Origin: a virus
Lineage: Duplodnaviria; Caudoviricetes
Strand: one strand, 5' to 3'
IMG/VR virus record: IMGVR_UViG_3300035544_000079
Location: 1-64,000 of that record
Length of the DNA: 64,000 nucleotides
Shown: one piece after another, positions 1-64,000 of the stretch
Layout of the letters: every line of letters starts with the position of its first letter
Position numbering within the stretch: the stretch's first letter is position 1
Translations under genes and position numbers: made by a program
Notes under the pieces: generated by a model
The model's input: the letters and a program-made list of their open reading frames with translations, nothing else
Told to the model about the DNA's origin: nothing
The model's database searches: none

Positions 1-192
1 TGTTATCTTTTACTTCTTTTACTCTACAAGGGATATGCCCTATCTCTTCATCAAAACAGTAAACATAATCTTCCACTTTAAATTTATGAGTAGCATTATC
101 TTCTGAAACTAATCCCATTTTTTTAAACTCTTCTCTTAATTGTTCGGCTGTGTAAATCATTTTGTTTTTCCTTTTTTGTTTTTGTTGTTATA

Positions 193-229
193 ATTATGCC
201 TAAATAAACTTTATTTGTCAAGGGTATTT
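193..229 (-). promoter_or_regulatory. sigma70-type early promoter (TTGACA-N17-CATAAT)
   Basis: Minus strand AAATACCC-TTGACA (221-216), 17-nt spacer, CATAAT (198-193); upstream of a partial ORF starting at 160. Confidence 0.75.
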
Positions 230-484
230 ACTTAATCTTTTCTTAAATTTTTATATCTTACTACATAACTTCATAAAATAAACTCTGATGATAGTTACCT
301 AAAAATCCTGAGAATTATAATCATAGATATTATATCTCCCTACATAATCTTCTTTAGCAATATATATTTTATCTACTTTTAATGAAAAAACACTATTATA
401 ACATTTTACAAAAAAATAATCTTTTTTAATTTCCATTTTCTCAACCTTTTTGTTAATTTCTTATTACTCTTAATCTCTTTAAAT

Positions 485-763
485 TTACTGTTTGTTTAAA
501 TCTCTTAATGAATACATTTTATTTTTAAGATTATTATTAAACTCTTTAGAATCAACATTTAAGAAACTATTTCTATATTTAGATGTAGTTTTACTATAAT
601 TATAGTAAGTCTTATCTAGTGTTACTTTATTACTCTTGTTATCTCTAACTGCTACTATCACATCATAACTTTGAAAATATGTTTTATTATTTGTTTTAAT
701 AATAAATTGATTAGGTACTATGTTACCATTACTACTTATCATGTTTCTTACTTTAAATTCCAT
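485..763 (-). CDS. conserved phage early hypothetical protein
   Basis: 92-aa ORF with SD, directly downstream of a consensus promoter. Confidence 0.6.
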   Translation of the reverse strand: MEFKVRNMISSNGNIVPNQFIIKTNNKTYFQSYDVIVAVRDNKSNKVTLDKTYYNYSKTTSKYRNSFLNVDSKEFNNNLKNKMYSLRDLNKQ

Positions 764-795
764 TTTATATCCTTTTTGTTTTAATTTGTATAGTA

Positions 796-832
796 ATTAT
801 AGTATAAAATAAAATTTTTGTCAAGGGTATTT
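796..832 (-). promoter_or_regulatory. sigma70-type early promoter (TTGACA-N17-TATAAT)
   Basis: Perfect consensus: TTGACA at 824-819, TATAAT at 801-796, same AAATACCC upstream flank as the promoter at 193-229. Confidence 0.85.
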
Positions 833-1789
833 AATAAGAATTTGCTTTAATTAAGCTTAAATTTAAGAATTTTGAGAGGAGTGATATAATAATAATAGAT
901 TTGAGATAATAATAGTAGATTTGATATAATTATAAGAATAGAGTAAAAAAGATGTTTAATTAAGTTTGTTTTAGGGATTATTTTAATTAATGATTTTGAT
1001 AATAATAATTTTTATAAGGGGGGGGGGAGGTATGACGATATTGATAATTGCTATCATCTTATTCACAGTCCTAGAAATGAATAAAACAGCCTATATTCCT
1101 TAAAGTTTGCTTAAACAACTTTACTAAGACACCACAAACCCCTTCCATTTCTTATACTTCCTCTACAAGATAACTCTCCTCCTTATCCCTCCTCAATAAT
1201 CTTTACCACTTCGGTGGCTTCAACGAGAAGGTCATTAAGATAGTATTCAACCACCTACTAACATTACCTCTACCCAAAATGACCCCCTTCAATAAAATAT
1301 AACCTAACTAAAATTTAAAAAAAAGACCTAAAATAGTTTTTCTCAAAAATATTTCTTAGCAATACCTTTCATAAGTAATTACATCAGATTTAAAACTTAT
1401 ACCTTCTACCTTTAAAGATTTTAAATAAGAACTTATTCTTTTACAATTTTCCCTAGCCCACATATCATTAGAGTATATTACTAGGCTTTCATTTTTTCTA
1501 ACTCTTCCAAAACTTTCTATATACCTAGTAGACCTTTCCTGAGAAACAAAATTTAATATAAGTTTATCTTTTCCTTTAGAAATATCTTCCAAAAAGTCTA
1601 TTATAGCACAAAGGTTTTTAATAGTAGTCTTTCCACATTGTCTAGCCCTATACTTTATTAAATTAATATCAAAACCTTTATCTAAATGATAAAAATCAAA
1701 AAGACTATTTAATAAATTCTCTTGGTTAGGGTATTTTTCTAGTAAATACTTATACATAATTTCATTATGTTCTTTCATTTATTTTTCCC

Positions 1790-2203
1790 TTAAACATAAT
1801 AACTAACCTTATTTACATAATCAATTACTTTAAGTTTCTTTCCTTGATTTTTACTTATACCAAAACTATGCTCAGTACCTTTAGAAACACCATCCCAAAA
1901 AGCAATCCCAATATCAGAGTTCTCCCAAATATTATAATTACGCCTATACCCAGCACTCTTTCCGAACTTATTCCAATCAGGTAGTAATTCAATATATCTT
2001 TTGGAATCTTTATCAGACTCTCTTATAAAATGTTTATAATATCTTTTAGCATAATAATCTGCTCCTTTAGCCCCACCACTAACAATTATAAAAGAATTTA
2101 TATCAATATTATTTTCTTCTAAAAAGATTTCTAACTCTTTCTTGAATATCTTAGGCTTATTGAACCCTCTTGAACCAATTATTGCTACTTTAGTTTCTGT
2201 CAT
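1790..2203 (-). CDS. SLOG-fold (DUF2493/YspA-like) protein
   Basis: Motifs IIGSR, IVSGGAKGAD, PDWNKFGKSAGYRRN, AFWDGVSKGT; ATG at 2203 follows an SD-like AGGGAG. Confidence 0.8.
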   Translation of the reverse strand: MTETKVAIIGSRGFNKPKIFKKELEIFLEENNIDINSFIIVSGGAKGADYYAKRYYKHFIRESDKDSKRYIELLPDWNKFGKSAGYRRNYNIWENSDIGIAFWDGVSKGTEHSFGISKNQGKKLKVIDYVNKVSYYV

Positions 2204-2223
2204 ATTATTCTCCCTTATTTCCT

Positions 2224-2427
2224 TTAACTTTTCAAAGAACAAACCCCTAAAGACTTATCCTCTCCAACAGTTTCTAAAGAAATCATTCCTCTATAACCTT
2301 TTCTTGGTTCTTTTATTTCTTTATACTTCCAGAACACCCTCTAAGTACACTTATCAAAGATACACTCAGAGTTAATCTTTGGACAAAATAATTTAGAAGC
2401 TTCTTCTTTGGATAAATATTTATTCAT
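2224..2427 (-). pseudogene. small Cys-rich protein interrupted by in-frame TAG
   Basis: ATG 2427, reads MNKYLSKEEASKLFCPKINSECIFDKCT*RVFW...LGVCSLKS; TAG at 2343-2341. Confidence 0.55.
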
Positions 2428-5400
2428 AACCTCTAGCCCCCTTTACCTCAATAATACCCCCTTCAATCAATTCTTTAGCAAAAGGACTATAAAAGTAATA
2501 TTCAAAAGCTCTTTTATCATATATAAATTCACAACGAACTATTCTAATACCTAATTTAAACATTGCTTCATTGAAATTGTTTGAAGGTTCTAGTAAAAGT
2601 TCTTCTGATATATACATTTTACCTTGTCTGTTTTTTAGGTTGTTTTTCATCTAAATAATCCTCCTAATATTCTCATCCATTTAGTATAAAAAGTTTCTTT
2701 TTTATAAAGTTTTCCATAAGAACTTTTTACATCACCTTCTTTAAGTATTCTTGGTTCAGGAACTTTTGGTTTAATTTTCATATTAAAACCTTTAAAGTAA
2801 AATTACTAATTTCCATTTTAGAAAAAAGATTCATATAATTAAAGTCTATACTTTCTATTTGTACATTATACTTTTCATTAAAATTATTAATTAGTTGTTT
2901 AATAGATTTTTCTAAACCTGCCTTCTCCTCTTGTAACTCTTTTAGTGTCCTTTCTGTTCTTTCTGTTCTTTCTATTCTTTCTTTTGCACCTTTTATTTCT
3001 TCCATTATTTCTCCTTTTCTTTGTAGTCAATAAAATAAGGTAAATATTTGATAACATAATCCTTATGATATTGTTCCATAAATTTCTCTAAATCACTTGA
3101 CCAAGTATCTTCTTTTAATTTTATTATTATAAAATCTTGAATACCTCTTTCTAATTCATCTTTAAAAGAAATCTTATAAAAGCCCTTCTTAAAAAGATAT
3201 TCGTTATTAACCTTTTCTTCTTTTGTGTTATATATTTCAGTAATATTCATAATATAAACTAACACCCATAATATAGACTAATAATTTTATCAGCAGATTT
3301 TTTAGTCAAATAAAGCTCTGTATAACCATTATTTCCCAAGTTTAAACAATAAAGGGTATTAGGATTTGACCTCTTGTTTTTTATTTGTATATCAGTAATA
3401 CTGAGACTTTTTGGTAGTTTTATCTTTATACCATCTAATGTTTTTAACTTAATAAAACCTTTACTTTCTAAATAATTAACCATCTTTTTCTCCTTTTTAT
3501 TTGTTTTTATCCATTTTTATAAGTATATTATTCATTTCCTTATAATCAGCTAAAATATTTTCTATAACTTTTAAAGTATATTCTAAATCAGTAGATTCTT
3601 TTTTAAGAAGTTTCTTAATATAAGATATATTACTTAATCCTAACCCAATCATTGTATGTAAGGAATCTTTTTGGGTATTATTTAATAAATAGTTTACTAA
3701 TTCCTCTTGAGTATTATACGCAAAACTACAATCTCTTTTATTCTCTAAGTTATATCCCCCCTTAAGTTTACTCTTAATATTATCTAGTAATTTACTTTTT
3801 GGAGTAACTTTTGTTTCTTGCATCTTCTTAAAAGCTTCCTCAGAAATACTTGGTGGTAAATTTTGTATCATTTAATCCCCTTTAATTTAATTTAATTTTC
3901 TGTATTATAGTTCCTTTTGGAACATATAAAGTACTTGTATTTTTACCTAAACATTCATCATAAATAGGAATAGATACTCCTAATAAAAAACTAAACTTTG
4001 TAGGTGGAATACACTTCTTTATAACAAGCTTCGGAACATAATCTCCTTCAAATACTTCTGTTTTAAAAGCATCAATAGAAGCTAATATTAAAGAATTATT
4101 TTTATTCTTTCTATAATAAGTATAACTTTGTGAGTTATCTATATCCCCAATACCTAAAGTAAATTTCCCTTTTATACTTGAAGTTCTTTCTAAACTATAA
4201 ATTAGCTCTTCTGTTTTGATTATATTAAGGTTTCTTTCATTAGTATCTAGTATTAGGGTAAAATAAATTATAGTACCTATTATACTACTTATAACAACTA
4301 CTTTATTCATAAAAGAGTCCTCAACAGGTGCCTCTACCATAATTAAATACATAAGAACAGATAAGACACAAACTGTTATAAAAAATAAAATCGTTATTAA
4401 TAAAATTCCCATAATTTCTCCTATAATAAACCAAATTTATCTAGTAATCTATCAAACCAAGTAGCTTTTCTAAGTATAACATTTTCAGAGAGACTTAATA
4501 AATCTTTCTTAGTTAGAATTCCTTTAGGTTTTTTATGTATTAATTTCCCTAAACTTGTTAAGTTTAAGGTTGTATCAAATACTACAACAAAATCATTTTC
4601 ATTAATATTTAATCTTGCTAGTTTAGCAAGACTTTCCTCCGATAGTATATTAAATCTACCTCCAAAGGATATATTACATATAGTATTTTGCTGAGCTTTT
4701 AATCTTTTAGCTGGTTTTATAACTTTCATTTATTCCCCTTTTACTTCTTGTAATTTTAAATAACTTTCTTTAAAAAGTATCTTTTTTAGTACCTTTTTAA
4801 GTGCTTTTTCTTTTTCAGATTTTTCAATTAGCTCTTGTTGTTCTAAATTTAATTTTTCTTGTATATTCATATCTTTTTATACCTTTAACTTAGAAAGTTG
4901 TTCTTGAAAAGCTTTAAAAGACTTAATAGTTTCTTTGTATTTTTCAAGTTTTGTTTCTAGGACTTTATTTTGATTCCTAAGTGAGATAATATCTTTTTCT
5001 AAATTAGAAACTATACCTTCTAAATCCTCTACCTTTTCCTCAAAATCTCTTTTACCCTTTATTTCTTCATTTAAAAACTCTATATGTTCTTCTAGTTCTT
5101 CAATCTTATCTGAACTAACTTGACTATTTTCAAATAACTCTTGTTCTTCTTGTTCGTTAAGAACTACCTCAACACCGTTGCTTAAGGTATATCTTGTTAG
5201 ATTATGTCTATTACCTATACTTCCTATATATTCTTTTATCATTTTATTTCTCCTTTAAATATGTATTTAATTCTATCCCATAAACAAGCTTTTTTATATT
5301 TATTTATTTCATTTTTATACTCGTACTCTCTTTGTTTATAAAAAGCTTCTAACTTACCTTCTTCTGAGATATACCTTGCAATAGTTTTATTTAGATTAGA

Positions 5401-6047
5401 AATCTCATTAACATAATAATCCCTATCCGTATAATTACAACTCCAAATACTAAAACTATGAACAAGCTCTCTTCCATGTTTATATTCAATTTTTTCATAA
5501 TGAAGTCTATTTACTATTTGTTCGGCAAGTTTATAAGCAACCTCTTTTCTTAAATACTCAGTTGGCATAATATCTTCCTTAGCGGGGATATTATAACTAA
5601 ATTGTTTTGGAATTAGTTTAATGGACTCTATTACAATACCGTCTTTTATTTCTTTTGTTTTAATTTTATAATCTATAGTTTCTGTCATTTATTCCCCTTG
5701 TTTTGATTTTAGATAAGGATTTTTAGTATCCTTTTTTGTTTTAGCTTTTAAATAACTGTTTTCCAAGTTAATTCTCCTTAAATTTTAATCTATATTATTT
5801 TGTTGAAAGAACTCATACCAATCAATATCATCTTCCTCAGATACTCTTTTTGTAATCTCTTCTAAATCTAAATTCCCGTAGATAATCTATAAAGTAATTA
5901 CCCTTACTATCATTTTTTATCATTTTTCCTCCTTAAATTTGTTTTACAAGAGTATTATAGCTGATAGTTTATTAAAGTTTGCTGAAATATATGTGTTTTT
6001 GTATTTTTTATAAGATTTTTTTGTAGATTTAGGTAAGAAGAGGGTTT

Positions 6048-6668
6048 TTAGCCCTCTTTTAATTGTAATTTGTTAGTAAATAGTTTTTCAGCAAATTCTG
6101 ATACTGCTGACCTAGCTACTTTATGTAAAGTAACTCCATATAAGTTAACATCTGTTTCATAATCTTTTGTACAAGAATCTAATAAAACACTCAACCCATT
6201 ATTATATTTATTTAAAGTTGCTCTTATTCTTGCCATAACATCATTAGATATAAATATTTGTCTTTCTATAAATGTTTTAGAATATGTTTGTATAATTTCT
6301 ATTATCTTTAAATCATTTGAAATAGAACTATTATCAGAACTACTTAAGGTATATTCTTTTTTAGAAGCAATCTCAATAGGAATTCCATCTAAATTTAACT
6401 CAACAACTGAAAAGGTATCATATTCTCTTGTATCTAATAATTCTGTACTTGAAATAAGCCTTCCAAACTCTCTAGCATTAAATCCTAACTCATCCATAAG
6501 TGATTTTTTAGAATCCATTTCATCAATAACTGTTTCTGAGATAACTAAAATAACTTCTACCTCTTTATTATCTATTTCAGCTAGAACTTTTAAATTCTGA
6601 ACATCTAAAAGTAATATGTTTGTATCTATATGTTTATAAATTTTTGTTTTTTCTTTATTTTCCACCAA
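6048..6668 (-). CDS. PIN-domain protein (PhoH N-terminal-like, no ATPase domain)
   Basis: IDTNILL, VIDEMD, NDLKI, ISNDVMARIRA motifs; no Walker A motif follows. Confidence 0.7.
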   Translation of the reverse strand: MVENKEKTKIYKHIDTNILLLDVQNLKVLAEIDNKEVEVILVISETVIDEMDSKKSLMDELGFNAREFGRLISSTELLDTREYDTFSVVELNLDGIPIEIASKKEYTLSSSDNSSISNDLKIIEIIQTYSKTFIERQIFISNDVMARIRATLNKYNNGLSVLLDSCTKDYETDVNLYGVTLHKVARSAVSEFAEKLFTNKLQLKEG

Positions 6669-6719
6669 TCTCCTTTAAAAAGAACCCTTATTTAATTCTT
6701 ATTTAATTTATTATCTAGC

Positions 6720-7262
6720 TTATTTATAATATGTAACTTCTATATTATATTTTTTAAATAATTGTTCTAAAGTTTTTGTTAATTTTTGTTTTTTATCTTT
6801 ATATTGAGGTAATTTTTTCATATCCTTCATAAAATTACCCTCTAAAATAGCTTTTTTCAAATTATTATACGAAGTTTTTGTTAAAATTGGTTCTTTAGGC
6901 TTTTCACTAGGGTGAATATATAAAATATCCTCCGTATGAAGCCTATTTTCTTCATAATAATTTGCTAAATTTCTTAATAAAGAGGGTAAATCAATTAAAT
7001 TTTTTAAACCTAGCCTAATATAATTATTTACAACCTTACCTTCAAAAGCATTTACTCTTTTGTGAATTACACCCCTACAACACCCTTTAAAACAATCCTC
7101 TGAAGTATTATCTCTCTTACTGGAATGCCAATGGTCTAAAACTGATACCTCTTTAAGGTCAATTCCAAGAATAGGGCAAAGATAATCTTGTTCTTTAGCC
7201 CATTTTTCTCTTAATTCTTTTAAAGTTTTTGCCGTAAGCTGTACTTTTGGTTTATTTTCCAT
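6720..7262 (-). CDS. recombination endonuclease VII family
   Basis: QDYLCPIL...VLDHWH...RGVIHKRVNAFEGK, matching the endo VII His-Me finger. Confidence 0.8.
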   Translation of the reverse strand: MENKPKVQLTAKTLKELREKWAKEQDYLCPILGIDLKEVSVLDHWHSSKRDNTSEDCFKGCCRGVIHKRVNAFEGKVVNNYIRLGLKNLIDLPSLLRNLANYYEENRLHTEDILYIHPSEKPKEPILTKTSYNNLKKAILEGNFMKDMKKLPQYKDKKQKLTKTLEQLFKKYNIEVTYYK

Positions 7263-7732
7263 TATATTTTAAACTTACAATCTTTATACTTAGGCTCATA
7301 AAGTTCATCTTTAGGTTGTTCTTTATCTTTTTGCCACTTACCTTGACTACCATTCTTTTCCCAATCAGATTTCTGTTTAGGGTCTTGTTTTCTACAAGAA
7401 ATGTGTTTATAAACTTCATTATTTGATTTAACATTATCATAACCTAAAAGCTCATTAGCATTTATACTAAAAACTTGAATATCTTGTAATACATCTACAA
7501 AATCTTCTTCTGAGATTTCATTTCTTTCTAAATGTAAAAACCAAGTATTATAAAGTGCTTCAGTATTCTTATCAATAGCTTTTTTATCTGTTAGGAATAA
7601 TTCAAAAATTTCTTCGATAACTTGTTTTACATAAGTTGCTCTATCAATTGTTGTAATATTTCTTTCTGAACGCCAATCTCTTAAAGCTTTTGTTAAATTA
7701 AACTCTTCTTGATTCTCTTTTTTATTTCCCAA
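7262..7732 (-). CDS. MazG-like nucleotide pyrophosphohydrolase
   Basis: WRSERNI, IEEIFEL, VDVLQDIQVF acidic helical pattern of all-alpha NTP-PPases. Confidence 0.65.
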   Translation of the reverse strand: MGNKKENQEEFNLTKALRDWRSERNITTIDRATYVKQVIEEIFELFLTDKKAIDKNTEALYNTWFLHLERNEISEEDFVDVLQDIQVFSINANELLGYDNVKSNNEVYKHISCRKQDPKQKSDWEKNGSQGKWQKDKEQPKDELYEPKYKDCKFKI

Positions 7733-8673
7733 TATTACTCCTTAAAAAATTAAATATCCTGACCAAATAGCCATCCCAATACCAATAACTAAAGTTAACC
7801 CTTCACTAAATCTTGTAACTTTTTTGTTATGTGGGTATTGAACCGAAGTTAATTTGTACATCTTTTCACCAATAACAGTTAATATAAGTATAAAATATAC
7901 TAAAATAAATGTTTCCATCAAATCTCCTTACTTATTTTTAATTAATTTTCTCTTTAACAATTTTATCAACATAAAGATTAAGTAAACTAATACTTAAAAT
8001 ACATATTGATAAAATAAAACTTCCAAAGAAAACAGCTAAAACAGAAATTACTGCTAAAACTGTTCCTAAGAAACCAAATATATGAATTAAATTATTATAT
8101 AACCATAAATAAAACTTAAACATATTTACTCTTTACTCTTGTAAAAATTTATAACTTAAATAAATTCCAGTAATATTACTCAATAAAGCAATAGCTCCTT
8201 GTACCCACATTACAACAATAGTTCCTTCTAAAATATATCCTATAGTTATTACTGAAATAAATCCTAAGATAACCCATAAAATATAAATAAATGCAGAGAT
8301 ACCTAACTGAACAAACCCTTGTTTAAATATATCTAACTTTTCTTTATTCATAAATATCCTTTCTTAAAGGCTTTAACATAATAAACTACTTGAGGTAGAT
8401 TACTATTTGCACCATCTTTTCCTATTAATTTAGCTATATAAGAATCTAGTAAAGGTCTAATATCACTATAATTATTACCATCACTATCTATGTAAAAGCC
8501 ATCAACATAATCTAAAATAACTCTAACTTTTCCAATAAATTCATCTCCCTTTTCATAACATTCTGCTAAATAGGGAAATTCAACATAAGTTGGATAAGGT
8601 TGATTATCTAAAAGGGCATTTTCTTCATCTTTATTCATAAATATCCTTACTTTGTAAGTTATTGACTAGGAAA

Positions 8674-9654
8674 TTAATCCCAATCAATATTGTCATCATC
8701 TTCTTCAACGTCTTTATCATTAGTATTTTCCGAAGAACCTTTTACAGATTCTTTTTGGTCAGCTAAGAATTTAGAAACTGCTTTCATGTTTTGCATTATA
8801 AGTTTACTGAATGTTTCTTTGTAGTCATCTACTGAAATATCTCTATCAAAAACAGCTTTCTTAATAAAGTTTCCTTCCATATCTTCTTCAACTTCAATTT
8901 TAGCAACCAATCTTGACCTTTGTTTAGATTTAATACTTTCATTAAAATCATATAAAAAGTCTCTATCATTAGATTTAACTTTCTCAGACATCATAAATGG
9001 TTTCCACTCATTATTTACATTTACTAAACCAAAGATATGTGCTTCAAAAGAAACCTTTTTATTATCAGGAATGTTCTTTCTTGTTTCATATTTCTTAGGG
9101 TCTACATCAAACTCAGCATAAAGTTCTTGTCTAATTGTATAGAAAGACTTCTTAGAGTTCATATCAATCATACTCTTTTGACCTTCTGTGTACATATTTG
9201 GTGCAAAAGTTGTCGAAAAATTGTCTTTAGCATTTGGAACATATCTTGTTCCACCATATTGTACTCCAGTAATTACAATCTCAGGATTTGCTCCAAGATT
9301 TTCTCCCATAGAACTTTCTTCAAAGTTAAATGCTCCAGTATCTTTATCTTTAACTAATTTTGTTCCATAGTAATAAACACCACTTTCAAAATTAATATCT
9401 TTGTTCTTTTCTTTTTTAGCTTGTCTATTTGCAACTGTAAAACTTGCTTTTTGGTGTCCAGAGTTAAATTTAAGTAACTCAAATCCTTCAGGAATAAATG
9501 AAGAACTACCTCCATTTAATTCTGTATCAGAAATTTCCCCTGCGTCAATTAATAATTGTAAAGCTTCTTCTAGTGTTTCTGCAATTCCTCCCTCTACAAA
9601 TTCGTTTACTAAGTTAGTTTCCTCAGTAGTTAGTGTATGTAACTGTCTAGCCAT
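8674..9654 (-). CDS. putative single-stranded DNA-binding protein
   Basis: ~326 aa with acidic C-terminal tail (DVEEDDDNIDWD), own promoter, replication/nucleotide module context. Confidence 0.4.
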   Translation of the reverse strand: MARQLHTLTTEETNLVNEFVEGGIAETLEEALQLLIDAGEISDTELNGGSSSFIPEGFELLKFNSGHQKASFTVANRQAKKEKNKDINFESGVYYYGTKLVKDKDTGAFNFEESSMGENLGANPEIVITGVQYGGTRYVPNAKDNFSTTFAPNMYTEGQKSMIDMNSKKSFYTIRQELYAEFDVDPKKYETRKNIPDNKKVSFEAHIFGLVNVNNEWKPFMMSEKVKSNDRDFLYDFNESIKSKQRSRLVAKIEVEEDMEGNFIKKAVFDRDISVDDYKETFSKLIMQNMKAVSKFLADQKESVKGSSENTNDKDVEEDDDNIDWD

Positions 9655-9794
9655 ATATTTTCTCCTTTTTTTTAGCATATCTGCTTTTATGATTAACCTT
9701 TCGGCAACTTATTTGCTTAACTGTTTTGAACAAAGTAATTATACAAAAAGGTTCCTTAAAGTTTACTTTGTTCAAGTGTTATTTTGAAAGAATT

Positions 9795-10847
9795 TTATAA
9801 ATTATCCCAACCATTTAATATTTCAGGTGATTTATATGAAATACTCGTTGCTTCAAAATTGTTTGTTCTATTTGAAGTTTCATCTTCAACCCCAGATATT
9901 TTATCTAAATGGGTATATGGGTTCTTAACATCATCAAAAATCTTGTCATACCCTATTTTTTCTAATCTCTTGTTTGCTAAGTAATGAGCATTATCTTTAA
10001 TACTCGTTTCTGACATTCCTAAAATCTTATTACCAATAGCTTCATTAGAAAAGGCTATTTCCCATTGTACAGCCTCTTTAAACATATCATAAACCATTTG
10101 CTCTACTTGTTTTTGTAGCCCTTTAGTTTCTTTAAAACCTAATTTAATAATATGCTCAAATATAACTGTATGAACTAATTCGTCCCTTTTTATATAGCTA
10201 ATCTGAGTATTAGAACCAATACATAAGCCTCTATTAGCAAAAGTATGGAATAATTGGAAGCCATTATAAAAATAAACACCTTCTAGTAAATAATTTGCAA
10301 TTAAAGCCCTAATAAAATTCCTTAAGTTAGGTTTATTTATGAACTCTTGATAAATACTAGCAATCCACTTATTTCTTTCTAATAGAATAGGACTTGTTTT
10401 CCATAAGTTATATAAATGACTTGCTTTCTCTTTAGACATAATAGAGCTAAATATCCAACCATAACTCTTAGAATGTAGTGCTTCGTCCCAAGTTTGCCTT
10501 GCTAAAGCATACACAATATGTGGATTAGTTACATAGTTAGATATATTTGGTAAATTATTTGTTTGTAAACTGTCTAAAAAGGCTAAGAATGATATAACCA
10601 TATCATAACCATTTCTATCATCATCTGTTAATTTATTTTTATAATCAGAATCATCATCTGCCATTGATACTTTATGTGGTAGCCAATTGTTAGCATACAT
10701 TGTATCTACTAACTTATGAAATACTTCTGAATCTTTAGGAATATTAGTTAAATCAAGTATATTACTTGTCTCACCATTAAATACTTTTAAATCCTCTCTT
10801 GCATTAGGATTAAATAAAAGCTTTTCTTTTAAACTATCTTCAATCAT
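9795..10847 (-). CDS. nrdB: class Ia ribonucleotide reductase beta subunit
   Basis: LDSLQ, WDEALHSKSY (radical Tyr), LEGVYFYNGF, RDELVH di-metal motifs. Confidence 0.95.
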   Translation of the reverse strand: MIEDSLKEKLLFNPNAREDLKVFNGETSNILDLTNIPKDSEVFHKLVDTMYANNWLPHKVSMADDDSDYKNKLTDDDRNGYDMVISFLAFLDSLQTNNLPNISNYVTNPHIVYALARQTWDEALHSKSYGWIFSSIMSKEKASHLYNLWKTSPILLERNKWIASIYQEFINKPNLRNFIRALIANYLLEGVYFYNGFQLFHTFANRGLCIGSNTQISYIKRDELVHTVIFEHIIKLGFKETKGLQKQVEQMVYDMFKEAVQWEIAFSNEAIGNKILGMSETSIKDNAHYLANKRLEKIGYDKIFDDVKNPYTHLDKISGVEDETSNRTNNFEATSISYKSPEILNGWDNL

Positions 10848-10870
10848 TTATCTCCTTTCAATCGGATGTG

Positions 10871-13800
10871 CTAGTTTGCACACCCTTCACATTCATATTT
10901 TTTAGCGTCAATAGTTAAAGAGTAATAAACTGCTTTTAACTCTTTTGAAGCAAAACCTTCAAGTATTTCATCAGAAATAGTTTTTATATCAGGTGTTAAA
11001 TCTGGATTTATAGTTAATTCCATACTAATCCCAGTATCTACCCATCTTTGTAATACCCTAGTAAATTTAATAATGTCTTCTGTTTTATATTGAAATTTAG
11101 TCTTATAAAACCAAAACCTTTTATCAATGAACTTAGGTAAAACAGGAATGACCATATCTCCTAAAGTTTGAGTATTATTTTTACTATGTGCCGGTAAATA
11201 TGAAGCAGTAACCCCTTGAACTAATCCTGAACTTGTATTTGGTGCTAATGCAATTAAAAGCATATTTCTAATACCATAATCTTCAATATCTTTTCTAAGT
11301 TGTACCCAATCAAAACCATTCTTACTCATTTTATTTAACTCTTCAGGAGTCTTTCCAAACATTTTAGAGTAATCCGAGTCTTTAAACCCTAAATAAGAAC
11401 CTTTTTCCTTAGCTAAATCAATACTTGCTTGATAGCAATAATAAGTAATTCTTTCTTGTAAACCTTCAGCTAAATCTCTACCCTCTTGACTATCATAATT
11501 TACTTTATTATAAGCCATCCAATCTGCCAATCCTACAACTCCTATTCCAATATTTCTTAAAAGTTTAGAACTATTTTCAGCTTCTAAAGTAGGCATAGTC
11601 CCTAAATCAATACTTGCATCTAACATTCTTACTGCATTTTTACAAGCTCTTTGTAATAGTTTATTATCATTTAAAATATTAGCTACATTGATACTAATTA
11701 AGTTACAACTATGCGTTAATCCATCACTTTCAGTAGTAACCTCTCTATCTCCAATTACTTCTTTCTTCCACTTTGAAGGAGCTTTTGATAAAGAGTATGA
11801 TTCAACACAGTTACCTGCTAAGATTCCATTAAACATACCCATATTCCTCTTAGGCTCAAAGAAACAGTATGTATCTGAAACTCTACCTTCATTTTCTACC
11901 GATAGTACTTTTATGAACTGAGAGGCATCTCTATTTGGTTTTCTAATTGTTGGAGATAATCTATCAGTACTTAAACCTAATGATAATAACTTCTGAACCC
12001 CTCCTTCTGGAATAAGAAGTCTTTTTACTTCTTTTACCTCATACTCAGCATATTCTCCAGAGCCGTCGTTTTTTGGAAGGCTTTGTACTCCTTTATCTCT
12101 ACCATGTGTAACTTTACTATCAATACCTAATGTTTGTAACATTAATCTTAGCTCATATAAAAAATCAATATTAACCTGAGCTACTTGTAAAGATTGAGTA
12201 CCATTATTAGAAGTTAAACAACCATCTGCATCTAAAAATCCAGATAACCAATCTATTCTACTTTTTATAGTATACTCAGCATTAGGTATAAAATATTTAC
12301 TCTTCAATTGCCCCTTTTTCACCCTTAATACTTGTTTTTTATTCTCAGGATAATATATATCTGAAATTAAATCTAAGTTATTAAATCTATTTCTAAGCTT
12401 TGTTTTATCATGATATAAATATATTAAAGGTACTCCAGTACTATAAGTTCCATCACCACTAAAAAATCCATTTTCATATGCAAAAGGTAATACCTTTTTA
12501 CCTTTAATTTCAGGTAAACTATATTTTATAATCTTATCATTAGACTTTAATTCATAAGCTCTTTTCATAACTGCTTTTTTAGGGTTTCTATGACCTTCTT
12601 TTTTTATATAAAATTTATGATAAGGTGTACATTCTATAAACCCTGTACTTGTCATAACTTTTAGTATTTCTTGGGATTGTCCCGTCTTTACTATTTTAAC
12701 ATTTTCTGACCACTCTTCACCATTCCATATAGTTTGATATGTACCTTCAAGACTACCTATTTCCTTATATCCATTTTTTGTTAATATTTTAGTCTCTGGA
12801 GTAACACAAAGATTGGCGTTCTTGGCTGTACCAATAGCTTTCATATAATTACTTAAGTTTAAATTATCTTTATGTGTTATATAAAAATCTCCATACTCAA
12901 CCCATGACCATAAAGCTTGTTTCCACACTTTACTTGCAGAAATCTTCTCATAATGCTTTAACTTACCTTCTTTGATTAAGTTTTCTACTTCTAAATGTGC
13001 TTCATAGAGTTCTTCCTCTATTAACTCTGTAATATCTTTACCTGTCAGCTGTTTATACTCATGTTGGTCAAATAAGTATACATCTTCTTTATTTTGTACT
13101 TTTTCCACAAAATAAGTATCAACAACAATTTGAGGGAAAATATCAAAACATTTATCTCTTAAATCACCATTTAGTTCGGACTTAATTTCACAGAAGTCAA
13201 TAATATCCATATGCCACCAATCTAAAGCTACCGTAATAGCTCCTACTCTAGCCCCTCTCTGATTAACTGAGACTGCTAAATCATTTACAATCTTTAACCA
13301 TTTATTTATCTTATTAGCTTTAGGTACATTTCTTGAATAAGCATTACTTGGTCTAATTTTTCCAAAATACCAACCAATACCTCCACCTTCTTGGGAAATA
13401 TATGCCATATCTGTATAAGATTTCATTAATCCATAAATATTATCAGGTGCTTCCCCAATAAAACAACTTCCTGTATTACCATTTGGTATCCTTAGGTTTC
13501 TTTTAAAGGGAGTTGCTAAAGATAAAATATACTTACTTAACATTTCATAGTACTCTTTTGAAATACTAACTCTATTTTTTTCTTCTTCAATAGTTGCTAA
13601 AATCATACTATTAAACATATCTGATGTGCTTGGATACTCAATAATACCTTTTTTATTTTTTACTAAATACTTTGATTTTAACAAAGCAACTTGAGATAAT
13701 CTTAAATTATAATCTCGTTCTTCTTTAATAAAGTTTGATAAAGTATCTAATTGCTCATCAGTAAAATTTTTTAGAATATCAGACCTATAATACTGATTTC

Positions 13801-14125
13801 TTATTAAATATTTAATATGTTCTTTAAACATAGAAATATCAAATTTAGTTGATTTCCAAATCTCTCTCATTAATTGGTATGCCATAAGCCTACCTGCAAC
13901 AATATCCCAATCAGGATTTTCATCAGATATACTATTTTTAGCAATCATTATTAACTTTTCTTGTATTTCAGAAGATTTAATATTTGAAGTCATATCTAAA
14001 CAAATCATTGATTCAAACTCAAGAGGGTTAATATTTGTACCCTCACAAGCAGGAATAATCTGTTTTCTAATTTTTTCAATATCAAAGTCTTCTTTTCTAC
14101 CATCTACTTTGACAACTTTTTTCAA
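10871..14125 (-). CDS. nrdA: class Ia ribonucleotide reductase alpha subunit with intein
   Basis: N-terminal ATP cone (VVKVDGRKEDFD), GSCF, NL(C)xE active site split by an intein, APNTSSG, C-terminal CEGC. Confidence 0.95.
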   Translation of the reverse strand: MKKVVKVDGRKEDFDIEKIRKQIIPACEGTNINPLEFESMICLDMTSNIKSSEIQEKLIMIAKNSISDENPDWDIVAGRLMAYQLMREIWKSTKFDISMFKEHIKYLIRNQYYRSDILKNFTDEQLDTLSNFIKEERDYNLRLSQVALLKSKYLVKNKKGIIEYPSTSDMFNSMILATIEEEKNRVSISKEYYEMLSKYILSLATPFKRNLRIPNGNTGSCFIGEAPDNIYGLMKSYTDMAYISQEGGGIGWYFGKIRPSNAYSRNVPKANKINKWLKIVNDLAVSVNQRGARVGAITVALDWWHMDIIDFCEIKSELNGDLRDKCFDIFPQIVVDTYFVEKVQNKEDVYLFDQHEYKQLTGKDITELIEEELYEAHLEVENLIKEGKLKHYEKISASKVWKQALWSWVEYGDFYITHKDNLNLSNYMKAIGTAKNANLCVTPETKILTKNGYKEIGSLEGTYQTIWNGEEWSENVKIVKTGQSQEILKVMTSTGFIECTPYHKFYIKKEGHRNPKKAVMKRAYELKSNDKIIKYSLPEIKGKKVLPFAYENGFFSGDGTYSTGVPLIYLYHDKTKLRNRFNNLDLISDIYYPENKKQVLRVKKGQLKSKYFIPNAEYTIKSRIDWLSGFLDADGCLTSNNGTQSLQVAQVNIDFLYELRLMLQTLGIDSKVTHGRDKGVQSLPKNDGSGEYAEYEVKEVKRLLIPEGGVQKLLSLGLSTDRLSPTIRKPNRDASQFIKVLSVENEGRVSDTYCFFEPKRNMGMFNGILAGNCVESYSLSKAPSKWKKEVIGDREVTTESDGLTHSCNLISINVANILNDNKLLQRACKNAVRMLDASIDLGTMPTLEAENSSKLLRNIGIGVVGLADWMAYNKVNYDSQEGRDLAEGLQERITYYCYQASIDLAKEKGSYLGFKDSDYSKMFGKTPEELNKMSKNGFDWVQLRKDIEDYGIRNMLLIALAPNTSSGLVQGVTASYLPAHSKNNTQTLGDMVIPVLPKFIDKRFWFYKTKFQYKTEDIIKFTRVLQRWVDTGISMELTINPDLTPDIKTISDEILEGFASKELKAVYYSLTIDAKKYECEGCAN
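11810..12808 (-). mobile_element. intein with LAGLIDADG homing endonuclease (333 aa)
   Basis: Starts CVTPET after NANL, ends GILAGN before CVES; internal GFFSGDG and GFLDADG motifs. Confidence 0.93.
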
Positions 14126-14731
14126 TTACTCCCCTTCCTTTTCATTTTCTGAAATATCTTCTTTTTCAGTAATTAATCTTTGCTTATACTCTCTCCACTT
14201 AACTAATCTTTCATTTGCTTCAACTTCATCAAAACTATAGTCTCTAATTCTTCCTTCACATAAATCATCAATTTCTTTATCTGTAAGGAATCCTTTATAT
14301 ACTTCTTCAAATAATCTTCTTTGAGATTTCTTTAAGAATTTAACTTGCTTAGCCTGATAAGAAGTATCTCCATAATGTCCTGATTGCATTTCGTGAATAT
14401 ACCATTCCCCATAAGGAACTGTATAACAATCATCACAAGCTAAACTAAGTAAACTTCCTGCACTACTAGCGTGAATAACTTGTGCAATAACTTTCCCTTT
14501 AGAGTTTCTAATTGCATCCATTACAGAAATCATTGTAAAAGCATGACCTCCATAAATATTTACCCTTAAAATAGTTGTATCAGACTCTTCTTGAGTATCT
14601 AATAATCTAATTAAATCTCTTACTTGACTAGGTGTCTCAAAATCTTCATCAATATCGAACTTATATAAATTACTCTGAACCGAATCAATTAAATATGTAT
14701 TTGGTTCTAAAACTTTAAAATCTTCTTCCAT
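14126..14731 (-). CDS. ClpP-like serine protease
   Basis: VNIYGG, ASSAGSLL, YIHE motifs of the ClpP/crotonase fold. Confidence 0.75.
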   Translation of the reverse strand: MEEDFKVLEPNTYLIDSVQSNLYKFDIDEDFETPSQVRDLIRLLDTQEESDTTILRVNIYGGHAFTMISVMDAIRNSKGKVIAQVIHASSAGSLLSLACDDCYTVPYGEWYIHEMQSGHYGDTSYQAKQVKFLKKSQRRLFEEVYKGFLTDKEIDDLCEGRIRDYSFDEVEANERLVKWREYKQRLITEKEDISENEKEGE

Positions 14732-14959
14732 TATTTTCCTTTACTAATATTTTCTTTAGCTTTTCTTACTAAATATTCCCAAGGTTCGTTGTTAAAACCA
14801 TCTAAAGAAAGTCTTCCAAAAGTATCCATTGAAACAAGATTTGTATATTCAACTCCATTAGCACTTTTGTTAGTAATGTTCATATAATAGTTACCTTTAC
14901 GGTGTTTTTGAGTAACCTTTCTTCCTTTAATCTCTTCTTGGTGTAATCTTTTTTGTAAT

Positions 14960-15790
14960 TTATTCATTTGTTTCTCCTTTATTTAACTCTTTTCTATATT
15001 TTTTATCCACTAAAACTCTATATTTATGAGGTACTTGTTCTAAAATAGCTTCAACAACTTCCCTAATACCATAATAAGCAGAACCACTTCCTCTTAATTC
15101 TATAAAGTGTTTTAAACTTCTTAAGTTAAATGTCCAAATACCTTCTGTTAACCAACTTTCTGGTAATATTCTTTTAACTCTATCATTTTGTTTCTTTTTA
15201 GCTCCACCAGTAAGACCTTTTTTAAGGGGTTCTTCATAATTATAATGAATTAACATATTATCTAAGTAAGATACAATTGTTTCAATTAAATCTTTATTTA
15301 GATGAATTATATTATTAGATACAACTTCATAAAAATTATGATATGCTTTATCATCATTTAACTTTGAATTAGGTATTATTGACTCATTATAGTCTATCCA
15401 AGCATTAATTAAATCTTCGATAGTATATCTGCTTGATTTTTGACTTGTAGGCATACCTATTCGGTGTCTATTCCACTCAATAATAATTTCCCTAGATACA
15501 TTTTTAACATAAAAACTTAAATTAATATGTTCAGCAACAGACTCATGGAAATAAACATTAAAAAGTTTATCTAATAAATCTGAATGGTCAATATCTTTAT
15601 TTTTACTTAATTCTTCAAGGAACTTATCAGGTTCTTTTTTGAATAAATTTACTAACTCATTTTCACTTAAGTCGAAGCTATTGTAACAAACTCTACCTCC
15701 AATCTCACCTAAGATTAGAGGGGAAGCATGAAGTAATCTTGCTTTAGGTTTCTTGTATTGTTCTATAATCTCTCCTTTACATTTCTTCAA
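14960..15790 (-). CDS. thyX: flavin-dependent thymidylate synthase
   Basis: HESVAEH, SREIIIEWNRHR...SQKSSRY, RILP, NLRSLKHFIELR. Confidence 0.93.
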   Translation of the reverse strand: MKKCKGEIIEQYKKPKARLLHASPLILGEIGGRVCYNSFDLSENELVNLFKKEPDKFLEELSKNKDIDHSDLLDKLFNVYFHESVAEHINLSFYVKNVSREIIIEWNRHRIGMPTSQKSSRYTIEDLINAWIDYNESIIPNSKLNDDKAYHNFYEVVSNNIIHLNKDLIETIVSYLDNMLIHYNYEEPLKKGLTGGAKKKQNDRVKRILPESWLTEGIWTFNLRSLKHFIELRGSGSAYYGIREVVEAILEQVPHKYRVLVDKKYRKELNKGETNE

Positions 15791-16602
15791 AAAAATCTTG
15801 GCTAGTTAAATCATTTTCAAAAGCTTCAACAATACCAATAGCCTCAATAAGTTTATCTTTAGTTTCACCATCTTCTAAAATATCTAAATCAATATATTCA
15901 TTTGTTAATGCATACCAAAAATCATCACTATAAGATACTGAGTCTATATTGTCTTTATACTTAAATTCCATTCTATTCTCCTTTTAATATTCTAAGTTTT
16001 CAAGACAATATTTTATTTCTTTATATATTAAAGATGTATCTATGATGATATCATAACAATTAGTTAAAATCATATCAATATAAGCAAATTCATCTCCAAA
16101 ATCTTCTTTTAACTTTTCTATAATATCATATGTATCTCTAATATTTAGATACATTAATAAATCCTCATCTCCCGACTGTGTTTTAGTATATATACTAACT
16201 ATATTTTTAATATTTTCCAATATATCTCCTTTTAACTTGGTTTTAATTTAATTTCACTTAAATCTCTAAAATCAAAGTAACATAACCAAAGACCTCTTGA
16301 AACTCTTTCATTGAACTCTTTCTTTACGAACTTTCTTTTACTAGCATCTAAGTTTTTAGGCTTTAAGCCTAACCCTAAACACAAATTCTTTATATCATTA
16401 GTTGTCAAATTGACATTAAAGAGTGCTTTTACTGTATTTATTATCTCTTGATAAGTCAATTCAGTATAATATTTCTTTAAAAACTCTTTGACACTTTGTA
16501 ATAAAACCTTGTGTTTACTTTCTTTTATAATATTATATAAATAATACCCTCTTTTGGTCTTTTTTCTTGGAGGAGTTACTTTAATATCTAATTCTTCCAT
16601 AG

Positions 16603-17568
16603 TCAATCCTCACAAAAAGGACTATTTTCTGATAATTTTTCACAAAGTTTATTAAAAAAATCATTCCGAAGATAATTCTTACTATAGCTTTGATTATCTT
16701 TTTTCTTTAGAACCTCTTGAAAATATATGATATCTTCATCTTTATAAATATTATACCCTTGAAAACATAAGTTGATAAAAGCTTCTTCAGTATTAGTTAA
16801 ATTAAATTCCTCCATATAATTATAAAAAAGAGTCTTTTTATCAACTGAATCTAAAATATCATCAGAAAAATCTATATTTTCAATATCATAATAAATACTT
16901 TTTCTGAATCTATTAATTACTTTTATATCAATATCTTGAACTTTACATAAATCAATTAATCCCTCTCCTTGTATTTTATTAAGTATTTGTTCAACCTCAG
17001 TTTCCATTTCCTCTATACTAGAAGGTGTTTTTAAGTGTTTACCATAAAACATTACCTTATAAACTACTTCATCATTATTTGTATAGAAGAATACCTCTTT
17101 ATTTTCATTTTTATCTAAGTCATAAATATTTTTACTTTCAATTTCAAAAGTTAAAGACATTTTTTCAATAATCTCATTAAGTAAATCATATTTATTGGTA
17201 TGTTTTTTAACTTTAATATTACAGAAAACCTTGTACTTAAACTCTTGAGGGTTTTTTACCATAACCTTTTGAATGTTTAAATAATCTCTTGTCTTTATCT
17301 TATCAAACAAGTAGTTATAAAGCTTTTTATTTGCTTCTTGTTTTTCAAGGTTATTTAAAATACTTATTATCTCTTGTTTATGTTTAGAGACAATATCTGA
17401 AATATAATTTTCAGTAGTATCTTTTGGAACATTATACATATGTAATAACTTTTGAGCTAACCTACTACAAAGTCCTTTTGAAACTTTTTCTACTTTATTC
17501 TTCTTTTGGACATATTTTCCAAAAATAATCTCAAATTGAGACTCCGTTAACTTAACTTTTGTATCAAT
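16603..17568 (-). CDS. hypothetical, possibly sigma/HTH-like regulator; probable ATT start
   Basis: Frame stays open 43 codons above the ATG at 17439, up to AAGGAGG-N5-ATT. Confidence 0.5.
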   Translation of the reverse strand: MDTKVKLTESQFEIIFGKYVQKKNKVEKVSKGLCSRLAQKLLHMYNVPKDTTENYISDIVSKHKQEIISILNNLEKQEANKKLYNYLFDKIKTRDYLNIQKVMVKNPQEFKYKVFCNIKVKKHTNKYDLLNEIIEKMSLTFEIESKNIYDLDKNENKEVFFYTNNDEVVYKVMFYGKHLKTPSSIEEMETEVEQILNKIQGEGLIDLCKVQDIDIKVINRFRKSIYYDIENIDFSDDILDSVDKKTLFYNYMEEFNLTNTEEAFINLCFQGYNIYKDEDIIYFQEVLKKKDNQSYSKNYLRNDFFNKLCEKLSENSPFCED

Positions 17569-17600
17569 CTTTTCCTCCTTGTTTTAAGATGAAGTAAGAC

Positions 17601-18233
17601 TTAAATGTCTACTTCAATCTCTGTTTTAGCATTAACCTCTGATAAAGTCATATCAATCTCATCAAGAAGATAATTAAGATTTTCTAACTCGTATCTGATT
17701 TCATCAATATTTAAACCTACTATTTCTGCACCCCACATTTGGGTATAAGTATCAGTTAAAGTCTTAGTTAAATCTTTTGATGTTTGGTTTTTATTAGTCA
17801 TAGCACTTTCAACTTGTCTTGAAACCTCTTGTTCAATTTTATGTTCTTGTTGTTCAACACTCTGTTTAAAAAGGTTATACTGTCTTTCAAGATTATTTAA
17901 TCTATCAATTTTATAACTAAGAGAAGTTTTTAAATCAATTAACTCAATAATTGAATAACTATCTGTTTTCTTCCCTAATTTAAATTCAACCTTAGTTTCT
18001 ACATTAGCTTTTGCTATAGCTGATTTAACTACTCTTCTATTCTCAAATAATTTATCAAAACTTTCCTTGTTAGCTTTAACGTCTTTAAGAAACTGTTCCT
18101 CAGTTAAATTTGAATTATTTACTAATTTGTTGTTTATTTTTGTATCAAAACCAACATAATTATTTAAAAGCCTTTTTTCATAAAGCTTAACCTCGGCTAA
18201 TGCCCTTGTTATCGACATAGTTTTCTTTCCCAT
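17601..18233 (-). CDS. phage coiled-coil protein (SITRALAEVK family)
   Basis: All-helical 210-aa ORF, strong SD, C-terminal IDMTLSEVNAKTEIEV. Confidence 0.6.
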   Translation of the reverse strand: MGKKTMSITRALAEVKLYEKRLLNNYVGFDTKINNKLVNNSNLTEEQFLKDVKANKESFDKLFENRRVVKSAIAKANVETKVEFKLGKKTDSYSIIELIDLKTSLSYKIDRLNNLERQYNLFKQSVEQQEHKIEQEVSRQVESAMTNKNQTSKDLTKTLTDTYTQMWGAEIVGLNIDEIRYELENLNYLLDEIDMTLSEVNAKTEIEVDI

Positions 18234-18254
18234 ATTTTCTCCTTTAATTTTTAA

Positions 18255-18610
18255 TTATAAGTCAAAAGTAAGACTTAACAAAGAACTATCTAAAATTAAA
18301 TAGCTAGGTACAAACTAAAACAATTTAATAAATGTTTAAACTTACCCCTAGATTTTTAGAAAGGTTATATGGTTTAAAATTTAAAACAAAATCTTTAATT
18401 ATAAGAACTTTAATTTTTAACATTTTACCTTTTAAGCTTTAGGACTTTTAAGAAAAAGTATTTTCCTAAGCATGGAAATTAATTAAAAGGTTAAATATAA
18501 TTATTTTACAACACTAATTTAACGAAAATGTTGTATTAATTTTTATAGTTTTCATTTAATTATAAAATAGTCCTTTATTAAGTCTTACCTATTTTATAGA
18601 GTAAGACTCT
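18255..18610 (-). ncRNA. candidate structured non-coding RNA or long leader
   Basis: ORF-free region with several hairpins, inverted repeats and repeated TAAA(A/G) units upstream of 18233. Confidence 0.35.
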
Positions 18611-18991
18611 GTCCAAACATGACTAAAAGTCAAGATTTTGAAAGTTTTTATTGCACTTTCTAGTATTGATACCTACATTCTTCTAAATACTTACTTAAAT
18701 CTATTCGTTTGTACAGAAGAATTATAACAAATAACTCCTTAAAGATTACTTAATTTATCAATATTTTTTAAAGAATTTTGAAATTTCTTTTCAATTTCTT
18801 GTTTCTCTTTTTCAAACTCTTTGTAAATCCTATGAATTAACTGATTAACATGACCCACAGGAATCATTGCTCCATTTTCTTCTGTTAATAAATTAAACAT
18901 TTCTATTTCAGCTTCTCTTTCAGTCATTTAGTTATCCTTATCTCTTATTTGTAGTATTATAGCAAATATTTTCTTAAAGATTACTTAATAT

Positions 18992-20482
18992 TTAACCTTT
19001 AATCAATCTTTTGCTAAATTTTACTTTATAACCTAACTCTTGTTCGATTAACAAGCTCAACTCATCTAGGTTTACATCTTCCTTTGTAATAAAAGCGTCA
19101 TAAAGAAGTAAATCATGTGAATAGTTCTTAGTAATTAAATCAAGTATTTGACTTTCTATACCAAAATAGTAGTGCATAATCGCCTTATTTGTATTCCATT
19201 TACTCATATATTTAGCACTTTTATTTCCTCTTGAATTATACAGAATATCTTTTCCATTTTTATCTTTCTTTAGAAACTTATTTTGAATAGATTTCTTTAG
19301 GTAAGAAAATAATTTCTTACACTCATCATAAATGTCATAAGCACTTGGGGTATTTTGTAAAATATATTGAATTTTATCTACACCATAATCATTAGCCCAA
19401 GAGTTAGTATGTACCCCATATATCCCTAAATTAGCTCCAAAGAATATTGCTAAATAAAATTCTTTAGCTTCTTTATAAGAAAAGCCTAAATCAACAATTT
19501 CTTGTCTACACTTTTCCTTATTATCAATATAGTATTTTATCTTAGGAAAATCATGTGTTTTATGATACTTCTCACCTGTTTGATATAAAATAGTAGGAGC
19601 TGAATTTTCAATATCTATTTCATAATACCCTTCAAAAACTTGTTCCCTGATACTTTTTTCTAAGTTTTGTATGCCAATATACTTCTCTCCACCAAAATTA
19701 ACTAATCTACCTCCATCTTTTCTTTCATAGTTTAAAAAATGATTTCCATTATTGTACTTGAAATCTAAATTAAATAGAATTATAAAATCAGTACTATACA
19801 TTAAATCAGTTTCTCCATCTGTAACTCTTTTTATTAAGTTTTTTACATTCTCTTGATTATAAGTAAACTTATGTCGGTAGCTCATTCTTGGTCTATTAGA
19901 CGGAGTTATTGCTGTACCTTGTGCTAACTCTTTAATTTCATAAGAATATTTATTAATATTTTTACTTAATTCAGTTCTTGTCAAATTTTCTCCTTGCATT
20001 AAATCTTTCTTTGTACTGTACTTATTATTATTATTTGGATTTATATATCCAATTTTGGTTTTAAACTTCTCTCTTGTGTAATATCTTGTCCTAGAACTCA
20101 TACCATAACTATATAACTCTATAATAAATTCATACCGTAGTCTATAAGCAAAAGTCTTTTCAGTAAAACTATTACAAACTTTACTATCTTTAATTGATTC
20201 AAAGAAATAGTCAAAGCTTTTCATTTTATTAAACCTTTTAAGATTTCTAGTTACATTACTAAAATAATCATAATATATTGAAACATATCCTTTATATTCT
20301 TTATGTTTAGCAAAGTTACTATTTATAGACTTATTTATTAAATAAAGTAAGTCAAAAGTATGTCTAAAGTCATAGAATTTATCATAATGGTTATTAAGAA
20401 ATTTATTTAAATCAAAGTTAGTGCTAATTAATAAATCTTTTGATTTAACTTTACTATGTTTCTTCTCTTTATTTTCTTTTAT
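18992..20482 (-). CDS. PolA/T7-RNAP-fold polymerase-like protein, paralog 1 (probable ATA start)
   Basis: GGRL, EIDIENS, KEFYLAIFFG, LLLYDAF motifs; frame open to AAGGAGG-N5-ATA at 20482. Confidence 0.55.
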   Translation of the reverse strand: MKENKEKKHSKVKSKDLLISTNFDLNKFLNNHYDKFYDFRHTFDLLYLINKSINSNFAKHKEYKGYVSIYYDYFSNVTRNLKRFNKMKSFDYFFESIKDSKVCNSFTEKTFAYRLRYEFIIELYSYGMSSRTRYYTREKFKTKIGYINPNNNNKYSTKKDLMQGENLTRTELSKNINKYSYEIKELAQGTAITPSNRPRMSYRHKFTYNQENVKNLIKRVTDGETDLMYSTDFIILFNLDFKYNNGNHFLNYERKDGGRLVNFGGEKYIGIQNLEKSIREQVFEGYYEIDIENSAPTILYQTGEKYHKTHDFPKIKYYIDNKEKCRQEIVDLGFSYKEAKEFYLAIFFGANLGIYGVHTNSWANDYGVDKIQYILQNTPSAYDIYDECKKLFSYLKKSIQNKFLKKDKNGKDILYNSRGNKSAKYMSKWNTNKAIMHYYFGIESQILDLITKNYSHDLLLYDAFITKEDVNLDELSLLIEQELGYKVKFSKRLIKG

Positions 20483-20893
20483 AATAACCTCCTTATTTAA
20501 CTTAAAATGTATTATATCTAGTATTTACTTAAAGATTACTTAGGTATATAATTTCTTAGTATTAATATTAATATATTTAAAATAGGGTATAACTAGGTTT
20601 AGTATCTAGCTCTTGTTTCCTAGAGTTTTTCCAAAGAGAACCCTTAGCTGACACAAAAACTATACTAATTTTAAGTATTAAATACACTTGTAACTACCAT
20701 TAATACGAGGTTAAGAGGCAAAAATTTAAATGACATTATTTTAGACTTAACGAAAAGTAAGTGTTTTTATTGTACCTAAATAAAAGACTAGAAATATGTA
20801 AATTTTTAAATAAAACTTAACCTATCAACCAACAAAAATCTCAACAAAATATACCTAAACCTTTAAGAATATTACAAATTTCAAAATTTGTTG

Positions 20894-20938
20894 AAATAAA
20901 AAAGTGTAAAATCGCTAAAATGCCCCATATATAAGTAG
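20894..20938 (+). promoter_or_regulatory. candidate late promoter element (second copy at 54051-54095, minus strand)
   Basis: 39/45-nt match between the two copies; lies upstream of the terminase operon. Confidence 0.5.
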
Positions 20939-21079
20939 AAAGGGTTAAGTTATTTAGCCTTATGTATCTTTATCTGTTTTGTTTCTTTCTCCTTTAAGTA
21001 ATTTTTCATTTGATTCTCCTTTTAAAACTAAATAAAAATACAACTTATAACACCTCCTACGATAGGACAAAGGAATAAA

Positions 21080-21646
21080 ATGGCTAAAGATAAAACAAAG
21101 CAAAAATCAGCAGAAGATATTTTAATGGAATTACATTCTAATACATCTATTCAATCTGAACAAGAAGAGACTTCAAAACAATTAACTCTTAAAGAGAAAT
21201 CTAGCAAAGAGGACTTAAAAGACTTAGTAACAACAGAAGCTACTAAAGAAAAGAATTTAACTGAGACAGATTACTTAATACTTGAACAACATTGTTTAGG
21301 AGTTGATGAAAAAGTAATTTGTGATGAGTTTAATATTACTAAGGGTTATTTAAGAAGTCTTTTTAGAAATAGTAACTCAAGTAAATTTGTTGAAAAGTGG
21401 AGTCAAAGTACCCAACAAAAAGTATTAACCCAAAGTACTGCTAATATTGCTACTGGAATGGATTTATTAACCAAAAAGATTAATAAACTTATTCTTGAAG
21501 GTAAAGAAGATTCAGCTATTAGAGAAATGTTTGGTAAACTTAGTTTAGTTGAAGTACACGAAAAACTTGCTAAACTAAATTCTGAACAAGAAGAAGATAC
21601 ACAAGCTCCTATACAAAATCTTTTCCTTAACTTACAACAAAGGTAA
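21080..21646 (+). CDS. terS: terminase small subunit (putative)
   Basis: Position directly before terL; HTH-like central region. Confidence 0.6.
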   Translation: MAKDKTKQKSAEDILMELHSNTSIQSEQEETSKQLTLKEKSSKEDLKDLVTTEATKEKNLTETDYLILEQHCLGVDEKVICDEFNITKGYLRSLFRNSNSSKFVEKWSQSTQQKVLTQSTANIATGMDLLTKKINKLILEGKEDSAIREMFGKLSLVEVHEKLAKLNSEQEEDTQAPIQNLFLNLQQR

Positions 21647-21649
21647 GAT

Positions 21650-23095
21650 ATGGAACAAAAGACTTTTGAAAGATTAGTTCCTAAGAATGTTTTAGAATAC
21701 CAAGAAACTTGTGGATTAATTAACCCTATTCAAGTTGCTGAAATGTTAGGACATACTTTACATGAAGGGCAACAAGAATTAGCTAGTTACTTCTTAGCTG
21801 AGAATAGGCATAAGTGGGATATTTATGTAGCCCTTTGTTCAAGAAGATGGGGTAAATCATTTGTTGCTGACGATGTTGCTATTGCTGAGTTATTAACTCC
21901 TAATGCAAGAGTTGCTATTATCACAATGGGACTTAAAAGAGCAAAGGAACACTTCAAAACTATCTTGAATGGACTTAATTCAATACCTGCTTTAAAAGGT
22001 AAAGTTAAAGGGTTAAAACAAGAACAAACTATTGAGATTGAGATTAATGGGAAAATAAGTACCTTAATCATTTCTTCTGAAACAACGTATGAAGCAAGGG
22101 TTGTTGGTACAGAGCTAACTTTACTTATTTTAGATGAATTTTTCCTTATCAATCCAATTATCCAACAAGAGCTTCTTGATGCTATTATTCCTACAATGGC
22201 TACTTATGGTACTTACCCAAATAGCTTAATTAAATATGGTAAAATTGCTATATTTAGTACACCAAGACTTGGAAAACTACAATCTCCAGCAGGTGTCTTA
22301 TTTGCTAAAGCTGAAAACAAAGACCCTGAATTTGATTCTTATGTTTATTCTAAATACGATGTTTATTCAAACCCACTTGTAACAAATGAGATTATTGAAT
22401 CAGATAGAAAGAAAATGTCTGAAAGTAAATTCAAAAGAGAGTATTTACTTGAATTTGATAATGGTGGAACAAAAGTTTTAAGTAATTTCTATGAGCAAAA
22501 ACACGTTATAAATGTTAGAAAACTAGAACATCTTAAAAATAGAGACGATTTATATTTAGTAATTGCTTACGATTATGGACAATCTGATGGTAATGCAGGT
22601 TTATTTGCACTTTATGACGAAAGAATTCATACTTATTACTTTATTGAAGGTACTTATGCTAAGAATAGACTTACGAGAGATATGTATTCAGAAGGAATTA
22701 AGATTAGAGATAACTTAATGAAAGAGTTTAATATATCCAAAGATAACATAGTTTATTTTGGAGACCCTAGCTCACCTGAACTTATCAAATTAGGTTTTAT
22801 TGATTATGGTATGAGAATTATGAAAGCTAAAAATGATAGAAAAGAAGGGTTTGATAAACTAAATGAACATCTAGAGGGTACTCCAGAGATTCCTTCAACA
22901 ATCTATATAGACCAAAAATTAACAGAAGTTATTAGACAATGGGACTTTGCACAATTTAAAGAAATCAATGGAACAGTAACGGTTAATTATGATAGGGATA
23001 TATTAGAAACACATTTTGAATTTGTTGATACAGCAAGATACATTGTATATACATTTGATAAATACATAAAGAAAACAAAAATATTAGTAGCTTAA
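21650..23095 (+). CDS. terL: terminase large subunit
   Basis: SRRWGKS Walker A, LLILDE Walker B, RNase H-like AYDYG...FGDPS nuclease domain. Confidence 0.92.
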   Translation: MEQKTFERLVPKNVLEYQETCGLINPIQVAEMLGHTLHEGQQELASYFLAENRHKWDIYVALCSRRWGKSFVADDVAIAELLTPNARVAIITMGLKRAKEHFKTILNGLNSIPALKGKVKGLKQEQTIEIEINGKISTLIISSETTYEARVVGTELTLLILDEFFLINPIIQQELLDAIIPTMATYGTYPNSLIKYGKIAIFSTPRLGKLQSPAGVLFAKAENKDPEFDSYVYSKYDVYSNPLVTNEIIESDRKKMSESKFKREYLLEFDNGGTKVLSNFYEQKHVINVRKLEHLKNRDDLYLVIAYDYGQSDGNAGLFALYDERIHTYYFIEGTYAKNRLTRDMYSEGIKIRDNLMKEFNISKDNIVYFGDPSSPELIKLGFIDYGMRIMKAKNDRKEGFDKLNEHLEGTPEIPSTIYIDQKLTEVIRQWDFAQFKEINGTVTVNYDRDILETHFEFVDTARYIVYTFDKYIKKTKILVA

Positions 23096-23118
23096 AGAGG
23101 CTACACAAAAGGAAATAT

Positions 23119-23481
23119 ATGAAAAGATTATTTGATAAAATATATTTTTCCTCAGAGCTACTAAGCGATAAAGTTTTAGTAGGAGGAAATAATAAAAACT
23201 TACTAAAATTTTTAATTGCTGATACTATTTCAGCTACAGAAATTGACCAAGTAGAATTAAAACTACAGGCTCCTTCAACTGAGCGTGGGGGGCTACCTAC
23301 TTTAGTTTTAGATTGGGAAATACTTACTAAAGATACAGATAATATAAACATTTTTGAAAAAGAAATTACTTTTACTGAAACTGAAAGTATAACAGACATT
23401 GAAGGGGTTATTAAAATTACTGATACAAAGGGCAATATTTTTTATAATCAATACAAACCCTTTGAATTAAAGGTTTTATAA
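23119..23481 (+). CDS. hypothetical protein
   Basis: 120-aa ORF with SD between terL and portal; stop overlaps portal ATG. Confidence 0.6.
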   Translation: MKRLFDKIYFSSELLSDKVLVGGNNKNLLKFLIADTISATEIDQVELKLQAPSTERGGLPTLVLDWEILTKDTDNINIFEKEITFTETESITDIEGVIKITDTKGNIFYNQYKPFELKVL

Positions 23482-24845
23482 TGATACTTAAGAAAGTTTT
23501 TCAATCAAAAGAAAATCCAAGTAAAGTAACTAAAAACCCTTTAATTAAAGCAGAAGCTCTTGGATATAAAAATGGACAAAAAAGACCTGTTGGACAACAA
23601 ATTTATAAACAATGGATTAATCAAATATCTGCTTTAAGAAATGTTCTAGGAACAACTTCTGAATTAGCAAGTGGTGCTAGTATTAAGTTTTATAAAGTAG
23701 ATACAAAAGGTAAAAAGAAACTAATACTTAACCCTAAACAGTTTGATACAATGTTTATGAATGATATAGATGATGTTAGTTCATTTTTGTACAACTACTT
23801 TGGACAAATTAAAACTTATGATAATGTCTTTATTATCCCTGAAGAAAGTAAATACCCTTACAGAAAAGGTAAAATAGATTTCTTTATTGCTGATAATACT
23901 AATTGGTATGCTAATCCAAACGAAACTGGAAAACAAACTATTGATTCATTTACTTATAGAAGTAATCAAGGAATTGAGACTCAGTATAAGTATGAAGATG
24001 TTATTTATATTAGAAAGCCATTAACTTCAAGTAACTTATTATATGGTGTTTCAAGACTACAATCTCTTAATGAAGAAGTTAATAGAATACTTACAATGGG
24101 AGGTTATGTAGATAATTATATAGCAAGTGGTGCTAAAAAATCTATTATTATTGGTGCAGACAGTCCAATGTCTCCAAATGACCAAATGGATACTATCGAA
24201 CAATTTAATTCTTTCTTAAAAGACCCTAATACAAAAGCTTTAATGATTGATACTGAAAAACTTAATATTAAAGAGGTTTCTGAAAGTTTAGCTTCTACTG
24301 ATGTTATTAACTTTTTAGTTAAGCTTAATAAACAAGTTTTAGAATCATATAATTTACCGAAGTTTTTATTAGGAAATTATGCTGAAACAAGTAATGCTGA
24401 ATTAGTAAGACTTTCAATGAGAATATTCTTTCAAAGTGTTTTATACCCTGAGTTTTTAAGATTAGGTAGACATTTAACTAGATATGCACAAAATATTTTA
24501 AATATTAAAAATATGGAAATTGTATTTGATTTTGATGGTATTAATTTATTAGAAGACTCACTAGATGAAAGGTTAAAAGCAACTTCTGAAATGTTTAAAT
24601 TAGGATTATTGAGTCCGAATGAGGCACGAGTTAAACTAGGTGAAGATAGTATAGACTTAGAATCTATGGATAAACACTATAGTCCAAGCTACCTATATTC
24701 AGGATTACCAGTAAGTTATGAGAATTATGACCAAGATATGGAAGCCAAATTAAATACTGAAAAACCAAGCAATAGTTCAAACCAAGATACACCAAAAGGT
24801 GATGGTAGAGAGTCACAATCAGAAGATTTAGGAGGGCGTGTTTAA
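23481..24845 (+). CDS. portal protein (HK97-like)
   Basis: YGVSRL, YNLPKFLLG, LSPNEARVKLG motifs; position. Confidence 0.88.
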   Translation: MILKKVFQSKENPSKVTKNPLIKAEALGYKNGQKRPVGQQIYKQWINQISALRNVLGTTSELASGASIKFYKVDTKGKKKLILNPKQFDTMFMNDIDDVSSFLYNYFGQIKTYDNVFIIPEESKYPYRKGKIDFFIADNTNWYANPNETGKQTIDSFTYRSNQGIETQYKYEDVIYIRKPLTSSNLLYGVSRLQSLNEEVNRILTMGGYVDNYIASGAKKSIIIGADSPMSPNDQMDTIEQFNSFLKDPNTKALMIDTEKLNIKEVSESLASTDVINFLVKLNKQVLESYNLPKFLLGNYAETSNAELVRLSMRIFFQSVLYPEFLRLGRHLTRYAQNILNIKNMEIVFDFDGINLLEDSLDERLKATSEMFKLGLLSPNEARVKLGEDSIDLESMDKHYSPSYLYSGLPVSYENYDQDMEAKLNTEKPSNSSNQDTPKGDGRESQSEDLGGRV

Positions 24846-25960
24846 TGTGTTCTCCTTTGAAAGTATGTAGAAAGTGAGGTATTGAGGCACACACTAAAGA
24901 ACATCTTAATATTTTTGTTAAGAGGAAATATTCATTAGATGGGTATGATAACTTATGTAAAAAATGTAAAAATAAATTGGATAAGAAATATAAGTCAAAA
25001 GAGTATATTGAAAAGAGACTTGAAGAAAAAGCTAACCACCTAAGGAAATGTACTAGGTGTGGACTAGAAGCTAAAAGTATTGATGATTTACACATGTTTA
25101 CTCCATCTAAGGGAAGCGAATATGGGAGACAGAATAAATGTAAATCATGTACTAAAATACTTGATTTTGAAAGAAAGCAAGACCTAGAGATAGCATGGCT
25201 TAATAAACATACTTACTATAGAAAATGTAACGACTGTGGGTTAGAGGCAAATAATGAAAGAAGTTTAATATTATTCATAGAATGTAATCGTACCCCTTTT
25301 AATCATAGAAATTTATGTAAGGTATGTAATGCTAAAAGGAAAAATCATATATTACAAGAGGATATTAGACTTTATAAAAGAAAGTGTACCACCTGTGGAT
25401 TAGAGGGAAAAACATTAGAGGATTTAGAAAATAACTTTGTAATAAATAAAAACATGTTACATGGATACAGTAATTTTTGCTTATCTTGTAGAAGTAAAGA
25501 ACGTATTAAGGCAATGAACGAAAATATAGAATTAAGAATACAAGATAGAAAAACGTCAAGAATAAGAAGTGTTAAAAAAAGAAGTCATCCAAAACAGTAT
25601 TCTTACGACTCTGAATTAGAAGAGTTCCTAATTGATACTATATATGAAACTTGTTTAGAAAGAGCCAATAAATTTGGGATTCATCTTCATGTTGACCATA
25701 TATACCCACTTAATTCAAATCTAATGAGTGGATTACACATATCCTCGAATTTACAAATTGTAACTGCTGAGTATAATTTAATGAAACAAAATAAGGTAGG
25801 TAAAGAGTTCCCAGAACAAGAAAATGTAACCTCTTTAAGTGACCATATAGGAAATAGAGATGCCCCTTACAAAGTATTTCAAGCCTTAGGATGTAATATG
25901 ACTTGGGAAGATTTCTTAGTATATGAGAAAAAATACTATAAGGATAGTTTATATGAGTAA
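24845..25960 (+). mobile_element. HNH homing endonuclease with CxxC repeats; in-frame TGA at codon 11
   Basis: HVDHIYPL...GLHISSNLQ HNH motif; repeated RKCxxCGLE units; frame extends to ATG 24845 except TGA at 24875-24877. Confidence 0.75.
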
Positions 25961-26029
25961 AAATGAAGTTAAATTTAAAACCTATTCATCTTTTAAGAAT
26001 TTCAAAGAAGATGAAGAAAAAGGAATATA

Positions 26030-27421
26030 ATGAAGATTAATAAGAATATTAATATTAGTATATCTAGTAAGAACTTTAATATTTCAGAAAGTCAAGACGA
26101 GATTACTTTAGAAGGGTATGCTTCTAAAATGTTTGATAATGGTAAAGAAGTAGTTGATTTAGATAGTGAATTTGTTGATACAAAACAATTTGAACTTATT
26201 GCTAAAAGACTACTTCTTAACCATAAACTTGAAGATGTAGTTGGAGAAATTGAATTAGAACATAGACCTGACGGTATTTACTTAAAAGGTAAAGCCTATA
26301 AAGACACTATGGATTCAAAAGAATGGGCTAGATTAAGAAAAGGTCTTTATTCATTCTCAATAGGGTTTACTGTTGAAGATGGTGAATATAGAGAAATCAA
26401 TGGACAAGAGACTTTAACATTTACTAAGGGAATCGTATATGAGGTGTCTCTCGTACCAATTGCCAGTAATCCAAAAGCTATTATTGATAATATGAAATCA
26501 ATAAATATGGATAAAGGTTGTATTGGACTTCAATGTTCAGTTGACCAAATCAAATCTATGAATCCTAATATGCCTTGTGATTGTTTAGAGGATTTAAAGA
26601 AAGAAGCTGAAAAAACTAAAGGGAAAGAAATGGATAAAGAAACTAAAGAAGCTTTAACTAAAAGTATCCAAGAAAATATTATCAAGGGATTAACTATTGA
26701 AGAAACTATGTCAGAAATTTGGAATGTAGATGATAATTTATGGCAAATGTTTAGATATTTCATTCAAACTATAGAAGATAATATTTATGAATTTGAATGG
26801 TCGGATAGTTATGATAGAACTGAGATGGTTACAAATATCAACTCAGCAATGGAATTATTTAAACAAACTCTTGAAGAAGAATCACTAAGAATTGGTGAAA
26901 CTATAGGGAAAGAAATTAATCAAGAGGTTATTACAAAAGGGAAAGATATGAAAGATAAACAAAAAGAAACTAAATCTACTGAAACAGAAACACCTTCGGA
27001 AGAAGTAACTCAGGAAACTCCAAAAGAGGTTGAAACAAAAGACTCTGAAACGGATTCGCAAGAAGAAGTTAGCTCAAAAGAGACTCAAGAACAACCTTCA
27101 GAAACGAGTGAAAAACCAACTGAGAAACCTAATGAAGAACCAAAAGAAGATTTAGCTAAAACTTCAGAAGAACAACCTTCTACACCTTCAGAAACTACTG
27201 AAGTTGAACCTAAAGCTGAACCAACTAAGGAAGAGCCTAAAGAAGTTCAAGAAACAAAAGTTGATGAGCCTAAAGTGGTTCAAGAAAAGCCTTCTATTTT
27301 TGAATTTGATTTAGTAAAAGCTGAACCAGAAGAGATTGCAGAAGCATATGATAAGTTAGCTGATAGACTTGAAGAAATTGAAAGATATGTTGAAGCTGAA
27401 CTTGCAAAAGATACAGAGTAA
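26030..27421 (+). CDS. prohead protease fused to acidic scaffold-like region
   Basis: LEGYAS, LLNH, SFSIGF, EVSLVPIASNP; low-complexity E/T/P/K C-terminal half. Confidence 0.88.
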   Translation: MKINKNINISISSKNFNISESQDEITLEGYASKMFDNGKEVVDLDSEFVDTKQFELIAKRLLLNHKLEDVVGEIELEHRPDGIYLKGKAYKDTMDSKEWARLRKGLYSFSIGFTVEDGEYREINGQETLTFTKGIVYEVSLVPIASNPKAIIDNMKSINMDKGCIGLQCSVDQIKSMNPNMPCDCLEDLKKEAEKTKGKEMDKETKEALTKSIQENIIKGLTIEETMSEIWNVDDNLWQMFRYFIQTIEDNIYEFEWSDSYDRTEMVTNINSAMELFKQTLEEESLRIGETIGKEINQEVITKGKDMKDKQKETKSTETETPSEEVTQETPKEVETKDSETDSQEEVSSKETQEQPSETSEKPTEKPNEEPKEDLAKTSEEQPSTPSETTEVEPKAEPTKEEPKEVQETKVDEPKVVQEKPSIFEFDLVKAEPEEIAEAYDKLADRLEEIERYVEAELAKDTE

Positions 27422-27460
27422 TCTGTAAGACTAAAATAAAAATAAACAAGGAATAAATTT

Positions 27461-28681
27461 ATGTCTAAATTTGAAAAAATGATTAAAGAAAAAGTAGAAA
27501 CAAAAATGCCTAAAGCAAATGCTCCAAAAGAGACTTTCTCTAAAAATTCTACAGATTTTTTAACTGCTGAAGAAAAATCAGTAGTAACACAAGGTATTAT
27601 TGCTAAGAAACTAAGACAAGGTCTTGGACAAGAATTATCTGATGCAGATAAATATGGTTTAGAAAAATTAGCACAAACTAAAGCTCCAACATTATCAGCA
27701 GATTTAGTTGATTTAGTAATTGAGTCAGATATTTTATCACCAGACTTAGCTAAAGATATGTGGTCTCAAACTACTTTAGGTAAAATTTTACCAATGCAAG
27801 AAGTAGAAGATTTAGCATTAGCAGTTACTATTGATAACTTAGATGCTTCAATGAGAGTTATTGGTGAAGGACAAGATTCTAAAGAAACTACTAACACATT
27901 CAACAAAATGAAACATTTCGTGTATGATATTGGTGGATATGCTTCTTACTCTTACTTAGCTGAAAATAGAAGTATTATTGATATTGCTTCTAACAAGTTA
28001 GGTGCTTTACAAAACTCTTGGGCAAGAGCTGTAGAATCATTTGCTATTAATGGTAATAATGCAGGAACTCACCCTGATGCAAACTTTGGAGCAGGTGATG
28101 CTGACATTGTTGAAAAATTTGGTAAAGGTTTAAGATTTATTGCTAAAGAAAAAGAAACTGTAGACTTCGGTGGAGCTTCTTTATCTGATGATAACTTAAT
28201 CAAATACATTCAAGAAATGGGATTAAAAGGTGGAGTTTATTTAGACCCTAACGCTGTTGCTAATAACGAAGTTGCTTTATTAGTTACTCAAGGTTTATAC
28301 CTAAGAATGGCTAGAGCTAAAGATGTGTTCCAAGCAGTTAACCCTCAAACAAATGATGGACAAGTTGCTAGATTTATGGGTGTTCCAGTTTATATGTCTT
28401 CATATATGCCACAAAAAACTAATGCAACAGGTGTTGTTGATGCAGTTGGTGCTAATAATACTTTTGATTCAGCAATTATGATTAATAAAAACTTCTTCAA
28501 AATGTACACATATGGTTCTCCAATTGTAGAAACTGATAGAAATATTATTAACAAAACTAAACAAATCACTTTATCAGGGTATGTTGGTTGCTCAGGGCTA
28601 TTTGATTCGTTGAATGAGACATTCCCAGTTGATACAACTAGAAAATATGCTACTTATGGTGTAAACATTAATGTAGCTTAA
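27461..28681 (+). CDS. major capsid protein (HK97 fold)
   Basis: 406 aa after protease, FMGVPVY motif, followed by a terminator. Confidence 0.85.
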   Translation: MSKFEKMIKEKVETKMPKANAPKETFSKNSTDFLTAEEKSVVTQGIIAKKLRQGLGQELSDADKYGLEKLAQTKAPTLSADLVDLVIESDILSPDLAKDMWSQTTLGKILPMQEVEDLALAVTIDNLDASMRVIGEGQDSKETTNTFNKMKHFVYDIGGYASYSYLAENRSIIDIASNKLGALQNSWARAVESFAINGNNAGTHPDANFGAGDADIVEKFGKGLRFIAKEKETVDFGGASLSDDNLIKYIQEMGLKGGVYLDPNAVANNEVALLVTQGLYLRMARAKDVFQAVNPQTNDGQVARFMGVPVYMSSYMPQKTNATGVVDAVGANNTFDSAIMINKNFFKMYTYGSPIVETDRNIINKTKQITLSGYVGCSGLFDSLNETFPVDTTRKYATYGVNINVA

Positions 28682-28708
28682 TAAGATTGAGGGAAACCTC
28701 TTTCTTAT
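28681..28708 (+). terminator. intrinsic terminator after capsid gene
   Basis: GAGG-GAAA-CCTC hairpin followed by TTTCTT. Confidence 0.7.
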
Positions 28709-28744
28709 TAAATAAAATAAAAAAACCTTAAAGAAAGGAATTAA

Positions 28745-30718
28745 ATGAAGTTAAAATACAAAGGTGACTTTAATTTATCTTCTGTTCAAAAATCTTTTAA
28801 AGGAAAAGACTTAGAGAAAGTTTATGAACTATCTGATACTGATGGTAAGTACTTACTAAATACTTTTAAAGAATTATTTGAACAAATTGAAGAGAAACAA
28901 ATAGAAACAGAGCCTAAAGAATCTCCAAAGAAAACAGAAACAAAAACAACTAGAACAAAAGTTAAACCTAAGACAGAAACAAAAACAGAAGCTAAGTAAG
29001 GGGTTTAAATGAAAACTTCTTTTACGGACTTTAAACTTAGCTTTAGTATTAAAGATAATACAAACGATACTGAATATGCTAGTATTATGAGAGGAGTTCT
29101 TAAAGAACTTTACACGATATTCGGAATTGCTTTAGTAAGAGATACTGAACAACATTCCGAAACAATTACTCTTGAACATGATACTGAAACTCAACTCATT
29201 CATAAGAACATAAAAGAACTTTCTATTGACCATCTTGGGACATATGTAGAAGGAACAGATTATGTAGTTAATTATGAAGAAGGAACTATTACAAGTTTAA
29301 GCTCAGGCTCAATACCTAACAATCAATCTCTTACGATTAATTACTTTTATTATGTTTTTATAAATGAGTCTGATACACTTACTCTTGAAATCTTTCCTAG
29401 ACAAAACAAAACAAAATATTTTATTGGAATAAAACCTTATACACTTAATAAAGTAACTTATGAAGGAAGCACTCTCACAGAGGATTATGATTATTATTTT
29501 TATAATAATAAATTTGAATTACTTTCTGAACCTACTAATCTGAGAAAACCTTATCTCTTAGATTTAAATGTAGGATATGATATTGTACCTGATGATTTAA
29601 GAATGGCTTTTTACGAACTTATTAAATTAAGATATGATAGAAGAAAAGCTAAAGCTGATATTATCTCAAGAGTACAAGATGTTGATGGGTCTGAAACTAC
29701 TTATAGAGAATCTTCTATTCCTAAGCATTTATCGGATATTTTTTATAGTTACTCGGGTAGAAGCTTAGCTATGGTAGGATAAGTTATGGCTACTATAAAA
29801 GGGTTTAACCAATTAAGAAAAACAGTTATAGCTAAATCTGAAAAATCTTTTAAAGTAAAAGTTAAGAATTTTGTTGATTCAGTTAATAATTTAAAAAGTA
29901 AGCTATTAAAAGTTCAACAAAGAAAGTTAATGAATAGAAGTATTAATGATGGTAAAACTGATTTCCCTCATAAAAGAACAGGTAATTTAATGAGAAACTT
30001 AATAGATATTAGAGTTGATACATATAGACCAAATAACTATAAAAGAAAAGGTAACTTAATATCTTATACTCACAAAACTTCTAATATATTAGATGGTGGA
30101 GATGAGGGTACAACAGTTTTTAGAATATATAAAGGGAAGAGATATAAATATGCTGAAATTTTACAAAATAGTGATAAATTTAGTAAGTGGAATAGATACT
30201 TTGAAAGATTACAAGCTATTTTTGAAAAACAATACCGAAGTAGTATCTCAAGAATACTTAATAAAATATAAAGGGAAAATATGGATGATGAAAGATTAGT
30301 TCCTACTAGAAAGATTATAGAAGAACTTAAAGATATAATTGAATACTCAAATATTTTTAATAAAGTAGAAATAAGTAAAAATATAGCACTAACTCAAGAA
30401 AATACTTTCCCATCATGTTATATAAAAATAGATGGTACTACAAATGAGTTAAATGGAAATATAGGAACAGAAGATGGTTGTGAATATGATAGGGTTATGA
30501 TGATTAGAATAAGAATGTTCTTAGAAATGTCTGATAATAATCCTCTTGAATTTTTAGATTTTCAAGATAAAGTTGAAACAGCTATTTTAACAGATAATCC
30601 TCTTTGGAAGATTATTTTAGATAGAGATATAATAGGGACTGAGTGGGATAATGATACTAGTTATCCTAAAAAAGAGGGAGAACTTTCTTTACTTGTTAAG
30701 TGGAGAACGCAGTCGTAA
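28745..30718 (+). CDS. head completion/neck cluster (28745-28999, 29009-29782 adaptor, 29786-30271, 30281-30718 tail terminator-like)
   Basis: Synteny between capsid and tail tube; adaptor has GYDIVPDDLRMA. Confidence 0.6.
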
Positions 30719-30781
30719 GACTTTAAACAAAACAGATAAAAATAAACTAATTACACAAATAAACTAATACAAAGGAAAATA

Positions 30782-31978
30782 ATGGCAAAGCTAACGAAAA
30801 GTTCAGTTATATACCTTGCCGAAGAGACAACTAGAGGTCAAGCTAAAGCAAGTACTGCTGATTATCTTTCTACTGAAGTTTCTGCTAATTTACTTGCTAG
30901 AACAGATGGAACACTTGCTACTATCGTTGATGATGGTGGAACTCTTTATAGATTCTTAGGAACAGAAGATGAAGTTGCAGTAAATTTAACACTAGAAGAT
31001 TTTACTAATACAAACAGATGGGCTAATATAGGTTCAGCTTGGGCTAGCACTGATGCTGTTCTATTTCAAACTACATCATTTGGTTCTCTTTCTATTGAAG
31101 CTTTGACTAGAGAAAACTTAAACTACTCATTTAGAAATTGCCCAACAATCGCAGGAACTGAGAGTAACTCTTTTACAGGAGATATTGAGCTGGGGATTAA
31201 GCCAGTAAGTGGAGCTGAAGCAGGAAACTTAAGGGGGCATTATTTATATAAAAATTCTCTTGGGGCTTATATAGAAAAAGGTGCTAATGTTGATAAAGGG
31301 GCAGGAACTGTTACAGAAGTTGCTACTACAACAGGTGTTTATGATTTATATACTGGAGCAAAACCAGACGAGATTATCTCTACACTTGCTGTAAGACAAT
31401 ATGAAGGTGGAAGTCCTGACGAAGTTATGGACTTTGGAGGATTAGTTACAGCTACTTCTACTTTCAATGTTTCAGCAGGACAAATTATTAATGTTTCTCA
31501 CTCTTTAGAAGGGACAGAGACATTTATTAATACAACTACACAACCAACACCACCAACTATTTCATGTGGTGAACAACCAATGGTAGCAAAGAGATTAGGA
31601 TTCAGAGTTGATGGAGATACTTATGAAGTTTCTGATTTAACTCTAACAATTACTAATACACTTAATGACCGTCAATTTATCAATTCTAGTGGCATTGGAG
31701 AGAAGATTACAACAGCTAAACAAACTACAATTTCTTTTACAAGAGACTTAGATACTTTTGCTGATATTTTAAGATATAAACAAAATCAATCTGCTACTGT
31801 ATTTGTAGAACTTGTTAATGGCAACGGTGACGAAATTATTATATATTTACCAAATGTTCTTACAAGTGAGCTTTCAAGAAGTGACGATGCAGGAGTAATT
31901 TCTCAAGGAATTACTTTTGAAGCATTTGATGATGTAAATGGTAGAGATGTATATATTGCTACTAAAAAGGGAATCTAG
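30782..31978 (+). CDS. major tail tube protein
   Basis: IYLAEETTRG N-terminus, S/T-rich beta content, position before chaperone and tape measure. Confidence 0.75.
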   Translation: MAKLTKSSVIYLAEETTRGQAKASTADYLSTEVSANLLARTDGTLATIVDDGGTLYRFLGTEDEVAVNLTLEDFTNTNRWANIGSAWASTDAVLFQTTSFGSLSIEALTRENLNYSFRNCPTIAGTESNSFTGDIELGIKPVSGAEAGNLRGHYLYKNSLGAYIEKGANVDKGAGTVTEVATTTGVYDLYTGAKPDEIISTLAVRQYEGGSPDEVMDFGGLVTATSTFNVSAGQIINVSHSLEGTETFINTTTQPTPPTISCGEQPMVAKRLGFRVDGDTYEVSDLTLTITNTLNDRQFINSSGIGEKITTAKQTTISFTRDLDTFADILRYKQNQSATVFVELVNGNGDEIIIYLPNVLTSELSRSDDAGVISQGITFEAFDDVNGRDVYIATKKGI

Positions 31979-32086
31979 AAGTTAAATCTTCTAGGTTCTT
32001 CTGTTTATCTTTTATAAAGATATTATAGAAAAGAAATTCATATTTTTATAAAGGTTAATTACCTAAAAACAATAAAAGGGAAAGAT

Positions 32087-32476
32087 ATGGCAAAAAGACA
32101 ATTAGTAACACTAGATTTAGATAAAGAATTTATTTGGACTCCAACAGATGAGATTGATGAAGAAAAGCCTACTAAATTCTACTATAAAGCTTTAAGTAAT
32201 AGAGAATATGAAAAAATAAATGCACATATTATTAAAGCAGAAGATGGAGTTATTTTCTCAGAAGAGGGCGTAGTAAATTATGATACTGTTAAATTAAAAT
32301 TAGTAAAAATTGAAGATATTGAAATAGATGGTTCATTAAAAAATTTTGATAAAAAAGATATTACAGATAAAATATTAGACTCATTACCAAGAGAGTGGAT
32401 TGCTGATTTAGCAACTCAGATTAGAGTAACTTCTATTTTAAAAGGTAAGGAAATAGAGGAATTAAAAAAGTCTTAG
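32087..32476 (+). CDS. tail assembly chaperone (gpG-like)
   Basis: Ends GAA TTA AAA AAG TCT TAG, containing slippery A-AAA-AAG. Confidence 0.8.
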   Translation: MAKRQLVTLDLDKEFIWTPTDEIDEEKPTKFYYKALSNREYEKINAHIIKAEDGVIFSEEGVVNYDTVKLKLVKIEDIEIDGSLKNFDKKDITDKILDSLPREWIADLATQIRVTSILKGKEIEELKKS

Positions 32477-32823
32477 CAGTACAATTTGACGAAAAATTCT
32501 CAGAGTGGAATTGCTCAACTTGTACTGATAGAGACAAGATAACAAGAGGTTGTAAAAGAAAAGATTATAAAGGAGATAAGCCTCCTTTTTATCAAACTTA
32601 TAAAGTTAAAGAATATACTTTTAAAGGCTGTCCTCACTCAGATACAGATTGGGGTATATTAGATGAAGCACAGAGTAGCTATGAGTTTTACTCTGATGGT
32701 TATTTACCAAATAAAGGTACTATACTAGACCAATCTAATTTTTTCATAATAACATCTAAATTAATAAAAACACAGATAAGTACAACCGAAAGAGAAAGAC
32801 TAGAAAAAGCTAAAGGAAAATAG
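32464..32823 (+). CDS. -1 frameshift extension (gpGT-like)
   Basis: -1 frame open from the slippery site to TAG at 32821-32823; contains GYLPNKGTILDQS; no start codon of its own. Confidence 0.8.
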   Translation, partial: KKVLAVQFDEKFSEWNCSTCTDRDKITRGCKRKDYKGDKPPFYQTYKVKEYTFKGCPHSDTDWGILDEAQSSYEFYSDGYLPNKGTILDQSNFFIITSKLIKTQISTTERERLEKAKGK

Positions 32824-32911
32824 TCCTTTAGCTATATAAAGGGTATTATTTTGAAAATATTTATAAATGATGTTTTGAGAAATAAGTGTTCTCAAAATAA
32901 TAAGGAAAACA

Positions 32912-35900
32912 ATGGCTAATGATAATCAAACACAAACAACTACCTTAGTCTTAGATGCTGGTAATATTTCAAAGGGATTAGAAAAGCTAGAAAAAGATAT
33001 TACTAAAATTGGAGTTCAAACAGAAAAAGCTTTAGCAACTCTTAATAGTGAAAGTAATATTTATAAAACATTAGAAAAAAATCATTTAAGACTAGCAGAG
33101 ATACAAAGTAGAATTATTAAACTTAAAAAAGATGATACTCTCACTTCTGCCCAAATAAGTAATGAATTACAAACTTCATTAGGTAAATATTCTATTATAA
33201 AACAACAAGTAACAGATATTAATAAACTTTTAAATGTGACTCCTTCTCAGTTAAGGAGTCAAGGTAATGAGATTACTAAAATTGAAGATAAGTTTTCTAG
33301 TTTGAATAGGGAAGTAAGAAGTTTACAAGGGCATTATAAAACACTAGGCTCTAGTAAAGACTTAAAAAACTTATCTTCTCAAATGGAAGGGATAAAACAT
33401 CAACAAGAAATAATTAGTAATTTATCCAAAAAAGGAATTATAAATCTAACAACTTCTGATTTAAAAACGTTAGATACTGCTAAGGCAAGGTATAGGGAAT
33501 TAAAAAATCAAGTAGCAGATACAAAAGCAGAGCTTAGTGATGTTTCTATAGGAGGTCTTGCAAAATCAGCTGGAGTTAGAGCTTTAGGGTATTCAGCATT
33601 ATTTGCAATTATTGCAGGGATTACTCAAGCAGTAGGAGTAGGAACAAAGTATATCTTAGAATATGAATCAGGAATAAAAAGACTTCAAACTATCTTAGAT
33701 ATAAGTGCTTCAAGTGCTTCTAACCTAGAAGGCAAACTAGCAGATTTAGGTAGAACATATGGTGAACAATTAGATAGTATTAATAAAGTTGCATTAGAAC
33801 TTTCAAGAGCTGGATTAGCACTAAATCAGGTAGCTGATGCTTCTGAGGTAGTTATTAAATTAGCCTTATTAACAGGAGATAGTATTGAACAGTCTGCCAG
33901 TTCAATTATTTCTTTTACACAAGTATTTGGAAGAAATGAGTTTGGACAAGTTATTGCTAGTGTCGATGAGTTAGGGGCTAAATTAGCATACCTAGCAAAT
34001 AAGTCAAGATTAGGTACACAAGACATTAATACCTTTGCCAACTATGCTTTAGCTTCTGCGAAAGCTATTGGATTAACTATTGATGCTGTAAATGGTTTAG
34101 CTAGTGCTTTATCTAATGCTTCTTTTAACGCATCAACTATTGGTACACAAATAAGAAAATTTACTATTGCTTTAGGGAAAGATACAGGAGCTATTTCAAA
34201 CTTTTTTCAAAAAATAGGAGTTAATCAACAAAACCTAGCAAAACAAATAGCCCAAGGTGGAGAAGAAAGTAATAAAGCTTTATTAGGATTTTTAGATACA
34301 ATTAAATCATATAGTAGAGAAAGTTATAATGAGGCTCTTTCTGGAGTTGAAGTTCTTACAAAGAATGTATTTCAAGCATTACAGAATAATGCAAATGAAA
34401 TACAGACTAATCTAAGAGAATCTCTTAATGTAACTTCTGATGAGATTGATAAAGCAAAAAATATTACTGAGGATTATAGAAAGACTTGGTCTAAATTTGC
34501 AAATAATATACTTAGTGATTATAATAATGTTTTTAAACCAGTATTTGAAGGGCTTATTGGGTATATTTCTACTTTAAATAATAGGATGGCTTTATCTGAC
34601 TTTTTTGGTTTTTGGTCATCAATTTCTTCTTCTTTTTCAGAAGGAGCAGATTTAATAGATATAAAGCTGAAGTTAGTAGATGATAGTTTAAAAAATTTTG
34701 GTAAGAATGGTTCTGAACAAACTCTTAAAAGAACTAAATATGAATTAACTCAAATCCAACAAGTATTAGAAGCAATGATTGCACAAGCAACTAAGAAAAA
34801 TGAAAGTTTTGATGTAATTCAGAGATTAGAACAACAATTAAACAGTGTTAAAAAACAACAAAAAGAGTTAACAAAAAGTACACAAGAATATCAAAATATT
34901 TTAAATGATTTATCAAGTAAAGGCTTAGAACAGCAGAATCAGAAGAACATAACTTCCTTGACAAGAGTTATTGGTTTACAAGAAGCACAATTAAAAACTT
35001 TAGATAGCACAAGTAAACAATATACTTTATTAGAAACTCAAATTGAAAAAAATAGAACAAGATTAGAACAATTAAAAAAACCTATTGAAGATATTACCGA
35101 AGATACAAAAGTATTTAAAGAAACTTTTGACTTTTTTAGTACAGCAGATTTAACTAATATTCAAAATAGTATGACTTCTTTTAATAAGGCTATTAATATT
35201 GCTTCTACTGAAGAACTGCCTAAGCTTCAAAATATATTAGAAACAAAAATACAAAGAACACTTCAAGAATTGCCTAAGACAGTAAATACTGTAAAAGCAA
35301 GGTTATCAACTCTTGGGGAAGATATATCTTTTTTAAATGTGGATTCTTTTAAAGGGGCAGGTAGTGCTATAATTGAAATAGAGTCAAGAATAGATAGTTT
35401 AAGGCAAAATAGCTTAAATGCAAATAAAGAAGAAGTAAGAATAAATGAGGAAAAGATTAATGTATATAATACTCAAAAAGCTTTATTACAGAATCTTGTT
35501 GATGCTAACAATTTATTTCTAAACTCTTCTAAAAGAATTTCTGATTTAAAAGAGCAACAAGAAAAACAAACTAAGAAAGAAAAAAGACGACAAGACAATA
35601 TAACAAAGCAAATTATTAGACAACAAGTATCTGAAGCTCAATTAGCTTTGCAATATAAAGATAAAGACTCATTATTATTAGCAGAGATAAATACACGAGG
35701 AAAACTTCTTGGTAATCTACAAGATGAAAAAAACATACAAAATCAAATAGCTAAGATAAAAGCTTTAAGTTTACAATATGATAAAGCTTCTTTTTCAACT
35801 TCTCTTATAGATAAAGAAAGAGAAATAACAGATGAAATAGAAGCTCAAGAAGTTGCTATAAAAGATAGAATCCCACTAGAAACTACTTTATTACAAATCA

Positions 35901-36841
35901 AAAATGAACAGAAGTTTCAAAATGGAGAGATAACTAAAGCTGAGTATTTACAGAATCAACAAAGAATAAAAGATTTAAGAGATTTAAACTTACAATCTGA
36001 TAAACTAAAAGAAACTTTAGATAGCTTTGATAAATATGGTAACTCAGGATTCGCTAAAGCATTACAGTCCTATAAAGACAGCATACCAACAATTACAGAG
36101 GCATTAGAACAGGTAGGTAATGTAGGGTTACAATCTTTAGAAAATGGATTTATGAATTTCTTTGACGTAACTAATAAGGGCTTTATGGATATGGGGGATT
36201 TAGCTAAAAGTGTTATACAAGAAATTTATAAAGAATTAATAAGAACATTAATAGTCAAACAAGCAGTAAGTGGAATTGGTAGTATAGTTACTTCTGGAAT
36301 AGGTTCTCTTTTTTCAAGTGGAGCATCAGCGGTTACTTCAAGTGTAGCAAGTACAGCAGTATCTACTCCTCTTACTGATATGTACTTTGGAAGTTTAAGC
36401 TTAGCAAAAGGAGGTCTTATAGATGGAGTTCCTAATGGAAGAGTTAAAGGATATGCTAGTGGGGGTCTTTTAACAGGAGGCTCGGGTACAAAAGATGACC
36501 TCTATCTAGGACAAGTAAATGGTACTACTATTATGGCTATGGGAGGAGAACATATTACACAAAAATCATCAGTAAATCCTCAAACAAGACCTATGTTAGA
36601 TTATATTAATAAAACTGGGTCTGTACCAAGTTCTAATGCTGGAGGGACAGTAGTGAATTCTCCTGTATCTATAAATATTGAAAATAAAACTGGAACAGAT
36701 ATTGATGCAAAAATGATAGAACAAATAACGAAAAAGAATGATAATGATGAGTATGAAAAAATAGTAACTATAATGCTTCAAGCTAAAGAAACAGATAGTA
36801 GAATAAGAAGTGCCTTTGGTAGTAATAATGGAAGAGTTTAA
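32912..36841 (+). CDS. tape measure protein
   Basis: 1309 aa helical, TP901-like central region, C-terminal GYASGG/MGGEHI. Confidence 0.92.
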   Translation: MANDNQTQTTTLVLDAGNISKGLEKLEKDITKIGVQTEKALATLNSESNIYKTLEKNHLRLAEIQSRIIKLKKDDTLTSAQISNELQTSLGKYSIIKQQVTDINKLLNVTPSQLRSQGNEITKIEDKFSSLNREVRSLQGHYKTLGSSKDLKNLSSQMEGIKHQQEIISNLSKKGIINLTTSDLKTLDTAKARYRELKNQVADTKAELSDVSIGGLAKSAGVRALGYSALFAIIAGITQAVGVGTKYILEYESGIKRLQTILDISASSASNLEGKLADLGRTYGEQLDSINKVALELSRAGLALNQVADASEVVIKLALLTGDSIEQSASSIISFTQVFGRNEFGQVIASVDELGAKLAYLANKSRLGTQDINTFANYALASAKAIGLTIDAVNGLASALSNASFNASTIGTQIRKFTIALGKDTGAISNFFQKIGVNQQNLAKQIAQGGEESNKALLGFLDTIKSYSRESYNEALSGVEVLTKNVFQALQNNANEIQTNLRESLNVTSDEIDKAKNITEDYRKTWSKFANNILSDYNNVFKPVFEGLIGYISTLNNRMALSDFFGFWSSISSSFSEGADLIDIKLKLVDDSLKNFGKNGSEQTLKRTKYELTQIQQVLEAMIAQATKKNESFDVIQRLEQQLNSVKKQQKELTKSTQEYQNILNDLSSKGLEQQNQKNITSLTRVIGLQEAQLKTLDSTSKQYTLLETQIEKNRTRLEQLKKPIEDITEDTKVFKETFDFFSTADLTNIQNSMTSFNKAINIASTEELPKLQNILETKIQRTLQELPKTVNTVKARLSTLGEDISFLNVDSFKGAGSAIIEIESRIDSLRQNSLNANKEEVRINEEKINVYNTQKALLQNLVDANNLFLNSSKRISDLKEQQEKQTKKEKRRQDNITKQIIRQQVSEAQLALQYKDKDSLLLAEINTRGKLLGNLQDEKNIQNQIAKIKALSLQYDKASFSTSLIDKEREITDEIEAQEVAIKDRIPLETTLLQIKNEQKFQNGEITKAEYLQNQQRIKDLRDLNLQSDKLKETLDSFDKYGNSGFAKALQSYKDSIPTITEALEQVGNVGLQSLENGFMNFFDVTNKGFMDMGDLAKSVIQEIYKELIRTLIVKQAVSGIGSIVTSGIGSLFSSGASAVTSSVASTAVSTPLTDMYFGSLSLAKGGLIDGVPNGRVKGYASGGLLTGGSGTKDDLYLGQVNGTTIMAMGGEHITQKSSVNPQTRPMLDYINKTGSVPSSNAGGTVVNSPVSINIENKTGTDIDAKMIEQITKKNDNDEYEKIVTIMLQAKETDSRIRSAFGSNNGRV

Positions 36842-36850
36842 GGAGGATGT

Positions 36851-37237
36851 ATGGCATTACCTGAATTGGAATTTCCTCCTTATGAGGGGGTTAATGGTTG
36901 TAATTATCCAACCAATTTAGAAACACAAGGTGAAGATAATACAGTTACAGTTGAAATGCAAAATGGAACAGTTTTAGTAAGGCCATGGTCTACAAAACAA
37001 CGAAAGACTTTTACCTTAGAGTTTAACACAAGAACAATAGCAGAAGCTAAAGTTTTAGAAGATTTTTATGATTTAGTTAATTTATATACTCCTTTTACTT
37101 TTACACACCCTACAGATAAAGATGAAACAAATAATTTCAAACAATATGCTGTAAGATTTAATGAGCCTATTGATATAACTCAGGATGGGTCGAGACCTTT
37201 TGTTAAAGATATTTCTATGAAATTTACTGAGATATAG
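36851..37237 (+). CDS. distal tail protein (gpM-like)
   Basis: Follows TMP; RKTFTLEF, PFTFTHP. Confidence 0.65.
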   Translation: MALPELEFPPYEGVNGCNYPTNLETQGEDNTVTVEMQNGTVLVRPWSTKQRKTFTLEFNTRTIAEAKVLEDFYDLVNLYTPFTFTHPTDKDETNNFKQYAVRFNEPIDITQDGSRPFVKDISMKFTEI

Positions 37238-37254
37238 ATAAGTAAAGGAAGAAT

Positions 37255-37947
37255 ATGAGAGAATTTAGTCAAGATACTTTAGAAGAAGCTGATAAGTTAT
37301 TTCAGGATAAAGCTTGGATAACTTTATTAACTATAAAAAATCCTGAAGGTGTATTAATAAGTAACCTTTGTGTAAATACAGAATCTGTAGTATTTAATAA
37401 TGAAATATATCAACCTACTAATGTTACTATTGGAGAAGTTCCACAAGCTACCACAGGAACACTCCCAAAAGTCCCTCTAAATATACAGAATGTAGATAGA
37501 ATAGTTGGACAAATGGTAGAACAAGACCCCAATTTTGGGTCAGAGTGGATTATAGGATTAAGAGTTGTACATGAAAATCATTTAGGACTTACACCTATCC
37601 TTAATCCTGATGATACTTTATATGAAGAATTTATTGTAAGAGATGTTTCTACAAATCACCAATATGTAACTTTTAATCTTAGTATGGGTCAAAACCCTAT
37701 GAGGATTCCTTTTCCTAGTCAAAAGTTTAATCCATCCCATTGTCAGAGAACTTTTAATAATGTGTTTACAGGATGTCCTTATGCAACTTCAGGAAGAGCA
37801 GGAACTAACTTTACTTTTTGTAATAAAACTATAGAAAGTTGTAAAGAAAGATTTGATGAAGATAGATTAAATACTAATAATGAAAGAGTAGGGTTACCTT
37901 TCCTAGGTTTCCAAGGATTAACTAGAAGAGCGATTATAAAAGTTTAA
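37255..37947 (+). CDS. minor tail protein (gpL-like)
   Basis: C-terminal Cys cluster (HCQ, GCPY, CNKTIESC) and LPFLGFQG. Confidence 0.7.
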   Translation: MREFSQDTLEEADKLFQDKAWITLLTIKNPEGVLISNLCVNTESVVFNNEIYQPTNVTIGEVPQATTGTLPKVPLNIQNVDRIVGQMVEQDPNFGSEWIIGLRVVHENHLGLTPILNPDDTLYEEFIVRDVSTNHQYVTFNLSMGQNPMRIPFPSQKFNPSHCQRTFNNVFTGCPYATSGRAGTNFTFCNKTIESCKERFDEDRLNTNNERVGLPFLGFQGLTRRAIIKV

Positions 37948-37962
37948 ATAAAAAGGGGTTAA

Positions 37963-38361
37963 ATGAAAAAGTATGAATATGATTATTTAGATTTATTAAA
38001 GTGTAAATTTAAATATGATGGACAAAATATTAATGAGGGGTTTGATTGTATGACTTTAGTTATAGAAATAGGAAAAAGAAGAAATGTTAAAATACCTAAT
38101 TTAAATTACTTAGGAATAGACTTACTACATAGTCATAAATTATTTACAGAAACTAATTATATAGATTATTTTAAAGAAGTTCCTAAACAAGAGAATACAA
38201 TAGTCTTAATGAAAAATCCTTATGGAGTCATAGGTCATGTAGGATTTATGATTGATAAAAATAATTTTATACATATGACTGCTGATAAAGGAGTTATGGT
38301 TACTAAGGTTACAGATAAAATATATAAAAATAGAATTGTAGGGTACTACTTACCAAAATAA
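37963..38361 (+). CDS. NlpC/P60 tail assembly protein (gpK-like)
   Basis: GFDCMTL and HVGF...FIH catalytic motifs. Confidence 0.8.
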   Translation: MKKYEYDYLDLLKCKFKYDGQNINEGFDCMTLVIEIGKRRNVKIPNLNYLGIDLLHSHKLFTETNYIDYFKEVPKQENTIVLMKNPYGVIGHVGFMIDKNNFIHMTADKGVMVTKVTDKIYKNRIVGYYLPK

Positions 38362-38385
38362 GCTTATAGGAATTTAAAAGGAAAT

Positions 38386-41300
38386 ATGATGAAACAAAAA
38401 GGAGTTCAAGATTACTCTATCACAAAAGCTAATATGGCATTTGTTGATATAAGAGATTCCTACAACGAAACAATAAAAAATATAAATATAAATACATTTT
38501 CTTTTGGTACAGTATTTATTACAGAAATTCCTAACCCTTTTAAACTTAATATTCAAAATAAAAGAACAGAACTTCATGGAAAGTATTTAATAGATTATGC
38601 TAGAAAAAATGAATTAGATGAAACAAATTATTGTATAATTTATAATGGGAAACTTATAAAAGAGAAAGAAGAACAAGAAAATATACTTGTAAAAGAAAAT
38701 GATATTATAGTATACTTTCCTTATCAAGAATTTTCAGCTATAGCCGCAGTTGCAAGTATTATTATGTCCTATATTGGTACTTCTGTAATTGCTACAGCAA
38801 TAGCCTATACCCTAGCAACAGGTCTTATTATTGGTGGTATGATGCTAATTAATAAAATGTTAGCACCTGATATACCTGAAACTAATATGGATAGTAATAT
38901 AAGTGAATCAAAAACTTATACATGGGAGGGTATTAGTACTAATAGGGATATAAATTCAGTAATACCTATTGTTTATGGAACTCAAGTAGTAGGTGGAACA
39001 GAAATAAACAAGTTCAGTTACTATGAAAATGGAGATGATTGGTTAGCAATACAATTAGCACTCGGTTATGGTGAAATTGAAGAAATATCTTCTGCTGATA
39101 TTTACTTCAACGGACAACCTTACAATAACTATGTGAGTAGTGTAAATGATGGTGTATTCTATTACCGAGATGGTACTTTTAATCAATCAATAATGAAAGG
39201 GTTTGATGATACCTCTTATAATAATGGTAATGTTACAGAAACGCTGACTTACAATGAGTCTTATATATTTGAGTCAGAAAGTGATAATATAGATAGATTT
39301 AAATTACACTTTGAATTTATGGAAGGACTTTATCATTTATATGCTAAAAAAAATAGATACCTTCCAGTTACAGTTAGCTATTCCATAGGGTATAGGATTA
39401 AAGGGGAATCTACTTGGAATTACTTTAACCCCCCAATATATCAAAAGCAATTCAGTATAAGTACTTTACAAACATTTAGGAAACGAAGAAGAGACTATTA
39501 CAGAACAGTACAAAAATATGTATGGTCAGATTGGGAAATATATAATAATAGTAATATATCCCATGCTGAAGAATTAGAATTACAAAAACAAAATAGAATA
39601 AGATATAGAAATGTTAATATAGGAGGAAATAATACTCTTAGTTATACTGCTAATAAAACTAGCAAAGTTAAATTTTTAGTTAGTAGTGATGATTTAGGTG
39701 TAAATCTTACAAAAGGTAAATATGAGTTTATAGTTACTAGATTATCTCCTATACCTAGTAATACTAAATATCATTTATATAAAACAGATATGACATTTTC
39801 ATACTTAGAAGAAATAAATACAACAGACCTAAATTATGGAGGGGTTTCTCAGTTAGGTATTAAAATAAAGGCAACTGATAGTATACAAAATCAACAACCT
39901 AATGTAACTACAAAAGTAACTAGAAAAGATTTAGATATTTATACTTCTGATGATTACTCTGAGAGCTTTAAAGCAAGAAGTAATAACCCAGCATGGGTAT
40001 GCTACGATATATTAACTAACCCTTTCTATGGGGCTAAGATAAAACCTTCTCAAGTAGATTTTGAAAGGTTTTCAGAGTGGGCTAGTTTTTGTGATTTAGA
40101 GTTTTTAAGAGAAGAAACTATTATAAGTAATAATGAGGTCTATACTATAGATAGACTTATATATAATAGTTCAGAAAGAACTCTAAAAGTTTATAAGTCA
40201 GAAATACTTCAAGAAATAAGCTCTATTGAATTATCTACTTATAATAAAGGTTTATCAAGAATTATTATTACAGATAATTCCAAAAATACTTTTCAGTTTA
40301 ATACTTTAATAAGTATAACAGAAGATGTAGATATAAATGGGGAATTTTATTTATTTAGTTTTAGTGAGTATAATTCTAATTTTGATTCTTCTAATATAGC
40401 TAATATAGATTTTTTATTAGATTTTGCTAGTACTGATTTTATCACTTTAACCAATTTAGGACATCCTTTGCAATTAAATTTTAATGGGGTGTTTGATACT
40501 TTAACAAACCCTTGGGATGCTTGTCAAAAAGTAGGTAAAATAGGTCGAGGTCAAATTCTATTAAGAGGTAATAAATATTCTTGTACTTTTGATGGGATAC
40601 AGCCTATATCTTATATGTTTAATGTAGGGGATATAAAGAAAGAATCATTTAATATTTCATATACTCCTCTTGCAGATTTAGCAACTGAATTAGAAATACA
40701 GTATGCAGATACTAGTATAAGAAACGAATTAAATACAATAACAATACTAGACCAAAATTTAACGGATACTACCTTAAATCCCAAAACATCAACAGTAAAC
40801 GCAATAGGGATAACGACTAAAGAGGAAGCTATTATATTTGGTAGATATATGTTGGCTACCACTAAATTTCAAAGAAGAACAGTTTCTTTTGAAACAAATA
40901 TAAAAGGACTTCCTTGTGAAGTTGGAGATGTTGTAGCTGTTCAAAATGATATTCCTCTTTGGGGAAGTGGAGGAAGAATACAAGAAGTGACACCAACTTC
41001 AGTAATTTTAGAAGAACCTGTTACTTTAATCTCTGATAAAGATTATACTTTAAAAATCCAAGTTGGAAATATCTTTCAAGACTATTATATAACTAACACA
41101 GACTTAACAGATACTCTTGAGATACCTCTATTAGATACTTCAGGTATTAGTCAATATAATAGTTACATTTTTGGAGAAAATAATAATGATGCTTTATTAA
41201 TTAGAGTTACTGGTATTACAAGAACTGATAGAGAATTTAATTTTAAAATAGAAGGTTCTGATTATAATCCTAGTATCTTAGATTTTAATTATAGTAATGA

Positions 41301-43017
41301 CCAAATTACTACTATTGAGCCATCTGTTTTAGAGGCGAATAGATTATTAACTTTTGAAGTATTAGATGAAGTTCAGAGTTCAGATGACGGTAGAGGAGTA
41401 ATTAATTTAATTATGTCTTGGACTGCTATATCAACAAGTACTTATGATATATATGCTATCCCTCATAATGATGACCCTGAATTAGAGATACCCTTTATAG
41501 AATTGGACAATATACAAGATAATAGAATATATATTGCTAAAGGAGTAAAAGGTAACTCCTATATTGCTAAAAATGTTGGGTTATTAGAAATACCTTATAG
41601 AGTCTATATACAAGAAGTAGATAATCCAAGCAATTTTTTACAAGTACTTTATACAGTTGATGGTAAGCAGATAAGTCCTTTAGATATTGATAATATAACT
41701 GTTACTGAAAGTGGTAATGAATTTACCTTTAATATTACTTACTTAGGTAAAGCTTCAGATTTTAAACATTATAATCTTTATTTAGAGGATAAATTTTATG
41801 GTTCTTTTAATCAAGATGCTTTTAAAACAGATATTATCTATGGATTAGATACAAAGAATTTTAAAATAGAGGCTGAGGATTCTAGTGGAAATAAAAGTGA
41901 GCCTTATTTAATAAGTAAAACAGCAGAAGCTCCCCCTAAAGCAGATTACTTTTTTTGTGAAATAACTGATACTAAGAATATTAGGTTTACTTTTGATTGT
42001 CTAAGTAAACCTTTAGATTTTAGTGGGTATGAAATTAGGTATCAATATGGACTAAATTATGATTGGAATAGTGCTACTAAAATACAAAAAGGTGTTATTA
42101 CATCTTCACCTTACCTAAGTCATTTGAAATTACAAAATGGGCTTTATACGGCTTTATTAAAAACAGTTGATTCAGCAGGAAATTTAAGTAAATATACCTC
42201 AAAAATAACTTTTAATATTGAAGAAAGTTTATTTAGTAACTTAGTATATACTAAAGATTTTCACCCAACATTTGTAGGAGATTATACTAATTGTTATTTA
42301 GAAGATAACAAATTAATAACAGAGATTAATGCAAGTGAATTTTGGAAAGGGGATTCTAATAATTATTGGGATTCTGATTTTGATATGTATTGGTACTCAA
42401 ATAGTTCGCCTCATTGGGATGATACTCTGAATGAGTTTTGGGGAGTAGACCAACTACCTTTTTGGGACAATGAATATACTTATAGAAGTATCTATGAAAC
42501 TTCATTTATAACAGATGCAAAAGGTATTTTAGACTTTAGGTTTATTGGAAAAGGAACACCAACTTATTATATAAGAAATAGGGATATATTACCTTTTTGG
42601 GAAGAAAATGGTACAGAATTTTGGGAAGAAGATATTAAAAATTTTTGGACAATCCCTAACTACTCCTTATATAGTTCAGGTTACGAAGTTGTTCCTTTTG
42701 TAGAATATGACTTACAAGTTGTTTTTGAAAGTACTAATACTGTAATCTCTGAGATAGAAGAGTTTAGTTTATTCATTGACGCTCAAGATATTTTTGAAAG
42801 TTTCGAGGATGTAAATGTACCTATTAGTGGTTATAGTCTTAACCTTATAAAAACATTTAGTAAAATAAAATCAGTAAATGTTACGGTTCAAGATGATGGT
42901 GGAAACGCTAGGATTTCTAAAGTAGATAAATCAGGAACTCCTTATGAAGTTTATTGTTATGATGAAAACAATAACTTAACAAGTGGAACTGTAGATATAA
43001 TTATCCAAGGGTATTAA
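38386..43017 (+). CDS. tail tip/central fibre protein (gpI+gpJ-like)
   Basis: IPIVYG, NNPAWVCYDILTNPFYG, EVGDVVAV, FnIII-like repeats. Confidence 0.88.
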   Translation: MMKQKGVQDYSITKANMAFVDIRDSYNETIKNININTFSFGTVFITEIPNPFKLNIQNKRTELHGKYLIDYARKNELDETNYCIIYNGKLIKEKEEQENILVKENDIIVYFPYQEFSAIAAVASIIMSYIGTSVIATAIAYTLATGLIIGGMMLINKMLAPDIPETNMDSNISESKTYTWEGISTNRDINSVIPIVYGTQVVGGTEINKFSYYENGDDWLAIQLALGYGEIEEISSADIYFNGQPYNNYVSSVNDGVFYYRDGTFNQSIMKGFDDTSYNNGNVTETLTYNESYIFESESDNIDRFKLHFEFMEGLYHLYAKKNRYLPVTVSYSIGYRIKGESTWNYFNPPIYQKQFSISTLQTFRKRRRDYYRTVQKYVWSDWEIYNNSNISHAEELELQKQNRIRYRNVNIGGNNTLSYTANKTSKVKFLVSSDDLGVNLTKGKYEFIVTRLSPIPSNTKYHLYKTDMTFSYLEEINTTDLNYGGVSQLGIKIKATDSIQNQQPNVTTKVTRKDLDIYTSDDYSESFKARSNNPAWVCYDILTNPFYGAKIKPSQVDFERFSEWASFCDLEFLREETIISNNEVYTIDRLIYNSSERTLKVYKSEILQEISSIELSTYNKGLSRIIITDNSKNTFQFNTLISITEDVDINGEFYLFSFSEYNSNFDSSNIANIDFLLDFASTDFITLTNLGHPLQLNFNGVFDTLTNPWDACQKVGKIGRGQILLRGNKYSCTFDGIQPISYMFNVGDIKKESFNISYTPLADLATELEIQYADTSIRNELNTITILDQNLTDTTLNPKTSTVNAIGITTKEEAIIFGRYMLATTKFQRRTVSFETNIKGLPCEVGDVVAVQNDIPLWGSGGRIQEVTPTSVILEEPVTLISDKDYTLKIQVGNIFQDYYITNTDLTDTLEIPLLDTSGISQYNSYIFGENNNDALLIRVTGITRTDREFNFKIEGSDYNPSILDFNYSNDQITTIEPSVLEANRLLTFEVLDEVQSSDDGRGVINLIMSWTAISTSTYDIYAIPHNDDPELEIPFIELDNIQDNRIYIAKGVKGNSYIAKNVGLLEIPYRVYIQEVDNPSNFLQVLYTVDGKQISPLDIDNITVTESGNEFTFNITYLGKASDFKHYNLYLEDKFYGSFNQDAFKTDIIYGLDTKNFKIEAEDSSGNKSEPYLISKTAEAPPKADYFFCEITDTKNIRFTFDCLSKPLDFSGYEIRYQYGLNYDWNSATKIQKGVITSSPYLSHLKLQNGLYTALLKTVDSAGNLSKYTSKITFNIEESLFSNLVYTKDFHPTFVGDYTNCYLEDNKLITEINASEFWKGDSNNYWDSDFDMYWYSNSSPHWDDTLNEFWGVDQLPFWDNEYTYRSIYETSFITDAKGILDFRFIGKGTPTYYIRNRDILPFWEENGTEFWEEDIKNFWTIPNYSLYSSGYEVVPFVEYDLQVVFESTNTVISEIEEFSLFIDAQDIFESFEDVNVPISGYSLNLIKTFSKIKSVNVTVQDDGGNARISKVDKSGTPYEVYCYDENNNLTSGTVDIIIQGY

Positions 43018-43049
43018 CTCTTGGTATATGATAAAAATAAAGGAAAATA

Positions 43050-44477
43050 ATGCCATTACCAAGTAAAAATGAATTAAGTTTAGCTCCAAATAACTTAACA
43101 ATGAAACAGTTAATGGAGCAACAAAGAGATAGCATACAAGGTTCAGGAAAACAGTATAGTACAGATGTCGAATATGAGCTATATGATACTTGTATTTATG
43201 GAGGAATTGAATATATTAGTATTTATAATGTAGGTGATACAAAACATACTAATCAACAACCTAATATTAGTCCTACTTATTGGCAAGATAAAAGAGTATT
43301 TGATGGTGTTGTTAGTTTAGATGTATTAGATGATTATGTAACAGATACTGAATTAAATACTGCTTTAGATGATTATTATACTAAACAAGAAACTTTAGAT
43401 TTACTCTCTGGGTTAGATATAGTATACACAGGTGCTTATGGAATAACTTGGAATAATACTAATGATATATACATTAGAACAGGTTCTTCAAATTATAAAG
43501 CCATTCAAGCTTTAATGAGAAGATGTGTTTTAAACATAGATGGAACAGTAAATTATTATTTACATCCTACTAACTCAAATTATAAAGCAGATGGAACATT
43601 AGCTAACTTAGATGGTACTGACGGGAATGTTATGGTAGAGATACCTAAATTTTATGTTAAGTTTGATAATACTGAAGGTGCTAAAAATGTCAGTATTTCA
43701 TTAACACAAGACACTGGCTATACTTTACATCCAGCATTTATTAAAGGTGGTGTTGAAGTAGCACACCGATACTATCCTGCTTATGAAGGATATAATGATA
43801 GTGGTACATTAAAATCTATTAGTGGAGTAACTCCTACAAGAAGCCAAACAAGAGCTACTTTTAGAACACAAGCTGAAAACAATGGTACAGGATGGCATCT
43901 TATTGATTGGAATTTACTAAATGCTATTCAAGTACTATGTTTAATAGAAATTGGTACTTGGGATGCTCAAGCAATATTAGGTAATGGTAACTCTACGGGA
44001 AATGATTTTGGAGTAATTACGGGTATATCTAATTCAATAGGAAATGCTAGTACTTCGAATCCTTCGGATACTTGGATGAGTTATCGAGGTATAGAAAATC
44101 TTTATGCAGATATATGGAAATTTATTGATGGTATAAATGTAAGAGATAGAGTACCTTACATTAACTCTGATTATAGAACTTTTGCTGATGATACTTTTAC
44201 TGGAGATTATATTTCTAGTAATATTACTATGCCTAGTGCTTCAGCGAGTTATATCAAGAATATTACATTTAGCTTAAATGGGTTCATATCAACTGAAGTA
44301 GGAGGCAGTTCTAATACATATGTACCTGATGGATTATGGACAAACACAGGAGATAGGGTTGTTTTCTTTGGGGGTACTGCGGCTACTTCTTCTTCTCTGG
44401 CTGGTCTGGGGGCGCTTGCTGCGTATGCTTCCTCTACATATGTTTCCGCGAATGTTGGTTCGGGCGTCTGCTTTTAG
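43050..44477 (+). CDS. tail fibre/receptor-binding protein, DGR target with C-terminal C-type-lectin-like domain
   Basis: NVMVEIPKFY, YRGIENLYADIW, C-terminal VR-encoded FGG...VGSGVCF. Confidence 0.88.
   Translation: MPLPSKNELSLAPNNLTMKQLMEQQRDSIQGSGKQYSTDVEYELYDTCIYGGIEYISIYNVGDTKHTNQQPNISPTYWQDKRVFDGVVSLDVLDDYVTDTELNTALDDYYTKQETLDLLSGLDIVYTGAYGITWNNTNDIYIRTGSSNYKAIQALMRRCVLNIDGTVNYYLHPTNSNYKADGTLANLDGTDGNVMVEIPKFYVKFDNTEGAKNVSISLTQDTGYTLHPAFIKGGVEVAHRYYPAYEGYNDSGTLKSISGVTPTRSQTRATFRTQAENNGTGWHLIDWNLLNAIQVLCLIEIGTWDAQAILGNGNSTGNDFGVITGISNSIGNASTSNPSDTWMSYRGIENLYADIWKFIDGINVRDRVPYINSDYRTFADDTFTGDYISSNITMPSASASYIKNITFSLNGFISTEVGGSSNTYVPDGLWTNTGDRVVFFGGTAATSSSLAGLGALAAYASSTYVSANVGSGVCF
44356..44469 (+). 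repeat. DGR variable repeat (VR)
   Basis: Aligns to TR with 24 differences at TR adenines, one G/A difference and one extra TCT. Confidence 0.95.
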
Positions 44478-44531
44478 GTTAAATAGTATTAAAAAGTACA
44501 AATAAAAATAAACATAGGGCTAAAATTCACC

Positions 44532-44642
44532 AGATTGTTAAATTTGGAGGTAATGCGAATAATTCTTCTCTAGATGGTCTAGGGACGCTTAATGCGAATA
44601 ATTCCTCTACGAATGTTTCCACGAATATTGGTTCAGGCATCT
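44532..44642 (+). ncRNA. DGR template repeat (TR)
   Basis: 111-nt AAT-rich copy of the VR, located between target and RT. Confidence 0.95.
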
Positions 44643-44756
44643 TGTAAACTAAGAACCTTTAGCCCTTGCCACTTGGCAAAACAAATAACTAAACTTCATT
44701 ACATATTAGTAAGATTAAATTCTGAAAGTTTGGAAGTAACAAGACGAAAGAAAAAT

Positions 44757-45812
44757 ATGAAAAGATACAACAATTTAATTGAAAGTATTATAGACCAAAA
44801 TAACTTAATTGAAGCACATAATAATGCAAAGATAGGAAAAGATTTTTATAAAGAAGTAAAAGAATTAGATAGTTACTTAGACTACTATATAGAAGATTTA
44901 TATAATAAGTTAACTACAAGAACTTTTACTACAAGTCCATATACAGCATTTATTAAACAAGATTCAGGCAAAGAAAGAATAATATATAAATTACCTTACT
45001 ACCCAGATAGGATAGTACATCACGCTATAATGCAAGTATTAGAGCCTATATGGAAGAAAACATTAATAGCAGATACTTATCAAAGTATTAGAGGTAGAGG
45101 TGTTCATAAGTGTTTTAAAAAAGTTAAAAAGGCTGTACAACAAGAAAGATTAAGTTATTACCTACAGATAGATGTAAATAAATTCTACCCTTCAGTTAAG
45201 AATGATGTTGTAAAGAAAGTAATAAGACAAAAGATTAAGTGTAAAGGCACATTAGCTTTATTAGATGATATAATAAATAGTCATCCAGAGTTACCTATAG
45301 GAAACTATATAAGTCAGTACTTAGGAAATCTAACATTGTCTAAAATAGACCACTTAATGAAAGAGAAACTTAAATGTAAAAATTACTATAGATACTGTGA
45401 TGATATAGTAATCATATCAGATAATAAGAAATTTCTACATAAATGTTTAGATATTTTAAGTAAAGAATTATATAAAATACAATTAACGATTAAGAAGAAC
45501 TATAGTATAAATAAAATCAATCATAGACAAGGTATTGACTTTTTAGGATATGTTGTGTATAAAGATAAAGTATTAATAAGAAAAAGAATAGCTAAAGAAT
45601 TTAAAAGAAAGATTATGAAAGCTATAAAGAATAAAGATACAAAGGCAGTAGATTTTTTAAGTGCTTATTATGGTTGGTTTAGGTATGCAGATTGCTATAA
45701 TTTATGGAATAAGTATATAACAATGTATTATAATATGTTTATAGCTAATTATCCTAAACATAAGTATATGAATAGAGTATATAAGCTATACACTAAATTT
45801 AATAAACGATAA
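44757..45812 (+). CDS. DGR reverse transcriptase
   Basis: YPDRIVHH, YQSIRGRGVH, DVNKFYPS, LPIGNYISQ, YCDD; probable start ATG 44757 (MKRYNNL). Confidence 0.95.
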   Translation: MKRYNNLIESIIDQNNLIEAHNNAKIGKDFYKEVKELDSYLDYYIEDLYNKLTTRTFTTSPYTAFIKQDSGKERIIYKLPYYPDRIVHHAIMQVLEPIWKKTLIADTYQSIRGRGVHKCFKKVKKAVQQERLSYYLQIDVNKFYPSVKNDVVKKVIRQKIKCKGTLALLDDIINSHPELPIGNYISQYLGNLTLSKIDHLMKEKLKCKNYYRYCDDIVIISDNKKFLHKCLDILSKELYKIQLTIKKNYSINKINHRQGIDFLGYVVYKDKVLIRKRIAKEFKRKIMKAIKNKDTKAVDFLSAYYGWFRYADCYNLWNKYITMYYNMFIANYPKHKYMNRVYKLYTKFNKR

Positions 45813-45833
45813 AGCAAAAATAAAGGAAGAAGT

Positions 45834-46223
45834 ATGGAGATACAAGAAATAAAAATAGTACAAAGTTCAGTAGAGCCTAGTGTTACTGAAGAGTTACAAG
45901 GTAAAATACTTGTTAACTTCAATATAGAAGAAAAAACTAGAATAGATAATAATGAAGAAGAAATTACTTATTATGAATATTATCAAATATCTAGACCTTT
46001 AGGGGATACAGAAGATAGGATAGAAAAGTATACTAACTATGCTAAGATACAAATTATGCAAGAGTATTTAGAGAAAACAGATTATATCTCAAATAAATAT
46101 CAAGACGAAGTTATACTTTTAGGAAATTTAACACAAGAAGAGTTTATAGAAAAGTATCAAGAAGTATTAAATACAAGAAGTACTTACAGAGGTAATATAA
46201 ATAAAATATATAAAAATATGTGA
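45834..46223 (+). CDS. tail-fibre-associated protein (not Avd-like)
   Basis: Beta-rich N-half, YLEKTDY motif; function uncertain. Confidence 0.4.
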   Translation: MEIQEIKIVQSSVEPSVTEELQGKILVNFNIEEKTRIDNNEEEITYYEYYQISRPLGDTEDRIEKYTNYAKIQIMQEYLEKTDYISNKYQDEVILLGNLTQEEFIEKYQEVLNTRSTYRGNINKIYKNM

Positions 46224-46321
46224 ATGTGGGCAGAAATGTTCTTATGTATTCTGTTATAATAGTATTTGGAAGAAAATATAAAGATGTTTAAGGTATTATA
46301 AAGAAATATAAAAGGAAAAAT

Positions 46322-47227
46322 ATGATAGTAACAAAAGAAAATGGAACGATTTATACAAAATATATTAAAAATATATGTATGTGGTTAGGTAAAGGGTTTG
46401 TAAAAGTTTATCCTTACTTAGCTGTAATGTTGGTGTTAGCTGGATTATACTTTCACACACAAGCTATGGTTATCCTAGGTTTAATATTTATCACTCATTT
46501 AATTATAGCATTTAGTACTAGAGATAAAACTAGGCCTATTTGTTATAATTATTTCTTAACTAATAATTGGCATATACCAAGATTAACTAGAGATGATAAG
46601 TTAATTATTAAAGAAGATGATGATAAATACACATTTGTTTCATCTAAATATAATTCTACAAATATATTAACTAAAAGAGAGATTCCAAGTTGGTTATTTT
46701 GGATTTCCTTCTTAGGTGGTTGGATTTGGTTTGGAGATAATTCTGATGCAGATTTAACTGTTGAAAATTATGCTGATGACATTATAAGAGAAAAAAAGCA
46801 CTTTGATTGGATACCTAGTTGGCTAGGTTTTCATAAAGAAATACAAAGAGAGTGGGATTATATTAAAACTCAACCTAAAGGAACTTCTTTCCATTTAGCT
46901 GAAGGGAGAACTAAAGTAAGTATACTTAAAACACCTCTTATGACTTTACTATGGCAAATAAGAAATACGAGTTATAACTATGGCTACTACTTTGAAGAAA
47001 AAGCCAAAGATGATAAAGACTTCTATTATTATCATACTAAGAGAAAATATCCTATACCTACATTAAATAGTTGGAATGGAATACCTTATATTTGGTATGA
47101 GATGTCTTATCTTCACTTTGGGTTTATCCCTTATGATAATAGTGAGAGACAAGGTAGAGCTGTTATATTTACTGAAGATATAAATAAGGTTGATGATGAA
47201 ATCAGGAACATATACATCAATGGATAA
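46322..47227 (+). CDS. membrane protein of unknown function
   Basis: Two N-terminal hydrophobic segments, Trp-rich body; TGnTATAAT upstream. Confidence 0.5.
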   Translation: MIVTKENGTIYTKYIKNICMWLGKGFVKVYPYLAVMLVLAGLYFHTQAMVILGLIFITHLIIAFSTRDKTRPICYNYFLTNNWHIPRLTRDDKLIIKEDDDKYTFVSSKYNSTNILTKREIPSWLFWISFLGGWIWFGDNSDADLTVENYADDIIREKKHFDWIPSWLGFHKEIQREWDYIKTQPKGTSFHLAEGRTKVSILKTPLMTLLWQIRNTSYNYGYYFEEKAKDDKDFYYYHTKRKYPIPTLNSWNGIPYIWYEMSYLHFGFIPYDNSERQGRAVIFTEDINKVDDEIRNIYING

Positions 47228-47383
47228 AATTATTAGAGAGTTTAGTGAAGTACCTAAGCTTTATAATTCTACAAGAGTTGATTTAAGAACAAATAATATA
47301 GGACATAAGGTAATATTCGACCCCGAAGCATTTAATAATGTTAATACTTTAGAAAGAAACAAACAAATAATATTTAGTTATGA

Positions 47384-47734
47384 ATGGAGGATAGAATTTT
47401 GATTAATATAAGCACACTCTTAACTAATATTAAAGTTTACATTTATATAGGACTATTTTTAGGAGTAATTTCTTTTTTAGTTTATGCTTACTATAAATAT
47501 AATAATATGATTTCTACAATAGAAAATCAAGAGATTATTATTAAAAATAAAGACATAGAGTTAAGTATAGAAAAAGCTAATTATAAAGAATTAGAAAGAA
47601 AACACTCTAACGAAATACTTAAGTTAAAAGCTGAAACTAAAATAAAAGCTAAACAAAAAGAAATAGAAAAAGGAGTAAGTTATGATAAAAGCAATTCAAG
47701 GGAAATTACCTCTACATATATTGATTTGCCTTAG
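47384..47734 (+). CDS. inner-membrane spanin (Rz-like)
   Basis: N-terminal TM followed by coiled coil; overlaps a lipoprotein gene. Confidence 0.7.
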   Translation: MEDRILINISTLLTNIKVYIYIGLFLGVISFLVYAYYKYNNMISTIENQEIIIKNKDIELSIEKANYKELERKHSNEILKLKAETKIKAKQKEIEKGVSYDKSNSREITSTYIDLP

Positions 47735-48038
47735 TGCTTTTAGCCTCTTCTTTTCAGGCTGTTCTCAAAAGGAACCTCAAGTAATTATTCAAAAAGAGTA
47801 CATTTATGAAAAACCTTTTGAGTTCGTTATTTATGATACAAAAGGTTTAAGAGTAAATGCTAAAACAAAAGAACTTCAAAGAATATGTACTCCTTTAGTT
47901 CTTGAAGTAGGAGGTATTTATAGAAAATTTATTAATGGTTATGAAGAACAAATTAAAGAGTATAATACTTATAATAAAAATAAGAGTATAAATAATACTA
48001 AGGATACTTATATATCAAATAAAAAAGAGCTTAAATGA
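47682..48038 (+). CDS. outer-membrane spanin lipoprotein (Rz1-like)
   Basis: Lipobox FFSG-C. Confidence 0.72.
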   Translation: MIKAIQGKLPLHILICLSAFSLFFSGCSQKEPQVIIQKEYIYEKPFEFVIYDTKGLRVNAKTKELQRICTPLVLEVGGIYRKFINGYEEQIKEYNTYNKNKSINNTKDTYISNKKELK

Positions 48039-48310
48039 CTTTAGAAGAAAAAGATAAATATAGGTTAAGATTTAAGGTAGCTTCTATTTTAATGGTTTTT
48101 GGTGTTCTTGTTGGAGGAATTATTTTAGCTTACTTTGGAAGTATAAGTGGTTTCGGAGGAATTGCTGGTTCAGTGTGTGCTTTTGCAAGTGCTGTTTTTG
48201 GGATAGATTATTATACTTCCCCTAAAGATACTAATAAATCAAGCACTTCTAAAGATAATTCCTTTAAAAGAAATAATCTAGACATAGATACAGAGTTAGG
48301 TAGGTATTAA
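48035..48310 (+). CDS. holin (putative)
   Basis: Two TM segments and a charged C-terminal tail in the lysis cassette. Confidence 0.6.
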   Translation: MTLEEKDKYRLRFKVASILMVFGVLVGGIILAYFGSISGFGGIAGSVCAFASAVFGIDYYTSPKDTNKSSTSKDNSFKRNNLDIDTELGRY

Positions 48311-48372
48311 TAATACTAAAGTATTAAAATATTAAAATACTAATAAATAAAAATATTTGAGGAATAATTTAG

Positions 48373-48957
48373 ATGGATTTTTTTAATAAAGGCTTAGAAA
48401 AAACAAGCAAATTAAGCGAAAATGATGCTAATGAGTTATTTAATAGGCTAAGATTTTTAGAAATGAAAGGTGCTGAGCAAGATAAAGATATTAGCTCTAT
48501 TATTACAGCTGTTAGAGAAGTCAAAGAAATATTTAAAGAGCATGATGATAAAGAGATGAAAAAATATGAACAAACAGATAACTCAATAAAGCAAATGACT
48601 GAAAGTATGATTAAAGTTAATGAAAATCTAAACTCTTTAGATAGTAGTATAAAAAATCAATCCACTCAATTAGAAAAGTTATCAGAGGCTCATTATAAGC
48701 ATAAAGAGGATGTAGATAACAGATTAGATAAGCAAGACGCTAAGATAAATAAAATGTTAGGAGGATTGATTTTGGGCTCAATTCTTTTGGGTATGTCTTG
48801 GCAAGTATATACTTACTTTGCCAATAAGTTTGAAAGACAAGAGCATGTAAGAATTGAAGAGAAAAAACAACTAGAAGAAAAGATTAAGTTACTAGAAAAT
48901 TATACGAATAGGAATAAAGGTAGTTTAGATACTTTAAAACAAATAAAAGGTAAATAA
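48373..48957 (+). CDS. coiled-coil membrane protein (holin/antiholin-like)
   Basis: Long coiled coil with one C-terminal TM, before the endolysin. Confidence 0.45.
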   Translation: MDFFNKGLEKTSKLSENDANELFNRLRFLEMKGAEQDKDISSIITAVREVKEIFKEHDDKEMKKYEQTDNSIKQMTESMIKVNENLNSLDSSIKNQSTQLEKLSEAHYKHKEDVDNRLDKQDAKINKMLGGLILGSILLGMSWQVYTYFANKFERQEHVRIEEKKQLEEKIKLLENYTNRNKGSLDTLKQIKGK

Positions 48958-48977
48958 AGAAAATAGAAAGGATAACG

Positions 48978-49613
48978 ATGGATTACAATACATCTGATAA
49001 GTCCAATATATGTTTTAATTGGACAGTAGGTAAAGAGGGTGGGTTTGTACATAATATAGATGGAGATGGTCTATATACGCTCTTTGGGATAACTCAAAAG
49101 TATAACCCTAATTGGGAGGGTTGGGATATAGTAAATCAAATAATAAAAGACCGCCCAAAAGATTATAAAGAAATTATTAATAAAAATACAGAGTTAAAAG
49201 CTTTAGCACAAAAAAGATATAAAAATAAGTATTGGGAAACTCTTTGGGAAGAATTACCAATTAGATTTGGTTTAGTATTTTTTGATATGAGAGTTCAACA
49301 TGGAAGAAGATTAGATAAAGAGATTCAAAAACTTATCAAAAGAAAACTTCCTAAAGAAATTGCTGAATATGAAGCACAAGGAAAAAGATTTGTTGATAGT
49401 TATTATGGAAAGACTACCCAAAAATATATTTTAAAAATGCTTAATCAGTATGGTGAAATGGAAATTTTGTTTCAATTACTTTTAGAGAGGCTTGATTTAT
49501 TTGTAGATTGGGCTGAGTATAAGAATAAAAAACACCTTTATTTTGGTACAACAAAGCATAGAGTGAGAGATTTATATATGGAGATTCTTAAATCAAAATA
49601 TAATGAGGATTAA
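48978..49613 (+). CDS. endolysin, glycoside hydrolase family 108
   Basis: EGGFVHNIDGDG...TLFGIT motif. Confidence 0.8.
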   Translation: MDYNTSDKSNICFNWTVGKEGGFVHNIDGDGLYTLFGITQKYNPNWEGWDIVNQIIKDRPKDYKEIINKNTELKALAQKRYKNKYWETLWEELPIRFGLVFFDMRVQHGRRLDKEIQKLIKRKLPKEIAEYEAQGKRFVDSYYGKTTQKYILKMLNQYGEMEILFQLLLERLDLFVDWAEYKNKKHLYFGTTKHRVRDLYMEILKSKYNED

Positions 49614-49631
49614 TTAAATAAAAGGTTTAAA

Positions 49632-49658
49632 AAGAGGGATTAGCTACCCTCTTCTTTT
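49632..49658. terminator. bidirectional terminator between convergent modules
   Basis: AAGAGGG-N8-CCCTCTT hairpin flanked by A and T runs. Confidence 0.75.
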
Positions 49659-50884
49659 GGTTTAAACTTCAAACATCTCTCTAAACTTATCATCACCTAA
49701 CTTTAGTAACTTAGCTTTTCTAAAAGGTTTTTCTTCTATAGTATAACTTATATCAATATGGTTTTTAGACCAAAGTACTTCATCACCTTTTTCAATATTA
49801 ATTGTTAAAATATCTTGGTTAAGAAATGTCTCTAAAACAAGATTATAATTAATACCTTCCTTAAACTTACTATTAATAACTTTTCTTACGAAATACTTAT
49901 TATTATTATCATTACCCACGTTATTATCTTTCATGTCTCTCCTTTAATTCTTTTAATTTATTTTTTAACTTTTTATTTTCATTTTCTAAGTCCTGTACCC
50001 ATAACTCTAATATGTTAATACTAGAATAAGCATAATTAATCCCCCTTTCTAAAGATTTTCTCTCTAGTGCTCTAGCTTTAGCTAATCTTTGATAATAAGT
50101 TTCTTTAGTACCTTCTTTATTTAGTATAAAAGGTTCTCTTGTTATCTTTAAATTCTTATAAGTAGTACTTATATACTTAAGAGCTAACTCTTCTGATGAC
50201 CAAACTGAGTCAATAACTGTACTAAAGTTACCATCAACAATTTCATGTACGAGATATATTGGTTGGGTATTTTTCATATTTTTCTCCTTATTTTTTAACT
50301 TTCTAATTTAATTTTTATGCTAGTGAATTATATTGCTAAGAGTGTCAAGATAATCTATTTGTTCTTCACCAATACTAATTCCAATGAATCCACAGTCAAC
50401 ATCACTTGCATTGTCATAATCTTCTTTAGAATAAACACATGGTGTTCCATCTACCATAATAACAACCAAGCCGTGTTTTTTAAGATTTTCCAACGCTCTT
50501 TTTACTCTCGTTATTGCCGACTTTTGTTCCTTAGTTAAATCACAGTATTCAGTAGCCATTTGTATCTCCTTTAATTTTTTAACTTTCTAATTTAATTTTT
50601 AAAATTATGCAATTTATCCCAAAATTTTTTAGGACACCTAATCTTACCAATTTTTACCTACTTTTTAAGTTTCTCCTACCAAATAAACCTTTTTAGTCTT
50701 TCTTGATACATTATTCATTTAGAGCTTTATCTTCAATATTTGTATAGAGAAAGAGGTGTTAAATTAAGTTAGGATTAGTCTTTACATTATTTCTCCTTTT
50801 GTTTTTTTTATGAAATGATTATACAAGAATATTTCCTATGGTTTGCTTAAAGGGGTATTTACAAAGTAATATGTAAAAAGAACT

Positions 50885-52048
50885 CTAAGAGGTTAATTCC
50901 TCGAAATCTCCTTTTATTAAATCTTTACTAAACCTTTTAGGAATTTTTTTCTCTTTAATGTATTTAAACATTTCCTCATCAGAGACCTTGTAATTTCCCC
51001 ATATATCCATTCTATTAAACTGTACTAATTTTTCAAAACTAAATAAATATCCATCTCCTCTTATAAAATTTTTTAAAGTTATATTAACTTTTGCTTCTAA
51101 TATCTGTAAATTATCAACATGGTCTAACCCATTTATATATTTACCATTTAGTGGGACTATATGGTCTATGTGAAATTCTGTTGAATATCTTTTATTGAAA
51201 TACTCCCTAACCCTATAAAGCTTTTTCTCATATTTTTTATCTTCTTTACTTCCTCTTAGCCTTTTAGCCATTTTCATAGCTGTAACTCTTCTACCATGTA
51301 TAGGATTATACTTACTTTTATAATTAACTTTTTTAATGTAATTTAAAGTACATTGGTTACTTTTTCTCCTATACTCAGGGTCATTACTACGTCTCTCTCT
51401 ATTTAAAGCATTCATACACGATTTACACTTCCTAAATTTTAGTATAGAAGGTTTGGAGGATTTAAAACCTTGATTCCCAAGAAGTTCTACTATATTTTCA
51501 TCTTGTAAGAACAATTCCCCACACCTTGAACACTTACCTTGTATCAGTTCTTTACCTTTTGTTAAATTTTTTACTTCAAGTATAAATTTATCTTTTGACA
51601 TAACTCCTTTTAATTGCTCTTGTTTATGTAAATACCTTAAAGTCTTTTCATACTCTTCTCTTAGTCTATGGAAATTTTTAGCAAGGATTGTGTAAGGAAC
51701 TCTTTTATCTATAGGTATTTTACCTTTTTTATCACTAAAACATTTATGACATATACCTTTATACTCATTTACCTCATTATAATATATCCTAAACTGTTTG
51801 CCCATATCTTTATTTTTATAGAATTTTGTTTTACAACAAGTACATTTAAAAAACCCTTTAGTCTTTGTATTCATATTTTCTAAACAAGTTGAGCAATATT
51901 CTTGTTTTTTAAATAAAATATTTTCAGGAAAAGGTCTTCTATGTAACTTTTTTACTCTTTTCCACTCATTGTTAGGATTATATCTGTTAAACTTTTTACC
52001 ACAATCCTTACAAGTATATTCTTCCTCTTCTACATATTCATATTTCAT
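50885..52048 (-). mobile_element. HNH endonuclease with CxxC repeats
   Basis: HIDHIVPL...GLDHVDNLQ motif plus multiple CxxC; ATGA-coupled to the upstream polymerase-like gene. Confidence 0.78.
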
Positions 52049-53646
52049 TCTAATAATTCCTCGAAATTACTTTCTAATTTTTCTTTACTAAAAGTTAAAT
52101 CATAACCTAACTCTTTCATAACAATTCTACTTAATTCCTCTAAGTCAATATTATTAGGAGATATAAATTCATCAAATAATAATAAACTAATATCATACCT
52201 TTTACAAACTATATCTAGGATTTGACTTTCTACACCATTATAAATAAAACTTAATACTTTAGGGTTATTCCACTTATCAAGGTTTTTAGAAGTACCTCTT
52301 GTATTTAATACTTTGTACTTTGTTTTCAACTCTTTAGCATTTTCTAAGGCTTTTTGTTTAAAATATTCCCCTAATTCATTATATAAGTAAATAATCTCTT
52401 CAACAATGTTTTGTACTTTAGTATTATTAAGAGCTTTTACTAAATTATCTCCTCCTATACTTTTTACTATAGTTGAATACTGTTCAAGGCTTTCAAGATT
52501 AGTTGATAAATTAGCTCCAAACAATAAAGCTGTAAAATACTGTTTAGCTTGTTTATAAGTAAAACCTTCTTTTACAAGCTCTTGTCTGAATTGTTCTTTA
52601 TCTCTAATATATTCCTCAATATAATAAAAGTTACACTTCTTTGCAATAAACCTCCAATAAAGTTGATAAAATACATTTATAACTGCCGTATTAATATCAT
52701 AAGCATATTGCCCTTCAAACATTACTGCCCTAAATTTACTAGGCAACTGTTGTGGAACAATATTACTATTATAATTAGCCCTTTGGTAAAGTCTCCCTCC
52801 ACCTTTTCTTTGATAAACAAATGTACTTTCTAACCCTTTTAAATCCCTAAAATCAGAAACTACCGAAGCAAAGTGAATACAATTTAACATATTACTATTG
52901 TTACTAACATTCCTTTTTAAAAAAGAAATACAATCATCAATTCTTTCATCATTTAGTTTAGGGTAATGTTGGAAGTCAATATCTCCCTTTAACTCTTTTT
53001 TAGTAAGAACTTGTCTATGTTGTTTTGATGGTAATGTTTTAAATACTTCCATATACTTTTCCATAAAATCTTCTGTTTCTCTGTTAGACAACCCTAATTC
53101 CTCCTTCATTTGTTTTCTAGTTAAATAGATTTCTTTATTCATAATATTATAACATATCTTTTCTTCAAACTTTCTTAAGTAATATGTTATTAGTTTATCT
53201 TCTGTTGAGACAAATGCTAAATAGACATCTTCTAAAATACCTTCTTTTATTCTATACCCTTTAGTATATCCCTTAGTATTATAGGTATTTATTTCATTAT
53301 CTCTTAAGTAAAACCTATACCCTAAATCTTCCTCAAAGATTTCATAAAAGATATGTTTCTTATGTCTTGTTGCATAAGTACCTAATATCTTATCTAATGT
53401 TTTAAAACTTATTGAGTAAAGGTTCTTATCCTCAGAGTGTGAAAGAATAGAACCTTTTTGAATTAAGTTAAAGAGATATATAATAGAGTATGTTTGCTTA
53501 AAGTTTTTTTGAAGGATTTTATACTTACTTATTATCTTATTGTAATTAACCTTAGAGACAAACTCTGTAGGTATCTTATCTTTAGTATTCTTAGTATCAG
53601 TACTAATTGTATTAGTCTTATGTTTATTCTTATCTATACTTTTTAT
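52045..53646 (-). CDS. PolA/T7-RNAP-fold polymerase-like protein, paralog 2 (probable ATA start)
   Basis: GGRLY, YDINTA, KQYFTALLFG, LLLFDEF; frame open 168 codons above ATG 53142 to AAGGAG-N5-ATA. Confidence 0.55.
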   Translation of the reverse strand: MKSIDKNKHKTNTISTDTKNTKDKIPTEFVSKVNYNKIISKYKILQKNFKQTYSIIYLFNLIQKGSILSHSEDKNLYSISFKTLDKILGTYATRHKKHIFYEIFEEDLGYRFYLRDNEINTYNTKGYTKGYRIKEGILEDVYLAFVSTEDKLITYYLRKFEEKICYNIMNKEIYLTRKQMKEELGLSNRETEDFMEKYMEVFKTLPSKQHRQVLTKKELKGDIDFQHYPKLNDERIDDCISFLKRNVSNNSNMLNCIHFASVVSDFRDLKGLESTFVYQRKGGGRLYQRANYNSNIVPQQLPSKFRAVMFEGQYAYDINTAVINVFYQLYWRFIAKKCNFYYIEEYIRDKEQFRQELVKEGFTYKQAKQYFTALLFGANLSTNLESLEQYSTIVKSIGGDNLVKALNNTKVQNIVEEIIYLYNELGEYFKQKALENAKELKTKYKVLNTRGTSKNLDKWNNPKVLSFIYNGVESQILDIVCKRYDISLLLFDEFISPNNIDLEELSRIVMKELGYDLTFSKEKLESNFEELLE

Positions 53647-53825
53647 ACTTACTCCTTTCTATTAATATATTATAATAATCCCTAACAACCTTTCGACAAA
53701 GGAAGCAACACGCCTGTATATATTGTACATTTTAGCATTTTTTTATGTAAAAAGTCCCTTGCCATGGGGTCTAGCACCCGTAATCGTTAAGTATTTAATC
53801 CTCTATATTTTATTTTTAAAATCTT

Positions 53826-54020
53826 TTAACCAACCAAAACTTCTCTGACTTTATCTTTCCCAAAAGCTTGTAATAAAATAATATATGTTTCAAGCATTTT
53901 GCTAATACACTCTTTGTTAGATTTACTTAAAGTAGTTGGGTGTAAGTTAAAAATCTCACAGAACTCTTTATTTGTACTATCTAAATCAAGTAATCTTTTT
54001 TTGAATTCTTTATAAGTCAT
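53826..54020 (-). CDS. small HTH DNA-binding protein
   Basis: NKEFCEIFNLHPTTLSK HTH-like pattern. Confidence 0.55.
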   Translation of the reverse strand: MTYKEFKKRLLDLDSTNKEFCEIFNLHPTTLSKSNKECISKMLETYIILLQAFGKDKVREVLVG

Positions 54021-54140
54021 ATTCCTCCTTTCTTATCTATTAGATATTCTCTATTAATATATGGGGCGTTTTTATGATTTTACACTTTTTTATTTAACTA
54101 AATTTAAAAATTTGTATCCTTATTAAAAGGAATGGCTTAA

Positions 54141-54662
54141 TTAAACTCCAAAATACCTCTTAATATCCTCAACCTTAATGAACTCATAATTATTACAATC
54201 AATATTAACATTAAAGTATCTTTTATCAACTTCTCCGTTATCTAAGATAGCTCTTTTTGATAAATCTTTGTTATAATGTAAATGACCTTGAAGATTTCCG
54301 ACTCTTTCTCGTATTTCTTGAGGGTGAATAGGACAATGAGATACCCACATATTCTTATAACTAAACAAAGGTAATTGAATCTCAATATTAGGGTGTCTTT
54401 CTCTATATAAATTCTTTGAATCATGGTTTCCTAATACAATCTTTAACTTAGCCTTTATTTGCCTTATTTGCTCCATATATGACTCATAATTATCCCCATC
54501 AAAAATAAAATCCCCTAAGATATATAATGTATCTCTTTTAGTAAGACTTAATATTTTATCAATCATAAATTGGTGGTGTTCCTCAGCAGAGTTAAATCTA
54601 GTTCTATACTTATTTATTGACTTGTGATTGATGTGAATGTCACTTGTAAAATAACAAGCCAT
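54141..54662 (-). CDS. calcineurin-like metallophosphoesterase
   Basis: SDIH, LGD, GNHD, SHCP, GHLH motifs. Confidence 0.9.
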   Translation of the reverse strand: MACYFTSDIHINHKSINKYRTRFNSAEEHHQFMIDKILSLTKRDTLYILGDFIFDGDNYESYMEQIRQIKAKLKIVLGNHDSKNLYRERHPNIEIQLPLFSYKNMWVSHCPIHPQEIRERVGNLQGHLHYNKDLSKRAILDNGEVDKRYFNVNIDCNNYEFIKVEDIKRYFGV

Positions 54663-56623
54663 CTATTTCTTCCATTCTTCTAAGTCTTTAATAATAAGGC
54701 ATCTTCTATCTAAATAATTAAGGCTTTGTTTTAAATCTCTTTGACCTAATATTCCTCCATAAGAATTTGAGATAATAATTAATCTTTCCTCTGTTTTTAC
54801 TGTGTTAATTACCCTAATAATATCTTCTATAGTATTTAAAGTTTCCAATTCTTTCTCCTTTTAAAGTAAAATATATAACAAAATACAAAGTATAATTAAA
54901 ATAACAAGGAAATTAAGACCTATTGAGTCTACTTTAATCTCATCTTCCATTTCTTTAATTTCTTCTTTTGTTCTATATTGTTTACCTTTATAAAAATAAG
55001 CTCCCATATCAATCCTCCACAAATATATTATTCTTAGCTCTATATTCAAGCTCTTCTTTTAAAGTATCTACATAAATACCCTTATAACCGTCATTTATAT
55101 AAAGCTCTTTATTAAGGTCTTCATGTTGAACATAATCGTGAGTAAACCTTGAAACAAGCTCTGTTCCATCAGGTGTTATAATACTATTTCTTAGGATTCT
55201 TTTTTCCATCTATTTCTTCACCTTTCCTTTACCTTTACTATTGCCTTTAGTTCCAATAGGAACAATCTTACTATCAATCTCTTTAGTACCTCTTGATTTA
55301 CGTTCTTTTTCAATAGCTTTCAACAAAGGTTCATAAAGAGCTTTTTCTCTTTTACTTTGTTTTGAACTAATTATCTTAATAATATGTACTAAATGCTCAT
55401 TTGAATAAGAACTTACTTTCTTAATTTCTTCTTTAATTTGTTTTGTTAATTTCTTTTCTTCGTCTTTGTTCATTATATCCTCTACATACTTAATTTACTA
55501 AGATTTTTCTTAAGATTTTGTTTAAAATCATTATATTTTAACATAAGTTTATAAACTTCTTTCTTAATTAAAAGTTCTTGATAATTACTATCCTTACAGT
55601 ATAAATGAATGTTACTTCCTAAATTATAAAATTCAGTAATATCCTTATCTAATTGAATATACTTCTCAGCTTTTGCCGACTTAGATACTTTAGTAAGGCT
55701 CTTCTCTATTTTACTTTTATAAGTAAAGCACATAGTACTCATACTGTTTAAAATATCCTCTTTGTATTCATTTGCTGATAAGCTACTTAATAAACCCAGT
55801 ACTGTAACTCCTGTTACTATAATCTTTTTCATTTATTCTCCTTCTTTTCTAATCTTGTTTTTCTGTTAATTTATAATCTACTTCTAATAAAATATCAAAG
55901 CAATTATAAACACCATTAATCTTATTATCTCTAATTATGTAATAAGTAAGTATATACTCATAAACCTTAAAAGAACATAAAAATGGAATAAATAATCTAA
56001 ACATAGTGAACAAATTATATTCAGATAATCTTTTATATTTCTCAGCTTTTAAAATACCCTTGGTTGTATTAAGTGTTTCCCAAGATATAACTCCAAACCA
56101 TATTGTATAAATTCCTATTGAAAGAAAGTTAAACAAATAACCTACTAGAACTATTAAATAAATATCATTCATTTATTCCCCTTATTTACTTTGTTTAAAG
56201 AATCTAATAATTCTTGTTTTTCTTTAACTTCCTTTAAATACTCTTGTATTTCTAAATCATCTACTATATCTTCATCTTTTACAGCTATTTCTAGTAAGTC
56301 ATTTATATAATCATCCATATTAATAATTACTCCTTTAAAGTCATCTGTAAAAGGACAATAAAGATAAATTTCTATTTCACCTTTTTCTTCAGCTAAAAAT
56401 AAAGGGTAAAGTTCCTCTAATATTTCTTCTTTATCTTCTTCTGTTTCCTCATAACAAATAATATCTCTTCCTCTGTTTCCATCAATATCTGCTCCGTAAC
56501 TATGTTCAATATAAAACATATTTTCTCCTTTTGTTTTTTATTTTGTTTTGATAAGATAATTATAATAGAAGTTTTATTAAAGTAAGCTTAAATATAATTA
56601 AGTAAGTATAAATAGTAGTATAT

Positions 56624-56687
56624 ATTATAGAAAGGTATTATAGAAAGGTGTTATAGAAAGGTGTTATAGGGAAGTAGTATAGAAAGT
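56624..56687 (+). repeat. tandem 13-bp repeats (RTTATAGAAAGGT)
   Basis: Three near-perfect and two degenerate units in an intergenic region. Confidence 0.85.
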
Positions 56688-57255
56688 AGTATTAGAGGGA
56701 ACTAGCCCTCTAAAGATTCTTGTAAATTTTTTATTTTAGTTTCTAGAATAAATATTTCATTAAGCAAGATTTGGTTAGGACAATTTGAAATATTACCTAG
56801 TATTAAATCATTTAAAGAATAACTTATATTAGGGTCTATCTGCTTTGACTTTTCAGTTATAAGTGTCTTGAGAGTTTTTATTCTCTCAAGTTTTTCTTGG
56901 TATGTTATTTTAGTAGTTTCCATAGTTCTCCTTTATTTTGAGATTGATACTAAACAAGTATCTTCGTTATAATGTATTTGAGATGGTTTGATTTAGTAAC
57001 TAACCATGTTTGTAGCTCATCTCTTGTATAAGTTGGTTGAGGCATATTTCTAGCCCTACAATTAGTTCTTTGTGTAGTATGAGTTTCAGTAATAAATACT
57101 TTAGGCATTTTTCTACCACAAGATTTACATAATCCTCTTTTATAAAAACCTTTTTTAGGTCTTTCTTGTTTACATTTATAGCAATATTTTGTTTTAAATT
57201 TGACTCCCTTAAATTATATTTATTTTATTATAACAAAAGGAGTCTTAAATATTGC

Positions 57256-58569
57256 TTAATTTTTGTTAAGGTTTTTATCTTGTTCTACTTCTAACATATC
57301 AATCTTGAATAAGTTCCTTGAAACCTCTCCATATTTTTTATGATAAGTAATAGCTTTAACTTCCCCAACATTACCTCTAAATCCTGCTCCATCAGCCCAA
57401 GCATCTCTAGGGGGTAAGTTTTTATGAATCTCAATAGACATCATAGCATCTTCTTTAGATAACATTTTATGATTAGAATGTAAATGACCTATATTCCAAT
57501 ATCTATATTTAGTTTCTGAGAAAATATCAATATTGTCTTCAATCATACATTCTGTTAATTTAGTTTTATTTAAGATGGTATGCCCATGTGAAAAGCCTAA
57601 CAGCACTTTATTAAACTGATAGTACTGTGTTAGCCTATTATCCCCAACAATCTCTACTCTAGGTTCATCTTTAAAATAAGCCCGTAATACTGCTTTTAAG
57701 TAGTAACTAGAGTTCTCACTATGATTACCTGAAACAGATAATACTTTTACATATTTATGCTTTTGTAATGCTTTTTTCACTAACTCAATCATAATACTAA
57801 AAGTTTCTTCAATAATTCTACTATGCCTACTATCCACATCTAGCGAATGACCTGAAACCGTTTGTTTTGTATCATCATTTGCATGAAGTAAATCCCCCAT
57901 TTCGGCTATTAAACAAGTTTCAGAATTAGGAGCAACTGTCATAAGATAATCAAAACTTCCTAAAATCCACTTTCTAGCAATTTTTAAATCATAGTTATAT
58001 CCACTAATTTCTTCTAAAGCTAACATTGCAATATGTAAATCTGTGTAAGGGTACATAGTCAATAAATCTGAATTTTGAGCTAAAGTTAAATCACATTTAA
58101 TAGGTGTGTATTTTTCATTAGCCTTATTTAAAATACTTGCTAATGCTGTTTCTACTCTTTCCATCTCAGCATCTTCTGTTAACTCTCTTTTGACTAAGGA
58201 TTTAATCTCTTTCCTAAGAACATTATTGTTATGTTGTTGAGTCATAACAGATTTTCTAAGCTTTAAGTTTTCTTTTACAACACTCTCTAATTCTTCCTCT
58301 AATTTATGTTCAATATCATAATCTGCTCCAGATTCAATAGCTAAGTCTTTATTTAATTTAAGAACACTTTCAGCTCTTTCTGCTTTAGTAGCATTTTTAA
58401 AACCAATTTGATAAGCAAGGTATCTAAAAGAATTATAATCAACCTTGTAATCCTCACAAAGAGTTCTTAAAGGTCTATCCTTATCTTGATATTCTTGTAA
58501 GAACTTATTAAAATCTTCTTGACTTAAGTCAAACCTATCTTTAAATTCATTTACTAATTTTGTTTTCAT
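57256..58569 (-). CDS. metallophosphoesterase with N-terminal helical/coiled-coil domain
   Basis: TDLH, MGDLLH, SGNH, SHGH, IGHLH motifs. Confidence 0.85.
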   Translation of the reverse strand: MKTKLVNEFKDRFDLSQEDFNKFLQEYQDKDRPLRTLCEDYKVDYNSFRYLAYQIGFKNATKAERAESVLKLNKDLAIESGADYDIEHKLEEELESVVKENLKLRKSVMTQQHNNNVLRKEIKSLVKRELTEDAEMERVETALASILNKANEKYTPIKCDLTLAQNSDLLTMYPYTDLHIAMLALEEISGYNYDLKIARKWILGSFDYLMTVAPNSETCLIAEMGDLLHANDDTKQTVSGHSLDVDSRHSRIIEETFSIMIELVKKALQKHKYVKVLSVSGNHSENSSYYLKAVLRAYFKDEPRVEIVGDNRLTQYYQFNKVLLGFSHGHTILNKTKLTECMIEDNIDIFSETKYRYWNIGHLHSNHKMLSKEDAMMSIEIHKNLPPRDAWADGAGFRGNVGEVKAITYHKKYGEVSRNLFKIDMLEVEQDKNLNKN

Positions 58570-59372
58570 TTATCTCCTTTAATCTTTATCATCTTCAAAT
58601 ATTTCACCACAGTCCTCACAATTAGTATCTAATGAGCTAATTTCCTCACCACAGTTAGGACAAGTAAGGTAATCAAGAGGACTATATCCACTACTTAAAC
58701 AAATATCTAATCTTTCAGCTTCTTTAAGAAATTCTTGATTATCAGTTACTAATGTAATATCTCCTTTTTCAATCTCTCCATAAATTTCCGAGTGTTTACC
58801 TAATACCTCACCGAAGTAAATTTCCTTACCTATTAAAGCATCAACTTCTTCTTGTGTTGCTAAAAACCTACCTTCTAAATCACCATTTCTACCACAATCC
58901 CAATAGAAATCATATAGATTAACTTGTTCTTCCATTAATTTTCCTCCTCAATAATATTAATTAAATCATAAACTTGTTCCTCTAAACAAGTTCCACCATT
59001 ATAAAAATTAAATTCGTATTCTACTTGTCCACTCTCCTTAACCCTGTATTCAAAAATATCTCCGTTGGGGTCTTTTTCTTCATTTTGTATTTGGTAAATC
59101 CTATCATTATTAATATAGTAACCATAGTCAGCTAAAGTATCATAACAAAACGCTCTAAAATCACTTTCATCAGTTAAATCATAATAACTAGGAACTTTAA
59201 TATTCTCCTCTTGAACTAATTTATTAATAAAGTCTTTTGGACTCATTCCTATTGAGACTCTTTTTAGAGTTCCTTTGTGTCTTTCATAATAACTTATTAT
59301 TTCTCCTTTATTTTAAATTTATTTGAAAAGGTATCATACTTCATAATACTTTAAACCTATCTTAAGTACATC

Positions 59373-61016
59373 TTAAAAAGTATCCTTTGCTTCAAATATT
59401 TGATTAAACCTCCTTAATTTAGTTATCTTTTCAGTATATTCCTCCTCATGCCATGAGAATTTCTTCATTGGTGCTAATAAAGCAAAATGACTTTTCTCAT
59501 TAAAGTTAAAGATAAATACCTCTTGGTTAATAAAGTTAGGAACAATCTCAGGGCTTTCACTTATTCTAGTTGTATGAAGAATAATCTCTTCTTTATTATC
59601 TAAGAAAGTAAACCAACCTCTATTCCTTCTTCTATTAAATTCCGTTAAAACAGCTTTTCTATATTTTACTCCATTAGTAAGTAATAATAAATTCCTAAAC
59701 ATAATAGTTATAGGTAACTTATCTCCTAAACTTATATTAAGTAAAAGATAATTTAACAAATGGTGTAAAGAATGAAATACAAAACCTTGTTGTTTATGAA
59801 GCTTTACTTTTCTTACTCCATATTCATCAGCAAAATGTTGTATATTTTTCTTTAATTGTTTAATATCTTTATTATATGTACTATAACTATATTGGTATTT
59901 CATAGCTTTTTCTGTTAAGAAACTGTTACAAAGCTTTTTCTCTGTACTACAAACAAGAACATCTAAACTATTATCTTGATTAATATAACCTATAAATAAA
60001 AATGTTGTACTTTTCATTCCCCTACGAGCCATTGTTTCAAAATAATCTTTAAACATTCCCTCAATATTTGTTTTAATAATACTTCCGTATCTTAAGAAGT
60101 AACAAATCTTTTTAGGATTTTTATTATAAGAACTTCCTTTATAAAGAAATACTGGAAATCTTGGGTGATATTCTGTATCATCAAGAGGTTTTTCTAATGA
60201 CTTTTTCCACATATATATCTTTCTAGCCTTTCTTCCACGTTCTCTATAATAATCCCTTATTTCTCCATCAGTAGGTAATACAATCTTATCCTTCCACTTA
60301 CTGCCACCAAAACCTTTTAAGTCCATAAATTTATAGAAGTTTCTTTCATTAACTTCTGAACCTTTACCTATAAAATGTCTATGAAGAATAACCTTATCAG
60401 TTAATGCCATATACCTTTGCATTTTAAGTTTTTGATTATCCCAAAGTTCTTTAAGAAGGTGTTTAGGAACTTTAAAAACATTATCTCCATTAATAAACTT
60501 AACTAAAAAGTCCTGAAGGTAATTACTTTCTGAATAAATATACTCCTCAAAATAAGGTCTAAGTTCTTCTTCCTTAACACCATATTCTACCATAAAATCT
60601 AGTTGAGGAAAATTAATGTTCTTTCCTGTTTTAGTATCTTTTTCTAAATCACTTTCTAAGGGTAAAAACTTATCCGTAGGAATTGGACTAAACAAAAGCC
60701 TTTTAACAAAATAACCAATAACAATATTAAGTTCAGCTCTGTTATCATTATTCCTATACAGAATCTTTCTTAAATAAGCTTGTTTATCTTCAGCACTTGG
60801 AATCTTATCTAACTCGTGAATAAACTCCATAAAAATCCTAATAATAGTATCCTTAATAAAAAATATATTAAAAGTTGTTTTTAATTTACCTTTCTTAGGA
60901 ACTGTTATAGCTTTCTTTGTAGACATAAGATTTGGAACATACACTTCTTTAGTCTTTTCTTCTTGTTCTACTTTAGAGAACGATTGTTCTACATTTTGTT
61001 CTAACTCTTCTGACAA
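59373..61016 (-). CDS. large hypothetical protein
   Basis: 547-aa ORF, TTG start directly after the upstream stop codon. Confidence 0.6.
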   Translation of the reverse strand: MSEELEQNVEQSFSKVEQEEKTKEVYVPNLMSTKKAITVPKKGKLKTTFNIFFIKDTIIRIFMEFIHELDKIPSAEDKQAYLRKILYRNNDNRAELNIVIGYFVKRLLFSPIPTDKFLPLESDLEKDTKTGKNINFPQLDFMVEYGVKEEELRPYFEEYIYSESNYLQDFLVKFINGDNVFKVPKHLLKELWDNQKLKMQRYMALTDKVILHRHFIGKGSEVNERNFYKFMDLKGFGGSKWKDKIVLPTDGEIRDYYRERGRKARKIYMWKKSLEKPLDDTEYHPRFPVFLYKGSSYNKNPKKICYFLRYGSIIKTNIEGMFKDYFETMARRGMKSTTFLFIGYINQDNSLDVLVCSTEKKLCNSFLTEKAMKYQYSYSTYNKDIKQLKKNIQHFADEYGVRKVKLHKQQGFVFHSLHHLLNYLLLNISLGDKLPITIMFRNLLLLTNGVKYRKAVLTEFNRRRNRGWFTFLDNKEEIILHTTRISESPEIVPNFINQEVFIFNFNEKSHFALLAPMKKFSWHEEEYTEKITKLRRFNQIFEAKDTF

Positions 61017-61622
61017 TTATTTCTCCTCAAGTAGTAATTTTAAAGTATTTTTAAAAGAGTAATAGTTATCTTTAGATTTTCTATACTTTAATTCTAAATC
61101 TTTTTCTATTTTATCAATATTATTTTTATAATAATTCAAGAAAAACTCTTTACCTTGTGAAGTTAGAATATCAAAAAGGTAAAAAGGATTAACATAATTG
61201 TTATAAGGATTATGGAGATTTCTACCATATTCTATATTATCTAGGTACTCTACTCCTTTATAAATTCCTGATTTTATAACTAAATTATTTGAACCACTTC
61301 TCTCCCTCCAACCTCTACTATAACCTAGATTGTTTTTATGTAATGTAGTATCCACTGTTAAAAAACTCAAAAACTTTTCCAATTCAATAGGATTTTTGTT
61401 ATTATTCATTTGGCATTTATCTGTACCTAGCTTTCTTTTTAATTCTTCTAAATCCATATTTTCTCCTTTTATTTTAATGTTTCATTTATAAGTAGTATTG
61501 TAACAATATTAACCTTAAAGTTTCATTAAAAGTATATTAATAACACTTGGTTATAAGTATAGGCGTTTTTATGTTAGTTTAAGGTTAGTTGTAGTAAGTA
61601 GTTTGTTAGTATCTCAAGAGGA

Positions 61623-63320
61623 TTATTCCTCCCAAGATAGTGTAGATTGATTATCTTCTCTATAAACATTTAGAGTGTAATCACTTTCGATAGTTTCACC
61701 GTGATGGACGGTGATTATACTTTTATTAGGAAACTCTTTAGTAATATATCTTAAAAGCTTTCCTACTTCTTTCTTCCCACTCTCATCAATATTACTTAAA
61801 ACCTCGTCCAAGAATAATAAGTTAATATCAACATTTGTAAGTGTTTTAATACTTAAGTTCAAAGCTAAACATAAAAGAATATCTACCCTTCTTTGTGTTC
61901 CAGAACTTAAATCAATGTACCTTTGTATTAAACCTTGTTCTTTATAAACAAGTTCAAAAGTATCTTTAGAGGTATTCTCTACCCAAATATTAATTTCATT
62001 ACCTAAAGCTTTTGAACTAATCTTTGAAAGAGTTCCATTAAAAAGTTCTATAAATAATTTGATTCTTTCTTTTACAAAGCCCTTAGCTCCAGTACAAGCT
62101 TTAATCAATTCATAAACATAAACTTTATCTCTAAATTCTGTTAAAGCAATTTCATTAGAAACTATTTCTTCATTAGCCTTAGCTAAGTCTTTTCTCAGCT
62201 TATTCCTAAGAGTTACTTTATCTGAACTTTCTTCATTAGCTTTTATCTCTTTGAGTCTTTTAATCTCATTCTCTAAAAGGATTTCTTCTTTAGTAATCTT
62301 TTCAAACTTTGTTCTTAATCCTTGTAAGATTTTATACTTCCCTAAGTTATTTGTTTTTAAATCTTTCCTTTGAGTTGCTAGTTCAGTAATCTGTTCTTGA
62401 ATATTTTCAAACTCACCTTTCAAAGAATCAATATTCTTAATCTCTTGTTTGCAGGTAGGACATTTACTAAGATTAAGTATCTTTGAACTCTCTGTTTGTT
62501 GTTTCTTAAGAAAGTCTATTGAACTTGTTAATTCATTTACTTTACTTTCTTGCCCTTTTATTTCAGACTCAAATTCTTGTAACTCTTTTTTGGCTTTACT
62601 TTTATTATAAACAATTTCTTCAAGAGTTTCCTCTTTGGTTGTTATATCAAGAATATCTACTGAGTTATGTTTAATCATATCTAGGTGTTCTTTAAGATTA
62701 TTAACATTACTTTGTAAAATACTTTGTTCCTTGACTTTCATATCAAGCTCTAACTTAAGAGACTTTAATTCAATATCAGCTTTTTTATTAATATCTGTTA
62801 TGAACTCTAAACTAAGTAACTCTTTAATAAAATTACTTTGAGCTGTATCCTCAGAGGTACTAAATAAGCTTAGTTTCTGAGGACTTAAAAAGAACAATTT
62901 ACTAAAAGTATTAAAACTTAAACCTAATTCTTTTTCAAGTTCATTTTGTTTAGTTACTTTATTAGAGTATCCACTAGGAATATCATTAATATAATATTCA
63001 AAAAAGTTCTTAGAATAATCTCTTTCTATAATAAGTTCATCAATAGAATCTTCTCGGATAAGGTCTATATAAATCTTTCCATAGAATTTCTTGTTAGTAT
63101 GTTTATTATAAATTTCTTTTTGAGCTTTTCCTATTAAATTCTTTCCGTAAATACATTGACAAACTAAAGAAGGTAATGAGCTTTTGCCACTTCCATTAGA
63201 ATCAAACTTTCCATCAGTTTGACCATTAAGAGCTACTAACCCTTCTCTATTTTCAAAGGAAACTTCTGCATCATTATACAAAAGAAATCCTTGTGTTTCT
63301 ATCTTTTTAATTTTTACCAT
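61623..63320 (-). CDS. SbcC/Rad50-like ATPase (gp46-like)
   Basis: NGSGKSS Walker A, CPTC zinc hook, LSSG signature, LFLDE Walker B; ATG 63320 fits better than 63380. Confidence 0.9.
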   Translation of the reverse strand: MVKIKKIETQGFLLYNDAEVSFENREGLVALNGQTDGKFDSNGSGKSSLPSLVCQCIYGKNLIGKAQKEIYNKHTNKKFYGKIYIDLIREDSIDELIIERDYSKNFFEYYINDIPSGYSNKVTKQNELEKELGLSFNTFSKLFFLSPQKLSLFSTSEDTAQSNFIKELLSLEFITDINKKADIELKSLKLELDMKVKEQSILQSNVNNLKEHLDMIKHNSVDILDITTKEETLEEIVYNKSKAKKELQEFESEIKGQESKVNELTSSIDFLKKQQTESSKILNLSKCPTCKQEIKNIDSLKGEFENIQEQITELATQRKDLKTNNLGKYKILQGLRTKFEKITKEEILLENEIKRLKEIKANEESSDKVTLRNKLRKDLAKANEEIVSNEIALTEFRDKVYVYELIKACTGAKGFVKERIKLFIELFNGTLSKISSKALGNEINIWVENTSKDTFELVYKEQGLIQRYIDLSSGTQRRVDILLCLALNLSIKTLTNVDINLLFLDEVLSNIDESGKKEVGKLLRYITKEFPNKSIITVHHGETIESDYTLNVYREDNQSTLSWEE

Positions 63321-63518
63321 AACCGTAATACTCCTTTGAAAAGTTTGGTCTATGGGGTAAATCATTATCAAAAATACCAAATCTTCTTTTATGTTTACTA
63401 TGAGGTTTTGGTAGTCTCATTCCTAAATCTTCTACAAGATTACATTCTAATTCTATCTCTCCACTTTTTGCTTTTAAAATTTTATCTCTCTTTTCTTCGT
63501 CCGTCATTCCTCCTCCTT

Positions 63519-64000
63519 TTAATCTTTTTGTTCAACTTGACTTTCTAAAGTAGTATAGGTAGAAACTAATTTATCTTCAAGTCTTTTATCTTCATTTGTT
63601 TTAACAATATATTCTAACAAGTTTTTGCTTACAGATTTCTTATCTAAACATTGTTTTACTAATTTATTGTAATTAATCTTTTGATAATCTGTATCATTCA
63701 TACTAAGATTGATAAATTCTCTTATACAAAAGTTATCTATATCTTTATGTTCTTTAAAAGCTCTTTTAATTTTATCTATCATAAATTTTTTACCATAAAT
63801 TCTTACTTTATAAAAAGCTTTATTATCTTTATTGTCTTGCCTCATTTCTTCAATAATATTATCAATATTATCTAAATCCTCTAACTTAATATGTTTAAGT
63901 TTTTTTTGGTAAGGACTTTCTTTATTGAATAATACTATTCGTTTATATTCCCCAGTTTCTTCATTAAGTAATAATACCGAAGGAGTTGAACTAAGTTTGT
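63519..64000 (-). CDS. C-terminal part of probable SbcD/Mre11-like nuclease (runs off window)
   Basis: Frame of 63519-63845 stays open to the window edge; lies upstream of the SbcC-like gene. Confidence 0.5.
   Translation of the reverse strand, partial: KLSSTPSVLLLNEETGEYKRIVLFNKESPYQKKLKHIKLEDLDNIDNIIEEMRQDNKDNKAFYKVRIYGKKFMIDKIKRAFKEHKDIDNFCIREFINLSMNDTDYQKINYNKLVKQCLDKKSVSKNLLEYIVKTNEDKRLEDKLVSTYTTLESQVEQKD

Follow-up and report, generated by a model that had tools for sequence, protein, structure and literature searches.

Two stand-alone paralogs of a predicted minimal family A polymerase in an uncultured phage and their assignment to the TV-Pol class

The transposon-virus polymerases (TV-Pols) were described by Iyer, Abhiman and Aravind in 2008 as minimal family A polymerases (PMC2579912). 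TV-Pols are characterized there by a thumb of two antiparallel helices preceding the palm, an RRM-like palm with two metal-binding Asp residues, and HTH fingers in which an Asp is conserved and an RxxxK motif occurs. They are described as free of nuclease fusion or linkage and as linked to a D5-like helicase or a mobility gene (integrase, resolvase or transposase), with stand-alone forms allowed. From the helicase linkage they were predicted to be primase-polymerases (prim-pols), a third kind of primase, and the ancestral TV-Pol was proposed to have had RNA-polymerizing (primase) activity. One named carrier is Microcystis phage Ma-LMM01, where a TV-Pol element has integrated; a further example is the N-terminal domain of Sputnik V13. 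CcPol of SCCmec elements has been shown to act as a DNA primase together with MP, its partner (Bebel et al. 2020, PMC7581432); without MP, CcPol extends primers only and does not prime. CcPol-MP, an atypical, Pol I-like member counted among the TV-Pols, is the only one assayed so far and the only one with shown primase activity (PMC7581432).

The DNA analyzed here (the window) is a stretch of 64,000 nt from the genome record of a phage that is uncultured and low in GC. Of the sequencing runs that contain this DNA, the best are two from oil-field metagenomes, which may be where the record came from; no RNA run was listed. An earlier note on this DNA had proposed two stand-alone polymerase paralogs, and translation yielded both frames at the positions claimed for them:

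18992..20482, minus strand: paralog A, full CDS, 496 aa plus stop, ATA start at 20482-20480; 'A-type' lineage.
52045..53646, minus strand: paralog B, full CDS, 533 aa plus stop, ATA start at 53646-53644; 'B-type' lineage.
20488..20494, minus strand: Shine-Dalgarno sequence AAGGAGG of paralog A, 5 nt upstream of the ATA, by inspection of the sequence.
53652..53658, minus strand: Shine-Dalgarno sequence AAAGGAG of paralog B, 5 nt upstream of the ATA, by inspection of the sequence.

The upper coordinates of both genes are ATA codons, not ATG, GTG or TTG, and gene callers shorten A and B because both start at ATA. Standard ORF calling returned only 18992-20224 for paralog A (410 aa, 86 residues shorter) and only 52045-53142 for paralog B (365 aa, 168 residues shorter). 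The N-terminal extensions of both frames are taken as genuine because of the Shine-Dalgarno sites, an improbable stop-free length, coverage by homologues and a folded model. The extensions run without stops for 86 codons (A) and 168 codons (B) in DNA of 27.5% GC, where composition predicts ~0.084 stops per codon and open extensions would arise by chance at ~5e-4 (A) and ~4e-7 (B). Homologues of 491-524 aa align over 93-97% of the long form and have Met at the position aligned with its start, and the extension of paralog A was modeled at pLDDT 72-93.

A and B are paralogous, as had been claimed (BLASTP, 37% identity over 249 aa, E 9e-39), and tblastn widens the match of B to A to residues 19-525 of B. 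The motifs on which that claim had been built were all located: GGRL and ESQILD in both proteins, the motif A Asp segments IDIENS (A) and YDINTA (B), the motif-B-like helices KEAKEFYLAIFFGA (A) and KQAKQYFTALLFGA (B), the motif C segments LLLYDAF (A) and LLLFDEF (B), and the matching C-termini ELGYKVKFSK (A) and ELGYDLTFSK (B). The wider family comprises at least 310 clusters at 50% identity. The A-type and B-type clades are supported at 100/98 and 87/92, respectively, and orthologues of both types occur in related phage-like contigs with conserved neighbours. Orthologues in other phages are closer to each paralog than its partner is, so both lineages must have been long retained.

Each protein was divided into an N-terminal domain and a polymerase core, as follows:

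18992..19876, minus strand: polymerase core of paralog A, residues 203-496, with thumb helices, R259 hairpin, palm D290/D462, and fingers K340 and F348-G349.
19877..20482, minus strand: N-terminal domain of paralog A, residues 1-202, alpha/beta and weakly winged-helix-like.
52972..53646, minus strand: N-terminal domain of paralog B, residues 1-225, homologous to that of A by alignments and tblastn.

The right-hand palm fold that had been proposed from motifs was recovered in an AlphaFold (AF2) model of paralog A (pLDDT 89.9, pTM 0.87), which matched Klenow at a Foldseek E of 4.8e-6. Foldseek searching of the PDB with this model gave 145 matches at E<=1e-3, the top ones all family A DNA polymerases. 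In VIA-align, residues 202-496 of the model superposed on Klenow 537-923 at Z 15.0 (rmsd 3.7 Å, 261 residues), and further Z scores were 13.9 for Pol theta, 13.8 for the apicoplast Pol, 11.9 for T7 DNAP and 11.4 for T7 RNAP. Thumb helices 210-221 and 230-244 directly precede a hairpin with strands at 249-254 and 260-263.

Comparison of a 109-member family profile with a 29-member PolA profile in hhalign gave a probability of 91.6% (E 8.1e-7). In this alignment R259 falls on the Arg of PolA GRLSS, D290 and K340 on the Asp of motif A and the Lys of motif B, respectively, and D462 on the HD in motif C. R259, D290, K340, E443 and D462 are each conserved in 109 of 109 family members, which are otherwise only ~20% identical, and R326, part of an (N/D)321-K322-xxx-R326 motif lying 14 residues upstream of K340, is present in 108 of the 109. 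Paralog B holds all of the invariant residues (R285, D317, R354, K368, E473 and D492). The two catalytic aspartates of the earlier note are among these family-invariant residues and align with Pol I motifs A and C. Three Pol I residues are not conserved: the motif B Arg at the Lys minus 4 position, which is I, E, V, Y or K across the family; a Glu that follows the Asp of motif C; and a second Glu, located five residues beyond the motif A Asp, which we take to be the steric gate for dNTP selectivity in Klenow, Taq and T7 DNAP. This last column is H44/A41/V14 and never Glu, with Ala in A and Val in B.

The description of A and B as stand-alone proteins without an exonuclease domain held, neither protein having any Pfam match. 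Pfam, PHROGs and PDB-sequence searches returned nothing meaningful, whether the query was a single sequence or the family profile. PF00476 at E<=10 over the whole phage matched only 70766-71824, within the genuine PolA of the phage (70622-72088 of the genome, E 3.4e-40), and matched neither paralog nor any of 100 family members. The family profile run by hhalign against this PolA as a single sequence scored 0.4%, a PolA profile being needed. The link to family A DNA polymerases is thus visible only by profile-profile comparison and structure. No match to A or B was found by tblastn in 50,697 phage records, a search for longer (fused) relatives found none, and pattern scans of viral and genome contig collections gave no relatives. 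On the combined profile and structural evidence, the fold and family assignment is made with high confidence, and A and B are predicted to be catalytically competent minimal family A polymerases with thumb, palm and fingers.

The N-terminal domain is more weakly defined. Its best structural matches in A, at Z 4.5-5.0, were the ORC2 winged helix, TFIIE, MarR and plasmid RepA; modeled alone it reached pLDDT 68.6, and Foldseek with the N-domain model found no significant match. This domain of ~200 residues is presumed to bind DNA.

Searching the Ma-LMM01 genome with the family profile gave a single match, ORF MAP_030 (HMMER 6e-9), which encodes 506 aa and lies beside two transposase genes. The same pair scored 96.1% (E 2.9e-9) in hhalign and 36.9 bits with a core-only HMM, and D290 and D462 align with YDV and HDG of MAP_030; the N-domain matched the Ma-LMM01 protein at 3.9 bits only, a score at which homology is unproven. 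From its context and size we infer that MAP_030 is the TV-Pol meant by Iyer et al., and A and B are filed as TV-Pols on the strength of this profile match and of the structural neighbours given below. Since the class has already been described (PMC2579912), A and B are new members of a known, barely characterized class and not an unknown kind of enzyme. The earlier note did not name the TV-Pol class. Virophage 'helicase/primase/polymerase' proteins are among the nearest viral structures, DUF5906/D5_N fusions are among the nearest ESM Atlas structures to one homologue (P0009), and in another family member (P0105, 842 aa) a DUF5906 NTPase lies at the C-terminus.

The surroundings of the two genes contain the following features:

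20894..20938, plus strand: 45-bp element, copy 1, facing the terminase operon and away from A.
54051..54095, minus strand: 45-bp element, copy 2, facing the 64-aa gene and paralog B.
53826..54020, minus strand: 64-aa gene upstream of paralog B, from ORF lists, with no Pfam match.
50885..52048, minus strand: 387-aa Cys-rich HNH-like ORF, its ATG overlapping the stop of paralog B (ATGA).
18739-18927: 62-aa ORF downstream of paralog A.

Each gene had been said to lie next to an intergenic control region. Both do abut non-coding DNA (20483-21079 and 53647-53825), but control signals were not found there: the leader RNAs upstream of A and B showed no excess stability over shuffled sequences (z +0.53 and -0.51), the intergenic regions held no iteron-like repeats, sigma-70-like sites and terminators did not exceed shuffles, and neither Rfam nor tRNA scans of the window gave any match. 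The 45-bp element rests on alignment of its two copies and on the 20-mer AAATAAAAAAGTGTAAAATC, which is present exactly two times in the window where 0.18 occurrences would be expected. The link of these regions to the polymerases is weak, because the 45-bp element points to the operon of B but away from A.

The 64-aa gene may encode a small regulator, HTH-like in appearance, and a homologous 65-aa gene precedes the B-type gene of a metagenome locus (L005), in which a different 278-aa ORF stands between the two. The 387-aa ORF matched phrog_26577 at 1e-7 and, weakly, PF01844 HNH (E 0.081), and is probably a homing-type endonuclease translationally coupled to B. The phage also carries a FEN-type 5'-3' exonuclease, SbcC/SbcD-like genes (61623-63380 and 57256-58569) and endonuclease VII. 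No helicase, recombinase, transposase, integrase or resolvase was found next to A or B, no Walker A motif in unassigned ORFs of the replication region, and no OB-fold partner like MP. No primase or helicase was recognizable in 72 kb of genome; the record is ~79% complete, so a conventional primase and helicase may sit in the missing part.

For A and B we favor, at about even confidence, a role as primase-polymerases or replication initiators, and we lean toward primase-polymerase over RNA polymerase. The N-domain would bind phage DNA, and the core would either begin a short chain de novo or elongate a 3' end, the chain then being handed to the phage PolA. The old A-type and B-type lineages would serve different replication sites or phases, and initiation at the weak ATA codons would hold both proteins at the low levels usual for initiators. 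Counted toward this role were the prim-pol prediction for TV-Pols, the primase activity of CcPol-MP, the separate PolA and FEN-type exonuclease, the 72 kb of genome in which no primase or helicase was recognized, and the long retention of both lineages. Points on the other side are that A and B have no adjacent or fused helicase, the main contextual argument for priming by TV-Pols, and further that the N-domain fold is weak (Z<=5), the strict RxxxK is missing in our alignment and no MP-like partner was found.

A plausible, if clearly minority, explanation is that A and B are not primases but primer-dependent accessory DNA polymerases without proofreading, acting in gap filling, strand displacement, bypass of lesions or modified bases, or recombination-dependent replication with the SbcCD-like and FEN proteins. 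A full polymerase active site without an exonuclease would suit such a role, as would the abundance of nuclease and recombination genes in this phage; CcPol lacking its partner is limited to primer extension (PMC7581432), and neither gene has an SSB-like partner or a helicase beside it. However, the phage already has PolA, the relatives fused to D5/DUF5906 helicases point to a role at the start of replication, and an N-domain kept across both the A and B types suggests site recognition over general repair.

Within the favored primase-polymerase or initiator role, it is possible, though rather doubtful, that A and B are self-contained initiator-primases, in which a winged-helix-like, sequence-specific N-domain and the core would start synthesis de novo with no helicase fusion or SSB partner, the two lineages corresponding to two sites or phases. 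As the steric-gate Glu is missing, the core could possibly use NTPs. Were this so, these would be the first primases of tailed phages to use a family A fold, and they would offer a living model of the ancestor proposed for Pol I and the T7-type RNA polymerases.

The missing steric-gate Glu would also fit miniature single-subunit RNA polymerases, after the example of T7 or N4 RNAPII, transcribing classes of phage genes, with the N-domain reading a promoter such as the 45-bp element and each paralog having promoters of its own; we regard this as unlikely. The fold is common to T7 and mitochondrial RNAPs (Z 11.4 and 12.4), no other RNAP gene was seen in the 72 kb, and the element is common to the leaders of the terminase and paralog B operons, but two copies in 64 kb are too few for a promoter set and the element is directed away from A. 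In structure the model of A resembles DNA polymerases (Z 13-15) more closely than RNAPs, and A and B measure 496-533 aa against ~830-1100 for the matched RNAP chains. A further point against is that the column that we take to be equivalent to Tyr639 of T7 RNAP is Phe in both A and B and F55/Y49 across the family. The proposal of Iyer et al. that the ancestral TV-Pol polymerized RNA (PMC2579912) would accord with an RNAP role.

Improbable, too, is that the genes are selfish cargo, a TV-Pol with a homing endonuclease spreading a mobile cassette rather than the phage. TV-Pols are typically transposon-borne and the Ma-LMM01 copy lies beside transposases, B is coupled to the HNH-like ORF, and L005 has its different ORF inserted ahead of the B-type gene. 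Against this, A and B have no integrase, resolvase or transposase beside them, both lineages have orthologues with conserved neighbours in related phage-like contigs, and homing endonucleases often invade essential phage replication genes, which is the opposite reading. That A and B are catalytically dead DNA-binding proteins merely keeping the fold, as the loss of the three Pol I residues might suggest, is very improbable given that the metal-binding Asp pair, the Lys of the fingers, the Arg of the hairpin and one more Glu never vary across so divergent a family.

The family has no Pfam or PHROGs annotation and is a candidate for a new Pfam family, and its recognition permits a correct annotation. 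Two old lineages beside a PolA, with no recognizable primase so far, make this phage a convenient system for asking whether a bare Pol I-fold core can prime and what sets the use of NTPs or dNTPs.

Compared with described systems, A and B share with Pol I (PF00476; Klenow, PDB 1d9d and 1kfd) the thumb-palm-fingers fold and the same order of motifs (GRL...Q..P...R..F, motif A Asp, motif B Lys...(F/Y)G and motif C HD), but aligned identity is only ~12%, the N-terminal domain is another one, and neither a 3'-5' nor a 5'-3' exonuclease domain is present. The T7-like RNAPs, including N4 RNAPII, have the palm, fingers and Asp pair in common with them (PDB 3e2e, 6ymv and 6dt7; Z 11.4, 12.4 and 7.9), whereas A and B are roughly half the size and Pfam finds no RNA polymerase family, or any other, in either. 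With the CcPol-MP and PolA-SSB primases (PMC7581432; Rice 2022, bioRxiv 10.1101/2022.12.02.518924) the common ground is an exonuclease-less family A domain on a mobile element. CcPol, however, is described as so near to housekeeping Pol I that it is poor search bait, while A and B are invisible to PF00476; it is said to keep two ribonucleotide-discriminating residues, while A and B lack the steric-gate Glu; and its operon supplies the small OB-fold partner MP and a helicase, neither of which is evident beside A or B.

From the TV-Pols as described, A and B differ in having no fused or neighbouring D5-like helicase, integrase, resolvase or transposase, in an N-domain that is alpha/beta and winged-helix-like where that of TV-Pols is called 'all-helical', and in the occurrence within one phage of two anciently diverged copies, both started at ATA. 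In the register of our own alignment an Arg 14 residues before the Lys stands where the strict RxxxK was looked for, and in the alignment with the Ma-LMM01 ORF that protein likewise shows no Arg at the Lys minus 4 position. Held in common with the TV-Pols are the thumb, the hairpin with its invariant Arg, the palm with two Asp residues, the fingers Lys, the lack of a nuclease domain, a size of 400-600 aa and occurrence as stand-alone proteins of a virus with a DNA polymerase of its own, and with the Ma-LMM01 protein also an HDG-like motif C and a YDI/YDV-xxC-like motif A.

Paralogs A and B are two intact, long-maintained, ATA-initiated genes for minimal family A polymerases of the transposon-virus polymerase (TV-Pol) type, with the catalytic set complete. 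The virus record comprises 72,135 bp (27.5% GC, ~79% complete), of which the window covers positions 1-64000. Among sequencing runs, its DNA is best represented in two from oil-field metagenomes, possibly the origin of the record. All of the motifs quoted in the earlier note were found in the two translations, and the 5' ends it assigned to the genes are ATA codons, each preceded by a Shine-Dalgarno (SD) sequence:

18992-20482 (-), paralog A, 496 residues, stop-free translation
20494-20488 (-), SD of paralog A, AAGGAGG, 5 nt before the ATA
52045-53646 (-), paralog B, 533 residues, stop-free translation
53658-53652 (-), SD of paralog B, AAAGGAG, 5 nt before the ATA

By sequence comparison the paralogs are homologous well beyond chance (BLASTP E 9e-39, 37% identity over 249 residues), the match reaching residues 19-525 by tblastn. 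ORF finding restricted to ATG, GTG and TTG yielded 410 residues for A and 365 for B. The N-terminal extensions upstream of these calls are coding, because the SDs are strong, stop-free runs of 86 (A) and 168 codons (B) are improbable (chance ~5e-4 and ~4e-7; ~0.084 stops per codon expected from composition), homologues of 491-524 residues, which span 93-97% of paralog B, have Met at the aligned start, and the extension of paralog A was confidently folded in an AlphaFold2 model. Metagenome relatives start with ATG, TTG, or an ATA placed 4 nt after an SD and three codons before the called ATG. The last arrangement was seen in L005 (2620-2650), a locus of another metagenome with a gene of the B lineage (B-type), and a TTG start in L007 (459), an A-type locus of the same metagenome; the gene family could be characterised by weak starts. 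A 278-aa ATG ORF of the phage at 16603-17439 (-) is preceded by 48 more stop-free codons, to 17583, lacking ATG, GTG and TTG, and this ORF (16603-17583) may have another non-canonical start.

An exhaustive phmmer search gave 310 representatives at E<=1e-3 and 63 at E<=1e-10; a family alignment of 109 sequences built from it served as input for AlphaFold2 modelling of paralog A (pLDDT 89.9, pTM 0.87). Foldseek comparison of the model to the PDB returned 145 hits at E<=1e-3, the top ones all family A DNA polymerases (Klenow at 4.8e-6, then Bst, apicoplast Pol, T7 DNAP and Pol theta). In an independent all-against-all structural search, model residues 202-496 were superimposed on Klenow 537-923 (Z 15.0, rmsd 3.7 Å, 261 residues), followed among DNA polymerases by Pol theta (Z 13.9), apicoplast Pol (13.8), Pol nu (13.0) and T7 DNAP (11.9). 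On the strength of these matches, residues 203-496 are modelled as a thumb-palm-fingers polymerase core; the polymerase fold that the earlier note had proposed from motifs alone was right. The first ~200 residues gave only weak structural matches (Z 4.5-5.0, in the full model and alone), nearly all to winged-helix DNA-binding domains (ORC2, TFIIE, MarR, plasmid RepA); folded alone this N-domain reached pLDDT 68.6, and Foldseek returned no match for it. As a lead, the N-domain may be winged-helix-like and probably DNA-binding.

The link of the family to PolA is invisible to sequence methods alone. Pfam gave no match for either paralog, and among 100 family members it gave no polymerase family, only scattered single-member matches, including DUF5906 (5e-10) in the fusion protein P0105; a PF00476 scan of the phage at E<=10 recovered nothing but the genuine PolA (70766-71824). 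When the family profile was aligned by hhalign to a profile of 29 homologues of the phage's PolA (91.6% probability, E 8.1e-7, 210 columns), family GRL(Y) was paired with PolA GRLSS, LQN..k..R..f with PNLQNIP....IR..f, YDI with motif A (DYSQ), aK...ffGA with motif B (aK..nFg..YG) and HDGF with motif C (HDE). R259, D290, K340, E443 and D462 (paralog A numbering) are invariant in 109/109 members, R326 is present in 108 and Q272 and G349 in 105, and paralog B has all of these residues. Conservation does not extend to three Pol I features: the residue at motif A Asp +5, which in Pol I is the steric-gate Glu, is H, A or V and never Glu; motif B Lys -4 is not Arg, and an invariant Arg is found 14 residues further upstream, as part of an (N/D)K...R motif; and motif C Asp +1 is Gly or Ala rather than Glu. 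With the catalytic residues kept, the paralogs look active, but analogy with Pol I does not reveal their sugar selectivity.

Maximum-likelihood analysis of 27 relatives placed paralog A with homologues P0008-P0012 and P0014 (support 100/98) and paralog B with P0004-P0007 and P0017 (87/92). Contigs of one other metagenome carry both A-type (L007) and B-type (L005, L006) genes. Together, the tree and this second occurrence indicate that the split is old and that both types are maintained, which fits, but does not prove, divided labour. The genomic settings of the paralogs include:

10871-14125 (-), ribonucleotide reductase large subunit, 1084 aa, LAGLIDADG_3 inside the barrel (residues 626-682)
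20894-20938 (+), 45-bp element, copy 1, pointing into the terminase operon
50885-52048 (-), Cys-rich HNH-like ORF after paralog B, 387 aa, several CxxC pairs, weak HNH match
53826-54020 (-), 64-aa gene preceding paralog B, no family hit
54051-54095 (-), 45-bp element, copy 2, facing the operon of the 64-aa gene and paralog B

Paralog A opens a leftward block, which continues into nucleotide-metabolism genes (thymidylate synthase-like, ClpP-like protease, class I ribonucleotide reductase, its LAGLIDADG insert likely an intein); upstream of paralog A, a gap of 597 bp precedes the terminase and virion operon, which runs rightward. Paralog B lies just beyond the virion module on its other side. 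The HNH-like ORF, probably a homing-type endonuclease, has an ATG that overlaps the paralog B stop (ATGA); the B-type gene of L005 instead has a different ORF, of 278 aa, immediately upstream. L005 also encodes a 65-aa equivalent of the 64-aa gene (1395-1592, +) upstream of its B-type gene, so that this protein (MxYxEFKKxLxDL...), which may be a small regulator, occurs in two unrelated contigs. The copies of the 45-bp element are inverted and 33 kb apart, and their identical 20-mer core has just these two occurrences in the window, where 0.18 would be expected. Possibly the element acts as a promoter or regulatory site specific to the phage; since it points to the terminase and paralog B operons, it is not common to both paralogs.

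Other genes of the record, which also encodes endonuclease VII and methyltransferases, include the following, the last two outside the window:

57256-58569 (-), SbcD-like nuclease
59373-61016 (-), 547-aa ORF between the two nuclease genes, no Pfam or PHROG match, no Walker A motif
61623-63380 (-), SbcC-like nuclease
65228-66172 (-), FEN-type 5'-3' exonuclease, a separate gene 4.5 kb from PolA
70622-72088 (-), genuine PolA, 488 aa, polymerase-only, PF00476 E 3.4e-40

The phage PolA runs close to the contig end and has no exonuclease domain, unlike its closest relatives (680-830 aa, with 3'-5' exonuclease domains). No recognisable primase or helicase was found in the record, a negative weakened by the ~1/5 of the genome that is missing.

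We consider it an evenly balanced proposition that the paralogs would start phage DNA synthesis by priming or initiation, the started chain then passing to the phage PolA. This role is suggested because TV-Pols take the place of AEP prim-pols ahead of D5 helicases (PMC2579912), one TV-Pol member is a proven primase (PMC7581432), the phage has a replicase yet no recognised primase, and each paralog has an extra, conserved, possibly DNA-binding domain. Counting against it are the lack of a linked helicase or SSB partner and the incomplete genome. That the paralogs are primer-dependent accessory DNA polymerases is rather unlikely, though the strongest of the alternatives. Miniature RNA polymerases, among the functions proposed in the earlier note, are a still weaker candidate: yeast mitochondrial RNAP (Z 12.4), T7 RNAP (11.4) and N4 RNAPII (7.9) also matched the model of A, its core appearing closer to DNA polymerases, though not decisively. 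Selfish cassette cargo is improbable, and inactive DNA-binding proteins are scarcely credible beside the invariant catalytic residues.

The TV-Pol family was defined in 2008 by Iyer, Abhiman and Aravind as a minimal family A core (two-helix thumb, Arg hairpin, two-Asp palm, HTH fingers), never linked to nucleases and either stand-alone, fused to D5-like helicases (Sputnik V13) or bearing an extra N-terminal domain (PMC2579912). The paralogs have the same architecture. Among viruses, the best structural neighbours come from uncultured tailed phages (uncharacterised proteins, 4e-12), virophages ('helicase/primase/polymerase' proteins of Qinghai Lake virophage and Zamilon), giant viruses and Dickeya phages. 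An ESM Atlas query with homologue P0009 returned unannotated phage and bacterial clusters, its structure matches including DUF5906/D5_N-carrying proteins of Preplasmiviricota; the distant member P0105 (842 aa) carries its DUF5906 NTPase at the C-terminus. The genome of Microcystis phage Ma-LMM01, a named TV-Pol carrier (PMC2579912), was searched with the family profile, and the single match was MAP_030, a 506-aa ORF annotated as hypothetical and adjoining two transposase genes (HMMER 6e-9; hhalign 96.1%, E 2.9e-9), with GLRVY, LQG..R, YDV..C, VK....NGA and QHDG in register. The profile matches MAP_030 more strongly than real PolA, and on this match the paralogs are classed with TV-Pol, subject to two reservations: they lack the strict RxxxK motif, as does MAP_030 by our alignment, and the N-domain comparison with Ma-LMM01 gave 3.9 bits, leaving homology of that domain unproven. 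Enzymes of this kind have been on record since 2008 and are almost unstudied and unannotated; the paralogs are new TV-Pols, unusual in dosage, with two old copies beside a PolA, and in their start codons.

Follow-up and report, generated by a model that had tools for sequence, protein, structure and literature searches.

A minimal phage DGR with no avd gene and recent diversification confined to its variable repeat

How a DGR might operate with no avd gene in its cassette is the question raised by a 64,000-nt stretch of phage DNA (the window, meaning the whole of the stretch analysed), which belongs to a linear 72-kb phage record estimated to be 79% complete. The original prediction described a compact DGR acting on a receptor-binding protein, and a compact DGR on a tail protein is what is seen: there is a VR/TR pair and an RT, and the predicted fold of the target best matches TaqVP and Mtd. 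The element is a genuine DGR, recently active, and what it rewrites is the tip of a tail-fibre protein of the phage. Together, the target with its VR, the TR, a structured spacer RNA and the RT very probably make up a minimal phage DGR that would work without Avd.

Anatomy of the cassette

The features of the locus are as follows.

32912-36841: tape-measure gene, preceding the gene for the gpJ-like protein
38386..43017, + strand: central tail fibre/host-specificity (gpJ-like) protein of 1543 aa (Pfam Phage-tail_3, 2.5e-11), directly upstream of the target
43050..44477, + strand: DGR target, a 475-aa tail protein (phrog_5302 'tail protein', 9e-87) with a C-terminal body of predicted C-type-lectin fold
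44359..44469, + strand: VR (variable repeat), target codons 437-474 of 475, aligning to the TR
44535..44642, + strand: TR (template repeat) of 108 nt with 29 adenines and 8 AAY codons
44662..44752, + strand: structured spacer RNA, a divergent RT-17-like motif (Rfam RF03020) and putative DGR 'Sp' region
44757..45812, + strand: DGR RT of 351 aa (RVT_1, 2e-15; phrog_1423, 9e-91)
45834..46223, + strand: ORF129, an acidic protein of 129 aa (pI 4.6) belonging to family B (E 1.3e-6 with an HMM built without the window's ORF)

The RT first recognized from YCDD and LPIGNYISQ is real. In addition to its RVT_1 and phrog_1423 matches, it carries IGNYISQ at residue 181 and YCDD at 213, which correspond to the DGR-type [I/L]GxxxSQ motif 4 and YxDD, and it is 29% identical to BPP-1 bRT (E 5e-42). 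Its start is the ATG at 44757 (MKRYNN..., the same in all relatives). The longer ORF 44592-45812 was rejected as the RT, its first 55 codons being an artefact of reading through the TR and spacer.

The VR lies within the final 119 nt of the target ORF. An AF2 model of the target has pLDDT > 90 across most of residues 130-475, except for a loop near 310-345. With this model Foldseek returned TaqVP (5VF4, E 1.5e-12) at the top, followed by Mtd (1YU0-4, E 6e-4 to 2e-3) and then FGE/EgtB/PvdO. The VR lies at the 3' end of a coding target whose modelled structure is the variability-tolerant C-type lectin fold.

The target stop codon is followed by 57 nt, the TR, and a further 114 nt before the RT. 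Repeat ends given earlier were correct, while the starts have moved (VR from 44356 to 44359, TR from 44532 to 44535), which changes the first gap from 54 bp to 57 nt. In the VR/TR alignment a 3-nt gap was placed in a TCT repeat, present three times in the VR and twice in the TR, so that the VR has one extra TCT codon. Adenine specificity is directly evident: 22 of 29 TR adenines are changed in the VR (11 to G, 7 to C and 4 to T), and the only other mismatch is one G-to-A. With A making up 27% of the TR, the probability of at least 22 of 23 mismatches falling on A is 4.7e-12. The count originally reported (24 of 31 adenines; 13 to G, 7 to C and 4 to T) used a slightly longer TR and another gap position, and it shows the same pattern. 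The codon make-up of the TR, rich in AAY and with adenines at codon positions 1, 2 and 3 numbering 14, 10 and 5, is typical of a DGR. No further VR was found in the 72-kb record, where the next best TR-like site matched 40 of 79 non-A positions.

Recent diversification of the variable repeat

A second metagenomic copy of the phage (L052), from another sample, could be aligned with the window over 9180 nt and is identical outside the VR. All differences (17 substitutions and a 3-nt indel) fall inside 44385-44458. TR adenines account for 15 of the 17 substituted positions, and the copies share identical TR (100%), RT and ORF129 sequences. As read from the two assembled consensus sequences, the 9.2 kb of identity outside the VR and the placement of the VR substitutions on TR adenines indicate that the element was active recently, and the natural diversification observed is confined to the VR. 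A more distant relative (L053, 84% DNA identity) has a VR/TR pair of its own, in which 22 changes are A-to-N and one is not.

Some features would suit a decayed relic in which the divergence of VR and TR is old. The two repeats differ in length by 3 nt and have one non-adenine mismatch, and neither IMH nor hairpin is recognizable: no GC-rich, BPP-1-like IMH block was detected 3' of the VR, no stable post-VR hairpin was found in 44440-44536 (z-scores +1.4 and -0.6), and VR/TR homology stops 4 nt past the last variable adenine. Such a history is already contradicted by the comparison of the two copies, and the RT reading frame is unbroken, with its motifs preserved; it is extremely improbable that the cassette is a relic.

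For a recently active DGR, established DGR biology suggests how the VR would be rewritten. The TR-spacer transcript would be reverse-transcribed by the RT, which would misincorporate opposite template adenines, and the mutagenized cDNA would then take the place of the VR in the 3' part of the tail-fibre gene. Up to 19 codons could be diversified in this way on the ligand-binding face of the receptor-binding protein with its predicted C-type-lectin fold, and the diversified tail fibre may change the adsorption range of the phage.

Avd, the spacer RNA and ORF129

Avd is a basic four-helix bundle of about 110-130 aa. Since conservation among Avd proteins is poor, the NCBIfam Avd model (NF033474) could miss a highly divergent member. 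As positive controls, the model was run on BPP-1, Vibrio phage ZX4290, Bacillus phage BalMu-1 and Pseudoalteromonas phage ACA1, and it detected Avd in all four, scoring 107-132 bits. The cassette itself has no space for an avd gene since its gaps are only the 57 nt between target stop and TR and the 114 nt between TR and RT, as originally proposed. The HMM search of the phage called for at that time, run with NF033474, gave no match in the 72-kb record. It was equally blank in 22 related viral records, two of which (G008 and G010) are complete with DTRs, and in the cultured, complete Yersinia phage fEV-1. Small basic ORFs elsewhere in the window gave no Avd-like Pfam or PHROG match; five of them are without annotation (1356-1778, 3497-3871, 4421-4729, 49924-50277 and 61017-61457). 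A profile search with TIGR02436, run without a positive control, found no match, and one with PF05635 was disregarded as an Avd test because it missed the Avd of BPP-1 itself.

The original prediction left a choice between Avd-independence and an Avd encoded elsewhere. Avd-independence is favoured, because the control-validated model is blank both in the 72-kb record and in complete genomes of the same RT clade. An Avd acting in trans would have to be encoded by the host or in the unsequenced ~21% of the phage genome. The linear, incomplete record leaves room for one, and Avd is essential in BPP-1 (PMC5758913), yet the complete genomes of the RT clade (G008, G010 and fEV-1) give no match to a model that detected all its controls, and Wu et al. 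saw no avd elsewhere in genomes with Avd-less DGRs (PMC5758913). Dependence on Avd in trans is thus very unlikely.

Avd-free operation may instead draw on the spacer RNA, a likely scaffold for the RT. The spacer matches Rfam RT-17 over the full model (1-95) at 35.8 bits (E 1.5e-4), which is sub-threshold (gathering score 40.4), while four relatives (L001, L003, L005 and L047) score 44.7-59.4 bits at the same position, above gathering. The first spacer hairpin is kept among relatives, with a CG-to-GC swap in two of them (L014 and L019). The window's spacer shares with RT-17 the conserved hairpin and the UAGUA ... GAA core, and differs in its second stem, which is short and AU-rich. This RT-associated RNA motif was not mentioned in the original prediction.

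The gene after the RT, ORF129, was thought at first not to look like Avd, and this holds. The protein is acidic and has no match in Pfam, NCBIfam or PHROG. The proposed structure prediction of 45834-46223 was carried out, and AF2 gave four strands, including a long β-hairpin, followed by helices (residues 1-70 with pLDDT near 90), unlike the all-helical Avd. Foldseek against PDB returned nothing at E ≤ 1e-3, the best result from VIA-align wide was Z 5.1 with helices only and no PDB fold match, and BFVD matches were to uncharacterized phage proteins only. On charge, modelled fold and profile searches, ORF129 was rejected as an Avd.

ORF129 could still be this lineage's replacement for Avd, a true DGR accessory factor of another kind. 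In nearly every relative, crAss-like phages and fEV-1 among them, a member of family B (558 cluster representatives at E ≤ 1e-3) comes immediately after the RT and often overlaps its stop codon, and family B is the sole conserved neighbour in minimal cassettes that lack another small family, family A (~75-100 aa, motif KFSDF...FGKYYxF). An acidic accessory protein, CH1, is moreover known only from Avd-less DGRs (Wu et al., PMC5758913). Family B, however, also trails target-like fibre genes with no RT between (L049, L050, a fibre-B-fibre-B tandem in L046, and gp044-gp045 of cr50_1), and it is missing from Sutterella loci, whose RTs fall in this clade but which have no homologue of the window's target. 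The predicted β-plus-helix fold and acidic charge of ORF129 also differ from the basic four-helix Avd. Replacement of Avd by family B is therefore unlikely. Because family B follows such tail-fibre genes with or without an intervening RT, ORF129 is probably the tail-fibre (target) family's cognate partner, serving in assembly or attachment rather than as a component of the retroelement. That ORF129 is a probable conserved partner of the tail-fibre family had not been remarked upon before.

Two further comparisons concern accessory proteins. CH1 proteins are acidic, 160-169 aa long and found in Bacteroides Lineage 3a DGRs (PMC5758913). The acidic post-RT ORF of hankyphage was used as a proxy, taken as CH1-like from size, charge and host only, and its similarity to ORF129 was not significant (hhalign E 0.13, BLASTP 0.39), so family B was not equated with either. 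Family A was rejected as a hidden accessory gene, being absent from the 72-kb record (no profile match; best six-frame HMM E 0.03; positive control G004, 135.6 bits).

It is possible, though doubtful, that throughout this RT clade the role of Avd in holding the RT on its template RNA has passed to the RT-17-type spacer RNA alone or to the family B protein. If to the RNA alone, the RT and one RNA would form a self-sufficient two-part mutagenesis machine; if to family B, an acidic protein would be a DGR accessory factor of a new type. A two-component DGR (RT plus TR-spacer RNA) would suit mechanistic study and targeted-mutagenesis tools, and the cultured relative fEV-1 makes a tractable system. 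That this CLec tail-fibre family is paired with a small acidic protein encoded downstream gives annotation a modest new lead.

Relationship to known systems

No evidence was found for a Campylobacterota host, which was suggested originally. Relatives of the RT occur in crAss-like phages, Yersinia phage fEV-1, Bacteroidota MAGs and Sutterella, and among the matches listed Campylobacterota is represented only by a prophage of Helicobacter canis, with an RT of 33% identity. The phage has 27.5% G+C. No host call was possible, because its terminase shows only about 23% identity with T5-like terminases and its RT relatives come from unrelated hosts.

The Avd-less layout, presented at first as if new, has already been described. 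Avd-less TR-RT cassettes with no accessory gene (Architecture A) make up 29% of the 372 DGRs of Wu et al. 2018, whose profile search did not find avd elsewhere in those genomes and who already proposed Avd-independent retrohoming for such elements (PMC5758913). Avd is not discussed by Roux et al. 2021. The minimal layout is thus documented, catalogued in 2018, and current understanding stands. The window adds a well-documented natural example, active and with two environmental copies that differ only in the VR, and Avd appears to be missing across the whole RT clade, from crAss-like phages and hankyphage to fEV-1.

The prototype, the Bordetella phage BPP-1 DGR (mtd-avd-TR-brt, Architecture B), is likewise phage-borne, with its VR at the 3' end of a receptor-binding tail gene of C-type-lectin fold, TR and RT downstream of the target, and adenine-specific substitutions. 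The RT is related to bRT at the identity given above, and the target model matches Mtd. The window differs in having no avd gene, a TR only 57 nt after the target and no detected GC-rich IMH block or post-VR hairpin. The DGR of hankyphage (Bacteroides phage p00), whose RT is 32% identical, also has no NF033474 match, and an acidic ORF of about 161 aa follows its RT, as ORF129 does here; its RT has a C-terminal family A domain that is absent in the window.

Closer relatives are found in fEV-1 (LT992259) and the crAss-like cr50_1, cr55_1 and cr56_1, whose RTs (40-44% identity) are among the closest in the phage collection. The backbones and hosts of these phages differ from those of the window's phage. 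The order of genes is the same in fEV-1 and cr55_1, with tail fibre, TR and RT followed by a family B gene overlapping the RT stop codon; in cr50_1, where the comparison covers RT and family B only, the family B gene again follows the RT. By cassette layout, the window resembles Architecture A1 (TR-RT with no accessory gene) of Wu et al. 2018 (PMC5758913), with which it shares the order target-TR-RT and a cassette free of Avd, HRDC and MSL, and its RT would be a candidate for their avd-less Lineage 3.

Repeats, reverse transcriptase and target protein

A siphovirus-like structural module, which runs portal, capsid, tail tube, tape measure, gpJ-like protein and target gene, has the diversity-generating retroelement (DGR) at its end. 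A repeat finder and local alignment placed the variable repeat (VR) within the target gene and delimited the template repeat (TR). The relevant features are:

32912-36841, tape measure
38386-43017, gpJ-like Phage-tail_3 protein (1543 aa), which precedes the target
43050-44477, target gene (475 aa; phrog_5302 'tail protein', 9e-87)
44359-44469, VR
44535-44642, TR
44757-45812, reverse transcriptase (RT; 351 aa, ATG start, MKRYNN..., as in all relatives)

With the alignment gap set at the TCT repeat, the VR has another base at 22 of 29 TR adenines (G at 11, C at 7 and T at 4) and a single non-adenine change (G to A; P = 4.7e-12 for ≥ 22 of 23 mismatches falling on A, which makes up 27% of the TR). 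This confirms the adenine signature of the original prediction, whose count of 24 of 31 reflects a somewhat different repeat boundary and another position of the gap. In the target frame the TR has eight AAY codons and its adenines occupy codon positions 1, 2 and 3 in the ratio 14/10/5, mostly positions 1 and 2; this layout is that of a classic DGR template. The record contains one VR only.

The VR and TR differ in length by 3 nt, TCT occurring three times in the VR and twice in the TR. The extra TCT (Ser) codon, within 44385-44393, is missing from the window TR and from the VR of L052, a second metagenomic copy of this phage. Because the L052 VR has the same length as the TR, the codon is private to the window copy, where it is probably the result of slippage in the TCT run.

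L052 (Logan SRR11802023) comes from another sample, was reached by protein search (97%-identical target) and aligns with window 41298-50477 (9180 nt). Across the 3.2-kb cassette the two copies differ by 17 substitutions and a 3-nt indel, all inside the VR at 44385-44458, and 15 of these substitutions coincide with adenines of the TR. The TR, RT and downstream ORF show no difference, and with 16 mismatches and 3 gap openings in the BLAST totals for the 9180 nt, none can lie outside the VR. An invariant VR had been named as the sign of an inactive element; checked on assemblies rather than reads, the VR varies between the copies. As far as assembled sequences can show, diversification of the VR by the element is very recent. 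In a more distant relative, L053 (84% identical in DNA), the VR and TR differ from each other by 22 A-to-N changes and one change of another kind.

The RT matches RVT_1 (2e-15) and phrog_1423 (9e-91) and has the motifs IGNYISQ (residue 181) and YCDD (213); its identity to the BPP-1 bRT is 29% (E 5e-42). A longer ORF, from 44592, reads through the TR and was rejected as an artefact.

In the AlphaFold2 model of the target (70 homologues), pLDDT exceeds 90 for the greater part of residues 130-475. Among solved structures the model is closest to TaqVP (5VF4, E 1.5e-12), the DGR variable protein of Thermus aquaticus (PMC6328139), followed by Mtd variants of BPP-1 (E 6e-4 to 2e-3) and then FGE/EgtB/PvdO enzymes. 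These matches make the target a C-type-lectin-fold variable protein. Presumably it binds the receptor, and its placement after the gpJ-like protein fits such a role.

The 114-nt TR-RT spacer gave a full-model match to Rfam RT-17 (RF03020) of 35.8 bits (E 1.5e-4), below the gathering score of 40.4; at the same position in four related loci (L001, L003, L005 and L047) scores were above it (44.7-59.4 bits). The first hairpin (UGCC/GGCA) is kept; L014 and L019 show a CG-to-GC swap in it. By analogy with the 'Sp' region of BPP-1, the likely role of the spacer RNA is to position the RT and prime it. No hairpin was found 3' of the VR, and VR/TR homology ends 4 nt past the last variable adenine.

Search for Avd

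The Pfam PF05635 profile found no Avd here or in 25 related records, and was disregarded as a test since it also misses the Avd of BPP-1 itself. Claims of Avd absence from genome searches with this profile are unreliable; NCBIfam NF033474 (DivGenRetAVD) does detect the BPP-1 protein. This model was used with four phages of known or annotated Avd as positive controls: BPP-1 (106.8 bits), Vibrio phage ZX4290 (116.4), Bacillus phage BalMu-1 (131.5) and Pseudoalteromonas phage ACA1 (113.4).

With all four controls positive, NF033474 detected no Avd, a poorly conserved protein, in the 72-kb record, which is an estimated 79% complete; the original prediction of a cassette lacking avd holds for cassette and record alike. 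Nor was Avd detected in the complete cultured Yersinia phage fEV-1, hankyphage p00, the Helicobacter canis prophage L059 or 22 related IMG/VR records, among which G008 and G010 are DTR-complete; the sole match in these records was 12-bit noise inside a 377-aa frame. Small basic ORFs elsewhere in the window had no Avd-like Pfam or PHROG match. An Avd encoded by the host is conceivable. Among the phages tested, Avd carriers have RTs at most ~31% identical to the window RT, and all closer RTs are without Avd.

Small proteins around the locus

The gene after the RT is:

45834-46223, acidic protein (pI 4.6), a member of family B

It had been said not to look like Avd, and structure prediction agrees: the AF2 model consists of four strands, among them a long β-hairpin, and then helices, and is not a four-helix bundle. 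Its acidity and the lack of a match in Pfam, PHROG and NCBIfam likewise led to its rejection as Avd. No solved fold matches it. An HMM built from the post-RT genes of relatives, with the window ORF left out, scores that ORF at E 1.3e-6, and an exhaustive profile search recovered 558 cluster representatives.

Family B follows the RT directly, often overlapping its stop codon, in most of loci L001-L023 and in L029-L034, as well as in fEV-1 (g30), cr50_1 (gp043) and cr55_1 (gp060). As a true DGR accessory factor, for which this position would speak, it is nevertheless improbable. Contexts found via family B also place it directly after target homologues with no intervening RT (L046, L049, L050), and in cr50_1 the tail protein gp044 precedes the B-like gp045. 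It is absent from Sutterella loci, which belong to the same RT clade and have no homologue of the window target. Because of these pairings and this absence, family B tracks the tail-fibre family rather than the RT. On balance, the small protein would be a partner of the fibre, perhaps one that aids assembly or attachment, with the TR-RT unit lying between the two genes. A link to the acidic 'CH1' of Wu et al. could not be shown.

Contig L046 (JGI 3300005882) carries at 180-4286 a tandem of fibre (436 aa), family B, fibre (632 aa) and family B-like protein (142 aa). Each fibre shares 53-56% identity with the window target, and the B protein 61% with that of the window; no RT or TR was found on this 6.2-kb contig.

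A second small family, A (~75-100 aa, pI 7-9; KFSDF...LDGEK...YLTIQ...FTGS.VL..Q...PF....GKYY.F), travels with the Avd-less RT clade, either between VR and TR, the usual place of avd, or just after the RT:

L016, 1133-1363
L021, 162-455
L020, 5490-5705
L004, 1360-1656
L001, 7324-7632
L025, 1334-1696
L035, 6010-6294

In hankyphage it is apparently joined to the RT as a C-terminal fusion (L055, residues 342-422; 20.5 bits). A Pfam search gave no match and the ESM Atlas a weak lead to Phi29-type SSB (0.92). Family A is a candidate for an accessory role in Avd-less DGRs; neither the window nor the complete genomes of G008, G010 and fEV-1 contain it.

Phage backbone and known architectures

The window covers bases 1-64000 of a linear IMG/VR record (72,135 nt, 27.5% G+C, estimated completeness 79%), and the phage backbone has no close cultured relative. 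Two further genes were noted:

21650-23095 (+), large terminase, ~23% identical to T5-like terminases with nothing closer; no match in a Pfam search
10871-14125 (-), ribonucleotide reductase large subunit (1083-1084 aa), interrupted at about residues 475-754 by an intein with a LAGLIDADG homing-endonuclease domain

The Campylobacterota host originally proposed is unsupported. A Campylobacterota example, L059 (BK070057.1), has an RT (1032-2078) 33% identical to that of the window, followed by a DUF1353 protein.

The locus is a genuine minimal DGR that was active recently and acts on a probable receptor-binding protein of the phage. Its Avd-less layout is not new, being an architecture already in the literature. 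In a survey of 372 DGRs, avd was present in 74%, and 'Architecture A' (TR-RT or RT-TR, without an accessory gene) accounted for 29% (75 of 372); searched with a profile, the Architecture A genomes yielded no avd at other positions, and Avd-independent retrohoming was explicitly proposed (Wu et al. 2018, PMC5758913).

Follow-up and report, generated by a model that had tools for sequence, protein, structure and literature searches.

We find that the two diverged polymerase-like paralogs encoded by this phage are almost certainly translated from upstream of the ATGs at which they are publicly annotated, as judged from the sequences of the phage and its relatives, and that in both the start codon is probably an AUA led by a Shine-Dalgarno (SD) sequence. 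Both N-terminal extensions opened in this way are coding. The overall explanation that we favor, and consider likely, is that each gene yields an AUA-started, two-domain polymerase-like protein whose weak start codon is compensated by its SD.

The stretch of DNA analyzed here (the window) is the first 64 kb, or 64,000 nucleotides, of IMG/VR record IMGVR_UViG_3300035544_000079, a linear metagenome assembly of 72,135 bp with a GC content of ~27% and a CheckV completeness of 79%. The record is laid out as follows.

~21.0-49.6 kb, rightward: structural arm with terminase, head, tape measure, and tail genes and a GH108 endolysin
48978-49610, inside the rightward structural arm: the GH108 peptidoglycan endolysin gene
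1-20.5 kb and 49.7-72 kb, leftward: two arms of replication and nucleotide-metabolism genes

Products of the leftward arms include the large and small subunits of ribonucleotide reductase, ThyX, and a ClpP-like protein. Because the genome encodes a peptidoglycan endolysin, the host of the phage is expected to be a bacterium. No close cultured relative was found in the phage collection, and both paralogs went unmatched in a tblastn search of 50,697 phage records. The window likewise gave no match to Rfam, and its promoter-like sites were not above the number expected from shuffles.

Both paralogs lie in the leftward arms, and their start regions contain the following elements.

52045..53646, minus strand: paralog 2 coding sequence as redefined here, 533 codons from ATA (stop included in the coordinates)
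53644..53646, minus strand: proposed AUA initiation codon of paralog 2, the sole near-cognate codon with an SD
53652..53658, minus strand: paralog 2 SD, AAAGGAG, 5 nt (TAAGT) before the ATA
53659..53664, minus strand: in-frame double stop TAA-TAG that closes the paralog 2 frame, ending four codons upstream of the ATA
18992..20482, minus strand: paralog 1 coding sequence as redefined here, 496 codons from ATA (stop included in the coordinates)
20480..20482, minus strand: proposed AUA initiation codon of paralog 1
20488..20494, minus strand: paralog 1 SD, AAGGAGG, 5 nt (TTATT) before the ATA
20527-20525, minus strand: in-frame TAA upstream of paralog 1, 14 codons before the ATA

An earlier note on this DNA had described the same anatomy for both genes (a strong SD, a 5-nt spacer, ATA, and an in-frame stop upstream), and this description is correct for each paralog. 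It had also described the frames as open for 168 codons (paralog 2) and 86 codons (paralog 1) above the called ATGs, and so they are: the first in-frame ATG, GTG, or TTG of paralog 2 is the ATG at 53142, and the first canonical codon in the frame of paralog 1 is the ATG at 20224. These are the codons from which the public calls begin, giving proteins of 365 and 410 aa, respectively. Since neither paralog has an ATG, GTG, or TTG between its upstream stop and its first conserved residues, the start of both must be noncanonical.

Several lines of evidence bear on the coding status of the extensions. Base shuffles of the paralog 2 extension were never free of stops (0/20000), and those of paralog 1 were stop-free once (1/20000); the other two frames of the natural sequences hold 17 and 33 stops in paralog 2 and 7 and 28 in paralog 1. 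Among the coding-strand open reading frames (ORFs), the longest leaders devoid of a start codon are those of these two genes. By BLASTP, the paralogs share 30% identity over 490 residues (E 2e-42), in an alignment that begins at residue 48 of paralog 2 and residue 38 of paralog 1, with the called Met169 and Met87 far downstream. A word-index search returned four full-length relatives (P0002-P0005) of 491-524 residues, which cover 93-97% of the ATA-started protein, and a profile search of 1.84 billion representatives returned 1035 relatives at E <=0.001, most of them 450-520 residues long. The earlier note had proposed checking homologs for the extension and its start codon; relatives do have the N-terminal extension, many of them with a canonical start at the aligned position.

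The predicted structure of the protein is in keeping with these alignments. AlphaFold2 modelled the 533-residue paralog 2 with a pLDDT of 85 and a pTM of 0.83, with disorder limited to residues 1-22 and one loop. Residues 23-215 were modelled as a compact alpha/beta domain (pLDDT 78-97), and the N-domain modelled on its own gave the same picture. The called Met169 sits between strands 161-168 and 172-174, inside the beta-sheet of this domain, so that a protein begun at residue 169 would miss most of the N-domain. For this domain of ~190 residues, structure comparison gave a best Z of 4.2, with weak winged-helix-like matches and no clear structural relative.

Residues 215-527 of paralog 2 are predicted to adopt the palm/fingers/thumb fold of family A polymerases. 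Structure comparison gave a Z of 14.5 to Klenow 1d9d (rmsd 3.9 over 270 aligned residues), 14.3 to Pol theta, and 11.0 to T7 RNAP, and Foldseek matched the apicoplast apPOL and bacterial Pol I at E ~1e-5. All 38 sequences compared have D317, K368, and D492, which would fit motifs A, B, and C, an assignment made from position in the modelled fold and local sequence and not from residue-level superposition. Searches of both paralogs against Pfam and PHROGs returned no family, and a profile search of PDB sequences returned no match; because of this, we call the proteins family A-like by fold and do not name them as members of a family.

We compared the ATA codons with the starts that this phage uses elsewhere. 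Its AGGAG-led canonical starts number 39 (31 ATG, 7 TTG, and 1 GTG), and these lie 4-9 nt from the GGAG, with a mode of 5-6. The distance from GGAG to ATA is 5 nt in paralog 2 and 6 nt in paralog 1, inside this range, and each paralog has just one near-cognate codon at the spacing used by the canonical starts. Paralog 2 has more ATA and ATT codons within its first 25 residues, which are poorly conserved and disordered. In paralog 1, an in-frame ATT (20485-20483) directly precedes the ATA and lies only 2 nt from the GGAGG; it is the less likely start codon of the two. Overall, 4 of ~43 AGGAG-led starts in the phage are ATA or ATT, with spacing that matches that of the canonical ones.

This count comes from a scan of every coding-strand AGGAG that heads an ORF lacking a canonical start 4-9 nt downstream. 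For nonoverlapped ORFs of at least 120 codons, all such AGGAG sites were followed by an in-frame ATA or ATT at 5-6 nt. Two further matches, one of them at 44301 with CTA and ATA at 6 and 9 nt, were judged spurious, as they head short ORFs that are overlapped by longer ones. RNA folding of four initiation regions showed no structure beyond that of shuffles (z -0.5 to +1.3), and for this reason we propose neither a riboswitch nor a thermosensor.

The scan brings in genes unrelated to the polymerase-like paralogs, and ThyX is a possible further case.

16603..17568, minus strand: unrelated 321-codon gene with ATT at 17568-17566, 5 nt after AAGGAGG at 17580-17574
58935..59297, minus strand: unrelated 120-codon gene with ATA at 59297-59295, 5 nt after AAAGGAG at 59309-59303
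14960..15766, minus strand: ThyX gene with a possible ATA start at 15766, 5 nt after AAAGGAG

The first of these is publicly called as 278 aa from the ATG at 17439; six homologs of 322-335 aa cover its extension, and its ATT and SD are kept, with one change in the spacer, in L018, a locus that encodes a 90% identical protein. The second is publicly called as 103 aa. The family phrog_6035 aligns to it from residue 2, and with two orthologs, 120 and 122 aa long, the alignment begins at residue 1; in an 81%-identical ortholog (L026), the same SD leads an ATG at the identical nucleotide position. ThyX may start at its ATA, and this case is ambiguous: the alternative start, TTG 15790, falls within the upstream gene and is not preceded by an SD. 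All four, perhaps five, AUA/AUU genes are located in the leftward arms, where strong SDs occur. The structural arm has weaker AAAGGA-type sites and canonical starts only, nearly all of them ATG.

We also examined how relatives of the paralogs begin at the DNA level, where ~14 lineages, phylogenetically dependent on one another, could be read. An ATG stands at the aligned N terminus in L003/L011, L004/L012, L010, L015, L016/L017, L018, and L020, the last of which belongs to the 92-kb phage G001, complete and with terminal repeats; L006 has GTG and L013 has TTG at this position. Two relatives from independent assemblies lack these codons there. In L007, TAAGGAGG is followed after 6 nt by an ATA, which opens a 144-codon extension above the called internal TTG, and in L009, GAAGGAGG is followed after 9 nt by an ATT, which opens a 49-codon extension. 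A search for related loci with two patterns in viral contigs and genome contigs found none; a further pattern found G001 only, and a metagenome scan found 4 loci. In G001, 82 SD-led starts are canonical and no more than one, itself ambiguous, is ATA; since such starts are nearly lacking there, the ATA/ATT habit does not extend to the lineage as a whole. In several of the relatives, a conserved 74-aa ORF comes after the polymerase gene.

In a maximum-likelihood tree, paralog 1 groups with L013 (TTG) and adjoins L007 (ATA) and L009 (ATT), with L016 (ATG) outside, and paralog 2 is placed in the other clade, surrounded by relatives that start with ATG or GTG. Because the paralogs sit in different clades and their nearest relatives start with TTG, ATG, or GTG, the two ATA starts are independent of each other. 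The inner paralog-1 clade uses a non-ATG codon in 4/4 cases (ATA, TTG, ATA, and ATT), and sister pairs differ in the codon, so a weak start appears, from these sequences, to be maintained in this clade. The earlier note had taken the convergence of two diverged paralogs on the same codon as a sign of selection. Its convergence is borne out by the tree, whereas there is only partial support for a selected, IF3-sensitive attenuation that would be confined to the paralogs.

How the ATA codons came to be there, and whether they are the true starts, allows several readings besides the one we favor. Translation from the downstream codons (ATG 53142 or TTG 53091 in paralog 2 and ATG 20224 in paralog 1), with the upstream frames as untranslated remnants, is what gene callers have chosen (P0001 and P0007), and TTG 53091, which a perfect AAGGAGG precedes by 8 nt, could give rise to a 348-aa isoform. 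This reading is nevertheless very improbable, as the extensions are stop-free against odds of <1e-4 and show homology to each other and to relatives of full length. A confidently modelled domain would also be split at residue 169, and neither called ATG is well served: ATG 53142 has no SD, and ATG 20224 has a weak AAAGG only, ~9 nt upstream. Readthrough or fusion from an upstream ORF was considered separately and rejected, given that a TAA-TAG stands before paralog 2 and that near paralog 1 none of the frames contains a canonical codon. It is also very unlikely that ATA was introduced by faulty sequencing or assembly, or represents a minority variant in a population whose true codon is ATG. 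The source is indeed a metagenome assembly, and the ortholog of the gene starting at 59297 does have ATG; however, four or five such sites, all of them otherwise intact, occur on one contig, ATA is seen again in the independent assembly of L007, ATT is kept between the window and L018 despite the spacer change, and errors would not pick out start codons behind strong SDs. Least of all do we expect ATA to be decoded as Met, whether by an altered genetic code or by a dedicated tRNA for initiation or elongation, which would make these starts ordinary. ATA does specify Met in several mitochondrial codes. Against this, at the 16 internal ATA codons of paralog 1, relatives have ATT or ATC 42 times versus ATG 2 times, and at the 17 internal ATA codons of paralog 2 the corresponding counts are 31 and 5; in addition, no tRNA gene was found in the 72-kb genome. 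Since the internal ATA codons align with the Ile codons ATT and ATC of relatives, the genetic code is unchanged.

A reading that keeps the AUA starts and differs over their origin is that they are an adaptation specific to the paralogs, in which a dosage-sensitive polymerase or primase would be kept low and responsive to IF3, by analogy with infC and pcnB. We regard this as possible, though doubtful. It is favored by the independent origins of ATA in both paralogs and in L007, by an inner paralog-1 clade that is never ATG (as against ATG in 31 of the 39 canonical SD-led starts), and by ATG members whose SD is either far from the start, at 11-13 nt (L003/L011 and L004/L012), or missing (L016). 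However, unrelated genes of the phage use ATA and ATT too, and one of them differs at its start from a close ortholog simply in having ATA for ATG. Moreover, L015, L018, and L020 pair ATG with a strong SD 5-7 nt away, which speaks against attenuation being needed everywhere in the family, and the pattern as a whole is read from ~14 phylogenetically dependent lineages. A tolerance of near-cognate starts throughout the genome, wherever a strong SD precedes them, accounts for the data no less well than selection acting on the paralogs alone. Of the reading given in the earlier note, an upstream noncanonical start, most likely the SD-led ATA, stands, but the pattern is not peculiar to the paralogs.

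Taken together, our preferred explanation of SD-compensated AUA starts would work as follows. Each gene would give a protein of ~500 residues, begun at AUA, with a folded N-domain in front of a minimal polymerase core of the family A type. The 30S subunit would be placed by a 7-nt SD (AAGGAGG or AAAGGAG) that precedes the AUA by 5-6 nt, and the initiator fMet-tRNA (anticodon CAU) would read this codon with a third-position mismatch, such that the protein begins with Met. The yield would be lowered, and initiation should be open to IF3 proofreading. Most likely, the habit reflects AT-biased change from ATG to ATA, together with tolerance of the change in genes that have a strong SD to make up for it and need little protein. 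The comparisons and the structural model show the anatomy of the starts, extensions that are coding and homologous, the missing canonical start, the recurrence in relatives, and the fold; the exact initiating codon and any selective value are inferred, as are, from known biology, the lowered efficiency and the sensitivity to IF3.

It would be a further step, and to us an improbable one, to see the AUA/AUU genes as a deliberate weak-start class of the early arm that is read via host IF3 proofreading. Were this true, the dosage or timing of both polymerases and a few other early proteins would track the translation state of the host during infection, and the polymerases so controlled would carry a novel, possibly winged-helix N-domain.

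For annotation, the consequence is direct. Because gene finders allow only ATG, GTG, and TTG, proteins of this kind are cut short by 17 to 168 residues: the public versions have 365, 410, 347, 457, 278, 277, and 103 residues, where the real ones would have ~533, 496, 486, 501, 321, 321, and 120. What the polymerase-like proteins lose in this way is a whole N-terminal domain, which is either removed or split. AUA/AUU starts in ~5% of the genes of a phage, and in ~10% of its strong-SD genes, are unusual, and with these genes nature provides compact tests of two questions: to what extent a near-cognate start can be offset by a strong SD, and whether IF3 proofreading is put to use by phages.

As enzymes, the paralogs come closest by likeness of fold to TV-Pol (PMC2579912) and the CcPol-type A-family polymerase/SSB primases (PMC7581432; bioRxiv 10.1101/2022.12.02.518924), minimal family A polymerases of mobile elements and the nearest described kinds. 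In the CcPol-MP type, a small SSB partner with an OB fold is encoded beside the polymerase. Common to both sides are a stand-alone family A core, the lack of a recognizable exonuclease domain, and encoding by a mobile element or phage; as in the TV-Pol/CcPol kind, the putative Asp residues of motifs A and C and the putative Lys of motif B are invariant. Unlike that kind, the paralogs have no sequence-profile match, and their N-domain has no clear structural relative.

As for their starts, there are precedents in two bacteria. In E. coli, the AUU starts of infC (for IF3 autoregulation) and pcnB (poly(A) polymerase) limit expression, and IF3 discriminates against such codons (references in PMC13009471). 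The likeness to the paralogs lies in a weak start codon placed on a nucleic-acid enzyme or translation factor; the paralogs differ from these genes in having AUA and not AUU, and no autoregulatory logic is evident in them. In S. aureus, infC, ccpN, and citZ have AUA starts and cvfC1 has an AUU start, all with an extended SD (Nat Commun 2026, PMC13009471), and such starts give ~10% of the output of an AUG reporter, up to 30% for ccpN (PMC13009471). The S. aureus cases and the phage have in common a near-cognate codon behind a strong or extended SD, a low-GC system, and a conserved N terminus. They differ in that the S. aureus starts were mapped by retapamulin ribosome profiling and reporters, whereas the phage starts are proposed from sequence comparison, and in density, the 72-kb genome of the phage having four or five of them and the whole S. 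aureus genome four. At the level of the sequence features compared, then, the phage starts appear to work like the near-cognate starts of S. aureus and E. coli. The kind of start is thus already known, and what sets this phage apart is the density of such starts in one small genome and the systematic truncation of their products in the databases.

The type of ribosome-binding site differs between the structural arm (21000-49600, + strand) and the two leftward arms (1-20500 and 49700-64000, - strand). Shine-Dalgarno sequences (SDs) of the leftward arms are mostly of the AAAGGAGA type, whereas the structural arm carries weaker AAAGGA or AAGGGG sites, with a start codon that is nearly always ATG.

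Within paralog 2, the polymerase-like gene at 52045-53646 (- strand), an in-frame TTG at 53091 (- strand) lies 8 nt downstream of a perfect AAGGAGG. Initiation at this codon could yield a 348-residue isoform that approximates the polymerase core without the folded N-terminal domain. Alternatively, the SD-like sequence may be a coincidence, as the same bases encode a conserved K-E-E peptide. The full record from which the window comes (G000) also holds, outside the window, an SD-like motif ahead of an ATA.

G000 70089-70331 (70321 region), - strand: AGGAG, 6 nt of spacing and an ATA heading an 80-codon frame

This frame is overlapped by a longer ORF (70662-69796) and is probably spurious.

Several polymerase-like relatives that start at ATG, read at the DNA level, also have odd initiation regions.

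L003 960-983: initiation region, ATG-started relative
L011 2450-2470: initiation region, ATG-started relative
L004 376-396: initiation region, ATG-started relative
L012 393-411: initiation region, ATG-started relative
L016 75-122: initiation region, ATG-started relative

The SD-to-ATG distance is 11-13 nt in some such relatives. L003 and L011 each carry an ATA in frame two or three codons before the ATG, at normal SD spacing. L016 lacks an SD and has TATAAT 6 nt upstream of its ATG; its polymerase-like mRNA may be leaderless.

Three further features of the window concern other genes.

32449-32823, + strand: open frame of 124 codons without any ATG, GTG or TTG
10871-14125, - strand: ribonucleotide reductase large subunit, 1084 aa
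48978-49610, + strand: GH108-type endolysin (Pfam E 1e-11; phrog_315)

The startless frame overlaps the 3' end of the gene at 32087-32476 and is closely followed by the tape-measure gene (32912-36841, 1309 aa), an arrangement typical of a frameshifted tail-assembly chaperone; an AAAGGAG...CTCCTTT motif able to form a hairpin lies at about 32570. In the reductase, a LAGLIDADG-type insertion within the barrel domain (residues 626-682) suggests an intein. The endolysin indicates that the phage host is a bacterium with peptidoglycan.

Directly 3' of the polymerase-like gene, several relatives share a conserved small ORF.

L003 2578-2802: conserved 74-residue ORF
L016 1665-1889: conserved 74-residue ORF
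ENA contig of the full-length relative P0002, 2694-2918: conserved 74-residue ORF

In the window, the place after paralog 2 is taken by a different gene, which overlaps it and encodes 387 aa with a weak HNH-like C terminus. By analogy with CcPol-type primases (A-family polymerase/SSB), the 74-residue product is a candidate small SSB-like partner.
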